Source of the DNA: an uncultured Planctomycetales bacterium | Lineage (GTDB): Bacteria; Omnitrophota; Gorgyraeia; Zapsychrales; JANLHA01 | Length of the DNA stretch: 64,000 nucleotides | Assembly (NCBI GenBank): GCA_964595465.1 | Contig: CAZQQI010000006.1 | Coordinates: forward strand, 655 to 64,654 | Reading direction: 5' to 3' | In this document: piece by piece, positions 1 through 64,000 of the stretch | Position numbering within the stretch: position 1 is the first letter of the stretch | Layout: every line of letters starts with the position of its first letter | Notes under the pieces: generated by a model | What the model saw: only the letters and a program-made list of their open reading frames with translations | The model's database searches: none | What the model was told of the DNA's origin: nothing | Program-made: the position numbers and the translations under genes

Positions 1-2
1 TG

Positions 3-236
3 GGAAGCCTGTTTGCCTACTGGCTGACCGGACCCGTGTGGAAACGCTGGCTGCTGTTTTTGTTTACCATCCCGATCGCGGTCATGACGAACGTGGTCCG
101 GGTGGTTTTTCTGTCCCTGATCGCCGAAATTTGGGGCCCGGGCGCCGCCGGCGGGATTATCCATGATATTTCCGGATTCGGAATTTTCGCGGTGGCGTTT
201 CTGCTGCTGCTTGCTGTCATGAAACTGATGGAGTAG
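3..236 (+). CDS. Exosortase (EpsH/Xrt family), C-terminal fragment; 5' end lies outside the window
   Basis: The frame is open from the window edge (…GSLFAYWLTGPVWKRWLLFLFTIPIAVMTNVVRVVF…). It shows hydrophobic terminal transmembrane helices with the conserved N..R motif (NVVRV) typical of the exosortase C-terminus. An EpsI gene follows immediately and PEP-CTERM cargo genes lie downstream. Confidence 0.7.
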   Translation, partial: GSLFAYWLTGPVWKRWLLFLFTIPIAVMTNVVRVVFLSLIAEIWGPGAAGGIIHDISGFGIFAVAFLLLLAVMKLME

Positions 237-238
237 GT

Positions 239-880
239 ATGGTAAAAAAGAGCCAAAATACATGTTTCGCTCTCCTGGCGGTGATTTTCACGGTCGTGAC
301 CATTCTGTCCTGGGCCTGGTATTTTAAAGCCGCACAGCAGAAGGATACCGTGAATATTCATGAGGCCTTTCCCATGGAGATCGGAGAATGGGTCGGCAAA
401 GAAATTCCTATTTCCGAAGATGATTATCAGATCCTGGAGAACCGCAACGCCTTTATAAGGATGTACCGCAATCCCGCCGGACAATGGGTCATGTTTTTCC
501 TGAATTATTCTCAGACCAACCGCAAGGCCGCTCACCCTCCCGAGATCTGCTTCAGCGGAGGAGGGGCGACCTTTACCGACCGTGAGCGTATTACAGTAGA
601 AGCCGGCAAAGGAGAAGAGATCGCTTTTAACCATGTCCTGGTGGATTTTCCGCGGTATCAGCAGGTGATGTACTACACATTCAAGTCCGGTGAAGAATTT
701 ATCCCCGGCTATCTCCGCCAGCAGATCAATGTCGTTCTCAAAACCGTGGGGAAGGGAGCTCCCAGCAGTTCACTGATCCGTCTGACCACAACGATCCGCA
801 ATGGTGATAAAAAAGCGGCAAACCGTCTCATCGAATCGTTTTTCCGCGACATTTACCCCCTCCTAAAAGACCTCCCGTAA
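239..880 (+). CDS. epsI: EpsI family protein (exosortase-associated, periplasmic)
   Basis: It starts 2 nt after the exosortase stop. It has an N-terminal transmembrane anchor and the conserved HPPEICFSGGG (H-x-PE-x-C) motif of the EpsI family. Confidence 0.7.
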   Translation: MVKKSQNTCFALLAVIFTVVTILSWAWYFKAAQQKDTVNIHEAFPMEIGEWVGKEIPISEDDYQILENRNAFIRMYRNPAGQWVMFFLNYSQTNRKAAHPPEICFSGGGATFTDRERITVEAGKGEEIAFNHVLVDFPRYQQVMYYTFKSGEEFIPGYLRQQINVVLKTVGKGAPSSSLIRLTTTIRNGDKKAANRLIESFFRDIYPLLKDLP

Positions 881-1303
881 AAAAATGGTGTCGGATCTCA
901 TAAGTCATTTCTTTCCAGTACTTTAGAATTAATTCAATTTTCATTACTCTTTTTTATTTAGAAGTTGCAAATCGAGTTTCGCAGCCGAATGGCTCATGGA
1001 GATCGGAAGGGGCGCGCAGAGCGAGTTCCGAACCGAACGATTCATTAGATAAACGTTCGGGAGGCTGTTTGAGCGAACGGGTCCCTCCTGATCTCTTTTA
1101 TTTTTATCTGATTGTCGTAATTCCTGCCAACGATGTCTCACTTAAACATTTGTTGTATCATTTCGACAAAAGAAAACGCTTTCTTTACATAGACAGTCAA
1201 TGACAATATGTGACAATACCAGCCAAAAAGCTCGAAATCGCTGAAATCCGGCATTATACGATGCGCTGGTCACAATTTTTTATTTCCAGAAATTTTCTGA
1301 CAT

Positions 1304-1319
1304 TGGCACGCTGTTTGCT
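1304..1319 (+). promoter_or_regulatory. Sigma-54 (RpoN) -24/-12 promoter: TGGCACG-N4-TTGCT
   Basis: A near-consensus TGGCACGctgtTTGCT lies about 30 nt upstream of the 1349 ATG, with the RBS aaggagaaag in between. A sigma-54-dependent NtrC-type regulator is encoded at 17033-18484 in the same window. Confidence 0.65.
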
Positions 1320-1348
1320 TCTTAGGAAGGTGAAGCAAGGAGAAAGTC

Positions 1349-2212
1349 ATGAAATTAAAAAACATATCCTCTAAAAAATTTGCAGCTGCCGCGTTTCTCA
1401 TGATGGCGGTGATTCTTATTCTGGGAACTACGGCCTACGCAACCTTGAGCCAATGGGAAAATTTTGATCTCGTTGAAACGTCGCTTACCCCCAATGTGCT
1501 AACTGCGTCCGATACCGGGGTGGCGGACCTTACTGCCGAGAATAAATCCCGGGCTCCCGAGCCCTCAACTATGGCTCTCTTGTTTACCGGCCTGTGCGGA
1601 GCTGTCGTGAGTTTTGTCCGCAAGACCTATCGCGCAACCAAACGTCTGCTTGATATTGCTGCCGGCATAACCGGCCTGATCGTTCTTTCACCCCTGTATG
1701 CCCTGGTTGCTTTGCTGATCAAATTGAGTTCGCGGGGGCCGGTATTTTATACCCAAACCCGGGTCGGGCAGTACGGCAGGGTGTTTACGATGTATAAATT
1801 CCGCACGATGAAAGTGGACGCGGAAAAAGAAACCGGAGCGGTCTGGGCAAAAGAAAGTGACGACCGCTTGATCCCGGTAGGGAAATTTCTGCGCAAGATG
1901 CATATTGACGAGATCCCGCAATTTGTGAACATATTGAAAGGGGATATGTCATTGATCGGTCCGCGTCCGGAGCGCCCTGAGTTTGTCGAAAAATTCAAGA
2001 CCGAAATACCGGAATATGAACGCCGGCTGATGGTCAAGCCCGGGTTGACCGGTTTGGCCCAGGTCCGTCATCATTATGACCGCACGATTGAGGATGTGCG
2101 CAAAAAAATTAAATTGGACTTACTCTATATTCGCAGGCTGTGTCTCTGGACCGATGTGCGCATCTTTTTTCGGACCTTTCGTGTGGTGCTGACGGGCGAA
2201 GGGGCCCACTGA
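1349..2212 (+). CDS. Chimeric protein: N-terminal signal peptide plus PEP-CTERM-like sorting motif/transmembrane helix, fused to a PglC/WbaP-C-type polyprenyl-phosphate sugar-phosphate transferase domain
   Basis: Residues 1-31 form a signal-peptide-like stretch (…TTAYA). Next comes an approximately 45-aa hydrophilic segment. Then …RAPEPSTMALLFTGLCGAVVSFVRK gives a PEP motif, a Gly-rich helix and a basic cluster. The canonical bacterial sugar transferase core follows (LLDIAAGITGLIVLSPLYALVALLIKLSSRGPVFYTQTRVG … KFRTM … DEIPQFVNILKGDMSLIGPRP … GLTGLAQV). Confidence 0.75.
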   Translation: MKLKNISSKKFAAAAFLMMAVILILGTTAYATLSQWENFDLVETSLTPNVLTASDTGVADLTAENKSRAPEPSTMALLFTGLCGAVVSFVRKTYRATKRLLDIAAGITGLIVLSPLYALVALLIKLSSRGPVFYTQTRVGQYGRVFTMYKFRTMKVDAEKETGAVWAKESDDRLIPVGKFLRKMHIDEIPQFVNILKGDMSLIGPRPERPEFVEKFKTEIPEYERRLMVKPGLTGLAQVRHHYDRTIEDVRKKIKLDLLYIRRLCLWTDVRIFFRTFRVVLTGEGAH

Positions 2213-2421
2213 TCTTTCAGAAAGTGATGGATTTCTCCGTGTTCCCCGGGGAGTTGTTCATATGTTTTTAATCTCCTTTGGGCATATGGATGCGGGATGT
2301 GTTTTGCCGAATATTTCGGACCACAAGATCCTGTCCGGGGAACGGAGAAAAATTTAAGCGAAGCCGCGTGATAGGAATGCAGGATAAGAAATAATACCTT
2401 AATGAAACGAGGGAGAAAATT

Positions 2422-3048
2422 ATGAAAGCGCTGAAAAATATGAAAAATTCCAACCGGGTCTATGTTCTGGGCGCCATGCTGGTAGGCGGGATTGTTCTAT
2501 TGATCCAGACCGGTGCGAGTGCCGTGTCCCTGAATCCTATTAATGGCCATTACTATGAGATCATAAGCGGGGAAACCGCGATCACCTGGGAACAGGCTAA
2601 TACACGGGCCAATAGTTCGGTTTTTGAAGGCCTGCAGGGGCATTTGGCAACGATCACTTCCCAGGAAGAAAATGATTGGCTCTCTAAAACCTTTGGAGCT
2701 TCTCATGCGGCCTGGCTGGGCGGGTATCAGGATAAAGAGGCCTTGGATTATGACGAGCCGGACGGCGGATGGCGCTGGGTAACAGGGGAAGAATGGGATT
2801 ACGCGCCCTGGGCGCCGGGTGAGCCAAATAACTGGGATCATGGTGATGATATCAATGAAGATAAGGTGCGTACTTGGCCGAATGATGGGCCGGAGATCGT
2901 AGTTAATGATGCTCCCAATGATCCCGGTACTCCGGTGGATAAGATCTACGTTGAGTACGAACCCGTGGCCACCCCGGAACCGGGCAGCATGGCTTTACTG
3001 GGGATCGGCTTATTAGGCGCGGCCGGATTCCGGCGTAAAAAGAAATAA
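2422..3048 (+). CDS. Secreted C-type lectin domain protein with C-terminal PEP-CTERM anchor
   Basis: It has a signal peptide. It carries the C-type lectin fold hallmarks NGHYYEI, TWEQA, LATITSQEENDWL, AWLGG and W.W..GE…W..GEPNN. The C-terminus is PEPGSMALLGIGLLGAAGFRRKKK. Confidence 0.75.
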   Translation: MKALKNMKNSNRVYVLGAMLVGGIVLLIQTGASAVSLNPINGHYYEIISGETAITWEQANTRANSSVFEGLQGHLATITSQEENDWLSKTFGASHAAWLGGYQDKEALDYDEPDGGWRWVTGEEWDYAPWAPGEPNNWDHGDDINEDKVRTWPNDGPEIVVNDAPNDPGTPVDKIYVEYEPVATPEPGSMALLGIGLLGAAGFRRKKK

Positions 3049-3078
3049 CGTGTATGACATTAAAGAAAGTGGTGCGAT

Positions 3079-3723
3079 GTGCGGAAGATCTTTTTGACAA
3101 CATTGATGATGACATTCATCTACGCGGTGCCGTCCTGGGCGTTCCCTCTGGCCAATTTCGGTTTTGAGACCCGCGATACAACCGGGTGGACCGAAGAGCT
3201 GAATAACGGTCAGATTTTAGTGACGCCTTCGCATAATGGTAGTGATGACAGTGTGGTTTATTCACCTCAGGAAGGAAATTATTTTCTTCGCCTGCAGGCC
3301 GGTGCGGCCGATACTGTTGTGAACGTGTACCAGGATTTTTCTTTGTTCGCGGGTCAGTCGATCACGGGAATGGCCGCTTTTGATGCCCGGGATTATGATC
3401 CGTATAATGATCGGGCATTCGTTCAGATTTTTGAGGCTGGAACGGATTTTTCATCAACTCTGTGGGAGGCCAGTGTCCTGCAGGACGGGAATCATGTCAA
3501 CGCGCCCTGGGAAGAATGGCGATTTACCGCGGAAACTACGGGAGAGTATCGTTTAACGTATGGGGTTGTCAATGATGATGACGCATTAAACAGCAGTTAC
3601 GCTCTGTTTGACGCCCGGCAGGAGCCTGTTGTGCCGGAACCTGCGAGCATGATGCTGTTTGCAACCGGTTTATTGGGCGCGGCCGGCAGCCGTTTGCGGA
3701 GTGCACGAAAGAGAAGTTCATAA
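3079..3723 (+). CDS. PEP-CTERM sorting domain-containing secreted protein
   Basis: It starts at GTG with a GAAAG RBS. The signal peptide is MRKIFLTTLMMTFIYAVPSWA. The C-terminus is VPEPASMMLFATGLLGAAGSRLRSARKRSS. Confidence 0.65.
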   Translation: MRKIFLTTLMMTFIYAVPSWAFPLANFGFETRDTTGWTEELNNGQILVTPSHNGSDDSVVYSPQEGNYFLRLQAGAADTVVNVYQDFSLFAGQSITGMAAFDARDYDPYNDRAFVQIFEAGTDFSSTLWEASVLQDGNHVNAPWEEWRFTAETTGEYRLTYGVVNDDDALNSSYALFDARQEPVVPEPASMMLFATGLLGAAGSRLRSARKRSS

Positions 3724-3775
3724 TTCACAATAAGCCATCTACAGAAGGTGTTTTTATAGATCGGGGAGAATAATA

Positions 3776-4639
3776 ATGAAATGTTTCCAAGGAAAGGGAC
3801 AAAAAATGAAAAAATTACTTACAGCAATAGCCGTAGTTGCTCTGGCTCTGGCTGTGCCGTCCGCGGCATCTGCCTTCAGTCTGGGTGATTACACCGGCGG
3901 AGTGACATTTGACTTCGTGAATTGGGATGTCGGGACAACCTATGATGCCGATACTTCGTTTGAAGATGGGGCGGACGGCGATGCCGACAGTTTCGGACTG
4001 GTTCGTGTGGATACCATCGATGCTCTAGGCGGAAATCCTCTTTGGCAGTCAACAGCGGCCAATGAATCTCTGCAGGGTTGGTTTTATGGGTTAGACGATA
4101 ATACAGTAGATATCGGCTCCGACTATTCCGGCACGATTGAATCCATCGGCGGATATGTTGATCTGTATTTAGTTCAGGGAGGACAGACGTTGGATCCTTT
4201 GGCAGCTCCTGCTCCGACCACTCCGATGACGGGATTGTCAGCTCCTGCTGATCAGTGGAATGCCACTGACGGTGAATTATTCCTGCGCTTGGAGTTTGTA
4301 CCGGGTGTGGTTTCCAGCCAGAATTCTACGTATTTTCAGGATATAACAACGATTACTAATCCGGTCTTTGGGACTGGACAGGGATATCTGTCTGTTGTCG
4401 GAGGCAGCCACGCAGCGCTGTTTGACAGCAACGCCTATAATGATGTGTTTCCGAATGCAGATTTTTATTTTTCTGACAGCTTTGATGATAGAGGTCTGAC
4501 CGCTGAACAGCAAGAGAACGGCTGGACGGTCTTCAGTGACGGCAAAGTCACAGGAAAAGCTGTACCGGAACCCGCCACCATGATGCTTTTGGGTGTCGGC
4601 CTGGCAGGTGGCGCGCTGGTTCGCCGCCGTCGGTCATAA
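3776..4639 (+). CDS. PEP-CTERM sorting domain-containing secreted protein
   Basis: It has a signal peptide; an alternative ATG at 3806 gives MKKLL… with an equally good RBS. The body is Gly/Asp/Thr-rich. The C-terminus is VPEPATMMLLGVGLAGGALVRRRRS. Confidence 0.7.
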   Translation: MKCFQGKGQKMKKLLTAIAVVALALAVPSAASAFSLGDYTGGVTFDFVNWDVGTTYDADTSFEDGADGDADSFGLVRVDTIDALGGNPLWQSTAANESLQGWFYGLDDNTVDIGSDYSGTIESIGGYVDLYLVQGGQTLDPLAAPAPTTPMTGLSAPADQWNATDGELFLRLEFVPGVVSSQNSTYFQDITTITNPVFGTGQGYLSVVGGSHAALFDSNAYNDVFPNADFYFSDSFDDRGLTAEQQENGWTVFSDGKVTGKAVPEPATMMLLGVGLAGGALVRRRRS

Positions 4640-4689
4640 GCGTTAGAGCAAGACGTATAAGAAATTGACCTTTCCTTATACCATAAAGG

Positions 4690-4721
4690 GCATTCCGTCT
4701 TCGGGCGGGGTGCCTTTTTTT
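4690..4721 (+). terminator. Rho-independent terminator closing the PEP-CTERM gene run
   Basis: The sequence is GCATTCCGTC-TTCG-GGCGGGGTGC, with a UUCG tetraloop, followed by CTTTTTTT. Confidence 0.6.
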
Positions 4722-4732
4722 GAGCTTACTGC

Positions 4733-4762
4733 TTGCCAGACCGCCTGCAGGACCGCTATAAT
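4733..4762 (+). promoter_or_regulatory. Sigma-70-like promoter (TTGCCA-N18-TATAAT)
   Basis: -35 TTGCCA at 4733-4738, an 18-nt spacer, -10 TATAAT at 4757-4762. The GAGGAGGG RBS at 4774-4781 and the ATG at 4786 follow. Confidence 0.45.
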
Positions 4763-4785
4763 ACATATCCTTGAGGAGGGTAGAT

Positions 4786-6180
4786 ATGTTCACAGCGTTA
4801 AAGCGCCGGAAAATTGTTCAGTTTTTACGTCAGACCGATTATGACCGCCTGCTTCGCCATGGCGAACAGCGTTTGATCAAGGCCTTTCAGCGCGCTGCCC
4901 GTCAGGTCCCGGCTTACCGTCAGATCCTCAGTCAGAATCATGTCCCGGTCAGCGCCATTCAGCGTCCGGAGCATTTTCAGGCCCATGTCCCCGTCATTGA
5001 CAAAAAGATCTTTTCCGCTTACCCGTTAGCAGATCTTTGCTGCGGCGGGCGTCTGGACAAGGTCGCTGCGGTGATGTCCAGTTCCGGATTTTCCGGTTCA
5101 TTCTCCTATTCTCTGAGCACGCAGTCCGATGCCGAACTGACCGCGGATGTTGTCGATGCCTTGCTCGATGCCCGTTTTGATGCCTTTAACCGCAAGACTT
5201 TATTTATCAGCTGCCTGGGCATGGGGGTCAAGGTGCCGACACGGCTTCCCCTGGCTGAGGTCGGACAGAGGGCCGATATCGCTCTGGCGGTGATCGAAAA
5301 ACTGCAGTTATATTACGAGCAGATCATCATTATTGGCAACACCTATTTTTTGAAAAAGCTTATTGAAGACGGGCGGGACCGCGGCCTCGATTGGCCGCGT
5401 CTGAGGGTCCATGTGATCATGGGGGAAGACTGGTTTCCCGAATCCTACCGGGATTATCTGTCTTCTCTGCTGGGGATCTCAATGGATCATCCGCATACCA
5501 GTTCAGTTATGTCCACGATGGGGATCAGTGAGCTGGGTATCAGTCTCTTTCAGGAAGATGAGGATCTGGTGCGCATTCGGCGTATGGCGGTCAAGAATGA
5601 ACAGTTTTCCCGCGCTCTGTTCGGCCGGAACCTGCCGTTTACGCCGCTGATCTTTTATTACAATCCTCTTCAGGTCTATGTTGAGGAGGTGGAGGGTGAA
5701 CTGGTTTTTTCGAATCTTTCGCCTGACGCCATCCTCCCGTTGATGCGCTATGCCCCGCATGATCTCGGCGGCTGTATTAGCCGGGCGCGCTTAAAAAATG
5801 TGCTTCATGATTTTGGTGTCAGTGAGCTGATGCCGTCTTGGCCTCTTCCGCTGGTCTGGGTAGGAGGACGCGCCGGCAAGACCCTTGATGTCGACGGGCA
5901 AAATGTTACCCCGGAACAGATCAAAGCGCTGCTCTACAGCCATCCCGCGTTGGCGCAGGTGACAACGGGATATTTTCATTTATCCGGCAAACGACGGAAG
6001 CTGGTGATTGAGATCCAGCTAAAACCGGGGATCGACCCGGATGTCACTTTGCACAAAACAGCCCAGTCTGTTTTTTCGGGACTCACTCCCCGCAAACCGG
6101 AGATCACGATCTATCCGTACATAGAATTCCCCTACGGGATCGAACTGAATTATGAAGGAAAGTTCCGTTATGTGGGGTAG
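4786..6180 (+). CDS. Adenylate-forming enzyme, phenylacetate-CoA ligase/CapK/F390-synthetase-like (ANL superfamily)
   Basis: The ORF opens at TTG 4771 but the first ATG with an RBS is 4786. It has a P-loop-like SSSGFSGSFSYS motif and the overall PaaK/CapK-like architecture. It lies downstream of the exosortase/PEP-CTERM genes. Confidence 0.5.
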   Translation: MFTALKRRKIVQFLRQTDYDRLLRHGEQRLIKAFQRAARQVPAYRQILSQNHVPVSAIQRPEHFQAHVPVIDKKIFSAYPLADLCCGGRLDKVAAVMSSSGFSGSFSYSLSTQSDAELTADVVDALLDARFDAFNRKTLFISCLGMGVKVPTRLPLAEVGQRADIALAVIEKLQLYYEQIIIIGNTYFLKKLIEDGRDRGLDWPRLRVHVIMGEDWFPESYRDYLSSLLGISMDHPHTSSVMSTMGISELGISLFQEDEDLVRIRRMAVKNEQFSRALFGRNLPFTPLIFYYNPLQVYVEEVEGELVFSNLSPDAILPLMRYAPHDLGGCISRARLKNVLHDFGVSELMPSWPLPLVWVGGRAGKTLDVDGQNVTPEQIKALLYSHPALAQVTTGYFHLSGKRRKLVIEIQLKPGIDPDVTLHKTAQSVFSGLTPRKPEITIYPYIEFPYGIELNYEGKFRYVG

Positions 6181-6206
6181 GATGGTGTGCGCTGATATTC
6201 AGGCAG

Positions 6207-6234
6207 TTTTTGTGCGGCCTAACCGGCACAAAAA
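6207..6234. terminator. Bidirectional hairpin between convergent genes
   Basis: TTTTGTGC-ggcctaacc-GGCACAAAA is an inverted repeat, centred between the + gene stop at 6180 and the - gene stop at 6274. Confidence 0.35.
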
Positions 6235-6273
6235 TCCGCCGATCAGATCATATTGTTTTTATGAAAGACGTGA

Positions 6274-7416
6274 TCAGAAATGCCATTTCAGCTGAACGTA
6301 ATACACATTTTCTGAATCCCCGAATTCCGTGTCGTTATCTCCCCAATAAAATTGAATGCCAGCCCCGATGTCCAGGTTTTGCCGGACGTTATAATTGATT
6401 TCGGGGTTATACGCCGCGCTGCCGCCTTCCAGATCACAGATAAAAAATTGATCCCAAATGATAAGCGGGGTGAATTTGTACTGCCACCAGAGGCTGGCGA
6501 GGTGTTTTCTCAGCGAGAGCAGATCGCGGGAATTCCTCAGGGAGTTGAGCAGGGCAAGGGGGTTATTTTCATCTGCGCCGCCGTTGTAAAAATATTCGAT
6601 CAGTCCGTAGGTCTTTTGATCAAAGGTGTAATCCAGACCCACTGCGGCCCGGGCAAACTGCCGGTTATCGTCCATGGTCGTATGCGTGACCTCTCCCCGG
6701 AAACCGGCATCCTGCAGATACCCGTCCCAGGTCAATCCGAAAATATCCGCTTCCTGCCGGTTGGCTGCGATGAAAGCGGTGTCAAAATCCCCAAGTTGTG
6801 TGTAGGCTTTGAGTCCGTAGGAGGAATCCTCCGCCCCGTCACCGGGCAGGGCAACCAGAGAGACCCCTTTAAATCCGTCGGGAGAATAGTTGAATGTGAC
6901 CCCGTCGATGCCGATACGTTCATCATATTCCAAGTCTAGTGGTCCGTTGGGATTAAAAAGGTCTGCCGGGCTGTAAAACCGCAGGTTGCCCCAGTCGACA
7001 GCCTGTTTTCCCGCCGCGGCCTGCCATTGCGGGGAATAATATTTCACGTATAAACGGTAGATCTTGTGATTGAGGTACAGATGGTCATTATCGACTGAAG
7101 CATGGTCCAGGTCAACATTGACGGCTTGATCCTGTTCTTTGTTGTGAATGGTCTGAAAATCTCCGGTATTGCCGAAGTCGTGAATGAGCGCCTCATTGTC
7201 CACCGCGATATAAAACTGCCAGGGATCATTGTGCGCCTCCATGGTCAGGCGCAGGCGGTTGAGATTGGCATTGATATCCTCTTCACTGTAAACGGATCGT
7301 GTATAAGTGTGGAGATTTTTGTAATATCCGCCGAAATCAAAGACCGGCGCGGCCTGGGCAGGGAGGGCTGAGAAAAGAAGAGTGGATAATACCGGGATAA
7401 GGCAGAGGTAGCGCAT
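6274..7416 (-). CDS. Outer-membrane beta-barrel protein (uncharacterised family), last gene of the Lol-like export operon
   Basis: It has a signal peptide (…ALPAQA), alternating amphipathic beta-strand-like segments rich in Y/G/D/N, and a C-terminal …QLKWHF with terminal aromatic Phe, typical of BAM substrates. Confidence 0.55.
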   Translation of the reverse strand: MRYLCLIPVLSTLLFSALPAQAAPVFDFGGYYKNLHTYTRSVYSEEDINANLNRLRLTMEAHNDPWQFYIAVDNEALIHDFGNTGDFQTIHNKEQDQAVNVDLDHASVDNDHLYLNHKIYRLYVKYYSPQWQAAAGKQAVDWGNLRFYSPADLFNPNGPLDLEYDERIGIDGVTFNYSPDGFKGVSLVALPGDGAEDSSYGLKAYTQLGDFDTAFIAANRQEADIFGLTWDGYLQDAGFRGEVTHTTMDDNRQFARAAVGLDYTFDQKTYGLIEYFYNGGADENNPLALLNSLRNSRDLLSLRKHLASLWWQYKFTPLIIWDQFFICDLEGGSAAYNPEINYNVRQNLDIGAGIQFYWGDNDTEFGDSENVYYVQLKWHF

Positions 7417-7420
7417 GGGA

Positions 7421-8110
7421 TCACTCCTTGGTTTGGTCGAGAATCATACCGTCGCGGATATGGACCAGACGGCGGGCCTTATCCATAACCAGAGGATCGT
7501 GGGTGGAAAAGACAAAGGTGACCTCTTTGTCCGCATTCAATTCTTTCATGAGTTCAATCAAAGATTCGGATGTGGCCGAATCCAGGTTGGCCGTCGGTTC
7601 ATCAGCGATAATAAGGCGGGGTTCGGCGACAATAGCCCGGGCCACAGCCACGCGCTGCTGCTGACCTCCGCTCATCTCATTGGGGAAGCGGTCAAGATAA
7701 TCCGCTAAACCGACGCGGCTTAAGGTGTCCTGTGCCCGGCGGGTGCGTTCTTCCGGCGCAAGGCCCTGCAGCAGCATAACGTATTCGACATTTTCCCGTG
7801 CGGTCAGGGTGTTGATCAGGTTATAGGCCTGAAAAATAAAGCCCAGAGAGCGGAGGCGGAAATCAGAAAGCTGGTCAGGACTGAGACTGGAAATATCCCG
7901 GTCTGCAAAATGTACCGTTCCGGCGGTCGGGTTGTCCAGGGCGCCGATGATATTCAGCAGAGAACTTTTGCCTGATCCAGAAGGTCCGGCAATGGCCAGG
8001 AAATCTCCGGAAAAGATATCCAGGGTGACCCCGCGCAATGCCGGTGTGGTGATGTCGCGTCCGGTCGTGTAGGTCTTGTGCAGATTGTTGATCCGTAATA
8101 ATGGTGTCAT
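7421..8110 (-). CDS. ABC transporter ATP-binding protein, LolD/MacB-ATPase-like
   Basis: Walker A GPSGSGKSSLL, ABC signature LSGGQQQRVA and Walker B LIIADEPT are present. It overlaps the upstream permease gene by 4 bp (ATGA). Confidence 0.85.
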   Translation of the reverse strand: MTPLLRINNLHKTYTTGRDITTPALRGVTLDIFSGDFLAIAGPSGSGKSSLLNIIGALDNPTAGTVHFADRDISSLSPDQLSDFRLRSLGFIFQAYNLINTLTARENVEYVMLLQGLAPEERTRRAQDTLSRVGLADYLDRFPNEMSGGQQQRVAVARAIVAEPRLIIADEPTANLDSATSESLIELMKELNADKEVTFVFSTHDPLVMDKARRLVHIRDGMILDQTKE

Positions 8111-9333
8111 AAGCTTCTTATCGCCTCAATGGGTTTCAGACGGGAGGCCAGCCAGGCCGGATAAATCGATACGCAGATGCTGGTAATCAGCACCAGGGCC
8201 GTGGAGACGGTTGTGTACATGGTGTTCAGACGGGGATAAATGACAGGGTCCATATAAAATGATGACAGCGCGCTGGTAAAAATTCCTAGATCAATGCCCT
8301 GGACATGAAACAGGGCAGTCAGGGAAATGCCCAGAATGGCGCCCATTAGACTGCCGATGCATCCCAGAAAGACGGATTCCCAGGCCACCATGGTCACGAT
8401 CTGCCCCCGCTTGGTACCCAGGGCCAGCAGAATGCCGAATTCGCGTGTGCGTTCTAGAACGCCCATGAGAACGGTGTTGAGGATGCCGATCGCCACGACG
8501 ATCATGACGATAAAGACAATGACCCAGATAAAGGTATTATCAAAATCGATCCATTGTTTCATGATTGGGGATACGGTCTGCCAGGGCAATATTTCCAGAG
8601 TATCAGTGTCCAGACGGGACCGGATCAGGTCTGCCATCTCTTGTGCCCGGTCGCCGCGTTGCAGTTTCAGCGCGATTTCCGATGTTTTATCCTGCATGAC
8701 AAAAAGGTTTTCCGCGGCCCGGTGGGTGATCAGGACCAGTCCGCGGTCGATCTCTTCGACTCCGCTGTCGATCAATCCGGAAATATAATAAGCGCTCGCG
8801 GCAATGCTGCCGTCCAGGGCCTGGGACATGATTACGATCTTGTCGTCAAGGCTGACCTTCAGGCCAGCGGCCAGATCTTTGCCGATCACGATGGTGTCGT
8901 TTTCTTCCGCAGAAAGAAAATTCCCCTCGCCCAGGCTTTTGTGCAGGCTGCTGATCCGGGTTTCTTTGTCCGGGTCCACCCCCAGGATCAGGGCACCGGA
9001 AGAAGATTCTGAAGAACTGATCAGGCCCTGAGCCCGGATACGCGGAGCGGAATAGCGGACACCCTCGATCGCGCGGATCCTTTCGAGCAGAGGGGCGGGG
9101 TCCTCAATATAGGTCTCAAGTTTTTGATGTTCGTGGAATCCCCGGGCATGGATCTGAATGTGTCCGATGGACAGGGACGTGTAATTATCGATCATCTGGA
9201 AGTGGGCGCCTTCGACGAAAGACCAGATAAAGATCAGTGCGCCGAGGCCGAAACCCACCGCGGATATGGTAATGAGCGAGCGCTTGCGGTTGCGGGTGAT
9301 GTTTCGCCAAGCTATCTTAAGGAAAGTGCGCAT
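8107..9333 (-). CDS. ABC transporter permease, FtsX/LolC/LolE family
   Basis: It has an N-terminal transmembrane helix, a large periplasmic domain and three C-terminal transmembrane helices (FtsX topology). Its 4-bp overlaps with both neighbours are typical of the MacB/LolCDE type II ABC exporters. Confidence 0.8.
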   Translation of the reverse strand: MRTFLKIAWRNITRNRKRSLITISAVGFGLGALIFIWSFVEGAHFQMIDNYTSLSIGHIQIHARGFHEHQKLETYIEDPAPLLERIRAIEGVRYSAPRIRAQGLISSSESSSGALILGVDPDKETRISSLHKSLGEGNFLSAEENDTIVIGKDLAAGLKVSLDDKIVIMSQALDGSIAASAYYISGLIDSGVEEIDRGLVLITHRAAENLFVMQDKTSEIALKLQRGDRAQEMADLIRSRLDTDTLEILPWQTVSPIMKQWIDFDNTFIWVIVFIVMIVVAIGILNTVLMGVLERTREFGILLALGTKRGQIVTMVAWESVFLGCIGSLMGAILGISLTALFHVQGIDLGIFTSALSSFYMDPVIYPRLNTMYTTVSTALVLITSICVSIYPAWLASRLKPIEAIRSL

Positions 9334-9335
9334 AC

Positions 9336-10091
9336 TTAAGGAGTTCGTTTGAGATACGTCCGTGTAAAAATATTCGGTTCGATCGGGGTGTTGTATTCGA
9401 CTTGCTCGACAACGATAACGGTCTGGTGCCCCTTTTTGATCTGCGAGGTCATGGTCCAGGTCCGGGGGATCTCTCGGTCGTTGACCGGCCCGATATCGCT
9501 GTAGGTCAGGACTTTCACCAGCCGTCCCCGTTCATCATAATATTCTTCTTTGAGAGGGACCGCGTCGGACTGGCGGACCCAGAGCAGGATCTTTCCCCAT
9601 ATGACCGGGGCGTCGGGTTTGGGGTCCAGGCGGATCTTATAGGCCTCGTTTCCGCTGATGGTTTCTTGGCCGACGATCGTATGGGTGTAATCATGCACGA
9701 TACTGCTTTGTTTGACCAGGTCATCGTTAGTGAAATCGCTGCCCATCCAGGGCTGAAGCATCATAGACGGAGGGATCTTGATGATCTTCTCGACGCTGGG
9801 GAGGTAGTTCCACATTTCATTACCGATGCGCAGAGACCCGATGCCGGCTTCTTTGGCCGGGGAGAGAATGCGGATGAAGGTTTTTTCTTTATCCTGGCTC
9901 CAAACATTCAGCGTGAGCTGGCGTTCCCAGCGGGGCGTGGTAACTGTCATGCGGTAAGTTCCGGCATTGCTCTGGCCCTGCATAATATTATCAGACCGGC
10001 GGACCAGTTCTGTAGCATCCGGCGCCTGCGCGATAGCGGTTCCCGCCGTGAAAAGTATCATTAGAAAGGGAATTAATCGTTTGCCGTTCAT
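9336..10091 (-). CDS. Outer membrane lipoprotein-sorting protein, LolA-like fold (periplasmic)
   Basis: It has a signal peptide (…TAIAQA). Its size and motifs are consistent with the LolA/RseB-like 'outer membrane lipoprotein-sorting protein' family (…EMWNYLPS…QPWMGSDFTNDDL…). It is the first gene of an operon with the FtsX permease, the ABC ATPase and the outer-membrane protein. Confidence 0.55.
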   Translation of the reverse strand: MNGKRLIPFLMILFTAGTAIAQAPDATELVRRSDNIMQGQSNAGTYRMTVTTPRWERQLTLNVWSQDKEKTFIRILSPAKEAGIGSLRIGNEMWNYLPSVEKIIKIPPSMMLQPWMGSDFTNDDLVKQSSIVHDYTHTIVGQETISGNEAYKIRLDPKPDAPVIWGKILLWVRQSDAVPLKEEYYDERGRLVKVLTYSDIGPVNDREIPRTWTMTSQIKKGHQTVIVVEQVEYNTPIEPNIFTRTYLKRTP

Positions 10092-10097
10092 GGTTTG

Positions 10098-10109
10098 TAT
10101 GATATCATA
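10098..10109. promoter_or_regulatory. Perfect 12-bp palindrome TATGATATCATA in a 75-bp divergent intergenic region
   Basis: It sits between the divergent starts at 10091 (-) and 10167 (+). A -10-like TATAAT lies at 10134-10139. Confidence 0.3.
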
Positions 10110-10166
10110 AAATCAAAGCTGAGCGAACCTTTTTATAATAAAATCAATGACTTAGAGCAGTCTATC

Positions 10167-10883
10167 ATGGGTGAACAATTTTCTTTTTTGTGTGTCGATC
10201 CATCGGATCAATCCATGATGGAGCAGATCTACCGCCTCCGTTTGAGGGTGTACGGGGAAGAGTGCGGATTTATCGATCCTAAGGATTATCCCGAAGGCAT
10301 GGAACGGGATGGCTATGATGATCAGGCAGCGCATTTTGTGGCTCTGGGAGAGCCCGGAGATGTGATCGGATATTTGCGTATGATCCTTCCGGGGAAATTA
10401 CAGCTTCCTTTTGAAGAGCATTTTCCTGAGCTGCAGATCGATCCGGATATCCGTACGGCCGGCGCCTACAGCGAGATTTCCCGGCTGGTGATCAGCAAAC
10501 GCCTGCGCCGTCGTCGTCATGATGGAATATATTATGAGCCGGAATTTCAGGACCGTGTGGTCAAGGCTGAAGACGGGCAGGAATTTATGCGCCGCGCTAA
10601 ACCCATGGCATTCGGTCTGTACCGGGAGATGTATCAGGAAAGCAAGCGCCGCGGGTTGAAAGAATGGTATTCGATTATGGAAAAGACGCTTTGGATCCTG
10701 CTTAAAGTCCATGGCTTTAATTTTAAATGTGTCGGAGAAGAGGTTGATATTTTCGGCCCAGTCCGTCCGTACCGGGGAAATATTGCCGGGATTGAAGAAG
10801 AGATTCGGACTAAGCATCCGGATTTTTGGGCTTATTTTACTGGAGATTCCTCCTGGGGTGTGCAGACGTCCCGGGTTTTTTAA
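10167..10883 (+). CDS. N-acyl amino acid synthase, PEP-CTERM/exosortase-system-associated type (LuxI/GNAT-like fold)
   Basis: The first ATG is at 10167 (MGEQFSFLCV…). The upstream TTG at 10095 would leave only 3 nt to the divergent gene. The family-typical N-terminus (…EQIYRLRLRVYGEECGFID…HFVALGEPGDVIGYLRMI) matches the exosortase-associated N-acyl amino acid synthase family. Confidence 0.6.
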   Translation: MGEQFSFLCVDPSDQSMMEQIYRLRLRVYGEECGFIDPKDYPEGMERDGYDDQAAHFVALGEPGDVIGYLRMILPGKLQLPFEEHFPELQIDPDIRTAGAYSEISRLVISKRLRRRRHDGIYYEPEFQDRVVKAEDGQEFMRRAKPMAFGLYREMYQESKRRGLKEWYSIMEKTLWILLKVHGFNFKCVGEEVDIFGPVRPYRGNIAGIEEEIRTKHPDFWAYFTGDSSWGVQTSRVF

Positions 10884-10898
10884 TCTGCGGTTTTTATT

Positions 10899-13850
10899 AT
10901 GACCTTATCCTCGCGTCATATCTATCAGGCGTTTCTGGATTCCGCGGAAGCTCACCGGGAAAAAGATGCCGTCCTTTATCAGCACGGCAAAAATTTCATT
11001 TCACAGAATTATGCGTGGCTGGAACGCCGTTCCCGCATCATGGCCCGGCAATTATGCCGAAAGCATCATATTCGACCAGGCGATCGGGTGGCACTGCTTT
11101 TGGAAAATCATCCGGAATTTGCCTGGTCTTTCCTGGGGGTTCTGGCGGCGGGAGGCGTTGTTGTTCCGCTTGATGTCCAGTATTCACCAGGTCAGATCCT
11201 GCGCATCTGTGAGCATGCCGGAGCGAAAATCGTGATCTCCCAGACGTCCCTGGATTATTCTCAATCCACCAAAGGTTCACTGCAATGGATTTTCGTGAAC
11301 GATCTGTCCGGCGATGAAAATGTTCCGTCCCAGCCATTATCAGACATAGAGGTGCCGGGAGGAGACGATCTCGCGGCCCTGTTCTATACTTCCGGGACGA
11401 CCGGAGAGCCGAAGGGGGTGATGCTGACTCACAATAATCTTCTGGCCAATGTTGACGCGATCCGGAAGATTAAGGTTGCGGTTGCTGATGATGTGGTCCT
11501 TTCCATGCTGCCTCTGCATCATACCTATGCGTTTACCACGACATTACTGACGCCGCTGTTGATCGGGGCCACGATCGCGTATCCCAAAAGCATTGCTTCA
11601 TCTGATCTGATGTACTGCATTAAGCAGGCCTGTGTGACGTTAATGGTCAGTGTCCCTGAAGTCTTCAAACTTCTACACCAGGCAGTTAAAAGGCAGATGG
11701 GTTCTCTGCCGCTCATGAAGCGCGCAGTTGCCCACTATGGCGGACAGCTGGCGTTGCCTCTGCGTAAACATATGCGCGTAAACGCCGGTAAAATGATTTT
11801 TCGGGATGTGCACCGCATCTTCGGCCCCTGTCTGAGGATGATGATCTCCGGCGGGGCTAAGCTGGATGCAGAGGTCGTCCGGGATTTTTACCGCTGGGGG
11901 TTTGCCCTGATCGAAGGATATGGCCTGACCGAGACATCTCCGGTCGTGGCGTTTTCTCTGCCGGACGATGCGCGCTTTGGTTCCGTCGGGAGGCCCTTGC
12001 CGGGAGTTGAAGCCGCCCTTTACGGGACGGATGAGAAAGGGGAGGGGGAAATCATTGTCCGCGGGCCGAATGTCATGCAGGGATATTACCGCAGTCCGGA
12101 AGAAACCCGCAAGGTCTTGCGTGACGGGTGGCTGTTTACCGGAGATTTGGGATCCATCGAGGCTGACGGATCGCTGACCATTAACGGACGGAAAAATGAT
12201 ATGATCGTGCTGAGCAGCGGGGAGAATATCTATCCGGCTGAGTTGGAAGAGATCTATGCCCGGACCCCGATGATCAAAGAGATCGGTGTGTTTGCCCGCG
12301 ATCCCGTTCATGAGGGCAGAGCTCAGCAGCTGGCAGCGGTTATTGTTCCGGATATCGGATATTTTCAGGAGATAGGCGAAGTCGATATCCGCGGAAAGCT
12401 CAAATGGGAATTAGAAAATATTTTTTCTTCTCTGCCCTCATATAAGCGGCTGGCCGGTTTTGTCATTTTCCGTCAGGATCTTCCCCGCACCCGGTTGGGC
12501 AAGCTCAAACGTTTTGAACTGCCGCATATTTATACTACAATCCAATCCTCCGGGAAGCTCGAACCATCCCGGGAGGAGGCATCCGTGGATAAACAGCCGG
12601 AACTTTTAACCCACGGGCCTCAGCTGGCGCTCACGTATTTGCAGAAACGTCTGGACCGCGAGGTTTCCATGTCGGATCATATTGAATTGGACCTGGGTCT
12701 GGATTCGCTGGAGCGCATTGAGGTCTTGCTGGAGATGCAGGAGAGCCTAGGGCTGGAAGTGCCGGAAGAAGATCTGATGGCGTTTTTTTCCTGCCAGACG
12801 GTGGGCGAGCTGTTTGAACGCCTTAAGGAGCTCCTTCGCCATCAGGCCGGCGCCGGGGATAAAGACGAAGATATGACCCTGCTGACCCAAAGCGCGCTTG
12901 CCTATATCAATAAACAGCTTAATGTTTCGGCTCAGCCGCAAGATCATCTTGAGCTCGATCTGGGTTTAGATTCTCTGGGCAGGATCGAATTGCTTATGGG
13001 CCTGCAGGAGCATCTTGGTCTTGAACTGAGTGAAGACGAGGCGATGTCGTTTTTTCAGTGCCAGACCATCAGCGAACTGATGTCCCGTCTGCAGGTGGTG
13101 ATCGGAAAAGAAACCATTCATGGTCACTGGGGTGAAGTCTCCTGGGAAGATATTATGAGGCAGGACCCTTCGGAACAGAGGAAGGAATCGCTGAGGCTGA
13201 ACGGGACAGGAATTGGGGGGAAGGCACTGAATTTTTTTCTGGCGATGCTACTTAAGATGCTTTTTAAGGTATTCTTTTTATTACGTATCGAAGGGAGGGA
13301 GCGTTTGCCTGATAAGGGGCCCTATGTGATCTGCCCCAATCATACTACGTATTTGGATGCTTTGTTCGTTATGGCCGCTCTGCCGTTCCCGGTTCTTCTG
13401 CAGACCTTTTTTCTCGGCGACGATCGTTTTTTGTCTCGAGGTCCGTTGAGATACTGTCACCACGTTTTGAGGCTGATCCCGATTAAATTCACCTTTGATA
13501 TGGTCGACGCGCTGCGTACCTGTGCGTATGTTCTCAAGCATAATCGGATCGTGTGCTATTTTCCGGAAGGACAGCGCACCGTCGGTCATGAGATCGGAAA
13601 GTTTAAGAAGGGCATTGGGATTCTGCTGAAAGAGGCCGCAGTCCCGGCCGTACCGGTTTACCTTAAGGGGGGAGAGAAGGTCTGGCCTCGAGGACGCAAA
13701 TGGCCCCGGCCCGGGAGGATCCGTGTGGTGGTCGGCGAGCCGGTTTATCCTGAAACGCTGCATTTTGAATTGACCGCTCAGGAAGACCCCTATATGCGTA
13801 TCGCTGAAAAGCTGAAAGAAAAGATGAGAAACCTTAAAGATACTTATTAA
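10899..13850 (+). CDS. Four-domain fusion: acyl-AMP/CoA ligase (AMP-binding), ACP, ACP, then 1-acyl-sn-glycerol-3-phosphate acyltransferase-like (PlsC/LPLAT) domain
   Basis: The AMP-binding core motif is YTSGTTGEPKGVMLTHNN. Two phosphopantetheine attachment sites are LDLGLDSLERIE (Ser codon at 12705-12707) and LDLGLDSLGRIE (Ser codon at 12974-12976). The C-terminal acyltransferase carries the HX4D motif (CPNHTTYLDA) and FPEGQRT. Confidence 0.8.
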   Translation: MTLSSRHIYQAFLDSAEAHREKDAVLYQHGKNFISQNYAWLERRSRIMARQLCRKHHIRPGDRVALLLENHPEFAWSFLGVLAAGGVVVPLDVQYSPGQILRICEHAGAKIVISQTSLDYSQSTKGSLQWIFVNDLSGDENVPSQPLSDIEVPGGDDLAALFYTSGTTGEPKGVMLTHNNLLANVDAIRKIKVAVADDVVLSMLPLHHTYAFTTTLLTPLLIGATIAYPKSIASSDLMYCIKQACVTLMVSVPEVFKLLHQAVKRQMGSLPLMKRAVAHYGGQLALPLRKHMRVNAGKMIFRDVHRIFGPCLRMMISGGAKLDAEVVRDFYRWGFALIEGYGLTETSPVVAFSLPDDARFGSVGRPLPGVEAALYGTDEKGEGEIIVRGPNVMQGYYRSPEETRKVLRDGWLFTGDLGSIEADGSLTINGRKNDMIVLSSGENIYPAELEEIYARTPMIKEIGVFARDPVHEGRAQQLAAVIVPDIGYFQEIGEVDIRGKLKWELENIFSSLPSYKRLAGFVIFRQDLPRTRLGKLKRFELPHIYTTIQSSGKLEPSREEASVDKQPELLTHGPQLALTYLQKRLDREVSMSDHIELDLGLDSLERIEVLLEMQESLGLEVPEEDLMAFFSCQTVGELFERLKELLRHQAGAGDKDEDMTLLTQSALAYINKQLNVSAQPQDHLELDLGLDSLGRIELLMGLQEHLGLELSEDEAMSFFQCQTISELMSRLQVVIGKETIHGHWGEVSWEDIMRQDPSEQRKESLRLNGTGIGGKALNFFLAMLLKMLFKVFFLLRIEGRERLPDKGPYVICPNHTTYLDALFVMAALPFPVLLQTFFLGDDRFLSRGPLRYCHHVLRLIPIKFTFDMVDALRTCAYVLKHNRIVCYFPEGQRTVGHEIGKFKKGIGILLKEAAVPAVPVYLKGGEKVWPRGRKWPRPGRIRVVVGEPVYPETLHFELTAQEDPYMRIAEKLKEKMRNLKDTY

Positions 13851-13917
13851 TAATAATACTAATATTGAATTATAGTAAGATATGTGATATTATTAAAAAC
13901 AAAATCCTAAACAGGCG

Positions 13918-14796
13918 GTGATCATGACGACAAAATTCTCACCCGGACAGTTCTTTTCTTTGCTCCGTTCCGCAGTTCAGACCATCATTCACCATCCTCT
14001 TATCCTTTATCCTTTCACAATTTTATTTATGCTTCAGCTCTTCATTATGGAGATCCTGTTTTTTGCTCCACGCTATCCGTTATCGCAATTCTTTTCCCCG
14101 GTTATAAGCAGGCTTGCCGGAGAGCAGTTTCTGCATTATCCCTTAAATTTCATGCTTCTTAACCGCTGGTTTCAGAGTATTCAAATCCCCTTTTATCTGT
14201 TTGTGTCCTCGTTTTTTATCGGCGCTGCGGTTTACGCGATTTATTTGATCAATCGGGATGAAAACTTGAATTGGGGGAAGGTTTTCAAGAGGACGCTTAA
14301 GCAGTATATTCATTTGGTGGTAGCCGCGGCGATTTCGGTTGGTTTTGTGTATATCCTCAGCTGGCTTTATAGCCTGCTGGTGCAGCGCGCCTTGCAGATA
14401 CGCTCAACCGCGGGGATCTATTTTATGATCAAGAAGGCCGTGATCCTGGGCGCGCCCTATGCCAATTTATTATTTTCTACGTTGATCATTACTATGTTTG
14501 CGTTCGTTATTCCTATTATCATGATCGAGGGGAAAAAGGTTTTTTCAGCCTTTGCTCAAAATTTTAAGGTGCTTGGCGGGGTTTTCTGGATGTTATTCCT
14601 GGCGATGCTGGCATCCGGTTTGTTTTACCTCCCTGTCCTTTTATTGCGTTCCAACGCGGAGTGGGGCAGGAGCGTTTTTAGTCCGGAGATGTGGCAGATC
14701 CTCATGATCGCGGGTGTGGCCTTAATGCTCGTGATCGATGCCGTGCAGTATACCGCTATAACTATGACGTACTTGCTAAAAAAGGATGCGGAATGA
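13918..14796 (+). CDS. Polytopic membrane protein, function unknown
   Basis: It has about 7 predicted transmembrane helices and no recognisable catalytic motif. It overlaps the next gene by ATGA. Confidence 0.5.
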   Translation: MIMTTKFSPGQFFSLLRSAVQTIIHHPLILYPFTILFMLQLFIMEILFFAPRYPLSQFFSPVISRLAGEQFLHYPLNFMLLNRWFQSIQIPFYLFVSSFFIGAAVYAIYLINRDENLNWGKVFKRTLKQYIHLVVAAAISVGFVYILSWLYSLLVQRALQIRSTAGIYFMIKKAVILGAPYANLLFSTLIITMFAFVIPIIMIEGKKVFSAFAQNFKVLGGVFWMLFLAMLASGLFYLPVLLLRSNAEWGRSVFSPEMWQILMIAGVALMLVIDAVQYTAITMTYLLKKDAE

Positions 14797-15692
14797 AAAA
14801 GACACTTATCATCGGTTTGACGGTGCTGCTTGGATTGTTTGTGGTATTCACCGTTATGGATAAAAGCGATTATGCCCTTGAAAAAAGATTGTGGCGTGTG
14901 CAGAAGGATTTTACCGAGCTGTCGCAAGACCCTCAGTCAGCGCCGGCTGAGCAGTACGCGTCTCTTGCGCGGCGTTATCGCCGTCTGATCGAGAAATATC
15001 CGGATTCCCGTCTGGTCCCCATGATCTATCTGCAGATCAGCCGGCTTTACTTTATGCAGGAGGCCTATGACCGGGCGCGTGATATTCTGCAGGAATTGAA
15101 AGACCGATATCCTGACCGGAATGAACTCCAGGCCGAGGCTCTGCTTTATATCGGTAATGCCTATGAATCGGAAGGGGATTTTTCACAGGCAGTCAAGACC
15201 TATCAAAAGATACAGCAGCGCTATCCGCATACCGAATGGGGGATCGGCATGCCGCTGTATTTGGCTGATGTTTACTTGCGTGCCGGGAAGCTAGACGAGC
15301 ATCGGCAGGCGTTGGAAAACGCGGCCGCCTATTATCGCGGGATTGTCGCCGACGAAGGGGCGGATCTTGGGCATCAGCTTAGGGCCTACCGTTCGCTGGT
15401 GGCGGCTTACCTGGCTCAGGAAAAGTGGAATGACGCTGTTTCGGTTTTGAAAAATGCACTTTTCCGCTACGCAAAATCCGAATACCTGACGCCCCGGAGT
15501 GCGGGTGTTCTGATCCGCTCGATCGCTCAGATCAGTGTGACCCGGCTAGAGAACCCTGACCGCGCGATCGGGATTTATCAGGAGTTCATCCGTGAGCATC
15601 CGGATCACCCCTTGTCGCCTACGTTGAAGAAGCTGATCGCTGCTATGCAGCAGCAGGGCGTGACCCAAAACGGATTGCCGGAAGGCGAATAA
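14793..15692 (+). CDS. TPR repeat protein with N-terminal membrane anchor/signal
   Basis: The in-frame ATG at 14793 gives MKKTLIIGLTVLLGLFVVF… It contains multiple TPR-like helical repeats (…AEALLYIGNAYESEGDFSQAVKTYQKIQQRYP…). The ORF-track start at 14691 lies inside the previous gene. Confidence 0.6.
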   Translation: MKKTLIIGLTVLLGLFVVFTVMDKSDYALEKRLWRVQKDFTELSQDPQSAPAEQYASLARRYRRLIEKYPDSRLVPMIYLQISRLYFMQEAYDRARDILQELKDRYPDRNELQAEALLYIGNAYESEGDFSQAVKTYQKIQQRYPHTEWGIGMPLYLADVYLRAGKLDEHRQALENAAAYYRGIVADEGADLGHQLRAYRSLVAAYLAQEKWNDAVSVLKNALFRYAKSEYLTPRSAGVLIRSIAQISVTRLENPDRAIGIYQEFIREHPDHPLSPTLKKLIAAMQQQGVTQNGLPEGE

Positions 15693-15696
15693 TATT

Positions 15697-16998
15697 ATGA
15701 GTTCAGATGCCCTGCCGGATTATGTCCGACAACTTACGCAAACAGATCTTTTCAATCAGATCAGCGCGATCTGCGCCGCTGTTAATGAAGAGACGGATTC
15801 TGACGGTCTGTTAGAGGTGTCTCTCCAGCGGCTGCTGCGGCTGTTTGGTGCCCGGCGAGGATCGGTCTATATTTTCGACGAATCCCGAGAGGAATTGGTG
15901 CTGAAATCTGCTATCGGGCTGACGGTTGAAGAAGGCGATTATAAAATTAAGCGCCCGGGGGAGGGAGTGGTCGGAAAAGTTGCCGAACTCAAAAAGCCGA
16001 TCTTTGTTAAAGATATCTCCACTGACGAGCGTTTCGAAAATTATAAAGCGCGTTCAAGTTATGAGACGCCGTCGTTTTTGTGTGTTCCTCTTTTGGTTAA
16101 GGATGAACTGATCGGGGTGATCAACGTCGCGGATAAAGAATCGGGAACGCTGTTCGGCGAGGATGAACTGCAGTTGATGGATTTTCTGGCGGCTCAGATT
16201 GCACTGAATTACCGCAGGATCGCTTTATACCAAAATGTGCAGAACATTGTCGAACGTTCTCGTAAGCTCGAAGATGAACTGGGGCGGACCAGTGAAGAGC
16301 GCTCCCGTCTGAAGCGGCAGGTTGTCGTCCACGAACGTCTGGCTTCTATTGGGAAGCTGGCCGGAGGCATCGCTCATGAATTCAATAATCCGCTGGACGG
16401 AGTTATGCGCTATACACAGCTCTGTCTCCAGCAGGTCGGTGATGATGGGATCCTGCGGGGGTATTTGCTTGAGATTAAGCATGGCTTGAACCGCATGGCT
16501 AACATTGTCCGCAGTCTCCTGGCGTGTTCGCGGGGTGCGGCTCAGGGAGAAGAGAATACAATCCATCCTGAAGCGGCGATAGAGCAGGCCCTGCAGTCAA
16601 TCCAGACCGATGCTGTTCATAAAAATATTGACATAAAAATTAATGTCGACGCGGGATTGCCGGAAATGACCGATATGGGGCTGGAAAGGATTCTGGTCAA
16701 TCTCCTGCGCAACGCCGTTGAGGCTGTCGATAGCGGGGGAGAAGTAGGGGTTTCTGCCGGGTTAGAGGATGGGGGGCAGCTCGCGATCCGTATCTGGGAT
16801 GACGGTCCCGGCATCGCTGTTCCGGACGACCTTGATAAGATCTTTGAGCCGTTTTATACGACAAAGGATATTGAAAAGGGCTGCGGACTCGGGCTGACTA
16901 TTGTCGCTGAGATCGTAAAAATGTATGACGGAAAATTAACAGTCGAAAGCTATCCAGATAAAAAGACCGTATTTACTATCCGATTACCGGTCGCCTAG
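15697..16998 (+). CDS. Sensor histidine kinase, soluble, with GAF domain, HisKA and HATPase_c
   Basis: It has a GAF-like N-terminal half, the H-box HEFNNPLDG, and N/G boxes (LLRNAVEA, DDGPGI, GCGLGL). There are no transmembrane segments. Confidence 0.8.
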   Translation: MSSDALPDYVRQLTQTDLFNQISAICAAVNEETDSDGLLEVSLQRLLRLFGARRGSVYIFDESREELVLKSAIGLTVEEGDYKIKRPGEGVVGKVAELKKPIFVKDISTDERFENYKARSSYETPSFLCVPLLVKDELIGVINVADKESGTLFGEDELQLMDFLAAQIALNYRRIALYQNVQNIVERSRKLEDELGRTSEERSRLKRQVVVHERLASIGKLAGGIAHEFNNPLDGVMRYTQLCLQQVGDDGILRGYLLEIKHGLNRMANIVRSLLACSRGAAQGEENTIHPEAAIEQALQSIQTDAVHKNIDIKINVDAGLPEMTDMGLERILVNLLRNAVEAVDSGGEVGVSAGLEDGGQLAIRIWDDGPGIAVPDDLDKIFEPFYTTKDIEKGCGLGLTIVAEIVKMYDGKLTVESYPDKKTVFTIRLPVA

Positions 16999-17032
16999 TT
17001 GTTCCGGTTAGCTGCAACAGAAAGTGTGTGGT

Positions 17033-18484
17033 ATGGATAAAGAACATAAAAGCCGTTATAACGTGCTGATCGTTGATGATGAACCGCTGATCCGTGAATC
17101 ATTGTATGAATCTTTGCGTATTGACGGGTACCGTGCTCATATGGCCCCGACCGCTGAAGAGGCTATGGACATGATCCGTAAGATGGACATCTCGATCGTT
17201 TTGACTGATATGAAGCTGCCCGGACGAAGCGGCCTGGATTTAATATCCGATATTAAATTATATAACGAGGATATTGAGGTGATCCTGATCACAGGATTCG
17301 GTTCGATCGATACGGCAGTTGAAGCGATGCGTAAGGGCGCGGACGACTATATTACCAAGCCTGTGAACGACGAGGAGATCAAGCAGCGCATTGAAAAGAT
17401 CATCAATCATAAAATCGTAATGGAAGAGAACCGGCGTCTGCGTCAGCTCTTGGCAGATGCCAATCCCCGTTCCTGCGGAGAAATGCTGGGTGTCAGTGCG
17501 CCGATGCAGAAAGTGTATCACATCATCGAATCCGTGGCCAATTCCAATGCTACCATTTTGGTGACCGGGGAGAGCGGAACCGGAAAGGGTCTCGCTGCCC
17601 GGGCGATTCATGAACATGATGACTCCCGCCGGGATAAGCCGTTTGTCGAGGTCAGCTGCGGTGCCTTGTCTGAGACGCTTTTGGAAAGTGAGCTGTTCGG
17701 CCATGTTAAGGGTGCGTTTACCGGGGCGATCCGTGATAAGGAAGGGCGCTTTGAATACGCCCGTGGAGGAACAATATTCCTTGACGAGATTGACTCGTTT
17801 TCCCCAATGCTGCAGGTTAAGCTTCTCCGGGTTCTGCAGGATGGTGTTTTTGAGCGGGTGGGAGATAATGTGACGCGCAAAACCGACGCGCGCATTGTTG
17901 TCGCTACGAACAGGGATTTGCCGGAATTGGTCGAAAAGGGAGAATTCCGTGAAGACCTTTATTATCGTATCAATGTGATCGCCGTCCGCATGCCGCCGCT
18001 GAGAGAGCGTAAAGACGATCTGGAGATGCTGATTGAACATTTTGTCAATTTTTACAGTCAGAAAAACAAAAAGCAGATCAACGGCGTTTCCGATGATGTG
18101 ATCAAATTGTTCAGCCAATATCCCTGGCCGGGGAATATCCGTGAACTGGAAAATGCTATTGAGGGTGCTGTCATTATGTGCAAAGGCGATGAGATCGATC
18201 GCTGGGATATCCCGAGTTCTACAAAATTTGAACAGGCCGATCCCGGTCGGATAAAGATTGATGAAGCTGAACACGGCGGATCGGAAGAGAGCCAAGATCT
18301 TGAGGGCACGTCTTTGAAAGAGGCGATTCAGCGTCCGGAACGTGATCTGATCATTTCTGTTCTTGAAAGTTGTGATTGGAATCGAAATCAGGCTGCTGAG
18401 CGCCTGGAAATCAATCGGACGACACTCTACAATAAAATGAAAAAATACAACATCGAATTTAAAAAGCCCGGACGTTCTAAATGA
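17033..18484 (+). CDS. Sigma-54-dependent response regulator (NtrC family): receiver, AAA+ sigma-54 activator and Fis-type HTH domains
   Basis: The receiver has LIVDDEP…D. The AAA+ domain has GESGTGKGLAARAIH, the GAFTGA loop (KGAFTGA) and ESELFGH. The C-terminus is a Fis-type HTH (…AAERLEINRTTLYNKMKKY). ATG 17033 is the likely start; the ORF track's 17024 is GTG. Confidence 0.85.
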   Translation: MDKEHKSRYNVLIVDDEPLIRESLYESLRIDGYRAHMAPTAEEAMDMIRKMDISIVLTDMKLPGRSGLDLISDIKLYNEDIEVILITGFGSIDTAVEAMRKGADDYITKPVNDEEIKQRIEKIINHKIVMEENRRLRQLLADANPRSCGEMLGVSAPMQKVYHIIESVANSNATILVTGESGTGKGLAARAIHEHDDSRRDKPFVEVSCGALSETLLESELFGHVKGAFTGAIRDKEGRFEYARGGTIFLDEIDSFSPMLQVKLLRVLQDGVFERVGDNVTRKTDARIVVATNRDLPELVEKGEFREDLYYRINVIAVRMPPLRERKDDLEMLIEHFVNFYSQKNKKQINGVSDDVIKLFSQYPWPGNIRELENAIEGAVIMCKGDEIDRWDIPSSTKFEQADPGRIKIDEAEHGGSEESQDLEGTSLKEAIQRPERDLIISVLESCDWNRNQAAERLEINRTTLYNKMKKYNIEFKKPGRSK

Positions 18485-19509
18485 AGCGTTTAAACATTGA
18501 AAAATTCGCACGTCAGTATATTGACCGCGAACGCTGGGCGCCTGTTCTGTCCCGTTTTATTGAAGTTTTGAAGATAAATATGTTTGTCATTGACCGTGAG
18601 GGCCAGACGGTTATTCCGCCGGCCTCTAATGGCGGCCGCAAGGCGTTCGGTTCCCATTTATTAATGAGCGGCTTAGATAGGGGGCTGCGGGAGGAGCGCA
18701 AACGGGCGGGCCTTGGTCTTTTTGACCACTATGGTGATTATTTAGAATATACGGATCAACTGGGGTTTTCGGCATTCGCCGTGCCATTGGTGGTTGGTCG
18801 CATGCCGTTTGCTCACCTTATTGTTGGTCCAGTTTGCATGAGCCGGCGAGCGGATGCAGAGGAATGCCGGCAAAATTCGGAACGTTTGGGTATGGATCCG
18901 GATGCTGTTTGTGATGCTCTGCAGAATATCCGTGTGATGTCGCATCTTCAGCTGAAATCCGTGCTGGATCTTTTATCGTCAGTGACGCAGGAGTTTATTG
19001 TTTTGCGTTTGGAGAAAGGGGAGGCGGACGTAAAACGCCGTCCTGCCGAGAATCATCTTGGACGGCCCGTATTGCCGCAGGGCAAAGCGGGGAACGGTTT
19101 TCCACAAGAGGTTCTTACTATCGCGGCCCGTATCAGCGGGGCAGAAGCAGCGTCTTTGATGCTCTGGAGCGAGGAAGATAAGGCTCTTATTGTCGAGAGT
19201 GTTTGGGGGACGGCTCCTGGCAAGCCGGGTGCCAAGATGGGTCTGCATGATGGTATTTCAGGGCTGGTTTTGCGGCGGGGCAATGTTATGATGCTGCGCT
19301 CCGATGACGCACAGGATGATGAGGTTCGCCCGTATTTGAAGCGGCCCCAGATCCGGCAATCCGTAATCGTCCCGCTTTTCCATGAGAAACGTCCTGTTGG
19401 AGTTTTGAACGTCCACACGAAATCATCTGATAAAAATTTATTTCCTGCCGGTGACTCACTCAAATTGTTTGCCGAATCTATAAGCCCGCATTTTCATTTC
19501 ATTTCTTAA
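18481..19509 (+). CDS. Regulatory protein with C-terminal GAF domain (N-terminal PocR-like sensory region possible)
   Basis: It overlaps the response regulator stop by ATGA. The C-terminal half has a GAF-like pattern (…SLMLWSEEDKALIVESVWG…VIVPLFHEKRPVGVLNVH). Confidence 0.45.
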   Translation: MKRLNIEKFARQYIDRERWAPVLSRFIEVLKINMFVIDREGQTVIPPASNGGRKAFGSHLLMSGLDRGLREERKRAGLGLFDHYGDYLEYTDQLGFSAFAVPLVVGRMPFAHLIVGPVCMSRRADAEECRQNSERLGMDPDAVCDALQNIRVMSHLQLKSVLDLLSSVTQEFIVLRLEKGEADVKRRPAENHLGRPVLPQGKAGNGFPQEVLTIAARISGAEAASLMLWSEEDKALIVESVWGTAPGKPGAKMGLHDGISGLVLRRGNVMMLRSDDAQDDEVRPYLKRPQIRQSVIVPLFHEKRPVGVLNVHTKSSDKNLFPAGDSLKLFAESISPHFHFIS

Positions 19510-19726
19510 AAGTGGTGCGTTCCTGTTGAGCAGATTCTGATGATGTTCAAGGTCTTATCCGCCAAGATCTTAACGCATCCCCAACCAAAACAATGATCCT
19601 TGGCTTGCCATAGAACGCGGTGATCGTTGTATAAGTGTTTCACCTGACGGTGCGGCATATTTCTAGGGAAAGAGAGGGCAATGATGTTTTTCTGAGCGCA
19701 CGCCCGAAATAACAGGTATGTTTATA

Positions 19727-19740
19727 TGAGCATATGCTCA
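19727..19740. promoter_or_regulatory. Perfect 14-bp palindrome TGAGCATATGCTCA upstream of the DUF134 gene
   Basis: It lies about 60 bp upstream of an extended -10 (TTGTATAAT, 19801-19809) and the ATG at 19817. Confidence 0.3.
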
Positions 19741-19816
19741 AAATAAAGGGAGGGTTGTTTAGAGCAAAAAATCAAAAAAACCATGACAAGAGGCAGCTTT
19801 TTTGTATAATAGAAAT

Positions 19817-20272
19817 ATGAAAGCCGGACGTCCGAAAAAAGTGCGCTATATCCAACAGATGCCGAAAACGGTTCTGTTCAGTCCCCGTGGAAATCCTGGG
19901 CGTCCGGATGAAGTTGAGCTGACGATCGAGCAGTTTGAGGCGATTAAGCTTGCCGATCATCAAGGATGCAGCCAGGAACAAGGCGCGACAGCTATGAAGA
20001 TCTCCAGGGCCGCGTTTGGGCGGATATTAAGAGATGCCCGTAAACGGCTTGCTGATGCCATCGTTAACGGTAAAGCCTTAAGGATCCGTATGGGTCAGGC
20101 TCAGATCGGGGTTCGTAGACGCGATGTTTCTCTTGAAGATCTGCGTAAAGAAGTCGCTCAGTTTAAACAGCGTAATCAGGAGTTGCTTAAGGTGCTGTCT
20201 TTAGAAAAAAAGCCTGGTGAAGAAGAGTCTGGTTCGATTTCTATTGAAAGGGCGCGCAGTTTTTCCGGATAG
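19817..20272 (+). CDS. DUF134/UPF0251 family predicted DNA-binding protein
   Basis: It shows the family N-terminus GRPKK.R…P….F.P and an HTH-like …AMKISRAAFGRILRDARKRLADAIVNG. The first ATG is 19817; the ORF track's 19802 is TTG and overlaps the -10. Confidence 0.6.
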   Translation: MKAGRPKKVRYIQQMPKTVLFSPRGNPGRPDEVELTIEQFEAIKLADHQGCSQEQGATAMKISRAAFGRILRDARKRLADAIVNGKALRIRMGQAQIGVRRRDVSLEDLRKEVAQFKQRNQELLKVLSLEKKPGEEESGSISIERARSFSG

Positions 20273-20549
20273 TCTTGCTTTAGGGGTGTATAGAGAAGAT
20301 GGGGCATTGCCTGGGCCGTATTGTTTTTCTTATAATAAATGACGCTGTTCTGCATATATTACATGAAATAAGAAAGTCAGGATCACGATGGGGCTTTAAA
20401 AAAGGCCTTTTTTATTAGATTATTTTATTCCTATAATATATGTTATGTTAACTTGACAATATAATCTAACATGTTGGTGATAATAGGGTTTTGTAAAAGA
20501 ATTTTCTTTTAGGGTATTGATCAGGGTTGTGCGGCTGCTGACTGGTTGC

Positions 20550-21128
20550 CTATTTGTTCTCCACACTGGCGCTGATGATCTTTTGTTCCTGAACAGGCCG
20601 ATCTCCGGCTCCGGTTTCTACATCTTCGAGCTTTCGGACTGTATCCATGCCGTTGATAACCTTTCCGAAGATGGTATGTTTCTTGTTCAGCCAGGGTGTC
20701 GCCGCAGTCGTGATAAAGAATTGGCTGCCGTTGGTGTTGGGACCGGCATTGGCCATGGCCAGGATTCCCGGACTGTCAAAGAACAGGTCATTGCTGACCT
20801 CATCGTCAAAGGGCTTTCCCCATTTGCTTTCCCCTCCCCTGCCGGTGCCGGTGGGGTCACCGCCCTGGATCATAAAGCCTTTTATGATGCGGTGAAACGG
20901 AACACCATTATAGTATCCTTCTTCGATCAAGCTGGTGAAATTTTCTACGGCCTTTGGGGCTTCGTCTTTATAAAGTTTCAGTTCAATAGTCCCCTGGGTT
21001 GTTTCCAGAATAGCGATCGTATCCATAGTCCATTCCTCTGTACTGTAGTTGGTTTGAGCGAATATTGGTGTTTGCACTAACGCCGAAATCAAGCTGGCGA
21101 TAAATAGTCGGCTTAAGGCTTTTGTCAT
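20550..21128 (-). CDS. Peptidyl-prolyl cis-trans isomerase, cyclophilin type, periplasmic
   Basis: The signal peptide is MTKALSRLFIASLISALVQTPIFAQ, taking the start at internal ATG 21128; the ORF is open to 21191. The cyclophilin core is FHRIIKGFMIQGGDP.GTGRGG. Confidence 0.85.
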   Translation of the reverse strand: MTKALSRLFIASLISALVQTPIFAQTNYSTEEWTMDTIAILETTQGTIELKLYKDEAPKAVENFTSLIEEGYYNGVPFHRIIKGFMIQGGDPTGTGRGGESKWGKPFDDEVSNDLFFDSPGILAMANAGPNTNGSQFFITTAATPWLNKKHTIFGKVINGMDTVRKLEDVETGAGDRPVQEQKIISASVENK

Positions 21129-21209
21129 ATTTCGGTTTGTCCTTTCGTTGATGAGGATGAGGAATAATACCTGGCGTACAGACTGCAGCAAAAAAAATAT
21201 CTGTATCGT

Positions 21210-23354
21210 TTATTTTTCCTCATCGGTTTCGGGTGTTTCTGATGAGTTACTGTCTTGTTGAGGGTTGTGTTCAGCGTTTTCCTCATCAGGTGTTTCGTTC
21301 GCGCTCATGTTCTCTGAGGATTCTTCTTCTGAAGAGGATTCTTCTTCCGTAAGCTGTGGATTCTGCTGATTGAATTCTTCTTCTATCTCCTGGAATTGTT
21401 TTCCGATATCAGCAAATATGTCCTGGTTTAGATGGGGCTGATCCGGATTAGTGGCATCGGTCTGCGGGTCCTCATCAGGATTTTCCGGTATCTCCAGGTT
21501 TTTTTCAGCAGTGTCGTGAGAGGATCTATCTGTTTTTTGTTCAGCTGTCTCGGTTGCTGCGTTTTCGCTGGTATCATCCGGTGACCGGTTAACATCCGTT
21601 GTATCTGCTGCGGCTTCTTCCGGAGGGTCTTTTCGGCCAACGTCTTCTGTGTTATTTTCAGTTTCGTCCTGGGTCGGTTCAGATGTTTTATCAGGTTGAG
21701 CAGATGATTCTGCCGGTTTATTTTCTTGTTCGAGAAATTCGTCTAACGAGGATTCTATTTTACTGTTAGGTGCAGTCGAAGCCTCCTGCGATTTACTGGA
21801 CGCGGCTTGAGTATTTTCATCAGGCGTAGATTCTGAGGGTTCTTCCTGGAGCGGGTTTTTATTATTTTCATTTTCAGGAGGAGGTGTTTCACTGCTGGAT
21901 TTTTCTTTTGTTTCTTTCCAGCCGGATTCAGATGCTTGCTGTGCCGGATCAGCGGAAATCGGTTCAAATCCAGAGGAGGATTTTTGCTTTTCGTTGGAAG
22001 ATTTTTGCTTCGAAGATAGATCAGGCCTATTTTGCGTTTCAGAGATGTTGTCGCTCGGGGAATCCGTGTCATGCCCGATGCCGTTGTCCTCTATTTGCTG
22101 AGATTGCGCGCTTTTGTCTTCCTCTGTAATTTTTTGAGATGGGTCTTGTTCTTCAGACAAGTTTTGGTCTGCTGTGTGTTCGTTATCTTCAGAAGCTGCG
22201 GGTTCTGTGTCTTGGGGAGCGTTTTGTTTTTCTTTTTCGGGATCAGGAGTGTTGCCTTGATCGTTTTCTGTGTTTTTCTCGTCTAAGTGGTTTTGTTCCG
22301 GTTGATCATCTGTTTCGGCAGGAGGTTTTTGTAGGTCATTCTCTTCGTCGGATGTCTTGTCAGAATGTATGCTGTCCGTGTTCTCAGTTTTTTCTTCTGA
22401 TTGATCTGAAGAGTCAGCGGCCTCAGCAGATTCATGAGCTGCAGAGCGCTCCTCTTGTGTTTCAGCCTTCAGGGTTTCTTGATGGCTGTCAGGATGATTT
22501 TTATCATCGGGTTCTTCTTCATTATTGGGTTCTGCAGAGGTCTCTGCGGATTCCGCTTTCTCTGAAGATGGATCCTGGGAAGATGACTCCTGGGAAACTG
22601 ATTTATCGGGAGTCGATTCATCAGAAGATGATTCTGTGGGTGACGATTTCTGGTCGGAAGCCTGGCTTATGTCCTGCGATTCTTGTTCAAGTTTACGGAT
22701 TTTATCTTCCAGCAGATCGATACGGTTTTCATAGGTTTGGTTTTCCGCACGTGTTGATTTGAGGTCGGCTTCGATTTGCCGGGCGCGTTCCTTCTGGTTT
22801 TTGATCTCTTTTTCTAAAACGTCTTTTATCTTATTGAACTCTTTGCGGTGCTTTTTTTCATTTTCCAATGATTTTTCTGTTTCATTCAAGGCGGCGCACT
22901 TTTCATCATAAAGAGATTCGAGCTTCGTGCATTTCGCTTGAAGGTTATTGATCTGCTGGCGGAGATTATCGTTCTTGAGTGAGGCCTTGACCTCATCTTC
23001 CAGATTTTCGCCAGATTCATTTTGCGGTTTGATATTGTCCAGGCGCAGGGATGCTGTCCCGGCATCCTCACTGGAAATTTTATTTAAGTCCGGCTGTGAC
23101 GCACGCTTTTCTTTGATGAATAGGGTTTTGATAACCGAAAGGATGCTTTGGCTGCTTTGTGGTTTTTTTGAGGAAGGCAGCCCTGCTCTCTGCAGGACTG
23201 TATCGGGTGTTTCTTTGGGCATATCCGTCTGTTCTTGCGGCTGCCGGTTTTTTTTATTTTCATCCCAGATCAGCCACAGGACAAAACCGGCGGCGCCGAA
23301 AACAAGAAACAAAGCAATATAAAATATGATCACAGATTCCCTCCCTGTCGACAT
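21210..23354 (-). CDS. Membrane-anchored coiled-coil protein with about 450-aa acidic, Ser/Glu/Asp/Pro/Gln/Thr-rich disordered C-terminal tail
   Basis: It has an N-terminal transmembrane helix (IIFYIALFLVFGAAGFVLWLIW). Heptad-rich coiled-coil spans about residues 140-230. The rest is low-complexity acidic sequence ending ETPETDEEK. No catalytic motifs were found. Confidence 0.5.
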   Translation of the reverse strand: MSTGRESVIIFYIALFLVFGAAGFVLWLIWDENKKNRQPQEQTDMPKETPDTVLQRAGLPSSKKPQSSQSILSVIKTLFIKEKRASQPDLNKISSEDAGTASLRLDNIKPQNESGENLEDEVKASLKNDNLRQQINNLQAKCTKLESLYDEKCAALNETEKSLENEKKHRKEFNKIKDVLEKEIKNQKERARQIEADLKSTRAENQTYENRIDLLEDKIRKLEQESQDISQASDQKSSPTESSSDESTPDKSVSQESSSQDPSSEKAESAETSAEPNNEEEPDDKNHPDSHQETLKAETQEERSAAHESAEAADSSDQSEEKTENTDSIHSDKTSDEENDLQKPPAETDDQPEQNHLDEKNTENDQGNTPDPEKEKQNAPQDTEPAASEDNEHTADQNLSEEQDPSQKITEEDKSAQSQQIEDNGIGHDTDSPSDNISETQNRPDLSSKQKSSNEKQKSSSGFEPISADPAQQASESGWKETKEKSSSETPPPENENNKNPLQEEPSESTPDENTQAASSKSQEASTAPNSKIESSLDEFLEQENKPAESSAQPDKTSEPTQDETENNTEDVGRKDPPEEAAADTTDVNRSPDDTSENAATETAEQKTDRSSHDTAEKNLEIPENPDEDPQTDATNPDQPHLNQDIFADIGKQFQEIEEEFNQQNPQLTEEESSSEEESSENMSANETPDEENAEHNPQQDSNSSETPETDEEK

Positions 23355-23456
23355 GCTCTACAATAAATGTATACTCTATACTAATTTTTAGCAAAGGGGC
23401 AGCGTTTTGTCTATTGAAAAAAAGGAATTCTGCTATGTCGGTTTGGTCGTTATACG

Positions 23457-24212
23457 TTAGAGGAAATTCAGGGCTTCCTTGGGAAGGTGCTTGAGTTCGT
23501 CGCTGCCGAGAACTTTAACAGACCAGCGTAATAACTCAAGTTTGTGGATGAGTCTTTGATCCGCTTCGCTGATTTTGGCGAGCCGTTTGCGCATCAGAAA
23601 TAGCATTTTTCGCAGCATATTAAAAACGATGCGGGCTTCACGTGGACGGTTATTGCCTTCTTCTATGCTTTCTTTGACAGCATGGTAGGCTGATTGGCTT
23701 ACCGTATCGTTATAATGATCCATTTTCAGGATGAGTTTAGGGATGTATGGTTTGAAGTAACGGTAACGGTCCATTATGCATAAGGTGTGCATGGCTTCGA
23801 CCTGAATAAAAGCGGAGTCCGCCCGTTTCAGTCGATGGATGAGAGCCCGTTCAGCAAGGGTTTTTTCATGCGCGAAGATCTCCCGGCTGAATTTTTGGCG
23901 GAAGGCACGTATGGCCGCGGAAATTTTAAGATGCCCCAGAGTTTCATCTTTGATCATGGCCAGCAGGGTGTCGCGGTCTTCTTCCAGATACTTTTTTGTA
24001 TAGCCGGCGATCATCATGCCGTCGTCGAAGATAGCTGGTCCGTAATAATACGGTTCTTTACTAGGCGCGGGGGTTTCCATATGTTCGGTCTGCTCGGCGT
24101 TGACGGCAGTCGGCGGCTCGTTTTCAGCGGTGTCTTGCGCAGAAGCTGAAAAAGGAAAACATAGGAATAGAGCTAAGGCGATTAAAGCGGTGTATTTGGC
24201 GTATGTTTTCAT
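23457..24212 (-). CDS. Secreted hypothetical protein (helical repeat-like)
   Basis: It has a signal peptide (…FSASAQ) and no recognisable catalytic motifs. It overlaps the nadC start by ATGA. Confidence 0.4.
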   Translation of the reverse strand: MKTYAKYTALIALALFLCFPFSASAQDTAENEPPTAVNAEQTEHMETPAPSKEPYYYGPAIFDDGMMIAGYTKKYLEEDRDTLLAMIKDETLGHLKISAAIRAFRQKFSREIFAHEKTLAERALIHRLKRADSAFIQVEAMHTLCIMDRYRYFKPYIPKLILKMDHYNDTVSQSAYHAVKESIEEGNNRPREARIVFNMLRKMLFLMRKRLAKISEADQRLIHKLELLRWSVKVLGSDELKHLPKEALNFL

Positions 24213-25048
24213 AAGAATTCCAAAGTGTAGTCGACCGTTCCGGGGGAATGCGTTAGAGCGCCGACCGAAATACGGTCGACACCGGTCCGGGCAATCTGTT
24301 TAACATTGCTTAAGGTGACGCCTCCTGAGGCTTCCAGCAGGCAGGTGACACCATATTCCTGACGGATCTTGACCGCCTTATTCATCATAGCACAGGTCAT
24401 ATTATCAAGTAAAATAATATCCGGACCCGCATTGAGGGCGTGCCGGAACTCCGTCAGATTATCAACTTCCACACAGATATGTTTTTTGGTGCGCCGGCGC
24501 ACTTTTCGTATCGCTTCTTCAATGGTGGCTTCCCGTTCATGTGCGATACGGTGGTTGTCTTTGATCATGGCCATTTCATTGAGATTGAAGCGGTGATTCG
24601 TTCCGCCTCCGGTACGGACCGCCATTTTTTCCAGCGCTCGCAGACCTGGTGTGGTTTTGCGGGTATCCATGATCTTGGCGTCATAAGGCTTGACCTTTTC
24701 GACAAAATTATGGGTCAGTGTTGATATCCCTGAGAGATAAGACAAAAAATTTAAAGCGGTCCTCTCTCCTGTCAGCAGGGAACGGGTCTGTCCTTTCAAG
24801 GACATGATTTTTGTGTTGCGTTGGACCTCGTCTCCGTCCTTATAATGACAGGTGACGCGGATATTCGGGTCCAGGCGGCGGAAGATCCGTTTTACGATAT
24901 CGACTCCGCATATGAGGGCTTTCTCACGGGTCATAATATAACACGCCGAGGTTTTATCTTTATCGAAAAGGATCTTGGTCGTGATATCCCGGTCACTCAG
25001 GTCTTCGCGCAGGGCGCGGTCAATAATTTTACGGATTTCCGGTTTCAT
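24209..25048 (-). CDS. nadC: Nicotinate-nucleotide pyrophosphorylase [carboxylating] (quinolinate phosphoribosyltransferase)
   Basis: Family-typical length (279 aa) and motifs are present (…TGERTALNFL… DTRKTTPGLR… KDNH). Confidence 0.85.
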   Translation of the reverse strand: MKPEIRKIIDRALREDLSDRDITTKILFDKDKTSACYIMTREKALICGVDIVKRIFRRLDPNIRVTCHYKDGDEVQRNTKIMSLKGQTRSLLTGERTALNFLSYLSGISTLTHNFVEKVKPYDAKIMDTRKTTPGLRALEKMAVRTGGGTNHRFNLNEMAMIKDNHRIAHEREATIEEAIRKVRRRTKKHICVEVDNLTEFRHALNAGPDIILLDNMTCAMMNKAVKIRQEYGVTCLLEASGGVTLSNVKQIARTGVDRISVGALTHSPGTVDYTLEFL

Positions 25049-25068
25049 AAAGTCGATCTCCGCCAGGG

Positions 25069-27696
25069 TTAATGGATATGAGCAAGAACGTCTTGCAGAG
25101 CGCTGTGTTTTTTCTGCATGTCAGTGAGGCGGCCGCGGTCTTTTTCAATGACCTCCTGCGGCGCCTTGCCCAGGAAGGCTTCATTCTGCAGACGTTTTTC
25201 TACTGAAGCCATATTTTTCTTTAAGACCGCGAGGTCGTCTTCCATGCGGGCCCGCTCTTTTTTGATATCCACAATGTCGCCCAGTGGGATAAAAAATTTT
25301 ATGTCACGGACCACGCCGGCTGCGGCATTTTCAACAGCGTTGACGTCTTGAAGAGATAAAGAATCTATACGTGTCAGCGGCGAGATCATGTCCGCTGCGC
25401 TCTGGATCAGTTCTGTGGTTTTGGTGTTTTTTGATGTCAGGATGCATTCGATAGATTGCTGAGGCGGAATGTTCCATTGTGCTTTCAGATTCCTGACCGC
25501 CGTGACAAATTCCATAATGAGTGCCATGTGATCTTCCGCTTCTTCATCGATGAATTGCGTGTTTCCCTCCGGCCAAGTACAGCGTGAGAGACAGTCTGCC
25601 GAGAGAGCGAAATGCTGCCAGATTTCTTCAGTCACGAACGGCACGAACGGGTGCATCATGCGGATGGATTGTTCCAAGATCGCAAAGGTTGCTTTCTGAA
25701 CGTCTTGGTTATCCATTTTGGTCTTGATGATCTCCAGGTACCAGTCGCAGAATTCTCCCCAGAAGAAATCATAGATGAGGGATTCGGCTTCGGAATAACG
25801 GAACTGCTCGATCGCTTGTCCGACCCCGGACAAGGTCCGGGTAAAGCGGGAAACGATCCAGCGCGCAGCCAGGTCGGCGTTTTTCAGGTCGATGTCCCGG
25901 CTCAGATCATAATGGCGTTTTTCCACCGAGAGGTTCATCAGGACCAGGCGGCTGGCGTTCCAGATCTTATTTGCGAAATTACGGCCAATCTCGAATTTTT
26001 CTTTTGAAATATAGATGTCTTGTCCGGAATTCATTATCAGGCTGAAGCGCAGGGCGTCTGCTCCGTATTCATCGACGATCTCAAGTGGATCCAGGGCGTT
26101 GCCTAAAGATTTGGACATCTTGCGTCCCCGGGTATCGCGGACCGTGCCGTGGATGAGAACATCAGAAAATGGGATATCATCAAGGAACTCGATTCCGGCC
26201 ATGACCATGCGTGCGACCCAGAAAAATATAATTTCAGAAGCTGTGAACAATGAATCCGTGGGATAAAAATAATTCACATCCCGTGATTCCTCCGGCCAGC
26301 CAAATGTGGCGAACGGCCATAGCCAGGATGAAAACCAGGTGTCCAGAACATCTTCGTCCTGTCGGAGATCTTTGCTGCCGCATTCCGGGCATTCATCAGG
26401 GTCGTCCAGGCGGACGATGACCGCGTCGCAGTCCCGGCAGTACCAGACCGGGATACGGTGGCCCCACCAGATCTGCCGGGAGATACACCAGTCGCGAATA
26501 TTTTCCAGCCAGTTGCAGTAAACTTTGGCCCAGCGCTGAGGATGAAAACGTACTTTGCCTTCCTGCACAACACGCAGGGCCGGTTCTGCAAGAGGCGCCA
26601 TTTTTACGAACCACTGGCGGGATAAATAGGGTTCTATAACGGTGTGACAACGATAGCAGTGTCCGACAGCGTGGGTGTGTTCGTCCATGTGGTCCAGGAC
26701 CTTAAGCTGCTTGAGGACTTCGATGATAGCCTCCCTTGCCTCAAAACGGTCCATGCCGTTAAACTCGCTGCCGGCCTGTTCGTTTAAGCGGCCGTCAGCA
26801 TGCATGATATTAATCATGGGCAGGTTATGACGCTGTCCCATGGCAAAATCGTTGGGGTCATGCGCCGGGGTTACCTTGACCGCGCCGGAACCAAAGTCTG
26901 GATCAACAAAATCATCGGTAATAATTGGAATTTCCCGGTTAATGATCGGCAGGATCAGGGTCTTGCCGACCAGGGAGCGGTAGCGGTCATCGTCGGGGTG
27001 AACAGCAACCGCTGTGTCACCCAGCATGGTTTCGGGACGCGTCGTGGCGACCGTGAGGAATTGCTGGGGGTTATCTTTAAAAGGATAACGGATATGATAT
27101 AAAGCACCTTGGTGTTCTTGGTGTTCGGCTTCTTCATCGGAAAGAGCCGTTTGACAGCGCGGGCACCAGTTGATGATATATTTTCCACGGTAGATCAGCC
27201 CTTTTTTATAAAGGGCGACAAAAACGTGCCGGACGGCCCGGCTGTAATGATCGTCCATGGTGAACCGGGTGCGGTCCCAATCGCAGGACGCGCCGATGGT
27301 CTTCAGCTGGTTGATAATGGTGTCGCCGTATTGCTGTTTCCATGACCAGAGCCGCTCCAGCATTTTTTTCCGGCCGATGTCATGACGGGTCAGATTTTCT
27401 TTCGCCAATTGCTTTTCGACGACATTCTGCGTAGCGATACCGGCATGATCTGTCCCCGGCATCCAGCAGGTCTCAAAACCGCGCAGGCGCTTATATCGGA
27501 TCAGGATGTCCTGCAGGGTATCATTTAAAGCATGGCCCATGTGCAGGATCCCGGTCACGTTCGGCGGGGGGATCACAACGGCATACGGATCCTTGTCATC
27601 AGTTGGCTCGGCATGAAAGATGTGGTTGTCTTCCCAATACCGGCGCCATTTTTTTTCGACATTTCCAAAATTAAACCGGGTGGACATCTCCGGCAT
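25069..27696 (-). CDS. valS: Valine--tRNA ligase
   Basis: The class I HIGH motif is PNVTGILHMGHAL. KMSKS is present as KMSKSLGN. The 875-aa length and the C-terminal coiled-coil fit ValS. Confidence 0.95.
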   Translation of the reverse strand: MPEMSTRFNFGNVEKKWRRYWEDNHIFHAEPTDDKDPYAVVIPPPNVTGILHMGHALNDTLQDILIRYKRLRGFETCWMPGTDHAGIATQNVVEKQLAKENLTRHDIGRKKMLERLWSWKQQYGDTIINQLKTIGASCDWDRTRFTMDDHYSRAVRHVFVALYKKGLIYRGKYIINWCPRCQTALSDEEAEHQEHQGALYHIRYPFKDNPQQFLTVATTRPETMLGDTAVAVHPDDDRYRSLVGKTLILPIINREIPIITDDFVDPDFGSGAVKVTPAHDPNDFAMGQRHNLPMINIMHADGRLNEQAGSEFNGMDRFEAREAIIEVLKQLKVLDHMDEHTHAVGHCYRCHTVIEPYLSRQWFVKMAPLAEPALRVVQEGKVRFHPQRWAKVYCNWLENIRDWCISRQIWWGHRIPVWYCRDCDAVIVRLDDPDECPECGSKDLRQDEDVLDTWFSSWLWPFATFGWPEESRDVNYFYPTDSLFTASEIIFFWVARMVMAGIEFLDDIPFSDVLIHGTVRDTRGRKMSKSLGNALDPLEIVDEYGADALRFSLIMNSGQDIYISKEKFEIGRNFANKIWNASRLVLMNLSVEKRHYDLSRDIDLKNADLAARWIVSRFTRTLSGVGQAIEQFRYSEAESLIYDFFWGEFCDWYLEIIKTKMDNQDVQKATFAILEQSIRMMHPFVPFVTEEIWQHFALSADCLSRCTWPEGNTQFIDEEAEDHMALIMEFVTAVRNLKAQWNIPPQQSIECILTSKNTKTTELIQSAADMISPLTRIDSLSLQDVNAVENAAAGVVRDIKFFIPLGDIVDIKKERARMEDDLAVLKKNMASVEKRLQNEAFLGKAPQEVIEKDRGRLTDMQKKHSALQDVLAHIH

Positions 27697-27731
27697 AATA
27701 TTTCCTTTAGTTTAAGTGTGATTAAATATGA

Positions 27732-29330
27732 TCATGCTTTACTGTCTTTGAGAAGCTTGTATTCGATGCTATCGATCAGGGCTTCCCAGCTGGCCTGAAT
27801 GATGTTTTCATGCACCCCGACCGTGATCCAGGAATCACTGGCATCCTGCGATTCGATCAGAACCCGAACCCGAGCGGCCGTGCCTTCATTGGTATCAAGA
27901 ACACGGACCTTATAGTCGGTCAGGTGCATATCTGCCAGGTTCGGATAAAATGTGTTCAGGGCCTGACGCAGGGCTTTGTCCAGAGCGTCAACCGGCCCAT
28001 TGCCTTCGGCGGCGCTGAATTGTTCTTTTCCATCGACTTTGAGCCGCATGGAGGCTTCGGCAAAGATCCTGCCGTCAAAGCGCTTTTCGGTAAAGGATTT
28101 GAATCCCTCTAGCTCAAAAAACGGTTTATAGCGCTTCAGATGGCGTTTCATAAATAATTCAAAAGACGCGTCCGCCGCTTCAAACTGGTATCCGCTGTGT
28201 TCTTTGGCCTGAAGGTCCTTTAGAAGGCGTTTGGCCTGCGCAGACTTTTTATCGATCTTGATGTTCATTTGCTGGGCCTTCATGACGATCGGCATTTTAC
28301 CGGCCAGTTCCGATGTCACAAAGCGGCGGTGATTTCCTATCGTTTCAGGATCTAAGTGTTCATAGGCGAGAGGATTTTTGATCATGGCATCGATGTGCAC
28401 GCCTCCCTTGTGCGAAAATGCGGAATGGCCGACAAAGGGATGATTGTCGCTGAGTTTGATGTTGCTGACTTCGCTTAAAAAATATGAAGCTTCGGTCAGC
28501 TTCTTAAGATGTTTTTGCGGAATGGCGCGCATCCCCATTTTGGTGTGCAGGATACCGATGACAGTGCTCAGATCAGCGTTCCCGCACCGTTCGCCCAGAC
28601 CGTTGAATGTTCCCTGAACCTGGATGCAGCCTTCCTGGACCGCGGCAATACTGTTGGCCACGGCCAGATCGAGATCATTATGGCAGTGAATCCCTAAAGC
28701 CGCGTCGATATGAGCGCGGACTTCTCCTATGATTCGGCGGACCTCATCCGGGAGTGTGCCTCCGTTTGTGTCGCAGAGAATGATCGTTTTGGCTCCGGCA
28801 TTCTGGGCGGCGGTTAAAGTTTTCAGGGCGTATGTCGGATTGGCTTTATATCCGTCGAAAAAGTGTTCCGCGTCGTAAAATACTTCGCGTTTGTGTTTTT
28901 TCAGGTACTTGACCGAATCCGTGATCATGGCCAGATTTTCATCGAGTGTGGTCCGGATCACGTCAGTGATATGCAGATCCCAGGACTTGCCGAAGATGGT
29001 GATCGTCGGCGCTTTTGAACGGATGAGCTCTTTCAGATTGGTATCCTGTGATGCCTTCACCTTTGCGCGGCGGGTGGAACCGAAGGCCGTGATACGCGCG
29101 TGCTTCCAGCGGATCTCCTGCGCCTGTTGGAAAAAGGCCTTATCTTTAGGGTTGGATCCGGGCCAGCCCCCTTCAATATACTGCACTCCAAGCGCATCCA
29201 GTTTGCGGGCGATTTTGATTTTGTCGTTGACCAGAAAGGAAATGCCTTCAGTTTGTGCCCCGTCGCGCAGGGTTGTGTCATATATGGTGATGTTTTTGGC
29301 GGACATATGCGTGTCCTTTCCCCGTTGCAA
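27732..29330 (-). CDS. 2-isopropylmalate synthase/(R)-citramalate synthase family (LeuA/CimA)
   Basis: It has the HMGL-like TIM-barrel N-terminus YDTTLRDGAQ, HCHND and a C-terminal LeuA dimerisation-like domain. An alternative start is MSAKNI at 29306. The sequence cannot distinguish CimA from LeuA. Confidence 0.8.
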   Translation of the reverse strand: MQRGKDTHMSAKNITIYDTTLRDGAQTEGISFLVNDKIKIARKLDALGVQYIEGGWPGSNPKDKAFFQQAQEIRWKHARITAFGSTRRAKVKASQDTNLKELIRSKAPTITIFGKSWDLHITDVIRTTLDENLAMITDSVKYLKKHKREVFYDAEHFFDGYKANPTYALKTLTAAQNAGAKTIILCDTNGGTLPDEVRRIIGEVRAHIDAALGIHCHNDLDLAVANSIAAVQEGCIQVQGTFNGLGERCGNADLSTVIGILHTKMGMRAIPQKHLKKLTEASYFLSEVSNIKLSDNHPFVGHSAFSHKGGVHIDAMIKNPLAYEHLDPETIGNHRRFVTSELAGKMPIVMKAQQMNIKIDKKSAQAKRLLKDLQAKEHSGYQFEAADASFELFMKRHLKRYKPFFELEGFKSFTEKRFDGRIFAEASMRLKVDGKEQFSAAEGNGPVDALDKALRQALNTFYPNLADMHLTDYKVRVLDTNEGTAARVRVLIESQDASDSWITVGVHENIIQASWEALIDSIEYKLLKDSKA

Positions 29331-29342
29331 ATTTCGGGATAT

Positions 29343-30569
29343 TTAACGTGTTTTATTCAGTTTAAAAGCCGTATGCAGCGCCTTGACGGCCTGATTGGTC
29401 ATTTTGGCATCGATTAAGCAGGAAATACTGATTTCCGAAGTCGAGATCATCTCGATATTGATTTTATTTTTCGCCAGAGTCTTGAACATCAGCGCGGCGA
29501 TCCCCTGGTGAGAACGCATTCCTGAACCGATGATTGAGATACGGGCGACATTTTTTTTCGATGTCACCTTGCCGGCCTTGATCTTTTTGGATACAGCCTC
29601 AGCAGACTGCAGTGTTTTCTCCAGGTCTTTTTTGGGAACCGTGAAGGAAATATCCGTCAAGCGGGTGTGTGAGACATTCTGGACGATCATGTCGACATTG
29701 ACGCTGGATTTTGAGATCTCGTTAAAGATCCTGGCTGCAACACCGGGTGTGTCCGGTACGGCGTTAATGGTGATCTTGGCTTCGGATTTATTACATGTTA
29801 CGCCGCGGACGGCGATCTCTTCGAGTTTTCCACTGTCTTGGACGATCATGGTTCCCTCCTCTTTGCAAAAGCTCGACCGCACATGGATCGGGATATTAAA
29901 ACGTTTGGCGACTTCGATGGACCGGGCCTGCATGACCTGGGCGCCTAATGAGGCCATTTCCAGCATTTCTTCAAAAGTAATGGTGTTCAGTTTCTTGGCG
30001 CGGGAAACGATCCGCGGATCGGTGGTATAGATCCCCTTCACATCGGTAAAGATTTCACAAACCTTGGCCTTGAGGGTCTTGGCCAGGGCTACGGCGGTCA
30101 GGTCAGATCCTCCCCGGCCTAGAGTGGTAATATCATTCTCGTCGGTAACACCCTGGAATCCCGCTACGATCACGATCTGGTTTTTACGGAACGCCGCACG
30201 GATCCTGCGGGCGTCGATGGTCTCGATGCGCGCGTTGGTATGGGCCCGGGACGTGCGGATACCAACCTGTCCTCCCGTCAGAGAGACAGCGTCATGTCCC
30301 ATGGTTTTAAGGCACATGGCCAAAAGTGCGCACGAGATCTGCTCGCCGGTCGACATAAGCATATCCATTTCCCGGTGCGGCGGTGTGGGATTGATCTCGA
30401 AGGCCATTTTTTCGAGTTCGTCTGTTGAGTCACCCAGCGCTGAGACCACAACGGCCACGTTGTTCCGGGACGTTTTCGTCTCCAGAACTCTCTTGGCCAC
30501 GGCTTTGACGCGGTCGATGTTGGCGACAGACGACCCGCCGAATTTTTGTACAATGACTGGTCTGGTCAA
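29343..30569 (-). CDS. lysC: Aspartate kinase
   Basis: The N-terminus is VQKFGGSSV. The amino-acid kinase fold carries tandem ACT domains. Length is 408 aa. Confidence 0.9.
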   Translation of the reverse strand: MTRPVIVQKFGGSSVANIDRVKAVAKRVLETKTSRNNVAVVVSALGDSTDELEKMAFEINPTPPHREMDMLMSTGEQISCALLAMCLKTMGHDAVSLTGGQVGIRTSRAHTNARIETIDARRIRAAFRKNQIVIVAGFQGVTDENDITTLGRGGSDLTAVALAKTLKAKVCEIFTDVKGIYTTDPRIVSRAKKLNTITFEEMLEMASLGAQVMQARSIEVAKRFNIPIHVRSSFCKEEGTMIVQDSGKLEEIAVRGVTCNKSEAKITINAVPDTPGVAARIFNEISKSSVNVDMIVQNVSHTRLTDISFTVPKKDLEKTLQSAEAVSKKIKAGKVTSKKNVARISIIGSGMRSHQGIAALMFKTLAKNKINIEMISTSEISISCLIDAKMTNQAVKALHTAFKLNKTR

Positions 30570-30584
30570 AATGAAAACCCTTTC

Positions 30585-31787
30585 TTATAAATACGGATTC
30601 GTAAAATATGTCATAAGTTCTTCCCCGCTGCGGAAAAGAATTCCCGGGGTCTTGGCCGAACGTTCATTATATTCAAAAGATCCGTCGCTGGCAACCCCTT
30701 TTCCGTAGATCACGAATGGGACCGGATCGGCAGTATGGGTGCGCAGGGAGATGGGTGTCGGATGATCCGGCAGGACCATTATGCGGAAATCCGCGTGACC
30801 GCTGAAATGGTTCAGAAACGTGCCCACGATTTCTCGATCGATTTTTTCGATGCAGGACATCTTCGCCTCAAGATCGCCGTTATGACCGGCTTCGTCAGGG
30901 GCCTCGATATGGACGTAGACAAAATCGTTTTGTCTGAGGCAGTCGATGGCGTAATCCGCTTTGCCCCGGTAATTGGTGTCATAGTACCCTGTTATGCCCG
31001 GAACATCTATGACGTTCAGTCCGATCAGACGGCCGATTCCGTTAATGAGATCTACCGCGGAAATGATACCGCCGTCCAGGCCGTATTTTTCTTTGAAAAG
31101 CGGCAGGTTCGGCCGCGTTCCCTGTCCCCATAACCAGATCGCGTTAGCAGGGTTCTCCCCCAGATCAAGACGGACCCGATTGACCTCATGTTCCGCCAGG
31201 ATTTTTTCAGCGCGTTCCATGATCTTCAGCAGGGTCAGGGCCGGTTTACTTTTGGGTAAATGGGGTTCATATTTTTTATCCAGGATATCGTGAGGCGGAG
31301 TGCAGGCGATCTCAGCGAATTCCCTGGGATTACGGACTTTGAGGATCAGTAGGTGACGGTAGCTTTTCCCGGGATAGAAACGGATTCCCTCCTCCTGTAT
31401 TTCGTCATTCAAGGCGGCGATTAGTTTTTCCGCCTCCTCTGTCCCGATATGCCCGGCGCTGTAGTCTTTCATTTCTCCATGGTCGAGGGTAACCAGATTA
31501 CAGCGGAACGCGATTTCATCATCAGCCAGCTGGATACCCGAGTTTGCCGCTTCCAGAGGCGCACGACCGGTGAAGCAGGACTCAGGCCGGTATCCCAGCA
31601 GAGACAGGTTTCCGATTTCCGAACCCGGATGCATACCCTTGGGAATGGTTGGGACCAGGCCCTGCATGCCGTTTTGGGCCATATGGTCCATGTTGGTTGT
31701 GCGCGCGGCTTCGAGCGGCGTCCGCCCGCCCAGGTCCGGTATGGGCTGATCCGCCATGCCGTCTGGAACGATGATCGCGTATTTCAT
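30585..31787 (-). CDS. Cofactor-independent phosphoglycerate mutase, archaeal ApgM-type homolog; in this context the 'proposed homoserine kinase'
   Basis: ApgM/metalloenzyme superfamily motifs are present (IIVPDGMAD, HIEAPDEAGHNGD, VLPDHPTP). It sits between lysC and thrC/hom, and no canonical thrB is visible. Confidence 0.65.
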   Translation of the reverse strand: MKYAIIVPDGMADQPIPDLGGRTPLEAARTTNMDHMAQNGMQGLVPTIPKGMHPGSEIGNLSLLGYRPESCFTGRAPLEAANSGIQLADDEIAFRCNLVTLDHGEMKDYSAGHIGTEEAEKLIAALNDEIQEEGIRFYPGKSYRHLLILKVRNPREFAEIACTPPHDILDKKYEPHLPKSKPALTLLKIMERAEKILAEHEVNRVRLDLGENPANAIWLWGQGTRPNLPLFKEKYGLDGGIISAVDLINGIGRLIGLNVIDVPGITGYYDTNYRGKADYAIDCLRQNDFVYVHIEAPDEAGHNGDLEAKMSCIEKIDREIVGTFLNHFSGHADFRIMVLPDHPTPISLRTHTADPVPFVIYGKGVASDGSFEYNERSAKTPGILFRSGEELMTYFTNPYL

Positions 31788-31818
31788 GGATGAACACTCC
31801 TTACAATGTATCGTAAAT

Positions 31819-32469
31819 TCATTTTTGTTTGTTTATTTTGGTCGTTAGTATATTTGTCAGCTTACGGGCAATGGTCTTTCGCTGCCGGGCGCTGTCGAGA
31901 ATTTTTCCGTTATGATCAACGAGGATGCCGTAGTATCCGTTTTTCAATGAATTGGCCAGGACCAAGTCGCAGCGGCCTTTTTGGAGTAATTCTCCGGCCG
32001 CCTGTTTAAGACGGCGGTCTTGGCGGGTCGATTCCAGTTTGAATCCTACCAAAATGCAGTCAGGGGCCAGACGTTTAACATTGCGGATGAGCTTGGGTGT
32101 CGGCACCAGTTTTATCTGCCATGATTTTCTGGATGAAGAGATCTTGACGGAACTTTTCTTTTGCGGGCGGTAATCTGAAACGGCTGCAGCGTGGATGACA
32201 ATGTCCGGCTTAGCGGATAACGTGGTTTGCAAAAGAGCGTCCAGTTCATCATAGAATTGGTAGTTTATGACCTTCAGGCCGGCAGACGGTGTTAATGGAG
32301 CCGTGATCGGCCCCTGTAGAACCGTGACCCGTGCTCCCTTTGAGAGGAGTTCGGCCGTAATCAATTTTCCCATGGCGCCGGAGGAACGGTTGCTGATCAC
32401 GCGGGTATCGTCAATCGGCACCCATGTCGGGCCGTAGGTTATCAGTATATTTTTGTGGTTTAAGGACAT
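31819..32469 (-). CDS. Phosphopantothenate--cysteine ligase domain protein (standalone CoaB, DFP family)
   Basis: It has …SSGAMG… and …DIVIHAAAVSDYRP…, typical of the CoaB half of CoaBC. No CoaC flavoprotein domain is attached. Confidence 0.6.
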   Translation of the reverse strand: MSLNHKNILITYGPTWVPIDDTRVISNRSSGAMGKLITAELLSKGARVTVLQGPITAPLTPSAGLKVINYQFYDELDALLQTTLSAKPDIVIHAAAVSDYRPQKKSSVKISSSRKSWQIKLVPTPKLIRNVKRLAPDCILVGFKLESTRQDRRLKQAAGELLQKGRCDLVLANSLKNGYYGILVDHNGKILDSARQRKTIARKLTNILTTKINKQK

Positions 32470-32493
32470 TCGTCTCCTGAACAGGTGGTTTCT

Positions 32494-33555
32494 TTACGAG
32501 AGGCCGATGGTTTTTAGGACGGTCTCGCGGTCAGGATCGACAATGATAGGCTGATCAACGGAGCTGATCGCGGTATTAGGATCTTTCAGGCCGTGTCCGG
32601 TTAATGTGCAGACAACGCGGCAGCCCTGAGCGTTTTTAAAATATCCGTGTTCAGCGTATTTCAGCAGTCCGGCGACTGAGGCGGCTGACGCAGGTTCAGC
32701 AAAAATTCCGCTTTTCCCTGCCAGCAGGGTATAGGCGTTAAGGATGTCTTCATCCGTGACCATGTCGATCAGCCCTTGCGAATCACGGGCCGCGTTTTCT
32801 GCTTGTTTCCAGGATGCCGGGTTGCCGATACGGATAGCGGTGGCGATCGTTTCCGGTTTTTCGATCGGATGGCCGTGAACGATAGGAGCCGCACCTGCTG
32901 CCTGAAATCCCAGCATTTTAGGAAGCTGCTTCGCGTGTCCGGCACTCTGATATTCCCGGTATCCTTTCCAATAGGCCGTAATATTACCGGCATTCCCGAC
33001 AGGGATGCAGTGAAATTCCGGAGTATCACCGAGCACGTCACAGATCTCGAAGGCGGCGGATTTTTGTCCTTCGATCCGGAACGGGTTAATCGAATTGACC
33101 AGCTCGACCGGATAATTGTCCGTTATATCACGGACAAGGCGCAGTGCGTCATCAAAGTTTCCACGGATCTGAATGACCTGGGCCTGATGGATCATGGCCT
33201 GAGCGAGCTTCCCCAGGGCGATCTTCCCTTCCGGGATCAATACAACGCATTTCATTGTCCCGCTTTTGACTGCATACGCAGACGCTGAAGCCGACGTGTT
33301 CCCGGTCGAAGCGCACATTACGATCCTGGCGCCCTGCTCTTTGGCCTTGGTGATCGCCATGGTCATCCCCCGGTCCTTAAAAGATCCGGTGGGGTTTAAT
33401 CCGTCGTATTTCAGGTAAACCTTTAGACCGGTACGCGCCGAGAGGTCTTCCGAATGGATCAGCGGTGTGTTGCCTTCCAGCAGGGAGACAATGGGTGTGC
33501 TCTCATCTACGGGCAGAAATTCCCGGTATTGTTCAATAATGCCTTTCCAGTTCAC
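32494..33555 (-). CDS. thrC: Threonine synthase
   Basis: The PLP-lysine motif is GSFKDRGM. Length is 353 aa. It lies adjacent to hom. Confidence 0.9.
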   Translation of the reverse strand: MNWKGIIEQYREFLPVDESTPIVSLLEGNTPLIHSEDLSARTGLKVYLKYDGLNPTGSFKDRGMTMAITKAKEQGARIVMCASTGNTSASASAYAVKSGTMKCVVLIPEGKIALGKLAQAMIHQAQVIQIRGNFDDALRLVRDITDNYPVELVNSINPFRIEGQKSAAFEICDVLGDTPEFHCIPVGNAGNITAYWKGYREYQSAGHAKQLPKMLGFQAAGAAPIVHGHPIEKPETIATAIRIGNPASWKQAENAARDSQGLIDMVTDEDILNAYTLLAGKSGIFAEPASAASVAGLLKYAEHGYFKNAQGCRVVCTLTGHGLKDPNTAISSVDQPIIVDPDRETVLKTIGLS

Positions 33556-33581
33556 GGCATGCTCCTTAGATATTTGCAGGG

Positions 33582-34907
33582 TCAGGTTAGATTTTCGATG
33601 CGGATCGCGACAGGCCGTTTTTTGACTACCGGAAGTTTGTGGATCCTGTCGAGGGCCTGGCGGACCTTTTTTTCCGTGGCCGTTTCGGTCAGCATGACAA
33701 CAGGTATGGCTCCGGAAGTGCCCTGAGCTTTTTGGGAGACGGAGCTGATACTGATCCCGTATCTGGCAAGAATGCCTGAAATTTTGGATAGGACGCCTGG
33801 TTTATCTTCAGCCATGATCCTCAGATAAAATTTGGTTGAGATCGAATCGATCTTTTTTTGGATGCGGTCAGGGGCTTCGTGATAAAAATTTCCGATATAA
33901 TTTTGCGGGTCGCCGTCGTGACGGCTGATTAAATTGATCAGGTCGCTCATCACACCGGAAGCGGCGGCGTATTGCCCCGCCCCTTCCCCGGATAATAAAA
34001 TTTCTCCCAAGGGATCAGCCTCCAGCAAGGCAGCGTTCAGGACGCCGTTGATTGCCGCTAAAGGATGGTCCTGCTGGATCAGGGTCGGGTGGACCCGGGC
34101 CTCAATGCCATCAGGCGCGTTTTTGGCAATAGCAAGCAGTTTGATCGTCAGGCCGAGCTCTTCGGCGAATTGGATATCTTGATGAGAGATATGAGTGATC
34201 CCTTCTGTATGAATGGATTTCGGCGTGACAAATTTTCCGAAAGCCAGATAGGTCAGGATGGCCAATTTGTACGCGGCGTCCATGCCGTTTATGTCCAGGG
34301 TGGGGTCGGTTTCCGCGAACCCGTTGGCCTGTGCCTTTTTGACAGCGTTCTCAAAAGAGAGATTGTTGGAAGACATCTCAGACAGCACATAGTTGCAGGT
34401 CCCATTGATGATACCGTAGACAGCATGGATGTCATTGCCGGCCAGTCCTTCGGTCAGGGTCTTGATCAGCGGCACCCCGGCCAGGACCGATGTTTCAAAA
34501 TAAATATTGCGCTGATATTTTTCCGCGGCTTTAAACAGGGTTTTGCCGTATTGCGCGATCAATGCTTTATTGGCGGTTATGACATGTTTGCCGTTTTTCA
34601 GCGCCTGAAGAACAAATTCTTTGGCTGGATGCAGTCCGCCGATCAGTTCTATGATGACGGCGGTGTCCGGGTCTTCCAGCAGTTTGCGGGCGTCTGAGGT
34701 CAGGATGGTTTTTTTGCCCAGCCCTCTTGGCTTCTTTTTTCTGAATTGAAGATCGCAGATCCCCCGGACGTTGACCTGAATATGGTACTTGTCCTGCAGA
34801 AGGGCGCGTTTCTTTTTCAGGAGTTTGACAACACCTTGTCCGACATTGCCGTAACCGATTAATCCGACGTTGACATCAATCATCATGGTGTTCACTTTCA
34901 TGTTCAA
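33582..34907 (-). CDS. hom: Homoserine dehydrogenase with C-terminal ACT domain
   Basis: The NAD-binding motif is LIGYGNVGQGV, and the C-terminal ACT domain is present. The true start is possibly an internal Met at 34883 or 34886. Confidence 0.9.
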   Translation of the reverse strand: MNMKVNTMMIDVNVGLIGYGNVGQGVVKLLKKKRALLQDKYHIQVNVRGICDLQFRKKKPRGLGKKTILTSDARKLLEDPDTAVIIELIGGLHPAKEFVLQALKNGKHVITANKALIAQYGKTLFKAAEKYQRNIYFETSVLAGVPLIKTLTEGLAGNDIHAVYGIINGTCNYVLSEMSSNNLSFENAVKKAQANGFAETDPTLDINGMDAAYKLAILTYLAFGKFVTPKSIHTEGITHISHQDIQFAEELGLTIKLLAIAKNAPDGIEARVHPTLIQQDHPLAAINGVLNAALLEADPLGEILLSGEGAGQYAAASGVMSDLINLISRHDGDPQNYIGNFYHEAPDRIQKKIDSISTKFYLRIMAEDKPGVLSKISGILARYGISISSVSQKAQGTSGAIPVVMLTETATEKKVRQALDRIHKLPVVKKRPVAIRIENLT

Positions 34908-35250
34908 AAAATTCGATCGCTTGTTTTAAGATTTCTTCTGTTTGAGGGTTGACCTGATCAAACTGAAACCGGGTTAGAAAGATAATCCCCGGGATCTTTT
35001 CCTGGGATTCGAGGACAGTGCCTGTCAACTCTGTCAGCTGAGAACAGAACGGGGTCTTGAGCTCAATCCCCATACGCGTTCCCGGTGGAAAGGGTCTTTC
35101 TGTCACGAAGCAAATGCCTCCCAGGCTGATATTGCGCAGCTGGGATGCGGAATACGTAACATCCGGCTGGTTCAGATCATGATATTTTAGGATAAAGTGT
35201 TTTTCGATCCGTTTATGCTGACGCCGTTCAGGGGTGTTCTGTTCGTCCAT
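34876..35250 (-). CDS. PilZ domain protein (c-di-GMP binding candidate)
   Basis: RRQHKRIE matches the PilZ RxxxR. NISLGGICF matches the D/NxSxGG motif. Confidence 0.6.
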   Translation of the reverse strand: MDEQNTPERRQHKRIEKHFILKYHDLNQPDVTYSASQLRNISLGGICFVTERPFPPGTRMGIELKTPFCSQLTELTGTVLESQEKIPGIIFLTRFQFDQVNPQTEEILKQAIEFFEHESEHHDD

Positions 35251-35287
35251 GCTCTGCTCCCTTCGCTGTCAGGCCGGTAGGAAAAAA

Positions 35288-35364
35288 TGGTCGGAGCGGA
35301 CGGATTTGAACCGTCGACCCCTAGTACCCCATACTAGTGCGCTAGCCAGCTGCGCTACGCTCCG
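35288..35364 (-). tRNA. tRNA-Pro (anticodon GGG), CCA encoded
   Basis: It folds as a cloverleaf: acceptor CGGAGCG/CGCTCCG, anticodon stem CTAGT/ACTAG with loop ATGGGGT, T-arm GACGG-TTCAAAT-CCGTC. Confidence 0.85.
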
Positions 35365-35450
35365 ACAATATATATGTATATAAATCTGATGAATTATACT
35401 ATAGTGAACAGGGAATGCAATGGAAAAATCAAGTTTTTAGCATATTTCCC

Positions 35451-36470
35451 TTATTCCGAGCGGGTTTTGCGAGTCATAAGGGCTTTTAGGGCCTGGCGGG
35501 GTGATGATTTTTGGTAAATCAAGTTATACACCTCAGCGGCAATGGGCATATCTACGCCGTGCTGGTCTGCCAGTCTGACTACAGCTTTGACCGTCTCGAC
35601 CCCTTCGGCAACCATAGACATGTGTTCAAGAATTTCTTTAATGGACTTCCCTGATCCCAGAAGTTCACCGACACGGCGGTTACGGCTGTGCTCGCTGAAA
35701 CAGGTCGTGGCCAGATCTCCCAGGCCGGTCAAGCCGTAAAAGGTCTGTTTTTTTGCGCCCATGGTCTGACCGAGACGGGACATTTCCGCGAGGCCCCGGG
35801 CCAGGATAGCGGATTTGGTGTTTGTTCCCAGATTCAGACCGTCGGCGACACCGCAGGCGATGGCAATGACATTTTTCAGGCTCCCTCCCAGTTCAACACC
35901 GCAGACGTCATCATTGGTGTAAATACGGAATGTGTCGGAATTAAAGACAGACTGCAGGTCGCGGGCTAACTGCTCATCACGGCTGGCAATGACCGCTGTT
36001 GAAGGGATATTTTTGACCAGTTCTTTCGCGATGGTCGGGCCGGAGAGAACGCCCAGTTTGACCGGTCCCAGGAATTTTCGTATCAGCTGGGACATGCGCA
36101 GGAGATCGTCAGGATCAATACCTTTGACTATGCTGAGAAAAGAACGGGTTTTGAAATCAATGGTCTCTTGTGAACGGACATCGGCGATCTGCTGCAGGAC
36201 GCCGCGCAGATATTGAGACGGCACACCCAGCACGATGATGTTGCCATGGTTTAATGCTGTGGTCAGATCCGCGGTCGGCTCGATCGTGCGGGGAAGTTCT
36301 ACTTCCGGCAGAAAGGCGCGGTTCTCACGATGTTCGTTCATCGCGGTGACGTTTTCTTCGAATGCCCCCCAGAGAGAGACCCGGTGCCCGGCCTTGGCCA
36401 AATAAACCGCCAGGGTGGTGCCCCAGCTGCCGTCTCCGATCACTGAAATGGAATGTTTTTTGTTTGTCAT
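35451..36470 (-). CDS. gpsA: Glycerol-3-phosphate dehydrogenase [NAD(P)+]
   Basis: The N-terminus is ISVIGDGSWGTTLA. Length is 339 aa. Confidence 0.9.
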   Translation of the reverse strand: MTNKKHSISVIGDGSWGTTLAVYLAKAGHRVSLWGAFEENVTAMNEHRENRAFLPEVELPRTIEPTADLTTALNHGNIIVLGVPSQYLRGVLQQIADVRSQETIDFKTRSFLSIVKGIDPDDLLRMSQLIRKFLGPVKLGVLSGPTIAKELVKNIPSTAVIASRDEQLARDLQSVFNSDTFRIYTNDDVCGVELGGSLKNVIAIACGVADGLNLGTNTKSAILARGLAEMSRLGQTMGAKKQTFYGLTGLGDLATTCFSEHSRNRRVGELLGSGKSIKEILEHMSMVAEGVETVKAVVRLADQHGVDMPIAAEVYNLIYQKSSPRQALKALMTRKTRSE

Positions 36471-36539
36471 ATTTTTACTCCGTGGGAGTATTATAACTTT
36501 TTCCTTTTCATGTGCAAGGCCCTATGTTAATTTCACAAT

Positions 36540-37199
36540 ATGAAGAATGACAGAAAAACAATCTTCCTGTTTATATTTGGTGCGACATTTTTGTTAAGTG
36601 TTTTGTCTTTTGTTGAGTCTGTGCAGACGGTGGTGTTGCGATTTATTCCGGATATACGGCAGCTTAATATTCTTCCCCCTGTGTGGTCTGGCAGGCATAT
36701 CTTTTGGTATTGTTTTTTGGCGGCCGGACTTGTTTATCTTTCAGCGCTTTTTTTACATTGGGTCTTTCCCCGATCGATAAGGAACGTTCGGCGCTTAGGT
36801 GTTATGTGTTTATTGGGTGTCTGGGCGGGTTTATTCTTACTGCAGACCTTGCGCGTTGAGATGTTCTTATGCGAAATCCTTGGTTCAAATAGAAAAAGAA
36901 TGTTATCGGATATCATCTGGCCTTTCTATGTTCGGGCTCAATATATACGTCAAGCCTACCCGCAATGCCGCTCTCTACAATATGTGACCGATATGGATCT
37001 TTCTCATGATCCGGGAATGGTAACGCAGCGTATATGGGCCTATTATCTTTATCCTTTAGATCTGCGCGGGATACGCGGGGATTCCAAATCTCCCGATTGT
37101 CTGTTTATTTTTCAGTCGGATAATGTTCCTCTTCGCCTGCCGAAAGGCTATTCTCTAGAATTGAAGGATCGGCACATGGGATTGGCCGTAAAACGTTAG
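36540..37199 (+). CDS. Membrane protein, function unknown
   Basis: It has about 4 predicted transmembrane helices. It is the first gene of a + strand pair with the next polytopic protein. Confidence 0.4.
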   Translation: MKNDRKTIFLFIFGATFLLSVLSFVESVQTVVLRFIPDIRQLNILPPVWSGRHIFWYCFLAAGLVYLSALFLHWVFPRSIRNVRRLGVMCLLGVWAGLFLLQTLRVEMFLCEILGSNRKRMLSDIIWPFYVRAQYIRQAYPQCRSLQYVTDMDLSHDPGMVTQRIWAYYLYPLDLRGIRGDSKSPDCLFIFQSDNVPLRLPKGYSLELKDRHMGLAVKR

Positions 37200-37206
37200 G
37201 GATCTT

Positions 37207-38592
37207 ATGGATGTCATAATCCTCTTTGCTCATATTTTATGGTTGACGCTATCCGGGGCAGTCCTTTTTTATTTTATGACCGGGGACAGGCGCCAAGGTC
37301 TTGATGGCCTATTTGCTGTCGGGGGCGGGATCGGGTTGGCGTTTGGATTGTTGAGCTGGTGGTTATTTTTATGCGGGGTCTTTGATATTTTTCGGGGACC
37401 GACGGGGAGCGTTGTGTTTTATCTTTTCATAGTTGCCCTCGTGGTCCTGATTATGGTTAAGAAGCTGCCGTCAAATCAAGGGCTTAGCTTTTGCCGACAG
37501 TCTTTGAAAACATCGACAATCTGGGAAAGCGCTTTGTTATGCATCGTCGCTTTTTATGTCTTTTTTATATGGATCAGCGCTTTGACCGTGCCGATATCTT
37601 CTTGGGATGCCTGGGCGACGATTGCCTTTAAGGCTAAGATTTTCTTTTATGAACGGAGCTTTGCGTACAATGCCCATTTGCCGCATCCCTCCTATCCCCT
37701 TCTCACGCCGCTTCTGCAGACCTGGACAGCATTTACAATCGGAAGATGGGATGAATTTTTGACCAAGATCATCTTTCCCTTATTCGGTACCGCCTATATT
37801 GCGATCCATTATGGATTTTTGAAAAGAGTTTGCGGACGGACTTTGGCGTTGTTAGGTACAGTTTTTTTAATCAGTTCGTTTAGCTTTGTTTTATTTTGCA
37901 GTTTAGGATATCGGGACATTATTCTTACATATTATAACTGTGCGGCTGTTATATTGTTGTATACGGTCTTTTATGAAAACAAAGGGTTTCCTTCGATCCT
38001 CGCGGCCGGGCTGTTTTCCGGGTTTGCTGCTTTTACAAAATTAGAGGGTATAGGCTATGTGTTCATACATGCAGTTCTGGCTGCTGGGCTTTTGTGGCGC
38101 AGGACGGACATATCCATTAAGCTTCGTTTGAAGCAGTTTGCCTGTTTTGTTGCGCCCCCGGTCATCATCATTGTTTTTTATTGGCTATTTAAACAACACG
38201 CCGGAATCGCTCTGGGAGAAGGCGGTAAGACGGAAATTATTCTGACCGTGGATGTCTTCCAGCGGCTGAAGACGATCGCTGCGGCTTTTTATCAAAATCT
38301 CTTTGTTTATTTAAACTGGAGCTGGAACTGGTATTTTCTGCTGGGTCTTTGTATCTTTTCCTTTAAAAAACGATTTTCATCGGGTTCCCGTTTTTTTATA
38401 ACAAGTATTTTTTTATTTCTTTTAGCCGACTGTGCTCTGCTTTTATTCACGCCAAATTATAAATACATTTTAGACGGGCAGCTGCTTTCTCGCTTAATTC
38501 TGCATTTTTTCCCCCTTTGTCCCATCGCCAGCGTGTTTCTGTTATTCGACATGAAGTTTCTTGAGCCGGACGGTCATAAACAGTCCTGCTAA
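37207..38592 (+). CDS. Polytopic membrane protein, GT-C-like (ArnT/PMT/DUF2029-like glycosyltransferase candidate)
   Basis: It has about 11 predicted transmembrane helices. Periplasmic-loop acidic/aromatic motifs (SWDAWAT…, GRWDEF) fit lipid-linked-sugar-dependent glycosyltransferases. Confidence 0.4.
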   Translation: MDVIILFAHILWLTLSGAVLFYFMTGDRRQGLDGLFAVGGGIGLAFGLLSWWLFLCGVFDIFRGPTGSVVFYLFIVALVVLIMVKKLPSNQGLSFCRQSLKTSTIWESALLCIVAFYVFFIWISALTVPISSWDAWATIAFKAKIFFYERSFAYNAHLPHPSYPLLTPLLQTWTAFTIGRWDEFLTKIIFPLFGTAYIAIHYGFLKRVCGRTLALLGTVFLISSFSFVLFCSLGYRDIILTYYNCAAVILLYTVFYENKGFPSILAAGLFSGFAAFTKLEGIGYVFIHAVLAAGLLWRRTDISIKLRLKQFACFVAPPVIIIVFYWLFKQHAGIALGEGGKTEIILTVDVFQRLKTIAAAFYQNLFVYLNWSWNWYFLLGLCIFSFKKRFSSGSRFFITSIFLFLLADCALLLFTPNYKYILDGQLLSRLILHFFPLCPIASVFLLFDMKFLEPDGHKQSC

Positions 38593-39147
38593 GCGGTTGA
38601 TTGAGTTGCTTAATCGTTCTAGCTTACGAATGAATGTATAGCTGCGATTCGGGACCAGTTGTTGAAAGGATAATCCTCCGCTCAGCAGATAACTTAAAGG
38701 GGTGTGGACAGTGATATCATATAGCTGTAAGGCCGGGAACTCTGCCTTAAAACAGTCCTGATCTCTTACGAATATGATCCAAGGCAGTGCACCATTGGCA
38801 CATGATAAGGGGGTGTCAGCGGAGAGTTCCCAATTTTCAGCAGACGGATAAAATCCTTCATGATGAATATGTGTGTATATAAAACGGCTGAACAGGGTAT
38901 TGGCTGGTTCGATTAGGATGAGCTCTCCTCCGTTCTTTAAACATCGGCAAGCCTCGTTCAAAAATAGTCGGGGTTGATGGATGTGATGCAGGACATTAAG
39001 CAAAAAAATTCCTTTAAATGTGTTTTGCTTGAACGGAAGACAAATGGCAGAACAGCAGATATCCACAGAGGATAACGGCAAGAGGTCAGAGGTAATAATA
39101 TCCGGGTATATGTCTTTTAGGAATCCTGGTCCGCTGCCGATCTCCAA
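38542..39147 (-). CDS. Class I SAM-dependent methyltransferase
   Basis: Motif I is MEIGSGPGF. Its 3' end overlaps the convergent + gene by 51 bp. Confidence 0.65.
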   Translation of the reverse strand: MEIGSGPGFLKDIYPDIITSDLLPLSSVDICCSAICLPFKQNTFKGIFLLNVLHHIHQPRLFLNEACRCLKNGGELILIEPANTLFSRFIYTHIHHEGFYPSAENWELSADTPLSCANGALPWIIFVRDQDCFKAEFPALQLYDITVHTPLSYLLSGGLSFQQLVPNRSYTFIRKLERLSNSINRLAGLFMTVRLKKLHVE

Positions 39148-39331
39148 AAATTTAGCTGGCTCATTGCGCTGGATGGATTCTAAAAATATGGCATAAAACT
39201 CCGCGTATAGATTTTTTAAAAACGGTTTTGAACAAATGATCTCTCTATGATGACGGATTGTCTCAAGAGAATCTAGAGATGAATCAGGGACAGTATCAGA
39301 AAGGCGTAGGGGATTAAGAAGTGTCTTATTA

Positions 39332-40744
39332 TCAAAAGAATTTAAATTTTCTCATCGCTACCCAGGACATTTTGAATAGGAACAGTCCATGATAAAAGCG
39401 GCGGATCTGGGTGCTGCCATACCGGCGTTCTTTGTAATGGATGGGAAGCTCCAGGATTTTAAGGTTAGATTTTGCCGCGCCGAAGAGTAGGGCGAAATCT
39501 CCGAATGGATCGAAACTGCTGAAGCCGGCGTCAGAGCGAACGAACGTTTCATAGTGATCGCGGAACAGGACCTTTGTCCCGCAGAGAGTATCCTTGAGAG
39601 GCTGTCCCAGGAGCCAGCTGAAGAGGATCCCGAAAAATTTGTTAGCGATCAGATTCAATGTTCGCATAGCCTCTTTTTCCATGGGGTATACCAGCCGGCA
39701 GCCGTTGATAAACTCTCCTTTATGTGTCTGAATGGCATGATAAAATTTTGGCAGGGTTTCCGGCGCAACCGTCAGATCTGCATCCAGGATCATAAGGATA
39801 TTCCCATTCGCTTTGCGGAAACCTTCCCATACGGCATCTGCCTTCCCCTTGCCCGGCTGACGGTAGGCGCGTATATCCTTTTCTGTTCCATATTTTTCTA
39901 TGATCCGCTGAACTTCCTCATATGATCCGTCTTGTGAACCACCTTCTACAAAAATAAATTCTTGGTTTTTTCCGAATACCGGTGTTCGGCGAACGGCCGG
40001 TTCGATATTTCCGCGTTCGTTTCGGCAGGGAATGATTATGCTGACACTATATTCGGGATGTTTTCTGGTTTCCGGCTTCAGACGGGCAATCATAAAATGG
40101 TTCAGGGTAAAGGCATTTAAAAGCGGTAAATTCGCTGCTATCTTATTGAGAAAAGGCGACAACAAAGGGATATATAACGGGAAAAGAATGCGCCGTTCTA
40201 AGCGGATGTTTTCGTAGTCCGTTAAGCGGAAAAAGTTACGCAGGTCATTAGCGGTAAACCAGTTCTGAGTTTTTTGCGGCATTTTAAGATGCAACTTCTC
40301 GGCGAGCTTTAGGATTAACTGCCATAGATAACTGTAATATTCTATGATGATTCGGGTGTGAGGCGCGCAGAAACGGCGGAGTTGATTCAGAAACTCCTGA
40401 ATATCCGGACACTCACCTAACGTGCCGCTGACAAGAATATAGTCAAATGGCTGTTCGCTATCGAGTCCGTTTAGGGCCTGTGAAGAAAAATGCAGGTTAG
40501 GAAATTTTTCCCGGGCACAGGATATCACGGCAGAACTGACATCCACTCCCAGGCCGTATGAAGGATGGACAGCGTTAAGAAGTTCACCTGTTCCGCAGCC
40601 GATTTCCAGAACCCGTTTACCGGCTGGAACAATATGACGATAATACTCGAAAAGCATATTGTAATAATATTTATGCCGAGTTATATATTTTTTTCGACAG
40701 TTAGTGATGCGGTCATAATGCTGAGGGATCTTTTCAGAGTTCAT
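39332..40744 (-). CDS. Bifunctional protein: N-terminal SAM-dependent methyltransferase plus C-terminal GT2 (Dol-P/Und-P sugar synthase-like) glycosyltransferase
   Basis: The methyltransferase motif is RVLEIGCGTGELL. The GT2 domain has VSIIIPCRNERGNI, FVEGGSQDGS and LMILDADLT (DxD). Confidence 0.7.
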   Translation of the reverse strand: MNSEKIPQHYDRITNCRKKYITRHKYYYNMLFEYYRHIVPAGKRVLEIGCGTGELLNAVHPSYGLGVDVSSAVISCAREKFPNLHFSSQALNGLDSEQPFDYILVSGTLGECPDIQEFLNQLRRFCAPHTRIIIEYYSYLWQLILKLAEKLHLKMPQKTQNWFTANDLRNFFRLTDYENIRLERRILFPLYIPLLSPFLNKIAANLPLLNAFTLNHFMIARLKPETRKHPEYSVSIIIPCRNERGNIEPAVRRTPVFGKNQEFIFVEGGSQDGSYEEVQRIIEKYGTEKDIRAYRQPGKGKADAVWEGFRKANGNILMILDADLTVAPETLPKFYHAIQTHKGEFINGCRLVYPMEKEAMRTLNLIANKFFGILFSWLLGQPLKDTLCGTKVLFRDHYETFVRSDAGFSSFDPFGDFALLFGAAKSNLKILELPIHYKERRYGSTQIRRFYHGLFLFKMSWVAMRKFKFF

Positions 40745-40752
40745 AAGGATCC

Positions 40753-42675
40753 TTAATGTCTGACGTTATATAATGCGAAGACTTCATTGGCATAAAGGCG
40801 ATCCAGATAAGGGGATTCCGGCAGGTTGAGATAATTCAGCGCAACGATATAATCCGCCTGATAGGTCTCCAGTGCTTTCTTCAGGGCCGGCGCCGGCGGC
40901 TGTTGAAGAAAAACCTGGTAGGCGCCGATATCCTCTAGACGTTTTTGCCATTCCTCCCCTGCCGCGTAATCAAATCCCACCACACCGCAGTCCCGGTAAG
41001 ACATGATAATGCTTCTCTCCGATCCGATACGGAATCCGCCCATCTCCATGTCATGCGGGACCAGGAACAGCGCGTCCTGTGGAGTATGTTCGCGCACATA
41101 ATCCTGCATATCCAGCCAGGCCCGCTGCAGCTGCCAGAAGCCGCTGCCGTAGCGTTCCAGACGGTACCGCCGGTAATGGTAATAGGAGAAATTCAGCAGA
41201 AGGCAGAAAAATGGCAGGACCAGCAGGATCAGGCCCAGGATATTGCGTTGATGAGGTCGTTTGAATAAACAGAAAAGCAGACCTAACACAACCGTTCCGG
41301 CGAGACATACCGCCAAAGTCAGCCAGGTGGCCAGGCTGTATGATTGATTTTTTATTAGATAAGCGATCATTATCAATGAAAAAACCAGCAAGATCATTCC
41401 CAGGACCTGCAGTCCTCTTCGCGGGTGTGTCTGACCGTAGGCGTGATCCAGGGTGCAGATGCCGAATATGCCCAGAGTGCTGAAGCAGACAAATTCCGGA
41501 CCCAGGCGGAAGAACGGCAGAAATAAGATCATTCCAGCCAGTGGAATAAACCGCTGAAGACGGAAACGGTGGTAGATGAGGATCACGGTCTGCGCCATCA
41601 GAACGAAGGTCATAAATTGGAGATTACGGATCAGATTCAGATCGATCACAAAGCGGCTGGGCCAAATATAGGTAAATAGGAAAGAGATCAGGAGAAAGAC
41701 GGTTCCCGCTTCCATAATGGCGCGTGACCGTTTGTCTTTTTGAAAAACCGGATTGTAGAAAATATTCAGGAGAAAGAGTGCCGCAGTCTGCCAGTAGACC
41801 GCTGTGGTTTGCCAGAATGCTGAAAAACTCTGGAACACGCTTTTCAGAGAGTGGTGATAAAGCAGGAAATTCTGCGGACAGGCCAGCTGATACAGCGGCC
41901 ACCATTGGTCGCGTGAAGGAGATGAAACCGGGGCGCTGAGAAATTTGTTACGGAAGATCCAGATGAGAATCGGCAGGGCACATAGTATAAAGGCACTGAT
42001 GCTCTGCAGGATCTTTTTCCAGCGGACCGGACGTGAACGAAAAAGAAACCAGAGAATGTAGACCAGAGGAAAAATGCTGTAGAGAACATGAACATTGGCA
42101 GCGAGTCCGAGTACAGCAGCGGCTGCCACATAACGTTTCCGATAGAACAGATAAAGCCCGCCGAAAATTATGGCGAGGGCAAATTCCTGATGCGAAAAGG
42201 TGCGGTAAAGGAATTCCTCCACCCTGCCCAGCAGAATGATCATACTGACGCAGAGAAACGCGTTAAAGCGGTCTTTGCTGACGCAATGCCAGAGTTTATA
42301 CATGAAGAAAAACAAGACATAGCGGCTGATCAGGTACAGTAAGAAAAAGACCGCGGGTATCTGCGCCGTGGTGATCAAGCGGGATAATATGGGATACAAA
42401 TAAGTGATAAAATTACCGACCAGGGCATCGACATAATAATCTCCGGGATAAAGGTCGGGATTGATGAGGCGTTTGAGCAGAGGGATTTCGAGATGCTGGT
42501 CATCCCAGCCGTAGGTGTAGCCGTTGGTGGCGAGGAATACACCGAGCAGGAGCAGACTGATGACCCAGTCTGTTTGTACTATCGATATGAATTTCAGCCG
42601 CCACGATTCACGTTTCACGTTTCCCGTTTCCCGTTTTGTTATTTCCAGACAAAGACTTCCCGGACAACTTGCCAC
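40753..42675 (-). CDS. Large polytopic membrane protein (640 aa), GT-C-like candidate
   Basis: It has 15 or more predicted transmembrane helices. It overlaps the upstream GT2 by 37 bp. The start is uncertain because the N-terminus is encoded by a CGTTTCC repeat region. Confidence 0.4.
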   Translation of the reverse strand: MASCPGSLCLEITKRETGNVKRESWRLKFISIVQTDWVISLLLLGVFLATNGYTYGWDDQHLEIPLLKRLINPDLYPGDYYVDALVGNFITYLYPILSRLITTAQIPAVFFLLYLISRYVLFFFMYKLWHCVSKDRFNAFLCVSMIILLGRVEEFLYRTFSHQEFALAIIFGGLYLFYRKRYVAAAAVLGLAANVHVLYSIFPLVYILWFLFRSRPVRWKKILQSISAFILCALPILIWIFRNKFLSAPVSSPSRDQWWPLYQLACPQNFLLYHHSLKSVFQSFSAFWQTTAVYWQTAALFLLNIFYNPVFQKDKRSRAIMEAGTVFLLISFLFTYIWPSRFVIDLNLIRNLQFMTFVLMAQTVILIYHRFRLQRFIPLAGMILFLPFFRLGPEFVCFSTLGIFGICTLDHAYGQTHPRRGLQVLGMILLVFSLIMIAYLIKNQSYSLATWLTLAVCLAGTVVLGLLFCLFKRPHQRNILGLILLVLPFFCLLLNFSYYHYRRYRLERYGSGFWQLQRAWLDMQDYVREHTPQDALFLVPHDMEMGGFRIGSERSIIMSYRDCGVVGFDYAAGEEWQKRLEDIGAYQVFLQQPPAPALKKALETYQADYIVALNYLNLPESPYLDRLYANEVFALYNVRH

Positions 42676-43367
42676 ATGTAGGCGGCTCCCCAGCGCAGGA
42701 CCTGCAGTTTGCGTTCTCCTCCCTCCCGCGCCGGTTCATCGCCGGGGATCTCGGTGACCTTTAGACCGCGTTTAGCGGCACGTACAGATAAGAGCGGTTC
42801 CCAGCTGATATTGGTGCCGAAGAGGCTCTCTTCAAAGGCGTAAGAATCCTCTTTATCCAGATCCAGTTCAGCCGGAAGATCTGTGCGGTAAGCACGATAA
42901 ATGACCATGGCGTCGGTATACTGCGCGCCGTGGAGAAGATTGATCGTCGTCGTAAACAGTTTATTGCCGAACCCGGTTACGGCATCATCATCGTAACTCC
43001 GGGCGTCGTCTTTGTAGCGGGAGACAATGACCATGTCATGCCCCTCACGCATTTTGTTAAGGCATTCGGGTATAAGCTCGGGTATGGAATTCCCGTCCGG
43101 GCTGAAGGTCAGGACAACGTCACCTTTAATATGCGGCCAGGCCTCCATATAGGCGTGACGCATGCCTTTTTTCTGCTGAACGACCACATCATAGCCCAGT
43201 TCCCGGGCGTAGTCAGCTGTTCCGTCCGTTGACTGTCCGTCAACGACCAGGATCTGATCGATCCAGTCGGGATTGACCTTTGGCATCACGGTCTTCATCC
43301 CTTCGATCTCATTAAGTGTGGGTACCAGCAGGGTTACGGTCATACGGGATATCCTTTCTGCGTTCAT
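42639..43367 (-). CDS. GT2 family glycosyltransferase, DPM1/ArnC/GtrB-like (polyprenyl-phosphate sugar synthase)
   Basis: Motifs are LLVPTLNEIEG, VVDGQSTDGT and a DxD. Length is 242 aa. Confidence 0.75.
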   Translation of the reverse strand: MNAERISRMTVTLLVPTLNEIEGMKTVMPKVNPDWIDQILVVDGQSTDGTADYARELGYDVVVQQKKGMRHAYMEAWPHIKGDVVLTFSPDGNSIPELIPECLNKMREGHDMVIVSRYKDDARSYDDDAVTGFGNKLFTTTINLLHGAQYTDAMVIYRAYRTDLPAELDLDKEDSYAFEESLFGTNISWEPLLSVRAAKRGLKVTEIPGDEPAREGGERKLQVLRWGAAYMWQVVREVFVWK

Positions 43368-43440
43368 GTTATCTAACGTTCATTATAGCGAACAGAAAAT
43401 GAAATCCCACCCTTTTTCCACTCTTTTCTTTCAGACATAC

Positions 43441-43467
43441 AAAAACCCGTTGAAATAATTCAACGGG
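43441..43467 (-). terminator. Rho-independent terminator downstream of the minus-strand tRNA cluster
   Basis: On the minus strand: CCCGTTGA-attattt-TCAACGGG followed by TTTTT. Confidence 0.6.
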
Positions 43468-43514
43468 CTGAAAGGATTATTTGAGATGGCGCGGATAATA
43501 TAAAAATGTAAAAC

Positions 43515-43588
43515 TGGAGCGGGAGAAGGGAATCGAACCCTCGTATCCAGCTTGGAAGGCTGGTGTTCTGCCACTGAACTACTCCCGC
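43515..43588 (-). tRNA. tRNA-Gly (anticodon TCC), CCA encoded
   Basis: The reverse complement is GCGGGAGTAGTTCAGTGGCAGAAC…CCAGC-CTTCCAA-GCTGG…TTCGATT…CTCCCGCTCCA. Confidence 0.85.
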
Positions 43589-43632
43589 GAATAGGATATC
43601 CCTGAAAAGATTTTGGTGGGATGTATAAAAAA

Positions 43633-43715
43633 TGGGCAGGGGAGGATTCGAACCTCCGAAGCGCTGGCGCAACAGATTTACAGTCTGTCCTCGTTGACCA
43701 CTTGAGTACCTGCCC
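43633..43715 (-). tRNA. tRNA-Tyr (anticodon GTA), long variable arm, CCA not encoded
   Basis: The reverse complement is GGGCAGG…ACAGA-CTGTAAA-TCTGT plus a long variable arm, then GGAGG-TTCGAAT-CCTCC-CCTGCCCA. Confidence 0.85.
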
Positions 43716-43818
43716 GTGAAATAAAAAAGTTATAAAAGAACTGGGGCTTCCCCCTCACCCCCTGTGGTCGGGGTGGTATGTAATCTGTAAGAACATCTAT
43801 TACAATAACATTCATATC

Positions 43819-43894
<76 letters not shown>

Positions 43895-43994
43895 CCATAT
43901 ATTAGAAATTTGTTTCACAAAGAGGCATAAGTTTATCAAAAATTCTTCTCCCTGTAAAGTCTTAATCTCTTTGAGGATGGGAAAAAAATCGGAT

Positions 43995-45338
43995 TCAGAA
44001 GGTTTTTTCGTTGAAGATATATTGTTCGGATATGAGTGACTCGGCCGTCTCTTCTTTTTCCAGCTTGGCAAGAATATCCCGGATCTTTTGACGGAGAGCC
44101 AGATAGGTCCCTACGTTTTCTCCGGACATCTCCGTTTCAAGTTTGGCCAGCTGGCGCCGGGTGTCGACCAGCTGATCTTTGAGTCGGGCGACTTCGCGGT
44201 CACGATGTTTGATCAGTTTAAGTGTTCCCTTATATCTTTTAGAAAGGCGTTTGAGAGCCAGTTTATCTGCGGCATCTTTTTCGCGGTTGTCGGTTTTAGC
44301 TATTCTTATCCTTTTTTCCAATTGGGAAAGTTCTGCTGTCAGGTTAAGGATCACTTTCTGTTGACGGCGGATCGTGTGCTGGGTGTTTTTTATTTTCTGG
44401 TTGGCCAGAAATAAGCGGCTGGTCATTTTCCGGGTTTCCGGAGAAGTCTGGTTTTTAGAAACAAGGTTTTGGTTTGTCTTATGCGATGTGGATAGACGGC
44501 TTTGTAAATCGCTGATTTTGGAATCCAGCGAAGCGATCATATGGTTTTTGACTTTGAGGGCGTGGCGGGTTTGCCGGCTGTCCTGCGCGACCTGGGCGTA
44601 GTCGGTCTTGAGTGTTGAGATCTGGTGGTCTTTATGATGGATGATCTCTGCCAATCGGTCTGCCACAGCGCGGCTTAAAGTGGTTTCGATGTGAGATTGG
44701 CGTTCCAGCAGGGCCAGGTTCTGATTTAACGAATGGTTCTGCAGGGAGACAAAGGCAATTTTTGCCTGCAGATTCTGCTGCTGTTCATAACTGCGGGCCA
44801 GGAATTTTTCCAGGATCAGGGTCTCACGCTGCAGGGCCAGCCGTTCATTATTCCAGTGCTGACGCGCGTCTTCATATCGGGATTGAAGGTCATGCAGGCT
44901 GGTATCTAATTTTGCCAGGCGGGTTTCCTGTTGGCTCAGGTCGTTTTCTTTTTGAGCGAGGTCCGTCTTGAGGGCCGTGATCTTGTCCGCGCGTTCGCGC
45001 ATGGCTTGCTCAAGGTGGTCAATCTTGAGACGATAAGAGCGTATGAGCTGTTCGTTGCCCAGCTCTTTGCGGGGATCATGGCCGCTATGAGAATAATATC
45101 CGTTTTGAATTCTGCGCAGGTAAAGACGGGCTTCGTCATTATTTCTGTCCAGATCCAGGGCTTTGGTGAAGTAATGGGCTGCTTCCACATAGTGTTCATT
45201 TTGGAGGCGGGATTTAGCCTGATTGGTGAAATGCAGGCTCAGTTTCATTTGCTGCAGGTCGGCCGCGTGAGCGGAAGCGGCGGACATGACGAGAGAACAA
45301 ATTATTGAAAAAAGGAAGCTACGGATTGGGAAACGCAT
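43995..45338 (-). CDS. Secreted coiled-coil protein with N-terminal TPR-like segment, function unknown
   Basis: It has a signal peptide (…SAASAHA). A TPR-like region runs YVEAAHYFTKALDLDRNNDEARLY. About 300 aa of heptad-rich coiled coil follow. Confidence 0.5.
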   Translation of the reverse strand: MRFPIRSFLFSIICSLVMSAASAHAADLQQMKLSLHFTNQAKSRLQNEHYVEAAHYFTKALDLDRNNDEARLYLRRIQNGYYSHSGHDPRKELGNEQLIRSYRLKIDHLEQAMRERADKITALKTDLAQKENDLSQQETRLAKLDTSLHDLQSRYEDARQHWNNERLALQRETLILEKFLARSYEQQQNLQAKIAFVSLQNHSLNQNLALLERQSHIETTLSRAVADRLAEIIHHKDHQISTLKTDYAQVAQDSRQTRHALKVKNHMIASLDSKISDLQSRLSTSHKTNQNLVSKNQTSPETRKMTSRLFLANQKIKNTQHTIRRQQKVILNLTAELSQLEKRIRIAKTDNREKDAADKLALKRLSKRYKGTLKLIKHRDREVARLKDQLVDTRRQLAKLETEMSGENVGTYLALRQKIRDILAKLEKEETAESLISEQYIFNEKTF

Positions 45339-45497
45339 ATATTAATAATCCTAAATTATCTGCTATTGAAGGCTTAATGTGTCGTAAAGTATACCATTAT
45401 TTTCATACCTTTTACAAGAAAACGCGGTTCCTGAAAGGAAAAAAATTTAAAAAAGTTATTTTTCATGCTAAAATATCACTATATTTAAGGAGATTTC

Positions 45498-47159
45498 ATG
45501 CTTCAGCAGTTATCTATTGAAAATTTCGGCTTGATCGATAAACTTTCTCTGGAATTTGACCGTGGTTTAAATGTGTTAACCGGATCCACAGGCGCGGGAA
45601 AATCCATTATCATTGACGGAATACGTTTTGCATTGGGGGAACGTCTGAAGACCGCCCAGATCCGTGAGAACGATCGGCCTTGCCGGGTTGAACTGGTCTT
45701 TGAATTGCCTCCTTCCCTTCTGCAGACAGAGGTCCTCAAGGAATATACTGATCCGCAAGATGGCCTGCTGATCATCCAGAGACAGGCGACGGCTGACGGG
45801 CGAAGCCGGATCAAGGTTAACGGACAGTCCGTGACGGTAACTCAGCTGAAGGCCATCGGATCTGTTCTGGTGGATATTCATGGCCCTCATGATCATCAGC
45901 AGCTTCTGCGCGAGGAATCTCATCGGGGTATTCTGGATGCCCTGACTGATTTCGGTCCCCATCGTGAGCAATATAGAGAGTTATATCGAAGGTACGCCTC
46001 TCTTCTGGCCCGGCAAAAAGAATTGACTGAAATGGCTCATTCCCGGGACCGTGAAATGGATATGCTCCGTCATCAGCTCAATGAACTTGAAGCAGTATCT
46101 CTGGAGGATAGTGATTACGAAGACATGCAGGGGCGTATGAACCGTTTGCGTTTCAGTGAACGTTTAGCTGAATCCGGCGGCGCTCTGCTGGCCATTTGTG
46201 AAGATGAGCAGGCAGGCCTGAGTGAACAATTGCGCCGTGCCTGTGGATATGCTTCCACACTGAACCAATTGGATGAACAGACGTCCTCTATGACGTCGTC
46301 TCTGGAACAGATGCAGGAGGTATGTGAGGAGTTCAGTTCCCGCCTGCGGGATTATACGACTGATCTGGCTTTTGAACCCGGTGAAGCAGTTCAGCTGAAT
46401 GAATTGTACGATCAGTATGAAGATATCAAACGTAAATACGGACCCGCGTTGGCGGACGCTCGCGGATTTTATGCTGATGCCAAGAAACGCTATGAGGACT
46501 TAGTCGATCTGGAACATAATGATACGGAGCTAAAGCGGCAGTTGGCGGATCTGCGCGGGGAGATGGAGTCCGTTGCCGTCCGGCTAAGTGAAAACCGGAA
46601 GAAAACAGCCCGCGATCTGAAAAAGACCATTGAACGGGAATTAAAGGATCTGGGCTTCGATCACGTGATCTTTTCAGCAGACGTGGCCCCGGAGGATTTC
46701 GGACCCGAAGGGGCGGATCAGGTCCGTTTTTTTATCAGTCCCAATGCCGGAGAAGAACTCAAACCATTGGCGGATATTGTTTCGTCAGGTGAAGCGGCCC
46801 GTCTCATGCTGGCTTTGAAAAAGGCCCTGACCCGGGTCGATCCCATTCCGGTGCTGGTGTTTGATGAGATCGACGCCCAGATCGGCGGCCGGTTGGGAAC
46901 GATCACGGGACAGAAACTGCGCGATATTTCAGCAGACCGGCAGATCCTGCTGATTACTCATCTTCCCCAGATCGCGGGATTCGGTAACCGCCATTTCCGC
47001 GTGACCAAAACCGTTGACCGCAAGCGGACCACGACCCTGGCGGAATGTCTGCAGGGCGATGTCCGCATTGAAGAACTTGCTCATATGATGCAGGGCCAGC
47101 AGACCAGTGATGTCGCTCTGGAGCATGCCCGCCAGATGCTCTCCGCGGGACAGGGGTAG
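45498..47159 (+). CDS. recN: DNA repair protein RecN
   Basis: The N-terminal Walker A is LNVLTGSTGAGKSII. The SMC-like coiled-coil middle and C-terminal signature/Walker B (…LVFDEIDAQIGG…) are present. Length is 553 aa. Confidence 0.9.
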   Translation: MLQQLSIENFGLIDKLSLEFDRGLNVLTGSTGAGKSIIIDGIRFALGERLKTAQIRENDRPCRVELVFELPPSLLQTEVLKEYTDPQDGLLIIQRQATADGRSRIKVNGQSVTVTQLKAIGSVLVDIHGPHDHQQLLREESHRGILDALTDFGPHREQYRELYRRYASLLARQKELTEMAHSRDREMDMLRHQLNELEAVSLEDSDYEDMQGRMNRLRFSERLAESGGALLAICEDEQAGLSEQLRRACGYASTLNQLDEQTSSMTSSLEQMQEVCEEFSSRLRDYTTDLAFEPGEAVQLNELYDQYEDIKRKYGPALADARGFYADAKKRYEDLVDLEHNDTELKRQLADLRGEMESVAVRLSENRKKTARDLKKTIERELKDLGFDHVIFSADVAPEDFGPEGADQVRFFISPNAGEELKPLADIVSSGEAARLMLALKKALTRVDPIPVLVFDEIDAQIGGRLGTITGQKLRDISADRQILLITHLPQIAGFGNRHFRVTKTVDRKRTTTLAECLQGDVRIEELAHMMQGQQTSDVALEHARQMLSAGQG

Positions 47160-47195
47160 CTGGCCGGCCTCATGTCGCCAGGTCATCCGGAAAAA

Positions 47196-47280
47196 GTGAA
47201 GAGGGAAACGTGAAATGCGTAAAATCCCTTTCTAACAAACTCGATCATCCGTTTCCCGCTTCACATATCCCGTTTCCCTG
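47196..47280. repeat. Imperfect inverted repeat GTGAAGAGGGAAACG … CGTTTCCCGCTTCAC plus extra CCGTTTCCC copy; a related CGTTTCC x4 tandem lies at 42611-42637
   Basis: Direct reading of the recN-pfk intergenic region. The CGTTTCC(C) motif recurs at 42611-42637 (cgtttcacgtttcccgtttcccgtttt). Confidence 0.5.
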
Positions 47281-47285
47281 ATTTA

Positions 47286-47366
47286 ACTCAACAAACCCAA
47301 CAAACTCAATAAACCCAACAAACTCAACAAACCCAATAAACCCAACAAACTCAACAAACTCAATAA
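47286..47366. repeat. Tandem repeat, 9-bp unit ACYCAAYAA x9 (non-coding)
   Basis: The units read actcaacaa acccaacaa actcaataa acccaacaa actcaacaa acccaataa acccaacaa actcaacaa actcaataa. The array sits between recN and the pfk promoter. Confidence 0.8.
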
Positions 47367-47422
47367 ACTTCCCCCTTTTCCCTTCTCCATTCACCTTCAC
47401 CCTTCAGGAGTCATTTCCCCCT

Positions 47423-47451
47423 TGCCAATAACGGAATTTTGTGGTTTAATC
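47423..47451 (+). promoter_or_regulatory. Sigma-70-like promoter with extended -10 (TTGCCA-N17-TGgTTTAAT)
   Basis: -35 TTGCCA at 47423-47428, a 17-nt spacer, TG at 47443-47444, -10 TTTAAT at 47446-47451. It lies upstream of the pfk start at 47516, whose RBS is AAGGAG. Confidence 0.4.
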
Positions 47452-47515
47452 GGTGAGATTTCAACCCATAGAAATTTCATATCATCAACATGATCAACCT
47501 TAAAGGAGTTTCAGT

Positions 47516-48721
47516 ATGAAAAAGATCGGGATCATTACCAGCGGCGGTGATTGCGGAGGCTTGAACGCGGTCATTAAAGGAGCCGCGCAGATGGCCAATG
47601 ATAAAGGTGTGGAATGTTATATTATTCCTAACGGATACGCGGGATTATATAACCTCGAGCAGTTTGAAGAGCTTGTTAAATTAACTCCGGACCGTCTGGA
47701 TCAGATCAATAATAATCTCGCGGGTTCTGAAGCCGGTCATTCCCGGGTCAAGATCAAAAAGATCCAGGACGAGCAGAAATATGACCGGATCAAACGAGGA
47801 TTAAAGAAGTTCGGCATTGAGGGTCTGGTGATCTCCGGCGGTGATGATACCGGCAGTGTTATTGTGGATCTGAATGAGAACGGCATCCCCTGTGTGCACG
47901 CTCCCAAGACCATGGACCTGGACCTGCAGACCTATTCCGTCGGGGCGGATTCCACCATCAGCCGCATCGCTGAGTTCGCTGAGGACCTTAAGACGACCGG
48001 ACGCACCCATAACCGTATTATTGTTGTAGAAGTGTTCGGCCGCTATGCCGGTCACACAGCCTTTCGCGGCGGTGTCGCGGCTGACGCTGACGCGGTGCTG
48101 ATCCCGGAGGTTCCGGTGGATTTTGATGCCTTATATGAGGATGTTAAAAAGACATTCTGCAACCGGGTGACTATGACCGATGTCAACGCCGGGACGTATC
48201 TGATCATTGTGGCTGAAGGTCTGCGCAACGCCGACGGTTCTGAGATCGTGGATGAATCCGCGGGGCTGGACGCGTTCGGGCATAAAAAGCTGGCCGGCGC
48301 GGGAAAATATGTCTGTCAGCAGTTGACCAAACGGTTCAAGACCGATGACAGCATTAAAGAATTCATGAAAAAAGAAAAGATGTTCGTGGAGAATATCTAC
48401 GAAGTGCCGGAAGTCCGTGCTGTGACCCCGGGTCATCTGGTGCGCTGCGGACATGCCTCGGCCTATGACGTGAATTTCGGCAAAGAAGCCGGAGCCGCGG
48501 CGATTCAGCTTCTGCTGGAAGGGATCGCCGGTGTGACCGTCGTTAAGGTGGAAGGCGATGAGATCCGCTACATGGAGACCGCCAAGGCCATCGAACAGCG
48601 CCATGTGGATCTTAAGCTTGTCGCCCTGCATGAACGGCTGGGCCTATCATTCGGCCGCAATCCTGAGGCCTTTAAAGCGAAATTTCAAAAGGTTGAAGGT
48701 CCGATTGAGCGGCACTTGTAA
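47516..48721 (+). CDS. 6-phosphofructokinase, probably pyrophosphate-dependent (PFK family)
   Basis: The N-terminus is GIITSGGDCGGLNAVI. ISGGDDTG is the GGDD variant associated with PPi-dependence (GGDG in ATP-PFKs). PKTMDLD has Lys where ATP-PFKs have Gly. Confidence 0.7.
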   Translation: MKKIGIITSGGDCGGLNAVIKGAAQMANDKGVECYIIPNGYAGLYNLEQFEELVKLTPDRLDQINNNLAGSEAGHSRVKIKKIQDEQKYDRIKRGLKKFGIEGLVISGGDDTGSVIVDLNENGIPCVHAPKTMDLDLQTYSVGADSTISRIAEFAEDLKTTGRTHNRIIVVEVFGRYAGHTAFRGGVAADADAVLIPEVPVDFDALYEDVKKTFCNRVTMTDVNAGTYLIIVAEGLRNADGSEIVDESAGLDAFGHKKLAGAGKYVCQQLTKRFKTDDSIKEFMKKEKMFVENIYEVPEVRAVTPGHLVRCGHASAYDVNFGKEAGAAAIQLLLEGIAGVTVVKVEGDEIRYMETAKAIEQRHVDLKLVALHERLGLSFGRNPEAFKAKFQKVEGPIERHL

Positions 48722-48772
48722 TCATGTTAAACTAAGGGCGGTGGAGATGGTCTCTGCCGCCCTTTTTTTATT

Positions 48773-50215
48773 TTGAGCCGGGACAAAAACATGTCCGTGA
48801 AAAAGATCTTTCCCACCCTGCTTACTGTTTTTATTCTTTTATGTTTATGCGGCTGGTATGGCTGCCGCAGTTATCAGGCCTATGACCGCATGAGTGATGT
48901 GAAGATGACCGTTGACGAGGCAGTTTATATTTGGATCGGTATGCAGCTGATCGAGAATCCGTATGATTATTCGGCTACCGGCTACGCGTTATTTAATGAA
49001 AAGACACGGGAAAGGGATCTGCCGTCTTATTTTTACCGGCCCCTTTTTAAGCACCCTCCTCTGTTTTCCTATTCGCAGGCGTTGTCTTTAAACTTTATCC
49101 CGCATGAATCATTGCGTTTTATTTTCCCGAGTCTTTTAGCAGGAATCCTCATGATCCCTTTGGCCTTCGGTATTGGTTTACTTTTAAACGGACGGTTAAC
49201 AGGATTACTCGCGGCCCTGATCACAGCCATGGATCCGGTGCGCATTATGTGTTCCCAAAAGATCTGGATGGATACCATGCTGGGGTTTTTTATGGTTTTG
49301 GGGATTTATTTATTTTTATTGGCGATGCACAAAAAAAAGGATGGCTATTTTACCTGCAGCGGCCTGGTCTTGGGGCTGGCCGGCCTGGTGAAATATCCCG
49401 GGTTATTGGCCTGGTTTGCGGTTCTGGTGTATGTTGCGCTGTACCGCCGGGAAGTCTTGCGGAAAAGCCGTTTTCTTTTCGCTGCCGTCCTTCCTGTTTT
49501 GATGCAGCTCCCCTGGATCGGATGGAACATCCGCGTTTACGGTTGGGGGTTTCTTACGGATCCCTTTGCTCAGCATGGAGGGTTCCGAATGCCGATCGTC
49601 GTTATTCTGATTGGTATGGCTGTTTTAATGTTTTTATTCGTTTTTTTTACTAGGTTTGGGAAGAAGCCGGCATCATATCGGCCCGACAGGCAAAGTCGCA
49701 ACGAAAGCGTTTTTTTATGGATATTACGCCTGGGCGTACTGCTGGCACTGGGGGTTTTCCTGATCAAGGACTATGGTCTGCAACGTTTTGCTTTTTTCAA
49801 TATGCCTCATGTCACCTGGGCCCAGGGATATTTTTCTGGTGCGCCGAGGATATTCTATATCGGGCGCATGATCCAGTTTAATTATGTGTATCTGCTCGGT
49901 TTTATTGCGCTTATAGTCCCGTTCCCTAAGGGAAAAGGATCGGGTTTATTGAAGACCTATATGGTAATTGTATTGCTGTTTTTTATTTTATGGGGAAATT
50001 ATCAATCCCGTTATATCCTCGCCCTGATCCCGGTTCTGGCTGTCTTCAGCAGCAGCATAATTGTGCGTTCGCTTAAGATCTTCGCGGAATTTGAACCTCC
50101 GTCCCTCCGTCTCACCCTTCAATCCGTGCTTCTGATCATGCTGGTTCTGGCGTTGTCACGCACAGCCATGATCAACCATCTGGTCAGCTTTACCAATGAT
50201 ATGTGTTATTTCTGA
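48773..50215 (+). CDS. GT-C membrane glycosyltransferase, ArnT/PMT-like (GT39/GT83-type)
   Basis: It has about 12 predicted transmembrane helices. The first periplasmic loop carries DEAVY…G and HPPL, a characteristic of ArnT/PMT_2-type polyprenyl-phosphate-sugar-dependent transferases. Confidence 0.55.
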   Translation: MSRDKNMSVKKIFPTLLTVFILLCLCGWYGCRSYQAYDRMSDVKMTVDEAVYIWIGMQLIENPYDYSATGYALFNEKTRERDLPSYFYRPLFKHPPLFSYSQALSLNFIPHESLRFIFPSLLAGILMIPLAFGIGLLLNGRLTGLLAALITAMDPVRIMCSQKIWMDTMLGFFMVLGIYLFLLAMHKKKDGYFTCSGLVLGLAGLVKYPGLLAWFAVLVYVALYRREVLRKSRFLFAAVLPVLMQLPWIGWNIRVYGWGFLTDPFAQHGGFRMPIVVILIGMAVLMFLFVFFTRFGKKPASYRPDRQSRNESVFLWILRLGVLLALGVFLIKDYGLQRFAFFNMPHVTWAQGYFSGAPRIFYIGRMIQFNYVYLLGFIALIVPFPKGKGSGLLKTYMVIVLLFFILWGNYQSRYILALIPVLAVFSSSIIVRSLKIFAEFEPPSLRLTLQSVLLIMLVLALSRTAMINHLVSFTNDMCYF

Positions 50216-50227
50216 AAGACGTGATCT

Positions 50228-52069
50228 TTACGGCAGGACCCGGAAAATGAAACTTTCCCGGTTGCTTAAAATCCGTTCAAAGCCGGGATGACGATCCATG
50301 TTCTCCAGCTTTTCATTCACCGGCTCAGGACCAAAGCGCTGAGCATCCCTGCGGGTGACAAGAATGTATGAGAATCCCTGGCGAATAAGGTTATGATGCA
50401 GGTGTTCAAGATCGTCATGGAAGGCATGCGCGAAGGCCAGACGATAATCTTGGCTCCAGACGTCAGCCCGCATATCCATGCCGATGACCAGCTGATTATC
50501 TGTGAACATAAAGACTTTGGTGTTAGCCGGCAGATATTCTCTCAACCAGAGGTAGCCGTCCATTTCCCTGTCCGAGTTCCAGTAAACTCCATACGTCCAT
50601 TGTGAGTGGTTGAACTGGTATTTGTATTTCCCGGATTGAAACGTCACGATCAGGATAAACATAAGGGTGATGGCCGGAGCAATAAGCGGATGGCGCAGTT
50701 TTTTCAGCAGGATAAAGATCCCTTCTGCGGCCAGAAATGATGCCGGGATAGCGAACAGCATCCAGAACCGGAAGGCGAACAGGCCGATCGGCAGGTTGAA
50801 GGTCTTGCTGTTCATGCCCAGAAATGTGAAGACTAGCCAAAATATGATCGTTGAAAAATAATAACGCTGATGAGGTTGAGAGGTTCGAAAAATACGGATG
50901 CAGGTATAGATCAGTCCGAGAAGTGCAAGAAAGCTGAAAAAGAAACCCAGACCTTTTGGATTATTGATCCAATTGTATTTGGGAAAAGTGATGTAATCGG
51001 CCAGAGTATAGGCTTCTGTGGCGGTGCCGCCGGATGCAGCAAAAATATTTTTAGCAACAGTCCCGGTTGGTGCGGCGGCGGCATAAACCGTGTCTTTACG
51101 TGTAATCACCTCGGATTTTCCAGCCAGCATGTCCATTGCGACAGATCCCCACCAGAGAGCGGCGATCAGGATACCTCCTAAAATGGCGGCTATGACGTTT
51201 TTCCAGGCCCCCCTTCCTCTGTAGGAGATCGCGTAAGCAGCCAGCATTAAAAGGGCCATAATTGCGAATTTGATCGCCTGTGTCGGCTGGACCAAAGGAA
51301 TGGCGGCACAGCAAATTGCGGCGGGAACGATTTGTTTTTTGTCGGTCAGACATTTCATCAGGAAATAAAATGCCGGGAAAAATAAAGTGACTGCTAAAGC
51401 ATGCGCCCAGATAAAATGCGATAGATAGCACGGGGCAAGTAAGAGAAAGAATGTGGACAGCAGAGCCTTGTCCTGGTCCCGCGACAGTTCCCGGGCCATG
51501 ATATAGAAAAAAAGAAATCCCAGCGAGATGATCAGGCCGTTAAAGAATTTTAAAACCCAATGCAGAGACGGATGGATCTGATGCAGAAGCCCCATGATGA
51601 TCGCGTATCCCGGCGGATAAGGATTCAGGTAATGGAATGTGCCTGATGGAGGGCTGATATTTTTTTCCAGCGCGACATATTTACTGCTGACCGCATGCGA
51701 CCAGGGGTCATCATCTTCCAGCCAGGGGTACTGAAACGCGCCGTGGATGTAGATTAGTGCTGCCAGGGCAAAGATCAAGGCCAGGATGATGACCGTTTGC
51801 CATTTGCCGCGGTCCGGCCGGAATACGACGGGTGAACTGAACCTTCCCCCCCCTTTCAGGCGGCGCAACGGCAGAACGATTCCCAATAGGGCCGTTCCCA
51901 GGAAGATCCGCCAATCAATGGGGATGTGCAGAACGTGCAGGATGACGCCGAGGATCGGGATGGCTGCCAGGCCCAGGGCGAGCTTGTACAGGAGAGAACC
52001 CTTTTGAAGAGGCAAGGAGCCTAATCCGTAGAGCATGAAGGAAAAAATGATGACTATCAGTATGAACAT
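50228..52069 (-). CDS. Large polytopic membrane protein, GT-C-like candidate (613 aa)
   Basis: It has about 14 predicted transmembrane helices and an EDDDPWSH loop motif. It is the distal gene of the long minus-strand EPS operon. Confidence 0.4.
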   Translation of the reverse strand: MFILIVIIFSFMLYGLGSLPLQKGSLLYKLALGLAAIPILGVILHVLHIPIDWRIFLGTALLGIVLPLRRLKGGGRFSSPVVFRPDRGKWQTVIILALIFALAALIYIHGAFQYPWLEDDDPWSHAVSSKYVALEKNISPPSGTFHYLNPYPPGYAIIMGLLHQIHPSLHWVLKFFNGLIISLGFLFFYIMARELSRDQDKALLSTFFLLLAPCYLSHFIWAHALAVTLFFPAFYFLMKCLTDKKQIVPAAICCAAIPLVQPTQAIKFAIMALLMLAAYAISYRGRGAWKNVIAAILGGILIAALWWGSVAMDMLAGKSEVITRKDTVYAAAAPTGTVAKNIFAASGGTATEAYTLADYITFPKYNWINNPKGLGFFFSFLALLGLIYTCIRIFRTSQPHQRYYFSTIIFWLVFTFLGMNSKTFNLPIGLFAFRFWMLFAIPASFLAAEGIFILLKKLRHPLIAPAITLMFILIVTFQSGKYKYQFNHSQWTYGVYWNSDREMDGYLWLREYLPANTKVFMFTDNQLVIGMDMRADVWSQDYRLAFAHAFHDDLEHLHHNLIRQGFSYILVTRRDAQRFGPEPVNEKLENMDRHPGFERILSNRESFIFRVLP

Positions 52070-52073
52070 AAAT

Positions 52074-53225
52074 TTAGCGGCGTTTTTTCAGTCGGATGAG
52101 ATTTTTCAGGGTTTTAAAGAGTGACGGCGCATGGCAAAGGATATTAGAATACGCCTGGTTGGCCAGCGGGCAGGCGCATTCTTTGGCGCGGATGGAGCGC
52201 CGTACCTCCCTCGCCTGTTGTGAATGCCAGATTTTCTGGAAGTCATAATCCGTATCTCTAAGCCGGCCCAGTGGTTTGTTATATCCCAGGACACAGCAGG
52301 GCCAGACCTCGCCGTCATAATTGATGTGGACATTGGAAATGCCGCCATAGCAGGGAATGACCTGACGGTTTTCTTTTATAATTCTGGCGGCCAGGTCATA
52401 ATAGGTTAACCGCAGGGCCTCGGTGGTCTTGGCCAGGTCTTTTTTATGTTTTATGTTTTTCAATATTTTCTGTTTGAATTGAGTTATCAGGCGCTCGTAT
52501 TCTTCCCCGGACGGCGCGATCAGGTGCCCGATATTATGAAATTCCGTGCGCTGCTCAGCGATCTCGTTGCGGTAGCTTTCGACACCCTGCTGATGGACAT
52601 AATCCTCGATCTCAGCCAGTTTATGCAGATTGAATTTAGAAACCACGGTGCCGAGTTCTAGATGGAAATTGGAATATTCCCGGGCAATCTGTTTGAGGAG
52701 CTTAATGGTCTGTTCGAGCTTGGCAAAGTTTCCCGGAACACCGCGGATCTCGTCGTGCAGGGTGCCGACAGCATCGATAGACGGTTTAATAGAAAATTGG
52801 ATATCATGACCGTGCTTTTTGATGATCTCCAGGCTCTGACGCGCATAATCCGCGATCCGTTCGGGCAGTAGAGCATTGGTCGGAGTATGGATGATCTTGG
52901 GGGTTAAGTGGCGGCAGGCCAGCTCGATGATCTGAGGGAGATCTTTTCGTAAAAACGGTTCCCCGCCGCTGATGTTGAAGAAATAGACATGCCCCAGGGA
53001 TGTGAAGATTTTTTCGATCTCTTCGAGGGTGAGATCGTTCTCCCGGCATGCCGGATTGTCCCGGTAATGCCGGCCGATCTGACAGGTCTTGCAAAGCGAA
53101 TTACACGCGGCGGTCACGGAATAGGTTAACGTGATCGGGGTCGAAGATCTGCACAGTCCCAGACGGGCCAGCTGATAGTTGATGGTTTTGGGGAATATAT
53201 AAAAAATAAAATCAGAGAGCTTCAT
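52074..53225 (-). CDS. Radical SAM protein with C-terminal SPASM/twitch-like Cys cluster
   Basis: CNSLCKTC (CxxxCxxC) is present at residues about 41-48. C-terminal cysteine pairs are CYGG…WPCCVLG…CACPLANQAYSNILC. It overlaps the pyruvyl transferase gene by ATGA. Confidence 0.75.
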   Translation of the reverse strand: MKLSDFIFYIFPKTINYQLARLGLCRSSTPITLTYSVTAACNSLCKTCQIGRHYRDNPACRENDLTLEEIEKIFTSLGHVYFFNISGGEPFLRKDLPQIIELACRHLTPKIIHTPTNALLPERIADYARQSLEIIKKHGHDIQFSIKPSIDAVGTLHDEIRGVPGNFAKLEQTIKLLKQIAREYSNFHLELGTVVSKFNLHKLAEIEDYVHQQGVESYRNEIAEQRTEFHNIGHLIAPSGEEYERLITQFKQKILKNIKHKKDLAKTTEALRLTYYDLAARIIKENRQVIPCYGGISNVHINYDGEVWPCCVLGYNKPLGRLRDTDYDFQKIWHSQQAREVRRSIRAKECACPLANQAYSNILCHAPSLFKTLKNLIRLKKRR

Positions 53226-54454
53226 GAGGTATCCCTAGTTAGATCAAAAATCGTTGAGGCATTCAATCGCGCCGCGGCTTTTTGGTTGGAAATTTTTTCT
53301 TTTAAGTTAGATTGAACGGAAGTATTCTTAAAGTAATCCAAGGCTGTTGTTATTTTCTGATAGGCCGCTGCGGCTGAAAAGTTTTCGATGTCGAGAATAA
53401 AATTTTTCAGGCCCAGTTCATTCATAAAATCATATGTTTTTTTGCCATATGCTATTCCGATCATCGGTTTGAAGGTTTCAGCAAAAAAAATCAGGGAGTG
53501 GAACCTCATCCCGATTAAAAGATCGGCACATTTAATGATGCCTTTAATTTCCTGAGGTGGAAATTCCTGGTTTACTGGGAAGCATTCTTGTTTATTATTT
53601 ACGATTTTCATAATATCATCTGCGGAGATCCGATCATCGTTTGGTGGTTTGCAGGACATCGGCACGAAAAAAACAAAGGCATTATGGGTTTCAATTATGT
53701 TATCAACGAGTCTGGCACATTCAGAAATAAAGGTATTGTATTTATTTTCTCCACCAGGAATCCAGGTTTTTGAATTTAAATCTTGCAGATGCTTTACATA
53801 CCACCGCCGGATGGTAAAAACGACTTTTAACCGGGAAGGCTCTACTAGCTGGTTGTCTCCATTAAAGGGAGTTTTTGTTTTGGATGTCGTTAAGGTTATG
53901 GCAGGGTCAGCAGTTACTTTTAACAGCTGATCTTTAACGCCGATGTCGCGCAGTATTTTTTTGGAATAATGTCCCCGCAATCCGATGAAATTCATACGGT
54001 TTAGAGTGAAGCGTGTTAAAATTTTTCCATTTCTTGTTGTGATGGGGCCTGCCCCTATTCCATACAGTGCTGTTTTTTTGAATAGCATTTGAGCAAATAA
54101 AATTTTAAAGAGCCAGAATGGGATAAAAAAAGGATGTGTTTGGTCTTGAAGGATCGTCCCCCCTCCTGTAATAAAAATTGAACAACAGATAAAGGCTTTG
54201 ATAGTTTGAAATATCCACGTGATTTTACGAAAACCTTTTTCGTTAGGTTCCAAAAGACCAAAGCGTCCGGAATAAATAAATTTTTCATCAGGATAATGGT
54301 GTTGTGAAAATTGGGGGTTATCAGAAAATATCGTAAAGTCCCCTTTTGGAAAATGTTTACGAAGTTGCTTTAATAAACATATCATTAGTGCTTCATCACC
54401 TGCGTTGCCGTTGCCATATCCTCCGGAGATTAAAATGTTGTTTTTCTTTCTCAT
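53222..54454 (-). CDS. Polysaccharide pyruvyl transferase (CsaB/WcaK family)
   Basis: The family-typical N-terminus is ILISGGYGNGNAGDEALM. Length is 410 aa. Confidence 0.75.
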   Translation of the reverse strand: MRKKNNILISGGYGNGNAGDEALMICLLKQLRKHFPKGDFTIFSDNPQFSQHHYPDEKFIYSGRFGLLEPNEKGFRKITWIFQTIKAFICCSIFITGGGTILQDQTHPFFIPFWLFKILFAQMLFKKTALYGIGAGPITTRNGKILTRFTLNRMNFIGLRGHYSKKILRDIGVKDQLLKVTADPAITLTTSKTKTPFNGDNQLVEPSRLKVVFTIRRWYVKHLQDLNSKTWIPGGENKYNTFISECARLVDNIIETHNAFVFFVPMSCKPPNDDRISADDIMKIVNNKQECFPVNQEFPPQEIKGIIKCADLLIGMRFHSLIFFAETFKPMIGIAYGKKTYDFMNELGLKNFILDIENFSAAAAYQKITTALDYFKNTSVQSNLKEKISNQKAAARLNASTIFDLTRDTS

Positions 54455-55237
54455 TTAAATTTTTTCTCCAATGATGTAAAAAATGTGTGCGTATAAAAAT
54501 TTAATGATTAATGGTAGAGGTAGTTTTTCAATAAGATAAACCCAAAGAAACCATCGCGGAAATCGCCCGGATTTGACGTAGTCGATATACGGAATTTCCC
54601 ATTCAAATTGTGAAAAATTAACAGGGTTGCGATGAAGCCGAATATCACGAAACCCTACTGAATCCGGCCATACAGGACAATCAACAACGCCGATCTTCAG
54701 ATTTTTTAAACCATAAGATGCCATGAATTCTTTAAGAAATTTAGGGCTGTTAAAGTTTATATCGCCATGGGTCCATTGAATTTTTGTGCGCCAATGTGCA
54801 AATTTATGCAATGGAAAGCCGATATTCCGCTTGTTAACAGAAAATACAGCAACATATTTCTTTGAAATACGCATCATTTCTTTTATTAGGGCTTCTTTGT
54901 CGGGATATGTGGGAATGAATGCGAAATTCCAAACGAAATCAAAAGAGTTATCGTTGAATTCTGTATGATCAATGTTAGGGACATCAACAAAATGGATATT
55001 TTTTCTAATATTTAATGCTTCATAAAACTTTGCGGAGCGCTGATCGCCATTGACCAGAGTAACATGGAGCCCGGCATGCGCGAAATCAAAAGAGTATAGT
55101 GATGGCGCTGCTTTTGCTCCGTGCGCTGGGAGTTCACATACAGTGTTAATATTGTATTCTTTAACAAAATTTTTAAGTTTTTTCCCTAAAGAAAATCGTT
55201 CGTAATTAACGCCAAAAACTTCTGATTCTTTATGCAT
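54455..55237 (-). CDS. Hypothetical protein (possible divergent methyltransferase-like fold), EPS operon
   Basis: No confident motif was found. Its stop is immediately adjacent to the upstream gene, consistent with operon membership. Confidence 0.35.
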   Translation of the reverse strand: MHKESEVFGVNYERFSLGKKLKNFVKEYNINTVCELPAHGAKAAPSLYSFDFAHAGLHVTLVNGDQRSAKFYEALNIRKNIHFVDVPNIDHTEFNDNSFDFVWNFAFIPTYPDKEALIKEMMRISKKYVAVFSVNKRNIGFPLHKFAHWRTKIQWTHGDINFNSPKFLKEFMASYGLKNLKIGVVDCPVWPDSVGFRDIRLHRNPVNFSQFEWEIPYIDYVKSGRFPRWFLWVYLIEKLPLPLIIKFLYAHIFYIIGEKI

Positions 55238-55238
55238 T

Positions 55239-56234
55239 TTAAATGAGTCCTTTATTATGATACCATTGAAGTGTTTTTGATAGTCCTTCTTCTAGATCAA
55301 TTTGAGGTTCATATTTCAACTCGCTTTTCGCTTTGCTGATATCTAAAATTCTATCGTGTGTTATTGATGAGATATTTCGCGCGGTCACCACGGGTTTTTT
55401 ATTTATTGATTTCATCAATTTTTCTTGAAGCCACGCTAAAAATTTTATTAAAAATACTGGAAAGTATACATAAAAAATTTTTTTGTTTAAAAATTTTTTT
55501 ATCACATTAAGAATTTCTTTTTGGCTGAATGATCGCGTCGGTCCGATCAGATAGGTCTCCCCTGTTTTTGCGTGGTCAACGGCAAGGATCAGTGCATCGA
55601 TCAGATCGTCAATGTATAAAGAAGGCGCAAGATTTTTGCCTAAACCGATTTTTGGATAGAATCCTTTTTTCGCAACTTTTGTCATGGTGAAGAAATCCCC
55701 TTTAAATCCTGGTCCGTATATCATACATGGGCGAATAATCGTTATCGGCAGGCCTTGTTCAATATATGATAACGCCGCGTGGTCGCTTTCATGTTTAGAT
55801 CGTTGATATGGTGTATATGGATTGCATTCAGTGTTTTCGTTAATGCGATGATCTTTTAGGATGCCATAGGCTGCCGTGCTGCTGATGTGAATAATTTTTT
55901 GAATGGATGGATTTTTACAACATTCATTTAAGATATTTTTTGTGCCTTCAACATTAACGGCGCGGAATTTCTTAAAAGCAGATTCAGATGGAAGATCGTG
56001 GCCCATGAGTGCAGCAAGATGAAATACGCAATCGATATTGTCGGTAGTGCCTGATAAGGTTTCAGGAGAAGTGATATCCCCTATATGAAAGTCTAAGTTG
56101 GATTGTTGGCCCAACATTTTTTTTGCTTTATCAGCATCTCTGACTAAGCAACGGCACCGATGTCCCAGTTTTAGAAGCCTTTTGACCAGGTTCTGCCCTA
56201 TAAAGCCGGTTGATCCAGTGATGAGAATATTCAT
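55239..56234 (-). CDS. NAD-dependent epimerase/dehydratase (extended SDR)
   Basis: The NAD-binding motif is ILITGSTGFIGQNL and a YxxxK catalytic pair is present. Length is 331 aa. Confidence 0.8.
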   Translation of the reverse strand: MNILITGSTGFIGQNLVKRLLKLGHRCRCLVRDADKAKKMLGQQSNLDFHIGDITSPETLSGTTDNIDCVFHLAALMGHDLPSESAFKKFRAVNVEGTKNILNECCKNPSIQKIIHISSTAAYGILKDHRINENTECNPYTPYQRSKHESDHAALSYIEQGLPITIIRPCMIYGPGFKGDFFTMTKVAKKGFYPKIGLGKNLAPSLYIDDLIDALILAVDHAKTGETYLIGPTRSFSQKEILNVIKKFLNKKIFYVYFPVFLIKFLAWLQEKLMKSINKKPVVTARNISSITHDRILDISKAKSELKYEPQIDLEEGLSKTLQWYHNKGLI

Positions 56235-56240
56235 AAATAA

Positions 56241-57515
56241 TTATGGTTGTGGCAATTCTAAAAGCTTATAGATTTCTTTTTTCATTAATTCTGATGCTTG
56301 ACCTGGACAAGAATTTACTTTTTTTGAAAATTCTTCTAATTTGTCAAGTGGATAATTGTGTAATGACCCTTCAAGTTTCTCCTTCAAATCGGAAAAGTCC
56401 GGTTTGAGAGTCGGGGCGATTGTTTTTAGTTCAGTAATAAGGCAGTTCTTGACAACAACATTTTCCGGGAAAGGGACGAAAATAATTGGTTTTTTTAGGA
56501 GTGCGGTATTCAAACACAATGATGTGAAGTCGGAAATAACAATATCAGCAACAATCATATACTCGACCCAATCATCCTCAGGTTCCCGGAATAAGATTCC
56601 TTCTTTTTTTTGAGTACGCAAATAATTACCCCAAACACGTTTATTCTTAGGTTGAGGGCGATGCTCGCGAGGGTGTATGTTTAAAATAAAATCATATTCG
56701 GATGTTAGAGAATTAATTTTTTTTAAGAATTTGTCACCATGCATATTGAAAAGACAATAGGGTCCCCAAGTACTGAGTATAAAAACAGCGGGTTTGTCAG
56801 TGGTTAAACCGATTTTATGGCGAAGGCGTGAACGGTGATTATACTTGTCAAGCATTTTATCATTTTGCAGGAGTCCAACAACCTTGATAACTTCATCAAA
56901 TTGAGGATCGATTTGGATTGCCGCAGTTTTGTTCCAATCGCTTGAGGAAAAAATACAATCAAAGCGCATTGCACCTCTCCTTAGATTTCGATAAACATAG
57001 TTACTATAGGTGAAACAATCATTGTCTTTTCGTTTGCTGCACACCTTATTAGTGAATCGTGAGAGATTTCGCTTTCCAGATTCAATGCCGTGACGAATCC
57101 ATAAAGTTTTGCAGCGTTCATTAGTTACTAAATGTCGCTGCCATCCTGATGAAGTAATGATAAGATCCCATTTATAGATAAAGGCTTTTAAAATTGAAAT
57201 TTTTTTATATGGAAGCTTATTTAAAATAAAATTCTTGCCATTTTTTCTATCAAATCGAAAGAAATCTAATAAGCGGATTTTCAGGCGGTCATCTGTTTTG
57301 ATAAGATCAATTGTTTCAGCAAGATATTCGGCCTGCAGTGATCGATCACAAACGATCAGAATATTTCTTTCGTTCTTTGATTCTGTTTTTTTAGATGATT
57401 TTATTAAAGGGTAAGTTAGAATCCCCAGAAATCGGAACAGATGATCAGTCAGTAAATATTCAAAAGCATCGCAGATGAATTGTTTTAAAGTTGTATGTTT
57501 TCCTAAAATTTTCAT
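56241..57515 (-). CDS. CDP-glycerol glycerophosphotransferase (TagF/TagB)-like protein
   Basis: The size and C-terminal region (…ILSTWGPY…, …ISDFTSLCLNTALLKKPIIF…) resemble the TagF family. This is a weak assignment. Confidence 0.35.
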   Translation of the reverse strand: MKILGKHTTLKQFICDAFEYLLTDHLFRFLGILTYPLIKSSKKTESKNERNILIVCDRSLQAEYLAETIDLIKTDDRLKIRLLDFFRFDRKNGKNFILNKLPYKKISILKAFIYKWDLIITSSGWQRHLVTNERCKTLWIRHGIESGKRNLSRFTNKVCSKRKDNDCFTYSNYVYRNLRRGAMRFDCIFSSSDWNKTAAIQIDPQFDEVIKVVGLLQNDKMLDKYNHRSRLRHKIGLTTDKPAVFILSTWGPYCLFNMHGDKFLKKINSLTSEYDFILNIHPREHRPQPKNKRVWGNYLRTQKKEGILFREPEDDWVEYMIVADIVISDFTSLCLNTALLKKPIIFVPFPENVVVKNCLITELKTIAPTLKPDFSDLKEKLEGSLHNYPLDKLEEFSKKVNSCPGQASELMKKEIYKLLELPQP

Positions 57516-57516
57516 T

Positions 57517-58389
57517 TTATTTTCTTATAAATAGAGTGCTTATTATGCCAAAACTTTTTATTATGGTGCTTATGACAGCAAGGATCCACATTTGAATAAA
57601 TAATTTTCTTGTTATTGCCACGCTGCGTTTATTGATTCTTGTTGTTAATGTTTTCGGTTTTGGTGGCAAAAAGGATTTCAGTGTATTTGAGATAATTTTA
57701 TTTTTCGATATTTCGGTGTTCTTATAGTATGGAACGACTCCCTTTCCGATTCGGTATGATTTTTTTATTAAACCTTTAAAATTTCTTGTGGGGTGCTTAA
57801 CGATTGCTGCAGGGGAAAACAGAAGCCTATAATTTTTTGATGTGATATTTTTTGTCCATTGTCTGTCCCCTCCTGATTCTACACATGGGAAAAGCCCTTC
57901 TTTTTGAAATATGTTTTTTGGAGCAAACAGATTAGCTGTTTGGCAGACGCCTTTTTTGATTGAGGTTTCTGTGTTTAAAAAGGTTACAAAATCATATAAT
58001 TCAACTGGAGATCTTTTATTTCGGAAAAAAAGGTTGATTTTTCCACCGACTAGATCTGCTTTCCCATCGATAATCGGCTTGACCCCTTCCTCTAGCCAGT
58101 TATTACTCGGAATACAATCAGAATCTGTAAAGGCCAAAATTTCTCCTTGTGCGGTTTTAATGCCGGTATTGCGCGCAGCATAAGACCCTTTTTTGCCTTC
58201 AAAAGCGTAGACAGTATTAGGCAGTTGTTCGACTAAATTCTTGATACTTTCAGTGGAATTATTATCAACGACAATGATTTCGTAAAGATGCCGCGGATAG
58301 CTCTGATTTTGTAAAGCGTCCAGACACAGCTTAAGACGCTGCGAGTCGTTATGGACGGGAATTATAACTGAAATAAAGGGGTTATTCAT
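57517..58389 (-). CDS. GT2 family glycosyltransferase (copy A)
   Basis: Motifs are ISVIIPVHNDSQRL and FTDSDCIP. It overlaps the upstream gene by 8 bp. Confidence 0.8.
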   Translation of the reverse strand: MNNPFISVIIPVHNDSQRLKLCLDALQNQSYPRHLYEIIVVDNNSTESIKNLVEQLPNTVYAFEGKKGSYAARNTGIKTAQGEILAFTDSDCIPSNNWLEEGVKPIIDGKADLVGGKINLFFRNKRSPVELYDFVTFLNTETSIKKGVCQTANLFAPKNIFQKEGLFPCVESGGDRQWTKNITSKNYRLLFSPAAIVKHPTRNFKGLIKKSYRIGKGVVPYYKNTEISKNKIISNTLKSFLPPKPKTLTTRINKRSVAITRKLFIQMWILAVISTIIKSFGIISTLFIRK

Positions 58390-59527
58390 TGTAGCCGTTT
58401 ATGTGAAGGTTTGTTAGGACTTCATCCGGTAATCGTGTTAATTCATAAATTCTGGCTGTCAATGTTGCCGGATCAGCTGTGTTTTTGTCGAACATTTTGG
58501 TCTTGTTATTATATGTTTTGTTGATCTGCTGTTTGACCCACCATGCGATCTTTTCACGGGATGTATTGTCGTCCTGAAAAACACTCAGGGTAAAGGCATT
58601 TTCAAATCCACACGGATTATAAGGATATCCGAAGCGGTTATCCACCAATTGCTCTATATATTGCTGGGAATTCATATAGTCATAGCATACCTGAAAAACA
58701 GGACTTTGCCAAAAGCTATGATCCGGAAAAACACCTTTCAGTAAAGCAAATCCGTACATGTTGAACGCGTGGTATCCGATGGATTTATAAATAAGTTCTT
58801 CTGAAAGCGGTTTTATGCATTTTTTCAAAGAGCGTGTTATTTTTTTTCTGAGTGATATGTTTTTTAAACGGTGAAGGGGTAGAGGGTGATAGATGAGCCC
58901 TGTCTTGAGGACGTCAAGATTGAGGGATAAGGAATCCAGAAAATGACGGATTTTGGGGTAGATGCCATACTGATCATGTTTGTCAAGAAGGGCTGAGCAG
59001 GCCGCGAACCAGAGCTGATGATTAAACGTCGGATCTAAGGCGAGTTTCGTTCCGTCAATTTCCAGCTTGTGCCAAAGAGTATTGTTTTTGTCATACGTAT
59101 GGAGGCAAAAGACTTCACGGGCAAGGTTAATATACTTCGGGTCATTTAATATTTCACTGGCTTTAGCTAAAGCTTCGAAGGTCCATGCCTGTCCGATGAG
59201 TCCGTTGCAGCGATCCTTTTTACCCTTCTTGCGGTGAAAAAAGGAAAAACCGTGAGGCCGGGCTTCGGGAGAACAAAGATATTCTGCTAGCTTTTGAATA
59301 TGATCTAAATATATTTCTTTTTCATCAAGTTCATAGCATTTCGCCAGGGTGATGAGCCAGTGAGCTGAATTTCGTACCGGTGTTTCAGGATCATCATAAG
59401 GGCCGTTATGACCGCTTTGAAATTTGCCGTCTTGAAAACTGCAAATCAAGTTTTTGTTTGTAACATTAAGGATGAATTCTGCTGCAGTCATCTCAAGCTC
59501 GTATGATTTGTGATAAGTTTTTAACAA
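58382..59527 (-). CDS. Hypothetical protein (381 aa), candidate polysaccharide-modifying enzyme; full-length partner of GT2 copy A
   Basis: No secure family assignment could be made; secondary-structure-like helical repeats suggest an alpha/alpha-toroid. Its C-terminal 75 aa are duplicated at 60379-60684. Confidence 0.4.
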   Translation of the reverse strand: MLKTYHKSYELEMTAAEFILNVTNKNLICSFQDGKFQSGHNGPYDDPETPVRNSAHWLITLAKCYELDEKEIYLDHIQKLAEYLCSPEARPHGFSFFHRKKGKKDRCNGLIGQAWTFEALAKASEILNDPKYINLAREVFCLHTYDKNNTLWHKLEIDGTKLALDPTFNHQLWFAACSALLDKHDQYGIYPKIRHFLDSLSLNLDVLKTGLIYHPLPLHRLKNISLRKKITRSLKKCIKPLSEELIYKSIGYHAFNMYGFALLKGVFPDHSFWQSPVFQVCYDYMNSQQYIEQLVDNRFGYPYNPCGFENAFTLSVFQDDNTSREKIAWWVKQQINKTYNNKTKMFDKNTADPATLTARIYELTRLPDEVLTNLHINGYNE

Positions 59528-60386
59528 TCGTTATAACTCTTCCCGAAAATGTAGCAAATCGGCATAACCACGCGACCCCCCATATCGATAAGAGCTTTTT
59601 GGACATGTCCGGCGTTCCCCGTTCCTCAGTAAGTTTTCTGATGTGCCTGGGGCTGGGCGGCAGTAATCCCAACAATGTGCGTGTGAAAAATTTTCTTTTG
59701 GGTTCTTTTAACTCCAGCCAGATATAGGGCTGACCTTTCCCGACACGGAAGGATTTTTTCAAAAGAGGTATTAATTTTCTTGCGGGATGCTTAACGGTCG
59801 CGTCTTTCTGGTAGTAGATTTGAATGCCTTGTTGTGTTGCGCTTTTTGTCCATATGACATCACCACCAGAACAACACGTTGGGAATAAACCGATTATATC
59901 GAACACGTTTTTTTTAACAAAAAGATTCGCTGTCTTTCCTATTTTACGTCGATGAATATTTTCTTTGTGTTGCATATTTACAATGGAATCATAGAATTCA
60001 GCAGAACTTTTTTCTGCACTATAGATGAAAGCGATTTTTCCGCCTACAAGATCAGCGGTGCCTTCGATGATAGGTTTTGAACCTTCGTGCAGCCAATCTT
60101 GGCAAGGGATACAATCCGAATCGGTAAACGCGATAATTTCGCCTTGTGCGATTGAGAGCCCTTTATTGCGCGCCGCGTATGACCTCTTCTCCTTTTCAAA
60201 GGTGTAAATGGTCTTAGGATACCTTTCGACCAAGGATTTGATATCTTCGGTAGAATTATTGTCAACGACAATGATTTCGTACCGGTCAGCGGGATAAGTT
60301 TGATCATGTAGGGCATCGAGGCATTTTTTTAAACGCTGGCTGTCATTATAAACCGGGATTATAATCGAAATAAACGGGTTATTCAT
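59493..60386 (-). CDS. GT2 family glycosyltransferase (copy B, paralog of 57517-58389)
   Basis: Motifs are ISIIIPVYNDSQRL and FTDSDCIP. It is about 55% identical to copy A and has the same 8-bp overlap with its upstream ORF. Confidence 0.8.
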   Translation of the reverse strand: MNNPFISIIIPVYNDSQRLKKCLDALHDQTYPADRYEIIVVDNNSTEDIKSLVERYPKTIYTFEKEKRSYAARNKGLSIAQGEIIAFTDSDCIPCQDWLHEGSKPIIEGTADLVGGKIAFIYSAEKSSAEFYDSIVNMQHKENIHRRKIGKTANLFVKKNVFDIIGLFPTCCSGGDVIWTKSATQQGIQIYYQKDATVKHPARKLIPLLKKSFRVGKGQPYIWLELKEPKRKFFTRTLLGLLPPSPRHIRKLTEERGTPDMSKKLLSIWGVAWLCRFATFSGRVITIVKNLSQIIRA

Positions 60387-60684
60387 TGTGATGGTTTATC
60401 TGAATGTTTGCTAGGATTTTCTGCGGTAATCGTGTCAATTCATAAATTCTTGCTGTCAGCGTTGCCGGATCAGTTGTGTTTTTATCGAACATTCCGGTCC
60501 TGTTATTATATGTTTTGCTGATCTGCTGGTTGACCCACCATGCGATTTTTTCCTGGGATGTATTGTCATGCTGAAAAACACTTAGTGTGAATGCGTTTTC
60601 AAAGTACGCACTTAACTTATCCGCACAATTGAGAATCGGGATTATTATGGAGACTTCAGGCAATATTTTTTTGTCTATGGACAT
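60379..60684 (-). pseudogene. Truncated duplicate (C-terminal approximately 75 aa) of the 58382-59527 gene
   Basis: YFENAFTLSVFQHDNTSQEKIAWWVNQQISKTYNN…TLTARIYELTRLP is near-identical to the C-terminus of the 381-aa protein. The N-terminal 25 aa are unrelated, giving a 101-aa ORF. Confidence 0.65.
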
Positions 60685-60695
60685 AAGTTAAAAAT

Positions 60696-61889
60696 TCAAT
60701 TTTGCAATACAGATTCAAGCTTATGATTCAGGTTTTCTGTATTAAAGTGGCATTTAATAAAATGTCGTGCTGCTTTTGCGCATTTTTGCGCGTTTTCCCA
60801 ATTGGATAGAACATATTTTATCTTTTCGTATAATGCAACCGGATCAGATTCTGGCACCAGCCAGCCAGTTTCGTTGTCCGTGATGAGTTCAGGGATGCCG
60901 GAATGATTCGAGGAAATGACCGGGATGCCGCGGGCCATAGATTCCATTAAAACGACCGGGATCCCCTCTTTGTCCCCGGTATGCGGGTCTGTTTTACTCG
61001 GAAGAATGAAAATATCAGTATTGTCATAATATTTTCCGATTTGATCATTCGGGATAGACCCGAGCATATTGACATGCCGGTCCAGTTGATAGTCTTTAAT
61101 AAGTCGATTTATGACCGGTTCCATTGGTCCGGATCCAATAATTGTATAGGAAAATCGGTAGTATTGCTTTAATAAAGATAATGCTTTAAGCGAATCATCA
61201 TATCCTTTTTTGGTGACCAGTCTTCCAATAGTGAGGAACCTGACAGGATTCTGCATGTTTAGAGATCGTGCCTGATAGACATGTTTTTTAATATCAATAC
61301 CCATGTGCAGTATATTGAGCTTTTTTTCAGGAGCGCCGAGTTGAATTAATTTTTCTTTCCAGTGATTAGAAATAGGTAATAAGATATCAGCGGTATTAAA
61401 AATATCATGATAAATGTTAGATCCGTATTTTTTAAGATAGGCGGACATGTCAATGCCATGAAAAAAAACCGCAACGTTTGCGTATGGCTGTAAGAATTTT
61501 AAATATTTAAGTTTGTTGGCAACGTAGCCAAAGTGGATGATGAAAGCGTCCACGTCTTCGTATTCGGCTAGTTGGACAGAATAAATAAATGAGCCTAACG
61601 GTCTTTTTTTTAATGCTGAGAAAAATATTTTTAGAATGCGCAAACCGTATTTCGGGAAAGCCTGACATAAATATTTAAAGAATATGAGCAAGCGGCCCAT
61701 AATTTTTTTGGGGCAATGAAGATACCGGACTTTATTTCTAATCTCATGGGAAAAGTTATCACCAGGTTTCCCCTTGTGCATAGCACATATGTATATATCA
61801 TGGCCGCGGGCCATCATCCCTCTGATCTGGTTCAGAATAAAGGTTTGGGTCGTCGCCGGAAATTTGTATACGCAAAAAATTATTTTCAT
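60696..61889 (-). CDS. GT4 family glycosyltransferase (GT-B fold, Glycos_transf_1)
   Basis: The C-terminal EGIPVVLMESMARGIPVISS has the E-x7-E-like motif of retaining GT4 enzymes. Confidence 0.8.
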   Translation of the reverse strand: MKIIFCVYKFPATTQTFILNQIRGMMARGHDIYICAMHKGKPGDNFSHEIRNKVRYLHCPKKIMGRLLIFFKYLCQAFPKYGLRILKIFFSALKKRPLGSFIYSVQLAEYEDVDAFIIHFGYVANKLKYLKFLQPYANVAVFFHGIDMSAYLKKYGSNIYHDIFNTADILLPISNHWKEKLIQLGAPEKKLNILHMGIDIKKHVYQARSLNMQNPVRFLTIGRLVTKKGYDDSLKALSLLKQYYRFSYTIIGSGPMEPVINRLIKDYQLDRHVNMLGSIPNDQIGKYYDNTDIFILPSKTDPHTGDKEGIPVVLMESMARGIPVISSNHSGIPELITDNETGWLVPESDPVALYEKIKYVLSNWENAQKCAKAARHFIKCHFNTENLNHKLESVLQN

Positions 61890-61910
61890 TTGTATGGGTG
61901 CCTATTTGAA

Positions 61911-62636
61911 TCAATTTTTCTTTATTCGGGCTTTTGTAACAATCTGGTAACCAAACAGAGATGGAAACTGTTTTAGGATTGGATAAAAAAGACGCTTAGG
62001 CCGTATCCATCGGGGAAATTTATAGCATGGCAGAACATCGGTCAGTTCAAATCCGGCATTTTCGAGCAAGTCGTGAAATGAATTTAGCGTAAAATGGTGA
62101 ATATGTTCTGCATTGTGAATAAGGTAATCCTTTGGGAAATCCCCCCGTAATAAATCCAGACGGTTTTGGTACCAGGCAATATTAGGGAAAGAGGCAATTA
62201 AAATGCCATTATCTTCTAGCAAAGATCTCAGTTGGTGAAGGGCTTTTTCCGGCTCGAAAAGGTGTTCAAGCACCTCTAAAGCAATGGCAAAATCGAATCG
62301 CTTATTATTCATTTTTTCAAGGAGATCATCGTGCTCTAAATTGATTTGATGCAATTCATCATAGAAAGGAGCGGCTAGGCTCAAGGCGGTTTCTGATATG
62401 TCACAGCCTGTAAGCACTGTTGAAGCGCTATAATTTTCTTTTAATAATTTCCCAAGGGTGCCTTCGCCGCAGGCTGAATCAAGGATATGGACAGTGTCCT
62501 TCCCCATGTGTTCTTTAATCATATGAATTGTTTTAACAATTCTTTCTGGTATCCACATGCCTTCCCGTGTGTGAAGACGTTGTTGAGCATTGCGTTTTAA
62601 CCAATAATTTTCATAAAAAGTTTTAGAATTAATCAT
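61911..62636 (-). CDS. Class I SAM-dependent methyltransferase
   Basis: Motif I is ILDSACGEGTLG. Length is 241 aa. Confidence 0.7.
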   Translation of the reverse strand: MINSKTFYENYWLKRNAQQRLHTREGMWIPERIVKTIHMIKEHMGKDTVHILDSACGEGTLGKLLKENYSASTVLTGCDISETALSLAAPFYDELHQINLEHDDLLEKMNNKRFDFAIALEVLEHLFEPEKALHQLRSLLEDNGILIASFPNIAWYQNRLDLLRGDFPKDYLIHNAEHIHHFTLNSFHDLLENAGFELTDVLPCYKFPRWIRPKRLFYPILKQFPSLFGYQIVTKARIKKN

Positions 62637-62640
62637 GTAA

Positions 62641-64000
62641 TCAGATCTCCGTGAGCTTAAGCAGCAACCCCTTAATATCTAAATTATAATATTTAAACGA
62701 GTAAAAAGAGCAGAATGTGTATATGCAAATAGCAATACCAATCAGCAGGGCAGACATTGCCAAATTAGAACCACATGAGCTAAATATTACCGATTTTATC
62801 ACAATTATTACTAAGGTCATAACCAAAGTATTAATAAGCGGAAGCAAAAACATGATAAAAAAGTCCTTAAAATTGAAGTTAAGTATATTTCTGACTTTTA
62901 TATACGCCCATATATTAGGGATGATTGAAGAGATGACAACTGCCATGGCCGTTCCATTAAAGCCGTATGTTTTTGATAATGGATAAATTGTTAGTGCTAA
63001 CATTATTAATTGAAGGAACTGCAGCTTTGTTGCAATATGGGGTCTCCCGATTCCTAAAAATATCGGTCCTGTTGTGGCGCCAATCGATCGAACTAAGCCC
63101 CACACCGCTAAGATCTGGATAGCAGGAATGATCGGGACCCATTGCTCTCCCAAAATAGGGTATATGAGGGCGGGGCTAAATATAATAATAATGGATATTA
63201 ATGGGAAAGTGATGAAAGCAATCATTAAATGTATTTGCAAATAAATTCTTTTTAAGCGGAGTCGGTTATTTTGAACCTGAGAATATACGGGAAAAAGCAC
63301 TTTTGAAACGATATGCGTTACTTCGGTTACAGGCAGGTTAGAGATTAAGTATGCCATTTGATAAAGTCCCAGTGCCGTAGCGCCGATTATTTTTCCTACA
63401 AAAAGATCGTCGCCTTTGGTAATAAGAAAAACGATAATATGAGAGCCCAATATCCATTTTCCGAATTTAAAAAGCTCTTTGAGGGCTTTTCTGCTAACAA
63501 AAAATTTAGGGCGATACGGATCGAGTTGATATGATAAAAAACAGTGTGTTAAAATCCCGGCAAGATGTCCCCAGACGAGAGCCCAGACATTTTTGTACAA
63601 TACAGCCAATAGGATCGATGTAAGCAGGGTTATACTATTTGAAGCTAAATGCAAAGTAAAATATTTTTTAAAATTCAATTCTTTTTGAAAGAGTACGGTG
63701 GATATGTTGGTAAAAGAAGAAAATATGACAGAAAGTCCCATAACTTGGAATAATAAAGCCATTTGGGGTATGTCAAAGAATTTTGCCCAAAAGTTAGCAG
63801 TGAAAAATATAAAGGCGAAAATTAATCCGGCCCTTATGATCCCGAATGTCCAAGAGGTATTTAAGTACTTATCGATGTCTTGGCGACTGAAAAATTTTTT
63901 TTGAATTATAGCTGTCTGAAATCCGGTTTCGGAGAATGTTTTTAATGTTAAAAGGAACAATGCCGCAATACTAAAGAAACCAAAATCTTTAGGTGTTAGA
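62641..64000 (-). CDS. Wzx-like oligosaccharide flippase (MOP/polysaccharide biosynthesis protein family), 5' end beyond window
   Basis: It has 12 or more transmembrane helices. The reading frame stays open to the window edge upstream of the ORF-track start; position 63960 is TTG, not a real start. It is the first visible gene of the minus-strand EPS operon. Confidence 0.65.
   Translation of the reverse strand, partial: LTPKDFGFFSIAALFLLTLKTFSETGFQTAIIQKKFFSRQDIDKYLNTSWTFGIIRAGLIFAFIFFTANFWAKFFDIPQMALLFQVMGLSVIFSSFTNISTVLFQKELNFKKYFTLHLASNSITLLTSILLAVLYKNVWALVWGHLAGILTHCFLSYQLDPYRPKFFVSRKALKELFKFGKWILGSHIIVFLITKGDDLFVGKIIGATALGLYQMAYLISNLPVTEVTHIVSKVLFPVYSQVQNNRLRLKRIYLQIHLMIAFITFPLISIIIIFSPALIYPILGEQWVPIIPAIQILAVWGLVRSIGATTGPIFLGIGRPHIATKLQFLQLIMLALTIYPLSKTYGFNGTAMAVVISSIIPNIWAYIKVRNILNFNFKDFFIMFLLPLINTLVMTLVIIVIKSVIFSSCGSNLAMSALLIGIAICIYTFCSFYSFKYYNLDIKGLLLKLTEI

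Follow-up and report, generated by a model that had tools for sequence, protein, structure and literature searches.

A membrane-anchored coiled-coil protein with a long polyanionic tail from a protein family of Candidatus Omnitrophota

The locus described here lies in a 64-kb stretch of DNA (the window) and contains, on the reverse strand, a gene for a membrane-anchored coiled-coil protein followed by a gene for an exported cyclophilin. The features of both genes are listed below; residue numbers throughout follow the 714-aa ORF that begins at the ATG.

21210..23333, (-): probable coding sequence, 707 aa, with start GTG 23333 and stop 21210-21212
23339..23345, (-): Shine-Dalgarno sequence GGGAGGG, 5 nt upstream of GTG 23333, read directly off the sequence
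23265..23333, (-): N-terminal transmembrane (TM) helix, residues 8-30 (1-23 counted from the GTG), from hydropathy and AF2
23178..23198, (-): juxtamembrane motif VLQRAGL (family consensus LLxRLGL), residues 53-59, from alignments and AF2
23037..23060, (-): conserved motif GTASLRLD, residues 99-106, in a disordered linker, from the alignment consensus
22644..23006, (-): continuous heptad coiled-coil helix, residues 117-237, from the heptad register and AF2
22791..22844, (-): family signature KEFNKIKDVLEKEIKNQK, residues 171-188, within the coiled coil, from three alignments
21213..22643, (-): polyanionic, non-repetitive, intrinsically disordered tail, residues 238-714, from composition, AF2 and repeat searches
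21363..21434, (-): tail motif HLNQDIF (641-647) followed by an amphipathic helix (648-664), from family statistics and AF2
20550..21128, (-): exported cyclophilin, 192 aa with signal peptide (Pfam Pro_isomerase PF00160, E = 2.6e-54)

The longest uninterrupted ORF (21210..23354, (-)) opens at ATG 23354, seven codons before GTG 23333, and is 714 aa long. The true start of the gene is probably the GTG, giving a product of 707 aa, because this codon is preceded by the Shine-Dalgarno sequence, because the family homologues open right at the TM helix (MIIFY...), and because both public gene calls, made on an identical contig (Candidatus Omnitrophota MAG GCA_046542295.1), give 707 aa from GTG 23333. 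An exact-sequence look-up of the 707-aa product returned no match although the contig is public, possibly reflecting a V versus an M at position 1. A promoter scan upstream of the gene found a weak sigma-70-like site only, and no sigma-54 promoter was seen by eye in 23355-23456. A-rich low-complexity sequence can by chance leave long reading frames open, and shadow ORFs were present on the opposite strand, which raised the concern that the ORF is over-extended or frameshifted and its acidic part untranslated. We consider such an artefact next to inconceivable. Indeed, the codon-position composition across the ORF was strongly periodic, the two independent public gene calls were identical, in more than 130 homologues the coiled coil is likewise followed by a tail in this frame, and the conserved tail motif of the family (residues 641-647 here) is still read in frame 1.9 kb after the start codon, which already suffices to refute this explanation. 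The earlier note on this DNA had likewise held that the acidic region is no frameshift product, and the gene, with its single ORF, is real.

The TM segment (residues 8-30) is the sole hydrophobic stretch of the protein (KD 2.7), in agreement with the single TM helix proposed in the earlier note, and the AF2 model was helical at residues 3-36 with pLDDT 80-95. The juxtamembrane motif VLQRAGL, in which R56 was invariant in a four-sequence alignment and L54 almost invariant in larger ones, is accompanied by a short AF2 helix at 50-56. In the second motif, G99, T100 and A101 were invariant in the four-sequence alignment, and GTASLRL (99-105) was present in the consensus of the 14-, 16- and 42-sequence alignments. 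The heptad coiled coil, which the earlier note had also described, was recovered in one register with L/I/V/M/F at 16 of the 32 a/d positions; Pro and Gly are absent from about residue 115 to 235, and AF2 returned an unbroken helix at 117-237 with pLDDT 92-97. Its 121 residues would measure ~18 nm if entirely helical. Within this helix lies the family signature, with the consensus K-E-F-N-K-[VI]-[KR]-D-x-L-E-K-E-[IL]-K, which reads KEFNKIKDVLEKEIK at residues 171-185 of the window protein. F173, N174, K175, D178, L180, E181 and E183 were invariant in the 14- and 16-sequence alignments, and all of these remained invariant in the 42-sequence alignment except D178, which was nearly so.

Searches against Pfam, NCBIfam and PDB profiles assigned the protein to no family (for Pfam, at E <= 0.1) and returned generic coiled-coil noise only, such as ATG16, septin coiled coil and LINE-1 ORF1, which bears out the previous statement that an enzymatic motif is absent. 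For 42 family members, Pfam likewise matched generic coiled-coil families only, and an NCBIfam match of the window protein to pepcterm_ChnLen (E = 0.044, 12 bits where the cut-off is 279) was put down to coiled-coil similarity and discarded. When the full-length protein was used as the query, low-complexity words saturated the candidates and three homologues were retrieved (best E = 1.2e-28); the family was gathered with a profile of the N-terminal region. Among the 1.84 billion representatives searched, it amounted to 311 clusters of 50% identity at E <= 1e-3 and to 177 at E <= 1e-30. All informative organism labels of these matches were Candidatus Omnitrophota and, judged by sequence, the protein belongs to an uncharacterised family that appears to be Omnitrophota-only. 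The conserved blocks of this family are the TM helix, LLxRLGL, GTASLRL, KEFNKVKDLLEKEIK and a tail motif, F-L-K-L-x-P-D-I-[LF]. The window protein shares all family traits, namely the N-terminal TM helix, the signature, both juxtamembrane motifs and a net-negative, motif-bearing tail. A literature search on Omnitrophota and FtsZ found no paper on this family.

The region downstream of the coiled coil had been described as a long acidic disordered tail, and this description held on several grounds. Residues 231-714 carry a net charge of -101 and consist of 18% E, 15% S, 10% D and 8% each of Q, P, T and N (28% D+E); for the tail of about 480 residues, the pI was 4.05, order-promoting residues made up 6.4%, and the Uversky plot classed the sequence as disordered. 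In the AF2 model, pLDDT was about 40 over residues 243-644 and 669-707, with 462 residues below 50. Among the 51 ORFs of the window, the protein was an acidity outlier (z = -3.8), which shows that the charge of the tail is not a proteome-wide trait; the mean NCPR of the other ORFs was +0.011, on which basis an acidic proteome of the halophile type was rejected. We also followed the suggestion of the earlier note that internal repeats might betray a repeat expansion, and found them at neither the nucleotide nor the protein level. TRF reported just one 2.2-copy 15-mer in the gene, a direct-repeat search yielded only short and weak families, and the best off-diagonal of the protein self-alignment was no better than shuffles (z = -0.9); the origin of the tail by repeat expansion was rejected on these tests.

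Within the family, tails were net-negative in 132 of 133 members but differed freely in sequence from member to member and ranged widely in length (61 to 485 aa), with a median of 170 aa, a median net charge of -14 and a median NCPR of -0.09. The window protein ranked first of the 133 in both length (485 aa) and charge (-101). Proline made up a median of 14% of the family tails and as much as 28%, with many tails in the range of 14-25%. Since most tails are thus only mildly acidic and Pro-rich, a strongly polyanionic tail is not characteristic of the family. These figures bear on the idea of a cation-binding or mineral-matrix protein of the MamJ or calsequestrin kind, in which the D/E/S-rich tail would buffer or nucleate metal ions. 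The charge (-101, 28% D+E) would suit such a function, and some Omnitrophota are magnetotactic. We nevertheless regard this explanation as very improbable, as the 64-kb window contained no magnetosome or metal-handling genes, the tail has none of the acidic repeats typical of such proteins, and the mildly acidic, Pro-rich composition prevails in the rest of the family.

Near the C-terminus, the family tails carry a conserved motif with the consensus F-L-[KH]-L-x-P-D-[IV]-[LF]. A regular expression for it matched 74 of 133 tails, against 8% when the tails were shuffled, and the matches lay a median of 38 aa before the C-terminus; the remaining 59 members, counted as full-length, gave no match, and some of them may be truncated at contig ends. 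Of 73 motif carriers, 70 had L at -2, 71 had P and all 73 had D, at a constant C-terminal distance. In the window protein the motif has Q where 71 of 73 have P, and it lies 72 residues from the C-terminus. It is directly followed by an AF2 helix (648-664, block-mean pLDDT about 81) with amphipathic periodicity in its sequence, and the motif was found only once in the window.

To which side of the membrane the coiled coil and tail are directed bears on most of the roles that can be considered. No K or R precedes the TM helix in 127 of 133 family members, and the 20 residues following it contain a mean of 3.1 K/R. Taken by itself, the positive-inside rule therefore predicts an N-out/C-in orientation, with everything downstream of the TM helix in the cytoplasm, even though very short N-tails, as in FtsB, can still be N-in. 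The predicted location of the tail argues against the periplasmic brush that the earlier note had offered as one possible role, and also against direct contact with the exported cyclophilin.

This cyclophilin is indeed co-oriented with the gene, as previously noted, and carries an export signal. Its nearest NCBIfam match was PpiA, its signal peptide in the window reads MTKALSRLFIASLISALVQTPIFA, followed by QT, and a scan of the 81-nt gap between the two genes found no terminator-like site. The earlier note had proposed checking whether homologs co-occur with the cyclophilin, and they do: of 18 distinct loci, 15 have it as the next gene downstream in the same orientation, the measured gaps span 4-81 nt, and a signal-peptide or lipobox-like N-extension is kept in the cyclophilins of all 15. 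The remaining three loci lost the cyclophilin only and kept the coiled-coil gene. The pair sits within a larger syntenic block that is conserved across the lineage, so that adjacency alone is no proof of a functional link. In the window's clade, coxMSL, mobA, xdhC and PNPOx were lost from this block and the coiled-coil gene was kept, which led us to reject a connection with the Mo-hydroxylase, XdhC and MobA genes nearby; the gene and the cyclophilin stayed together after this loss of Mo-enzyme genes. Our literature search found no paper linking Omnitrophota with cyclophilin.

The close association of the pair could be explained by the opposite orientation (N-in/C-out), in which the protein would be a periplasmic, envelope-spanning tether or brush similar to TolA or TonB, and its Pro-containing tail a client or partner of the cyclophilin. 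The short gaps, the export signals, the persistence of the pair after the loss of the Mo-enzyme genes, and tails that are rich in Pro and bear a motif centred on a near-invariant Pro would all fit this explanation, which we consider somewhat unlikely. The charges around the TM helix favour N-out in 127 of 133 members, and three loci whose tails are Pro-rich (21-24% Pro in L010 and L014, the two tabulated) have kept the gene but lost the adjacent cyclophilin. Moreover, xdhC and PNPOx, both of the cytoplasmic type, follow directly in the same orientation in 14 of 18 loci, so that co-transcription with the cyclophilin does not imply a shared compartment. TolA and TonB do resemble the window protein in that an extended spacer, helical or Pro-rich, follows their N-terminal TM helix, and would be the closest analogues if the tail were periplasmic. 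They differ in being N-in with basic N-termini, whereas the flanking charges of the family predict N-out, and in having folded C-terminal domains that bind outer-membrane partners; the window protein has no C-terminal domain of the TolA, TonB or OmpA type, and neither TolA domain III nor TonB_C was matched in Pfam or NCBIfam.

With the tail placed in the cytoplasm, the closest comparisons are membrane tethers of the division machinery. ZipA, which is restricted to Gammaproteobacteria, is likewise bitopic, with a very short N-terminus, a TM helix, a K/R-rich segment just after it and a long disordered linker, but it has a globular FtsZ-binding C-terminal domain, a P/Q-rich linker and no coiled coil. 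The window protein had no Pfam match to ZipA_C, no sequence similarity to ZipA and no folded C-terminal domain in the AF2 model. EzrA of Firmicutes shares the N-terminal TM helix followed by a long cytoplasmic coiled coil, but forms a spectrin-like arch of several coiled-coil repeats and lacks a long disordered acidic tail; the EzrA Pfam profile was unmatched by the protein and by the 42 members, and the AF2 model showed a single unbroken helix rather than repeated bundles. FtsB, DivIC and FtsL are small (about 100 aa versus 707 aa here), and the Pfam DivIC profile of the septum-formation-initiator coiled coil was matched by none of the 42 members. The protein might act as a ZipA or EzrA analogue, that is, as a tether of the divisome or cytoskeleton whose tail motif holds FtsZ, FtsA or some other filament at the membrane, given that the predicted topology and the order of modules are, from general knowledge, those of ZipA and EzrA. 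Omnitrophota as a group also retain dcw genes, with ftsZ and ftsA counted among them (PMC12283558). The gene itself lies outside any dcw or division neighbourhood, its neighbours being housekeeping, metabolic and Mo-enzyme genes with no division or cell-wall genes nearby, which likewise speaks against the divisome spacer suggested in the earlier note. To our knowledge, L-x-P-D-I-[LF] is neither a known FtsZ C-terminal peptide nor any known division motif, and together with the unmatched ZipA C-terminal domain, EzrA and DivIC profiles in the 42 members this makes a role in division improbable. Indeed, divisome spacer, periplasmic brush and cation-binding matrix had been put forward as a generic list of functions for polyanionic tails, and nothing in our analysis supported any of them.

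Two further comparisons are with polar proteins. PopZ, the alphaproteobacterial polar hub, has a helical oligomerisation module, acidic Pro/Glu/Asp-rich disorder and a short client-binding helix, but it is soluble, about 180 aa long and has its modules in the reverse order, whereas the window protein is TM-anchored; its C-terminal oligomerisation domain gave no Pfam match, and no homology was detected. The polar landmark proteins HubP, FimV and TspA span the membrane once and recruit partners through strongly acidic, mostly disordered cytoplasmic regions. They also contain a periplasmic LysM domain, acidic units in repeats and a conserved FimV C-terminal domain, all three of which are missing here, the LysM and FimV profiles being unmatched in Pfam and NCBIfam. 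The architecture is otherwise common, and the likeness to ZipA, EzrA and PopZ is one of architecture only.

Our preferred reading, to which we give an even chance, is that the protein belongs to a family of bitopic inner-membrane scaffolds or tethers, specific to Omnitrophota and oriented N-out/C-in, of which it is the longest and most acidic member. The heptad helix would pair into a parallel coiled-coil stalk of about 18 nm, and the polyanionic chain would form an entropic, self-repelling tether that is repelled by the membrane and by nucleic acids. At its far end, this tether would offer the F-L-K-L-x-P-D-I-L motif, joined in this clade by the amphipathic helix, to a partner that could be recruited to the membrane or held at a set distance from it. 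Selection may then act on bulk charge, disorder and the motif, and not on the sequence of the tail. Under the scaffold reading, the downstream exported cyclophilin would probably be co-transcribed and would work in a different compartment.

More speculatively, the family might constitute a phylum-specific organising hub, which we think unlikely, in which the inner-membrane-anchored motif would position a cytoplasmic machine (a ParA/MinD-type ATPase, the divisome or a condensate) or, with the opposite topology, the protein would be an envelope-spanning tether serviced by the cyclophilin. If this were true, both the scaffold system and its docking motif would be new in either version. Almost nothing is known about the cell biology of Omnitrophota, an uncultured phylum of the PVC group, many of whose members are reported to be ultra-small cells. 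The family, which is conserved across the phylum within a conserved gene block and combines an anchor, a stalk, a charged tether and a putative docking motif, could therefore give a handle on a lineage-specific membrane-associated complex. It may also offer a natural case in which selection targets the length and bulk charge of a disordered region and not its sequence.

Upstream of the coiled-coil gene lies a 251-aa gene whose product is an exported ARM/HEAT-like solenoid with generic fold matches only; it was rejected as a clue to function, its adjacency here being a by-product of deletion.

The gene at 21210-23354 (-) is one single ORF of 714 aa with strongly periodic codon-position composition. 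Its likely translation start is GTG 23333, seven codons inside this ORF, given the GGGAGGG located 5 nt upstream, the N-termini of homologues, which enter a hydrophobic helix straight away (MIIFY..., MWPFY...), and two public gene calls on an identical contig, both of 707 aa from this codon. Residue numbers below follow the 714-aa form, which opens at ATG 23354. The chance that the ORF is a frameshifted artefact, already dismissed in the earlier note, is practically nil, as the frame still carries a motif conserved in the family close to the C-terminus and more than 130 homologues exist. All of the window is found unchanged in contig JBKHBP010000005.1 (93.8 kb) of GCA_046542295.1, a Candidatus Omnitrophota MAG, and the same stretch was also assembled from run SRR11308339.

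Hydropathy, heptad register, AF2 modelling and tail composition agree on the architecture first read from the sequence, namely one transmembrane (TM) helix, a heptad coiled coil and an acidic disordered tail. The TM helix (residues 8-30) is the sole hydrophobic segment, residues ~115 to 235 contain neither Pro nor Gly, and a single heptad register places L/I/V/M/F at 16 of 32 a/d positions. The AF2 model, built on a 42-sequence alignment, comprises helices at 3-36 and (short) 50-56, an unbroken helix at 117-237 (pLDDT 92-97), a stretch of pLDDT ~40 across 243-644 and a helix at 648-664 (block-mean pLDDT ~81), with low confidence from there to the C-terminus and no folded C-terminal domain. The tail (residues 231-714) carries a net charge of -101, has a pI of 4.05 and consists largely of E (18%), S (15%), D (10%) and Q, P, T and N (8% each); only 6.4% of its residues are order-promoting, and it falls on the disordered side of a charge-hydropathy plot. 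Acidity as a genome-wide trait was ruled out, since the window's 50 remaining ORFs have a mean NCPR of +0.011 and this protein is an outlier (z = -3.8). Repeat expansion, for which the earlier note had proposed a search, is absent: TRF returned a 2.2-copy 15-mer and nothing more, direct repeats were short and weak, and the best internal self-alignment of the protein was no better than shuffles (z = -0.9).

The protein matched no Pfam family at E <= 0.1, nothing above noise in NCBIfam and no solved structure above noise in a PDB profile search; Pfam searches on 42 relatives gave generic coiled-coil models only (e.g. ATG16, MAD). The full-length protein retrieved three homologues, and scanning a single genome for each GTDB species yielded 12 loci with the gene. 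An N-terminal-region profile recovered 66 proteins at E <= 2.5e-24 from a 5.8-billion set and, from 1.84 billion representatives, 311 clusters (50% identity) at E <= 1e-3, of which 177 reach E <= 1e-30. These homologues define an Omnitrophota-restricted, previously undescribed family, of which the window protein is the extreme member, although the architecture itself is of a common type. The 12 loci are labelled Candidatus Omnitrophota or, in some TPA MAGs with the same Omnitrophota synteny, 'uncultured Planctomycetales'; the latter label accompanies the Omnitrophota-specific block at five homologous loci (L005, L009, L010, L013, L014). One family protein, P0006, comes from a 3.6-kb contig with the label Bathyarchaeia; since an Omnitrophota-specific neighbour gene lies on it as well, this contig probably stems from Omnitrophota and was mis-binned. 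Such labels probably reflect coarse or wrong taxonomy, or mis-binning. Source names were 'hypothetical protein' throughout, save one evidently spurious JGI label, 'ribonuclease E'.

The family is built from the following blocks:
Block 1: TM helix at the extreme N-terminus
Block 2: LLxRLGL, ~20-30 residues past the TM helix
Block 3: GTASLRL
Block 4: heptad helix with near-invariant K-E-F-N-K-V-K-D-L-L-E-K-E-I-K
Block 5: tail, not alignable in sequence except for one short motif

Across the 133 members counted as full-length, tails range from 61 to 485 aa (median 170) and are net-negative in 132, with a median net charge of -14 and Pro averaging 14%; the window protein ranks first in both length (485) and net charge (-101). 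Bulk charge is hence conserved in the tail without sequence conservation. The short motif, F-L-[KH]-L-x-P-D-[IV]-[LF], occurs in 74/133 tails vs 8% of shuffled tails, its median distance to the C-terminus being 38 residues, with L at -2 in 70/73, P in 71/73 and D in 73/73. The window protein carries it as HLNQDIF (residues 641-647), one of two members in which Q replaces P, followed by an amphipathic helix (DIFADIGKQFQEIEEEF) as in its closest relatives; the motif occurs once within the window. The juxtamembrane LLxRLGL(E) (residues 53-59; 23178-23198 (-)) may loosely resemble the ParB N-terminal peptide GLGRGLxALL, which stimulates ParA-type ATPases. The family evolves fast, as its N-terminal domain shows 25-47% identity between loci, below that of neighbouring products (cyclophilin 53-69%, DUF134 53-66%, CoxL 70-79%); this is common among structural coiled-coil proteins.

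Lys/Arg residues are lacking ahead of the TM helix in 127/133 members, where the helix usually starts at residue 1-6, and average 3.1 in the 20 residues past it. By the positive-inside rule, the K/R-rich flank of a TM helix is predicted to be cytoplasmic, so the protein is probably oriented N-out/C-in, with stalk and tail in the cytoplasm. This argues against the periplasmic 'brush' previously proposed. The gene next door is as follows:
20550-21128 (-): cyclophilin (Pro_isomerase E = 2.6e-54), same strand, downstream of the family gene

The two genes are separated by 81 nt, in which a scan found no terminator-like site, and the co-occurrence put up for checking in the earlier note holds at 15/18 distinct loci, where they are adjacent on the same strand (gaps of 4-81 nt where measured). 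All 15 cyclophilins have an in-frame signal-peptide or lipobox-like N-terminus and are therefore exported. Gene calls differ here (20550-21191 (-)), with 158 aa and no signal peptide at NCBI and 192 aa in Logan; the longer form, starting at 21128, is probably correct because the in-frame extension is kept in 15 homologous loci.

Loci L001, L004, L008-L010 and L012-L020, compared with 19802-24212 of the window, point to an ancestral block coxM-coxS-coxL-small ORF-mobA(-)-family gene-cyclophilin-xdhC-PNPOx...DUF134(-)-PocR/GAF. Cyclophilin alone was lost from L010, L014 and L016. In the clade of the window, to which L005-L007 belong too, all molybdenum-hydroxylase and cofactor genes have gone from the block but the family gene and cyclophilin remain, so the family protein is independent of the Mo-enzyme genes. 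Where present, xdhC and PNPOx lie co-directionally just downstream, and the apparent operon thus mixes cytoplasmic and exported products. This mixture, the three cyclophilin-less loci and the larger conserved block weaken a functional link, for which the adjacency is suggestive but not decisive. The same architecture facing the periplasm, its Pro-containing tail serviced by the exported cyclophilin, would accommodate both the gene pairing and the Pro content; we nevertheless consider it unlikely in view of the TM-flanking charges and the loci without cyclophilin.

The protein combines an anchor, a stalk, a disordered polyanionic tail and a conserved motif, and we give about even chances to its being a membrane scaffold or tether. 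After N-out/C-in insertion, the heptad helix would form a parallel coiled-coil stalk of ~18 nm, from which the tail, repelling itself and repelled by membrane and nucleic acid, might act as a tether offering the putative docking motif to a partner for membrane recruitment or spacing. ZipA shares the topology and disordered linker, EzrA the TM anchor and (predicted here) cytoplasmic coiled coil, PopZ an oligomerising helix, acidic Pro-rich disordered region and short binding helix, and HubP/FimV a single-pass plan with a (predicted) acidic cytoplasmic region; TolA/TonB would be comparable solely if the tail were periplasmic. Membership of any of these was rejected, as Pfam and NCBIfam searches did not find their defining domains and AF2 gives no folded C-terminal domain; the likeness to ZipA, EzrA, PopZ and HubP/FimV is one of working principle. 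A divisome tether, a special case of the scaffold or tether and one of the roles first suggested, is improbable: Omnitrophota as a group retain the dcw genes, to which the paper reporting this assigns ftsZ and ftsA (PMC12283558), but the protein has no division profile match, division neighbourhood or known division motif, and the 64-kb window holds no division or cell-wall genes. Still further down we place the suggested cation or mineral matrix, given the merely mild acidity of most tails in the family, the lack of repeats in this one and a neighbourhood free of metal or magnetosome genes. The most useful additions are a definition of the family, its conserved motif in the tail, a probable cytoplasmic orientation and an account of how the gene block evolved.

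Through the Mo-gene deletion, a 251-aa gene (23457-24212 (-)) now adjoins the family gene upstream in the window's clade; its start codon and the stop codon of nadC overlap (ATGA). The product has a signal peptide, a confidently modelled ARM/HEAT-like alpha-solenoid fold (AF2 pLDDT 88), no Pfam match and generic Foldseek matches only (best E 9e-3, FHOD1 armadillo region); informative labels among its >174 relatives are all Omnitrophota, bar one probably mis-binned contig. On the other side (18481-20272), genes for a DUF134 protein, kept in nearly all related loci, and a PocR-GAF sensor, kept in most loci that extend far enough to reveal it, adjoin the sigma-54 regulator. Elsewhere the window encodes housekeeping metabolism, including valS, nadC, cimA/leuA-like and aspartate kinase genes, together with polysaccharide and PEP-CTERM genes. 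A PEP-CTERM/exosortase-type cluster spans 239-18484:
DUF3485 (EpsI-like) gene
Bac_transf sugar transferase
2422-4639: three PEP-CTERM proteins
LolA-like, ABC and FtsX-like genes
10095-10883: GNAT/autoinducer-synthase-like gene
10899-13850: 983-aa AMP-ligase-ACP-acyltransferase fusion
TPR protein, GAF histidine kinase and sigma-54 response regulator, PrsT/PrsK/PrsR-like

ORFs of 219, 461, 447 and 613 aa (36540-38592, 43995-45338, 50228-52069), with no Pfam match at E <= 1e-5, sit among glycosyltransferase, radical-SAM/SPASM and polysaccharide-modification genes.

Follow-up and report, generated by a model that had tools for sequence, protein, structure and literature searches.

A predicted Twitch-like radical SAM enzyme, probably sugar-directed, in a mosaic surface-glycan locus

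A gene for a radical SAM enzyme lies among glycosyltransferase genes in the window, a stretch of 64,000 nucleotides from an uncultured Omnitrophota bacterium, and raises the question what its product modifies there and by which chemistry. To our knowledge, nearly all radical SAM enzymes with carbohydrate substrates belong to antibiotic biosynthesis. The identical protein has been deposited as 'radical SAM protein' (Candidatus Omnitrophota MAG).

The gene and its motifs were located as follows.
52074-53225, minus strand: radical SAM enzyme with a C-terminal Twitch/SPASM-type domain, 383 aa, ORF with ATG start
53082-53105, minus strand: codons of C41-x3-C45-x2-C48, predicted ligands of the SAM-binding [4Fe-4S] cluster, kept in 98-99% of 105 relatives
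52956-52970, minus strand: codons of S86-G-G-E-P90 (GGE motif), predicted to bind the methionine of SAM; G87, G88 and E89 at least 90% conserved
52170-52352, minus strand: auxiliary-cluster domain, residues 292-352, with the C292-x12-G305-x4-C310 hairpin and C350-x-C352; matched by Pfam SPASM

The CxxxCxxC motif reads C41-N-S-L-C45-K-T-C48. Pfam Radical_SAM (PF04055) matched with E 1.8e-12 (48.2 bits, cut-off 29.5), and Pfam SPASM (PF13186) matched residues 292-352 with E 7.1e-10 (39.5 bits, cut-off 21.5). The radical SAM ORF described in the initial annotation was recovered with the same coordinates and CxxxCxxC motif and with GGEP. A profile score above the gathering threshold, a GGE motif and a partial TIM barrel, by which membership of the radical SAM superfamily is judged, were all found.

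Conservation was scored over 105 diverse full-length representatives of the family (29-55% identity). The C-terminal cysteines are C292, C310, C311, C350, C352 and C364, of which C292, C310, C350 and C352 are kept at 92-96%, while C311 (43%) and C364 (29%) are not conserved. The half-motif CX12GX4C of SPASM is present, with a beta-hairpin at residues 298-308 in the structure model. The full seven-cysteine motif for a pair of auxiliary clusters (CX9-15GX4C ... CX2CX5CX3C ... C) was not found, CxC taking the place of CX2CX5CX3C. A truncated SPASM-type hairpin with 3-4 cysteines, as defines Twitch, is formed by C292, C310, C350 and C352. Since just these four C-terminal cysteines are conserved family-wide, a Twitch-like arrangement is favoured; the pattern fits one predicted auxiliary Fe-S cluster rather than two SPASM clusters. 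From the earlier description of the auxiliary cysteines as SPASM/twitch-like, the profile match and the Twitch-like character were retained and a full SPASM domain was dropped.

An AF2 model of the enzyme (pLDDT 89.1, pTM 0.89) showed a partial barrel and a hairpin domain at the C-terminus, along with two long bridging helices (residues 240-285). When this model was submitted to Foldseek, SkfB, CteB, anSME and MoaA ranked first. Among solved structures, SkfB alone also gave a significant match by sequence (E 8.5e-7, N-terminal half). In the fold searches, SkfB, anSME, MoaA and SuiB scored about as well as BlsE, a sugar enzyme being singled out in none of them; the fold class is therefore clear, yet the chemistry cannot be read from the fold. 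The NCBIfam radical SAM equivalogs compared include TIGR04053, AhbD, NirJ, MftC, AlbA, SkfB, viperin and MoaA. From NCBIfam, 44 matches were obtained, all far below their cut-offs (best TIGR04053, 66.5 bits against 395). In the library searched, literature queries on radical SAM enzymes in glycan-assembly contexts returned no paper on this family. The superfamily and the structural subclass are already known; the family itself is uncharacterised and has an unusual, consistent glycan-assembly setting.

In the window, this setting comprises the genes listed below.
39332-40744, minus strand: methyltransferase-GT2 fusion, second glycosylation module
40753-42675, minus strand: 640-aa membrane protein with DUF6798, second glycosylation module
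42639-43367, minus strand: AglJ/dolichyl-phosphate-hexose-transferase-like GT2 (polyprenyl-phosphate sugar synthase type), 9 kb from the radical SAM gene
48773-50215, plus strand: second GT-C enzyme (PMT_2 / GT39-like), convergent with the operon; Pfam PMT_2 1.5e-17
50228-52069, minus strand: AglB/STT3-like membrane glycosyltransferase of GT-C fold, 613 aa, beginning 4 nt after the radical SAM stop codon
53222-54454, minus strand: polysaccharide pyruvyl transferase (CsaB/WcaK-like); PS_pyruv_trans 2.6e-38; CsaB 141 bits, below cut-off
54455-55237, minus strand: methyltransferase-like (MT-like) protein, 260 aa, class I fold with an atypical motif I 'VCELPAHGAKA'; Methyltransf_11 9.2e-7
55239-56234, minus strand: extended SDR, epimerase/ketoreductase type; Pfam Epimerase 3.3e-42
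56241-57515, minus strand: TagF-like glycerophosphotransferase; Glyphos_transf
57517-58389, minus strand: GT2 glycosyltransferase
58382-59527, minus strand: 381-aa protein without Pfam or NCBIfam match, only sub-threshold GH88
59493-60386, minus strand: GT2 glycosyltransferase
60379-60684, minus strand: 101-aa ORF without Pfam match
60696-61889, minus strand: GT4 glycosyltransferase (WcaL-like)
61911-62636, minus strand: class I SAM methyltransferase, 241 aa
62641-63960, minus strand: MOP/Wzx-type flippase; Polysacc_synt_3; start of the ORF possibly outside the window

The operon had been annotated as an exopolysaccharide operon. It does encode glycosyltransferases and sugar-modifying enzymes. 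The type of polymer is uncertain: because the operon ends in an AglB/STT3-like GT-C enzyme, what it makes may be a glycan linked to lipid and then passed on to protein or cell wall. The 613-aa GT-C protein contains 'WLEDDDPW' in its invariant loop. The second glycosylation module, which includes the AglJ-like polyprenyl-phosphate GT2, occupies 39332-43367 on the minus strand. The genes scanned in the window (27.7-64 kb) included neither UGDH nor any other nucleotide-sugar gene.

The SDR carries the motifs GxxGxxG, SSTAAYG and YQRSK. The acidic (D/E) pair of 4,6-dehydratases and UDP-GlcA decarboxylases was looked for in the SDR and is absent; the protein is therefore classed as an epimerase or ketoreductase, unable alone to make the usual 4-keto-6-deoxy intermediate. 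Its nearest models are HpnA, dTDP-glucose dehydratase, OleD, SdmB and GalE; HpnA, OleD and SdmB act on lipid-type substrates.

Related loci were sampled from metagenomes (80 loci) and from several genomes, 87 in all, and were dereplicated by the radical SAM protein at 85% identity, resulting in 67 groups, of which 22 were well flanked (at least 4 genes on each side). Neighbouring proteins were clustered, and HMMs from the clusters were then used for searching. GT4 glycosyltransferases were found in 17 of the 22 well-flanked groups, MOP flippases and large non-MOP polytopic membrane proteins in 15 each, the SDR in 13, a GT2 with C-terminal TM segments (polyprenyl-P type) in 10, the MT-like protein in 8, the pyruvyl transferase in 7, and UGDH and an LPG_synthase_TM-like protein in 3 each. 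The order GT2-GT4-SDR-(MT)-radical SAM recurs in many independent lineages, Firmicutes and Omnitrophota among them. In Enterocloster clostridioformis, the operon is compact and consists of genes for a membrane protein, GT2, GT4, SDR, MT-like protein, radical SAM enzyme, LPG_synthase_TM-like protein, a further membrane protein and UGDH. The co-occurring GT2 proteins gave AglJ, PpgS, a dolichyl-phosphate hexose transferase and ArnC as best matches and were therefore assigned to the polyprenyl-phosphate sugar synthase type. The neighbouring large membrane proteins matched PMT_2 in 12 of 44 cases and PTPS_related in 2 of 44.

The SDR is the most frequent enzymatic partner, and the MT-like protein, where present, is usually encoded directly upstream of the radical SAM gene. 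Neither is obligatory, the SDR being missing in 9 and the MT-like protein in 14 of the 22 groups. The tight and frequent pairing with a reductase-type SDR directly upstream, together with its S/YxxxK triad lacking the dehydratase residues, would suit a deoxygenation for which the AprD4/AprD3 pair is a precedent: the radical SAM enzyme would dehydrate a vicinal diol to a keto-deoxy intermediate, which the SDR would reduce to a deoxy sugar. This sequence of reactions is kept as an alternative, though judged quite improbable.

Fusion proteins were sought among the representatives of the library clustered at 50% identity. An N-terminal LPG_synthase_TM (flippase-like) domain precedes a radical SAM part of 51% identity in P0122, which belongs to a 14-member cluster from Candidatus Fermentibacter. 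GT2 is fused to the radical SAM part in five proteins (30-34% identity) and GT4 in P0220, within the same 30-34% range; given this identity, both sets may be paralogous subfamilies. In P0124 (40% identity), the partner is a ferredoxin-reductase-type FAD domain. The fusions tie the family to membrane-associated glycan assembly. An apparent fusion to a PTPS_related membrane domain (P0235) was not counted, as it holds only the N-terminal 243 residues of the radical SAM protein and is likely a frameshift or assembly chimera. In a separate observation on a Woesearchaeota contig (L091, 11428-14317), a homologue of the 613-aa GT-C protein and two PMT_2 genes have as neighbours an FAD oxidoreductase gene and two genes for radical SAM proteins of the B12-binding type, another association of radical SAM enzymes with GT-C glycosylation.

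A lipid substrate was also considered. GDGT-MAS is an enzyme that modifies archaeal lipids; by analogy, the present enzyme would modify the polyprenyl carrier or the tail of a membrane glycolipid. The neighbours are, however, overwhelmingly sugar-handling enzymes, and the polar or charged residues conserved in the family alignment (D151, R161, H157, E221, R226 and R272) suggest a polar substrate, so that a lipid-directed activity appears very improbable.

A peptide substrate is suggested by the solved structures that match best, by sequence or in Foldseek, since SkfB, CteB, anSME and SuiB all modify peptides; many of the NCBIfam matches are likewise RiPP maturases, all of them far below cut-off. 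The enzyme would then be a RiPP maturase or, in the manner of anSME, an activator of a neighbouring enzyme or of a glycoprotein acceptor. Intergenic small ORFs within 3 kb of the radical SAM gene were compared across the 87 loci, and no family was common to more than two of them; the pairs common to two loci were duplicates of one contig. Conserved peptides that had appeared in a first clustering of small ORFs were discarded as out-of-frame or antisense shadows of the radical SAM, SDR or MT genes. On both sides, the radical SAM gene is separated from the next gene by a median of ~35 bp. The enzyme itself gave no PqqD match in a search for an RRE/PqqD-like domain, and because only ~30 residues (one helix) precede the CxxxCxxC motif, it has no room for such a peptide-recognition domain. 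Sulfatase, protease and exporter genes do not recur among the neighbours, and the fusion partners are glycosyltransferases. A peptide or protein maturase is accordingly regarded as extremely unlikely. The initial annotation, which saw no obvious precursor peptide gene here, named a conserved one in homologous loci as the finding that would overturn it; none is conserved in the 87 loci. Its core claim of a glycan-pathway enzyme rather than a RiPP maturase survives on the missing precursor, the lack of room for a peptide-recognition domain, the glycan neighbours and the glycosyltransferase fusions. In all, we consider it highly probable that the gene encodes a sugar-directed enzyme of a glycan pathway.

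The junction with the pyruvyl transferase gene calls for a different reading from the one first given. The ATG of the radical SAM gene overlaps the stop codon of the pyruvyl transferase gene in an ATGA, as had been noted and as is read directly from the sequence (GAT ACC TCA TGA / ATG AAG CTC); at its other end, 4 nt separate the stop codon from the ATG of the gene for the 613-aa membrane protein. The radical SAM gene (GC 0.50, GC3 0.61) and the downstream GT-C gene (0.50, 0.60) both match the backbone of ~0.50. The pyruvyl transferase gene has a GC3 of 0.37, and this gene and all upstream operon genes lie at GC 0.35-0.42 and GC3 0.30-0.44. The break in composition is abrupt and falls exactly on the ATGA overlap at 53222-53225, which suggests that a low-GC glycan cassette was recently exchanged and joined there to resident genes. 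The coupling lies on a recombination junction and so argues only weakly that the two enzymes work as a pair. The functional link that had been drawn from it is a local feature only: of the 22 well-flanked groups, 7 have a pyruvyl transferase gene, hardly ever next to the radical SAM gene. The partners conserved across loci are the SDR, the GT4, the polyprenyl-phosphate GT2, GT-C enzymes and the MT-like protein.

The same comparison bears on the other partners. In other loci, the SDR, MT-like and radical SAM genes are of one shared composition; in the window, the SDR and MT-like genes differ from the radical SAM gene and may not be its long-standing partners. On two other Omnitrophota contigs, the flank of GT-C, PMT_2, PFK and SMC genes is kept next to different glycan genes and no radical SAM gene. 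The window thus holds a variable, mosaic surface-glycan locus in which the radical SAM enzyme is one accessory step. The 613-aa downstream protein was rejected as a specific partner, its Omnitrophota orthologues keeping the PMT_2-PFK-SMC flank without a radical SAM gene upstream.

The family is large and widely spread. Homologues numbered 3348 (library at 90%), far more than chance would give, and the best 120 of these 3348 are 60-74% identical and ~380 aa long. After clustering of the library at 50% identity, 441 clusters had E <1e-30 and 3119 had E <1e-10. Between the proteins of Omnitrophota, Deltaproteobacteria and Enterocloster (Firmicutes), identity is 55-74%, the orthologue of the cultured gut bacterium E. 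clostridioformis (ENY89400.1) being 57% identical. A partial sequence labelled Pacearchaeota by its source is 61% identical. This conservation across phyla points to either unusually strong constraint or recent horizontal spread of the gene. The partners diverge more in the related loci, with 26-48% identity for the SDR and 34-71% for the MT-like protein. Some loci carry two paralogues, namely L050, with copies scoring 666 and 240 bits, and L003, with a tandem pair; in L024, a second copy of the family is split by a frameshift. Viral contigs were searched for relatives of the enzyme and none were found.

For the sugar-directed enzyme, we favour on balance a reading, drawn by analogy, in which a Twitch radical SAM enzyme of a glycan-assembly family would oxidise a carrier-linked sugar and the SDR would reduce the product. 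In short, the radical SAM enzyme would abstract an H atom from a sugar still on its carrier. This carrier would most likely be polyprenyl-phosphate, with the sugar linked to it by the co-occurring AglJ/ArnC-like GT2; otherwise, it would be a nucleotide sugar. The auxiliary cluster would then take the second electron, resulting in a keto-sugar as in BtrN and SpeY; formation of a keto-sugar is favoured because the auxiliary cluster of these two carbohydrate enzymes oxidises the substrate radical. The adjacent SDR would reduce this ketone, either from the opposite face, with epimerisation as the net result, or after further processing, and the MT-like partner would decorate the product. Finally, the modified sugar would be flipped and be incorporated into, or transferred onto, a glycan by GT-C enzymes. 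Formally, this would be an epimerisation of the DprE1/DprE2 kind that needs neither oxygen nor flavin. The specific chemistry of a keto-sugar dehydrogenase acting with the SDR is proposed tentatively, as a doubtful analogy.

Whatever the reaction, distant phyla share one very strongly conserved radical SAM family within the primary assembly of cell-envelope glycans. If the reaction were identified, it would define a sugar modification new to science and, probably, a new sugar of anaerobe surface antigens, and thousands of proteins labelled only 'radical SAM protein' could be annotated. The anaerobes concerned include E. clostridioformis, a human-gut commensal and pathobiont, whose orthologue makes the question directly testable.

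Among the known systems, SkfB, anSME, SuiB and CteB resemble the enzyme in having a partial TIM barrel and a C-terminal Fe-S domain. They differ in that their peptide substrates are encoded nearby and that they often carry an N-terminal RRE, neither of which applies here; moreover, the seven-cysteine SPASM motif is not conserved in the present family. With anSME in particular, the cysteine complement differs, and sulfatases are missing from the recurrent neighbours.

BlsE (PDB 7VOB), whose cluster motif is CxxxCxMC, is the cytosylglucuronate decarboxylase of a nucleoside-antibiotic pathway. A similar radical decarboxylase in the locus would remove the carboxylate from glucuronic acid, carrier-linked or in the glycan, to leave a pentose. 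There is no detectable sequence similarity between BlsE and the present enzyme, BlsE was absent from the Foldseek top 50 obtained with the model, and the locus differs in having no cytosylglucuronate synthase. We rate such a decarboxylation as unlikely but, like the AprD4/AprD3-type deoxygenation, as a live alternative to the favoured chemistry.

In the favoured pathway, a sugar would be modified while on the polyprenyl-phosphate carrier supplied by a GT2, then flipped and transferred by a GT-C enzyme; by analogy, this logic is known from DprE1/DprE2 and from three-component glycosylation of the ArnC/ArnT type. DprE1 and DprE2 epimerise decaprenyl-phosphoryl-ribose through a keto intermediate that is reduced by an SDR. 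DprE1 differs in being a flavoenzyme, and we know of no radical SAM replacement for it. Speculatively, the present enzyme could be a radical, O2-independent counterpart of DprE1 which, with the SDR, would epimerise or rebuild a polyprenyl-phosphate-bound sugar (e.g., by deoxygenation, decarboxylation or carbocycle formation) into a new monosaccharide for surface glycans, in anaerobes as far apart as gut Firmicutes, Omnitrophota and DPANN archaea; in this specific form, the proposal is unlikely. As mechanistic analogue we favour BtrN and SpeY, the radical SAM dehydrogenases of aminoglycoside and spectinomycin biosynthesis, which act on carbohydrates or cyclitols and are Twitch enzymes whose short C-terminal hairpin carries just one auxiliary [4Fe-4S] site, as is predicted for the enzyme described here.

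Follow-up and report, generated by a model that had tools for sequence, protein, structure and literature searches.

A GT2-AglQ-GT2 cassette and a chimeric reading frame in a surface-glycan island of a planctomycete

The window considered here is a stretch of 64,000 nucleotides from an uncultured Planctomycetales bacterium (GCA_964595465.1 CAZQQI010000006.1:655-64654). It contains two GT2 glycosyltransferase genes, each preceded by a reading frame with a similar 3' end: a complete partner gene in one case and a frame of only 101 codons in the other. How did this repeated arrangement arise? A preliminary description explained it by a recent tandem duplication of the partner and GT2 module, with diversifying selection on the glycosyltransferases and with the partner piece held similar. 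We compared the parts of the repeat with each other and with their relatives in other genomes.

The cassette and its setting

All features described below are on the minus strand. The gene of GT2-A, an AglE-like GT2 of what we call the A-type (290 aa), occupies positions 57517-58389 and is preceded by the partner gene (58382-59491), which is itself preceded by the gene of the AglE-like GT2-B (297 aa, 59493-60386). Upstream of the latter is the 101-aa ORF (60379-60684), whose start is 11 nt past the stop codon of a gene for a WcaL-like GT4 glycosyltransferase (60696-61889; PF00534, E 8.5e-42; TIGR04005 wcaL, E 2e-71, which is under the cutoff of this model). A CDP-glycerol glycerophosphotransferase-like gene is located immediately downstream of GT2-A (56241-57515; PF04464, E 7e-11). 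The boundaries of both GT2 genes and of the 101-aa remnant are as first described. In both copies the GT2 start overlaps the upstream stop codon by the identical 8 bp, ATGAATAA. Translational coupling within the cassette is likely, given the tight packing of the genes. Promoter and terminator scans yielded counts no higher than those in shuffled controls.

The partner had been described as a full gene of 381 codons. Its frame is intact and indeed encodes 381 aa from the TTG at 59527, but this form is probably too long, since the homologues align from approximately residue 12-13. The annotated protein has 369 aa and starts from the ATG at 59491, 1 nt past the GT2-B stop codon. An exact-sequence lookup with the 381-aa form produced no match because the deposited protein begins at this ATG. 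Homology to other members of the family is full-length (1264 matches, haloarchaeal members included), at 36-51% identity. The partner is 45% identical to a protein named AglQ (P0109), 36-43% identical to proteins from Haloferax, Natrinema and Natronococcus loci (E about 1e-80 to 1e-95), and 39% identical to that of the Haloferax denitrificans locus (E 5e-83). The top 120 homologues have lengths of 336-400 aa. The modelled structure is an (alpha/alpha)6-barrel resembling the epimerases of the AGE superfamily, with 5ZIG as the top structural match. No match was found in NCBIfam, Pfam produced only a sub-threshold similarity to GH88 (15.6 bits), and a profile search against PDB found no solved homologue. 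We predict that the partner, hereafter AglQ, is an AglQ/Agl32-family uronic-acid epimerase acting on a lipid-linked glycan.

AglQ is surrounded by genes for AglE/AglG-like GT2s, a flippase and methyltransferases, and no gene for the oligosaccharyltransferase aglB was seen in the stretch examined. This setting resembles a polysaccharide cluster of the Wzx type rather than an N-glycosylation island. The GC content of the glycan island is 35-41%, against about 50% in the backbone, and a frameshifted IS1595 transposase gene lies just outside the window. The PMT-PFK flank is common to the window and one other locus, L083 (73% amino acid identity for PFK); beyond this flank, the latter has different glycan genes, among them a single A-type GT2 gene, and lacks AglQ. 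The best reading of the region is a low-GC, IS-bearing, mosaic surface-glycan island with a deletion scar, that is, the outcome of ordinary cluster reshuffling.

A survey of 80 loci with AglQ, drawn from many phyla, demonstrated that the cassette is not peculiar to this organism. A homologue of GT2-A or GT2-B adjoins AglQ upstream in 26 of the 80 loci, downstream in 37, and on both sides in 15. In L084 the order is B-type GT2, AglQ, GT2; in L055 AglQ and a GT2 are fused in a single ORF; in the ANME-1 locus L002 the two flanking GT2 genes are 79% identical over 858 nt. The GT2-AglQ-GT2 arrangement is thus an old and widespread layout in bacterial and archaeal phyla. A search for a close relative with the ancestral, single-copy state was unsuccessful (no AglQ homologue exceeds 51% identity), so that the ancestral layout is reconstructed and not directly observed.

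The repeat and the ancestry of the two glycosyltransferases

BLASTN comparison of the two regions produced a single alignment of 577 nt with 76.8% identity, 60603-60033 against 58606-58036. The downstream copy (58036-58606) covers AglQ codons 308-381 and GT2 codons 1 to approximately 118. The homology sets in abruptly at 58606/60603, and identity within the repeat is two-tiered, differing between the AglQ part and the GT2 part. The partner 3' ends, described as about 85-90% identical, are 85.6% identical over 222 nt (0.85-0.90 in sliding windows; in blastn, 86.1% over 238 nt, E 1e-70). The copied fragment, AglQ', consists of the last 74 AglQ codons and the stop codon (60379-60603, similar to 58385-58606). 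It is 80% identical to AglQ at the protein level, with dN 0.11 and dS 0.39. Uniformly low identity, which would have argued against any recent copying, is thus not what is seen: the two AglQ tails are 85.6% identical in nucleotide sequence, whereas the GT2 genes are far more diverged. In fact, saturation of synonymous sites in GT2-A and GT2-B sets in at about codon 8, and unsaturated synonymous similarity is limited to the last 74 AglQ codons and the GT2 start codon. The same codon is used at 45 of the 56 conserved residues of the fragment against 24 expected (z 6.1), whereas in the two GT2 halves the z values are 1.3 and 1.0, which is the chance level. Therefore uniform, unsaturated dS across the repeat unit, as expected of a recent duplication, is not observed. 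Constraint on the overlap, one of the two explanations offered earlier for the similarity of the partner pieces, is insufficient, since synonymous sites are conserved over 222 nt; a process such as the other, gene conversion, or else later copying, is needed.

Both GT2 proteins contain the PF00535 domain (GT2-A, 99.8 bits, E 2e-28; GT2-B, 97.9 bits, E 8e-28; the gathering cutoff is 23.3). All their scores against the NCBIfam equivalogs (AglE, AglG, EpsD, MftF, and others) are far under the cutoffs, the best being 108.6 against 280 bits; "AglE" is a label given by some sources to GT2 homologues, including some of the GT2-B matches. The identity of the two proteins, estimated initially at about 55%, is 50.7% over 272 aa and strongly bimodal, with 72% in codons 1-120 and 31-32% beyond. 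The closest relative of GT2-A is P0167 (352 bits), GT2-B scoring 291 bits. The best database matches of GT2-B are 53% identical to it, and GT2-A ranks approximately 43rd among its matches. In the tree of the C-terminal halves, GT2-A groups with P0167 and P0241 (99% bootstrap), and the grouping of GT2-A with GT2-B has 0%. The C-half of GT2-B is 59% identical to B-type proteins against 39% to GT2-A, and is itself of the B-type, the type that immediately precedes AglQ in other phyla. The N-half of GT2-B (codons 1-118, 60033-60386) is closest to that of GT2-A: the two are sisters in the N-half tree (82% bootstrap) and 72% identical, with at most 64% identity to anything else examined. The GC3 of GT2-A is higher in the N-half (0.41) than in the C-half (0.29).

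By these comparisons, GT2-A and GT2-B come out as old paralogues of different subtypes, whose N-halves, the nucleotide-sugar-binding ones, are nearest each other at the protein level only. The kinship of the N-halves suggests that an exchange or duplication took place long ago, with its end at the domain boundary close to codon 118. As P0167 and P0241, the A-type GT2s of other organisms, do not adjoin AglQ, the pairing of AglQ with GT2-A may be a local novelty. The GT2 genes are not recent tandem duplicates, as had been proposed: the C-halves are closer to GT2s of other organisms, and the cassette layout is old and widespread. The AglQ tail and the N-half of the GT2 have their closest relatives within the locus, the C-half and the whole gene outside it. 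What stands of the initial proposal is a repeated segment comprising the partner 3' end and the GT2 5' half; a recent duplication of the whole partner and GT2 module does not. Nor can the suggested diversifying selection be demonstrated. With saturated dS, dN/dS above 1 is not demonstrable, and the crude values for the C-half (dN 0.76, dS >2, saturated) give dN/dS <0.4.

The chimeric reading frame and its possible origins

The 101-aa ORF is a chimera, with 27 GT2-type 5' codons fused in frame to the 74-codon AglQ tail. The first 27 residues (MSIDKKILPEVSIIIPILNCADKLSAY, 60604-60684) contain the motif PxVSIIIPxLN typical of GT2 N-termini and have no homology to AglQ. A short-query BLAST search with these residues retrieved mainly GT2 N-termini, those of the ...VSVIIPVLN type being best. 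As to a more specific origin, only the generic GT2 motif was matched, and the likeness to IPVLN is too short to count. To judge from the motif, these codons once began a GT2 gene (either a third one, "GT2-C", or the B-type gene, as its original N-terminus). Thus the ORF is a truncated chimeric remnant, in agreement with the preliminary description, but its N-terminus, taken there as unrelated, is not arbitrary. The start codon of GT2-B is inside the end of the AglQ' fragment, in the ATGAATAA overlap. The closest relative of the fragment is by far the resident AglQ (80% identity, tblastn E 4e-34), the next being at about 50%. The ORF has no match in Pfam or NCBIfam, it is not called in the NCBI annotation, and it is not conserved as an independent gene, as no second AglQ C-terminal fragment occurs in the 80 related loci. 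The fragment retains 74 of approximately 370-390 residues, and most of the invariant residues are in the missing part, 1-307. The ORF is probably a pseudogene.

We consider it fairly probable that the locus represents a conserved GT2-AglQ-GT2 cassette with old paralogous GT2s, in which the chimeric ORF was left by a deletion. The ancestor would have had two modules, [AglQ'-GT2-B] and [AglQ-GT2-A], with the 5' end of another GT2 in front; the AglQ copies would have been kept alike by gene conversion, or duplicated after the GT2s. A deletion may then have taken most of the upstream GT2 and codons 1-307 of AglQ', sparing the AglQ-derived start region of GT2-B. For a two-module ancestor, an additional assumption is necessary (concerted evolution of AglQ or its later duplication), because the fragment has a dS of 0.39 whereas the GT2 genes are saturated. 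With a dN/dS of 0.29 (95% range roughly 0.17-0.64), the fragment could be a sequence that was once functional as well as one neutral since copying. The differences from AglQ are distributed by codon position as 11/5/16. All 22 of the 22 family-conserved positions are kept, and none of the 15 differences falls there (P 0.0025, or about 0.07 if only half of the 15 arose on the branch of the fragment). At four sites where the resident AglQ deviates, the fragment has the family-majority residue.

Several simpler schemes fail. Unequal crossover at GT2 codon 7 followed by a deletion within the same B-type gene is rejected because it requires about 86% identity between residues 12-27 of the scar (SIIIPILNCADKLSAY) and residues 7-22 of GT2-B (SIIIPVYNDSQRLKKC), and the two do not match. 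Copying of the whole 577-nt segment in a single event is insufficient, as the segment has two ages. Finally, the fragment is not a relic of an ancient duplication that founded the cassette, as a non-coding piece could not have stayed 86% identical over that time, and no other lineage among the 80 loci has one.

An unlikely alternative to the deletion is that there never was a second full AglQ. The resident AglQ/GT2-A junction would have served as a template for break repair in a B-type GT2, so that approximately 230-580 nt (the AglQ tail with the GT2-A start or N-half) were copied in after codon 27, giving GT2-B a new start and producing the chimeric ORF incidentally; only the AglQ part would have been renewed afterwards by a short conversion. 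The layout that would favour this patch is the GT4 gene followed directly by a B-type GT2 beginning MSIDKKILPEVSIIIPILN..., with a single AglQ. The homology indeed has sharp boundaries on both sides, at AglQ codon 308 and at GT2 codon ~118, and the nearest relative of the fragment is the resident AglQ. The N-half of GT2-B is 55.6% identical to B-types (A-types typically 56.4%) and 57-64% to A-types. The 27-residue N-terminus, with IPILN, resembles the IPVLN N-termini of L012, L033 and L014, and these three are nearest to the C-half of GT2-B in the locus tree; however, a match of this length counts for little. Moreover, such a patch predicts one age over the 577 nt, and the contrast between the AglQ dS of 0.39 and the saturated GT2 makes a second event necessary. 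The avoidance of conserved AglQ positions by the differences is also unexpected for a sequence that was never functional.

That the 101-aa ORF is functional, either as a leader coupling ribosomes onto GT2-B via ATGAATAA or as a small protein made of the last AglQ helices, seems improbable. The fusion is open and in frame, but this has a chance of one in three, and by a rough, uncomputed estimate it is not unusual for 74 AT-rich codons to stay open at such divergence. Its start is close to the GT4 stop, its stop/start overlap is the same as that of AglQ and GT2-A, one gene caller predicts it, and its low dN/dS and intact conserved positions could be expected of a gene. On the other hand, only residues 308-381 of the modelled (alpha/alpha)6 barrel are left, without most of the invariant ones, and the ORF has neither a counterpart in the 80 loci nor an NCBI call.

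The recent duplication followed by positive selection is more doubtful still; its "recent" part is already contradicted, and its "diversifying selection" part appears to be so too. The repeat is real, the identical 8-bp overlap included, the GT2 N-halves are sisters, and L002 is an example of a cassette of this kind in which the GT2 genes were recently duplicated or converted. However, the GT2 synonymous sites are saturated almost from the start, each of the two GT2s has closer full-length relatives elsewhere, their C-halves belong to different subtype clades (99% against 0% bootstrap), a B-type gene upstream of AglQ is common to several phyla, and dN/dS is well under 1 wherever it can be estimated.

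An assembly artefact, that is, two strains or loci joined at the repeat, is very improbable: the source is a metagenome-assembled genome, and two Logan contigs end at 60178 and 59427, leaving the body of GT2-B unbridged by them, but SRR11308339_101728 is 100% identical to 64000-60178, spanning the GT4 gene and the unchanged 101-aa ORF with both its junctions in an independent assembly, SRR11308339_72088 is 100% identical to 59427-51773, repeats of 86% identity do not collapse in assembly, and every reading frame is intact.

Relation to known systems and implications

[quoted passage not shown] The planctomycete partner belongs to the same family by sequence, is modelled with the same fold and the same top structural match, 5ZIG, and is also embedded among AglE/AglG-like GT2s, a flippase and methyltransferases. 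The need of Agl32 for sugars on both sides fits a partner gene flanked by two GT2 genes. Unlike the haloarchaeal systems, the host here is a bacterium, and the setting is of the Wzx type, with no aglB in the stretch examined. Similarly, GT2-A and GT2-B share with the AglE-type GT2s an N-terminal PF00535 domain with DxD-type motifs, a length of about 290-300 aa, a hydrophobic C-terminal tail, and the position next to AglQ; they differ in equivalog scores far under the cutoff and in forming two subtypes with a shared N-half. By analogy with the two haloarchaeal enzymes, the two GT2s could attach adjacent sugars to a lipid-linked oligosaccharide, with the epimerase inverting a uronic acid between or beside them.

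Mosaic O-antigen, capsule and LOS loci are known to hold gene remnants and hybrid glycosyltransferases, as in the pneumococcal cps and enterobacterial O-antigen loci and the Neisseria lgt hybrids. The present locus resembles them in having a low-GC island between conserved flanks, an IS remnant, a chimeric fragment at a junction, and glycosyltransferase genes with halves of different history. Unlike in those loci, a GT2 start has been joined in frame to an epimerase tail at the scar, and the next gene still has its stop/start overlap. What appeared to be duplication with diversifying selection is an old conserved layout with a recombination scar; checks of synonymous sites and outgroups are needed before selection is invoked in such cases.

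AglQ/Agl32-type epimerases, characterised only in two haloarchaea, appear to be widespread in bacteria, where their genes are typically placed between, overlap, or in one case are fused to those of AglE-like GT2s. It is possible, if rather doubtful, that three things hold jointly: GT2-B is a working natural domain swap, with an A-type nucleotide-sugar half and a B-type acceptor half joined near codon 118; the 101-aa ORF is kept as it delivers ribosomes to GT2-B via ATGAATAA; and the Agl32-like epimerases of many bacteria produce residues of the iduronic or galacturonic type on lipid-linked glycans. If true, the bacteria so covered would be Omnitrophota, cyanobacteria, Desulfobacterota, Bacteroidota and anammox Planctomycetes. 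The prediction is that bacteria with the cassette carry out uronic-acid epimerisation while the glycan is still lipid-linked, a reaction known to date only from haloarchaea, and the GT2-AglQ-GT2 cassette would then provide a genomic marker for finding such glycans.

Layout of the repeat

The window lies on contig JBKHBP010000005.1 of the Candidatus Omnitrophota metagenome-assembled genome GCA_046542295.1. All genes of the region lie on the minus strand. In order of transcription, a WcaL-like GT4 gene (61889-60696) is followed by an ORF of 101 codons (60684-60379), a family 2 glycosyltransferase gene GT2-B (60386-59493), the partner gene of the AglQ family (59527 or 59491 to 58382), a second glycosyltransferase gene GT2-A (58389-57517) and a glycerophosphotransferase-like gene (57515-56241). 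Genes of a sugar epimerase/dehydratase, a methyltransferase and a pyruvyl transferase are located further downstream, and those of a Wzx-type flippase and another methyltransferase upstream. Both GT2 products are PF00535 proteins; some sources label their homologues AglE, and neither reaches any NCBIfam equivalog threshold.

The repeat noted in the preliminary description is confirmed by blastn, which pairs 60603-60033 with 58606-58036 (76.8% identity over 577 nt); the homology starts abruptly at 60603/58606. It opens with the last 74 codons of the partner gene, 222 nt that are 85.6% identical between the copies (86.1%, E 1e-70 for a 238-nt query). Both copies run into the next GT2 gene through an identical stop/start overlap, ATGAATAA. 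The 381-aa partner proposed initially does exist as an open TTG form (59527), but the gene is annotated with 369 aa from an ATG at 59491, one nucleotide past the GT2-B stop codon. The homologues align from approximately residue 12-13, and the longer form is probably too long.

The GT4 gene, the 101-aa ORF and both of its junctions recur with 100% identity in an independent assembly of run SRR11308339 by Logan, and a second Logan contig covers 59427-51773. The contigs end at 60178 and 59427, and the 750 nt of GT2-B between these ends are bridged only by the MAG contig. This gap, comprising most of GT2-B (59427-60178), could be caused by strain-level variation or low coverage.

Ancestry of the two glycosyltransferases

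The identity of GT2-A and GT2-B, previously estimated at about 55%, is 50.7% overall and very uneven, with 72% in codons 1-120 and 31-32% after that. In a database of 5.8 billion proteins, the closest relative of GT2-A is the homologue P0167 (352 bits, versus 291 bits for GT2-B), and GT2-A ranks only about 43rd among the matches of GT2-B. The C-terminal half of GT2-A groups with P0167 and another homologue, P0241 (A-type proteins), with 99% bootstrap support, and with GT2-B in 0% of replicates. The same half of GT2-B shares 59% identity with B-type proteins and 39% with GT2-A. On the other hand, the N-terminal halves of GT2-A and GT2-B are sisters (82% bootstrap), being 72% identical as compared to at most 64% with any other protein examined. 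In this half, GT2-B is no closer to the B-types (55.6%) than the A-types usually are (56.4%). Hence GT2-B resembles a mosaic in which an A-like N-terminal half gives way to a B-type C-terminal half at the DLVGGKI motif (near codon 118), which is also where the blastn alignment ends.

The similarity of the N-terminal halves is ancient, since NG86 dS is saturated there and identical codons at conserved residues (38, with 32.6 expected; z 1.3) are no more common than predicted from codon usage; the C-terminal half behaves similarly (z 1.0). Given this saturation and the separate subtypes of the C-terminal halves, a recent tandem duplication of the GT2 genes is not supported. Neither is diversifying selection, as dN/dS is far below 1 wherever it can be estimated.

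Elsewhere, A-type GT2 genes such as those of P0167 and P0241 do not adjoin AglQ. Within GT2-A, GC3 falls from 0.41 in codons 1-120, matching the upstream block, to 0.29 in codons 121-290, matching the downstream block. This is a weak hint that a further recombination junction may exist inside the gene.

The young segment and the chimeric ORF

Synonymous similarity is retained only in the AglQ tail (dS 0.39, dN 0.11), where codons are identical at 45 of 56 conserved residues, with 24 expected (z 6.1). The young segment begins abruptly at AglQ codon 308 and ends at the AglQ stop/GT2 start, including at most about seven first GT2 codons (MNNPFIS). Such a tail next to GT2 genes with saturated dS requires conversion-like homogenization, as had been suggested.

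The 101-aa ORF covers only residues 308-381 of the modelled AglQ barrel, so that most of the invariant residues are missing. No counterpart exists in 80 related loci, NCBI did not call it as a gene, and its description as a remnant holds. Its N-terminus, described as unrelated, is not arbitrary sequence: the 27 codons upstream of the tail, MSIDKKILPEVSIIIPILNCADKLSAY, begin 11 nt past the GT4 stop codon and carry the GT2 N-terminal motif. In the ORF, a GT2 5' end is therefore fused in frame to an AglQ 3' end. None of the 15 amino acid differences between the fragment and the resident AglQ falls at the 22 family-conserved positions (P 0.0025, although about 0.07 if only half of the changes occurred on the fragment's branch), and at four of the differing sites it is the fragment that has the family-majority residue. 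The pattern suggests that both copies were under constraint while much of the divergence arose.

The most likely history is deletion from a locus with two AglQ-GT2 modules. The ancestor would have had an upstream GT2 gene followed by AglQ'-GT2-B and AglQ-GT2-A, where AglQ' is the copy whose tail survives; this order possibly arose by unequal recombination between GT2 paralogues at a domain boundary. The AglQ copies would have been kept alike by gene conversion, or duplicated after the GT2 genes had diverged. A deletion would then have taken out codons 1-307 of AglQ' and the upstream GT2 from codon 28 on. The main alternative is a templated ectopic patch, in which the resident AglQ/GT2-A junction would have been copied into a B-type GT2. 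This accounts for both the IPILN-type N-terminus and the sharpness of the boundaries, but still requires a second event to produce two ages. Crossover and deletion both inside the same B-type gene are ruled out, as residues 12-27 of the ORF do not match the corresponding residues of GT2-B.

The preliminary observation is thus confirmed, and its interpretation partly supported.

Glycan island and the conserved cassette

The GC content drops sharply near 53.2 kb, from approximately 50% (1-53000) to 35-41% in the glycan block (53200-64000). Approximately 235-890 nt past position 64000, between a GT4 gene and the Wzx flippase gene, there is a frameshifted IS1595/ISXO2-like transposase (3003-3655 in L090, a locus of the same contig). 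Its two adjacent ORFs (92 and 125 aa) jointly match domain PF12762 (E 5e-22 for the second). A distant relative, L083 (JGI 3300022707 Ga0247389_10000019), shares the flanking PMT (37% aa identity) and PFK (73%) genes with window positions 47800-50200. Its glycan genes are different, forming an ABC-transporter-type cluster that includes one A-type GT2 but lacks AglQ. Beside the conserved flank, the glycan locus is therefore hypervariable. Together, these features characterize a typical variable surface-glycan island and suggest horizontal exchange. At its GC boundary, directly downstream of the pyruvyl transferase gene, lie a radical SAM/SPASM gene, a 97-aa ORF and a gene encoding a 516-aa protein without Pfam matches (about 51800-53220; 16267-19263 in locus L001). 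Mosaic glycan loci that contain hybrid glycosyltransferases and chimeric remnants of genes are a known phenomenon, of which this locus is a new example.

We surveyed 80 genome loci with AglQ homologues from Desulfobacterota, cyanobacteria, Bacteroidota, Planctomycetota, Chloroflexota, Patescibacteria, methanogens, ANME and haloarchaea. A homologue of GT2-A or GT2-B lies directly upstream of AglQ in 26 loci, directly downstream in 37, and on both sides in 15. In locus L084, the best GT2-B homologue on a long contig (P0124) directly precedes the AglQ gene, which is followed by further GT2 genes. In locus L055, from the Patescibacteria MAG JAKLIG010000001.1, a single ORF (5983-7956 of the locus) matches AglQ over query residues 11-374 and also carries a GT2-A-like domain, 39% identical over 286 aa; it is a natural fusion of a predicted epimerase with a glycosyltransferase. 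By these observations, GT2-AglQ-GT2 is a conserved functional cassette, old and widespread. Recombination between the flanking GT2 genes is not confined to this genome either: in the ANME-1 locus L002 (Methanophagaceae QENJ01000002.1) they (5117-5966 and 7290-8140 of the locus) are 79% identical over 858 nt, indicating recent duplication or conversion. The downstream copy, perhaps frameshifted, is split between two ORFs that overlap.

In Hfx. volcanii, AglQ is required after the third sugar has been added and before the fourth, and has been proposed to act as a hexuronic-acid epimerase ahead of the GT2 AglE. [quoted passage not shown] This need for flanking sugars plausibly explains the cassette layout, in which the two transferases would build the surroundings of the residue inverted by the epimerase. 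The searchable literature treats the family only for haloarchaea, and we found no description of the bacterial cassette in it. The more interesting by-product of this analysis is how widely the GT2-AglQ-GT2 cassette occurs in bacteria.
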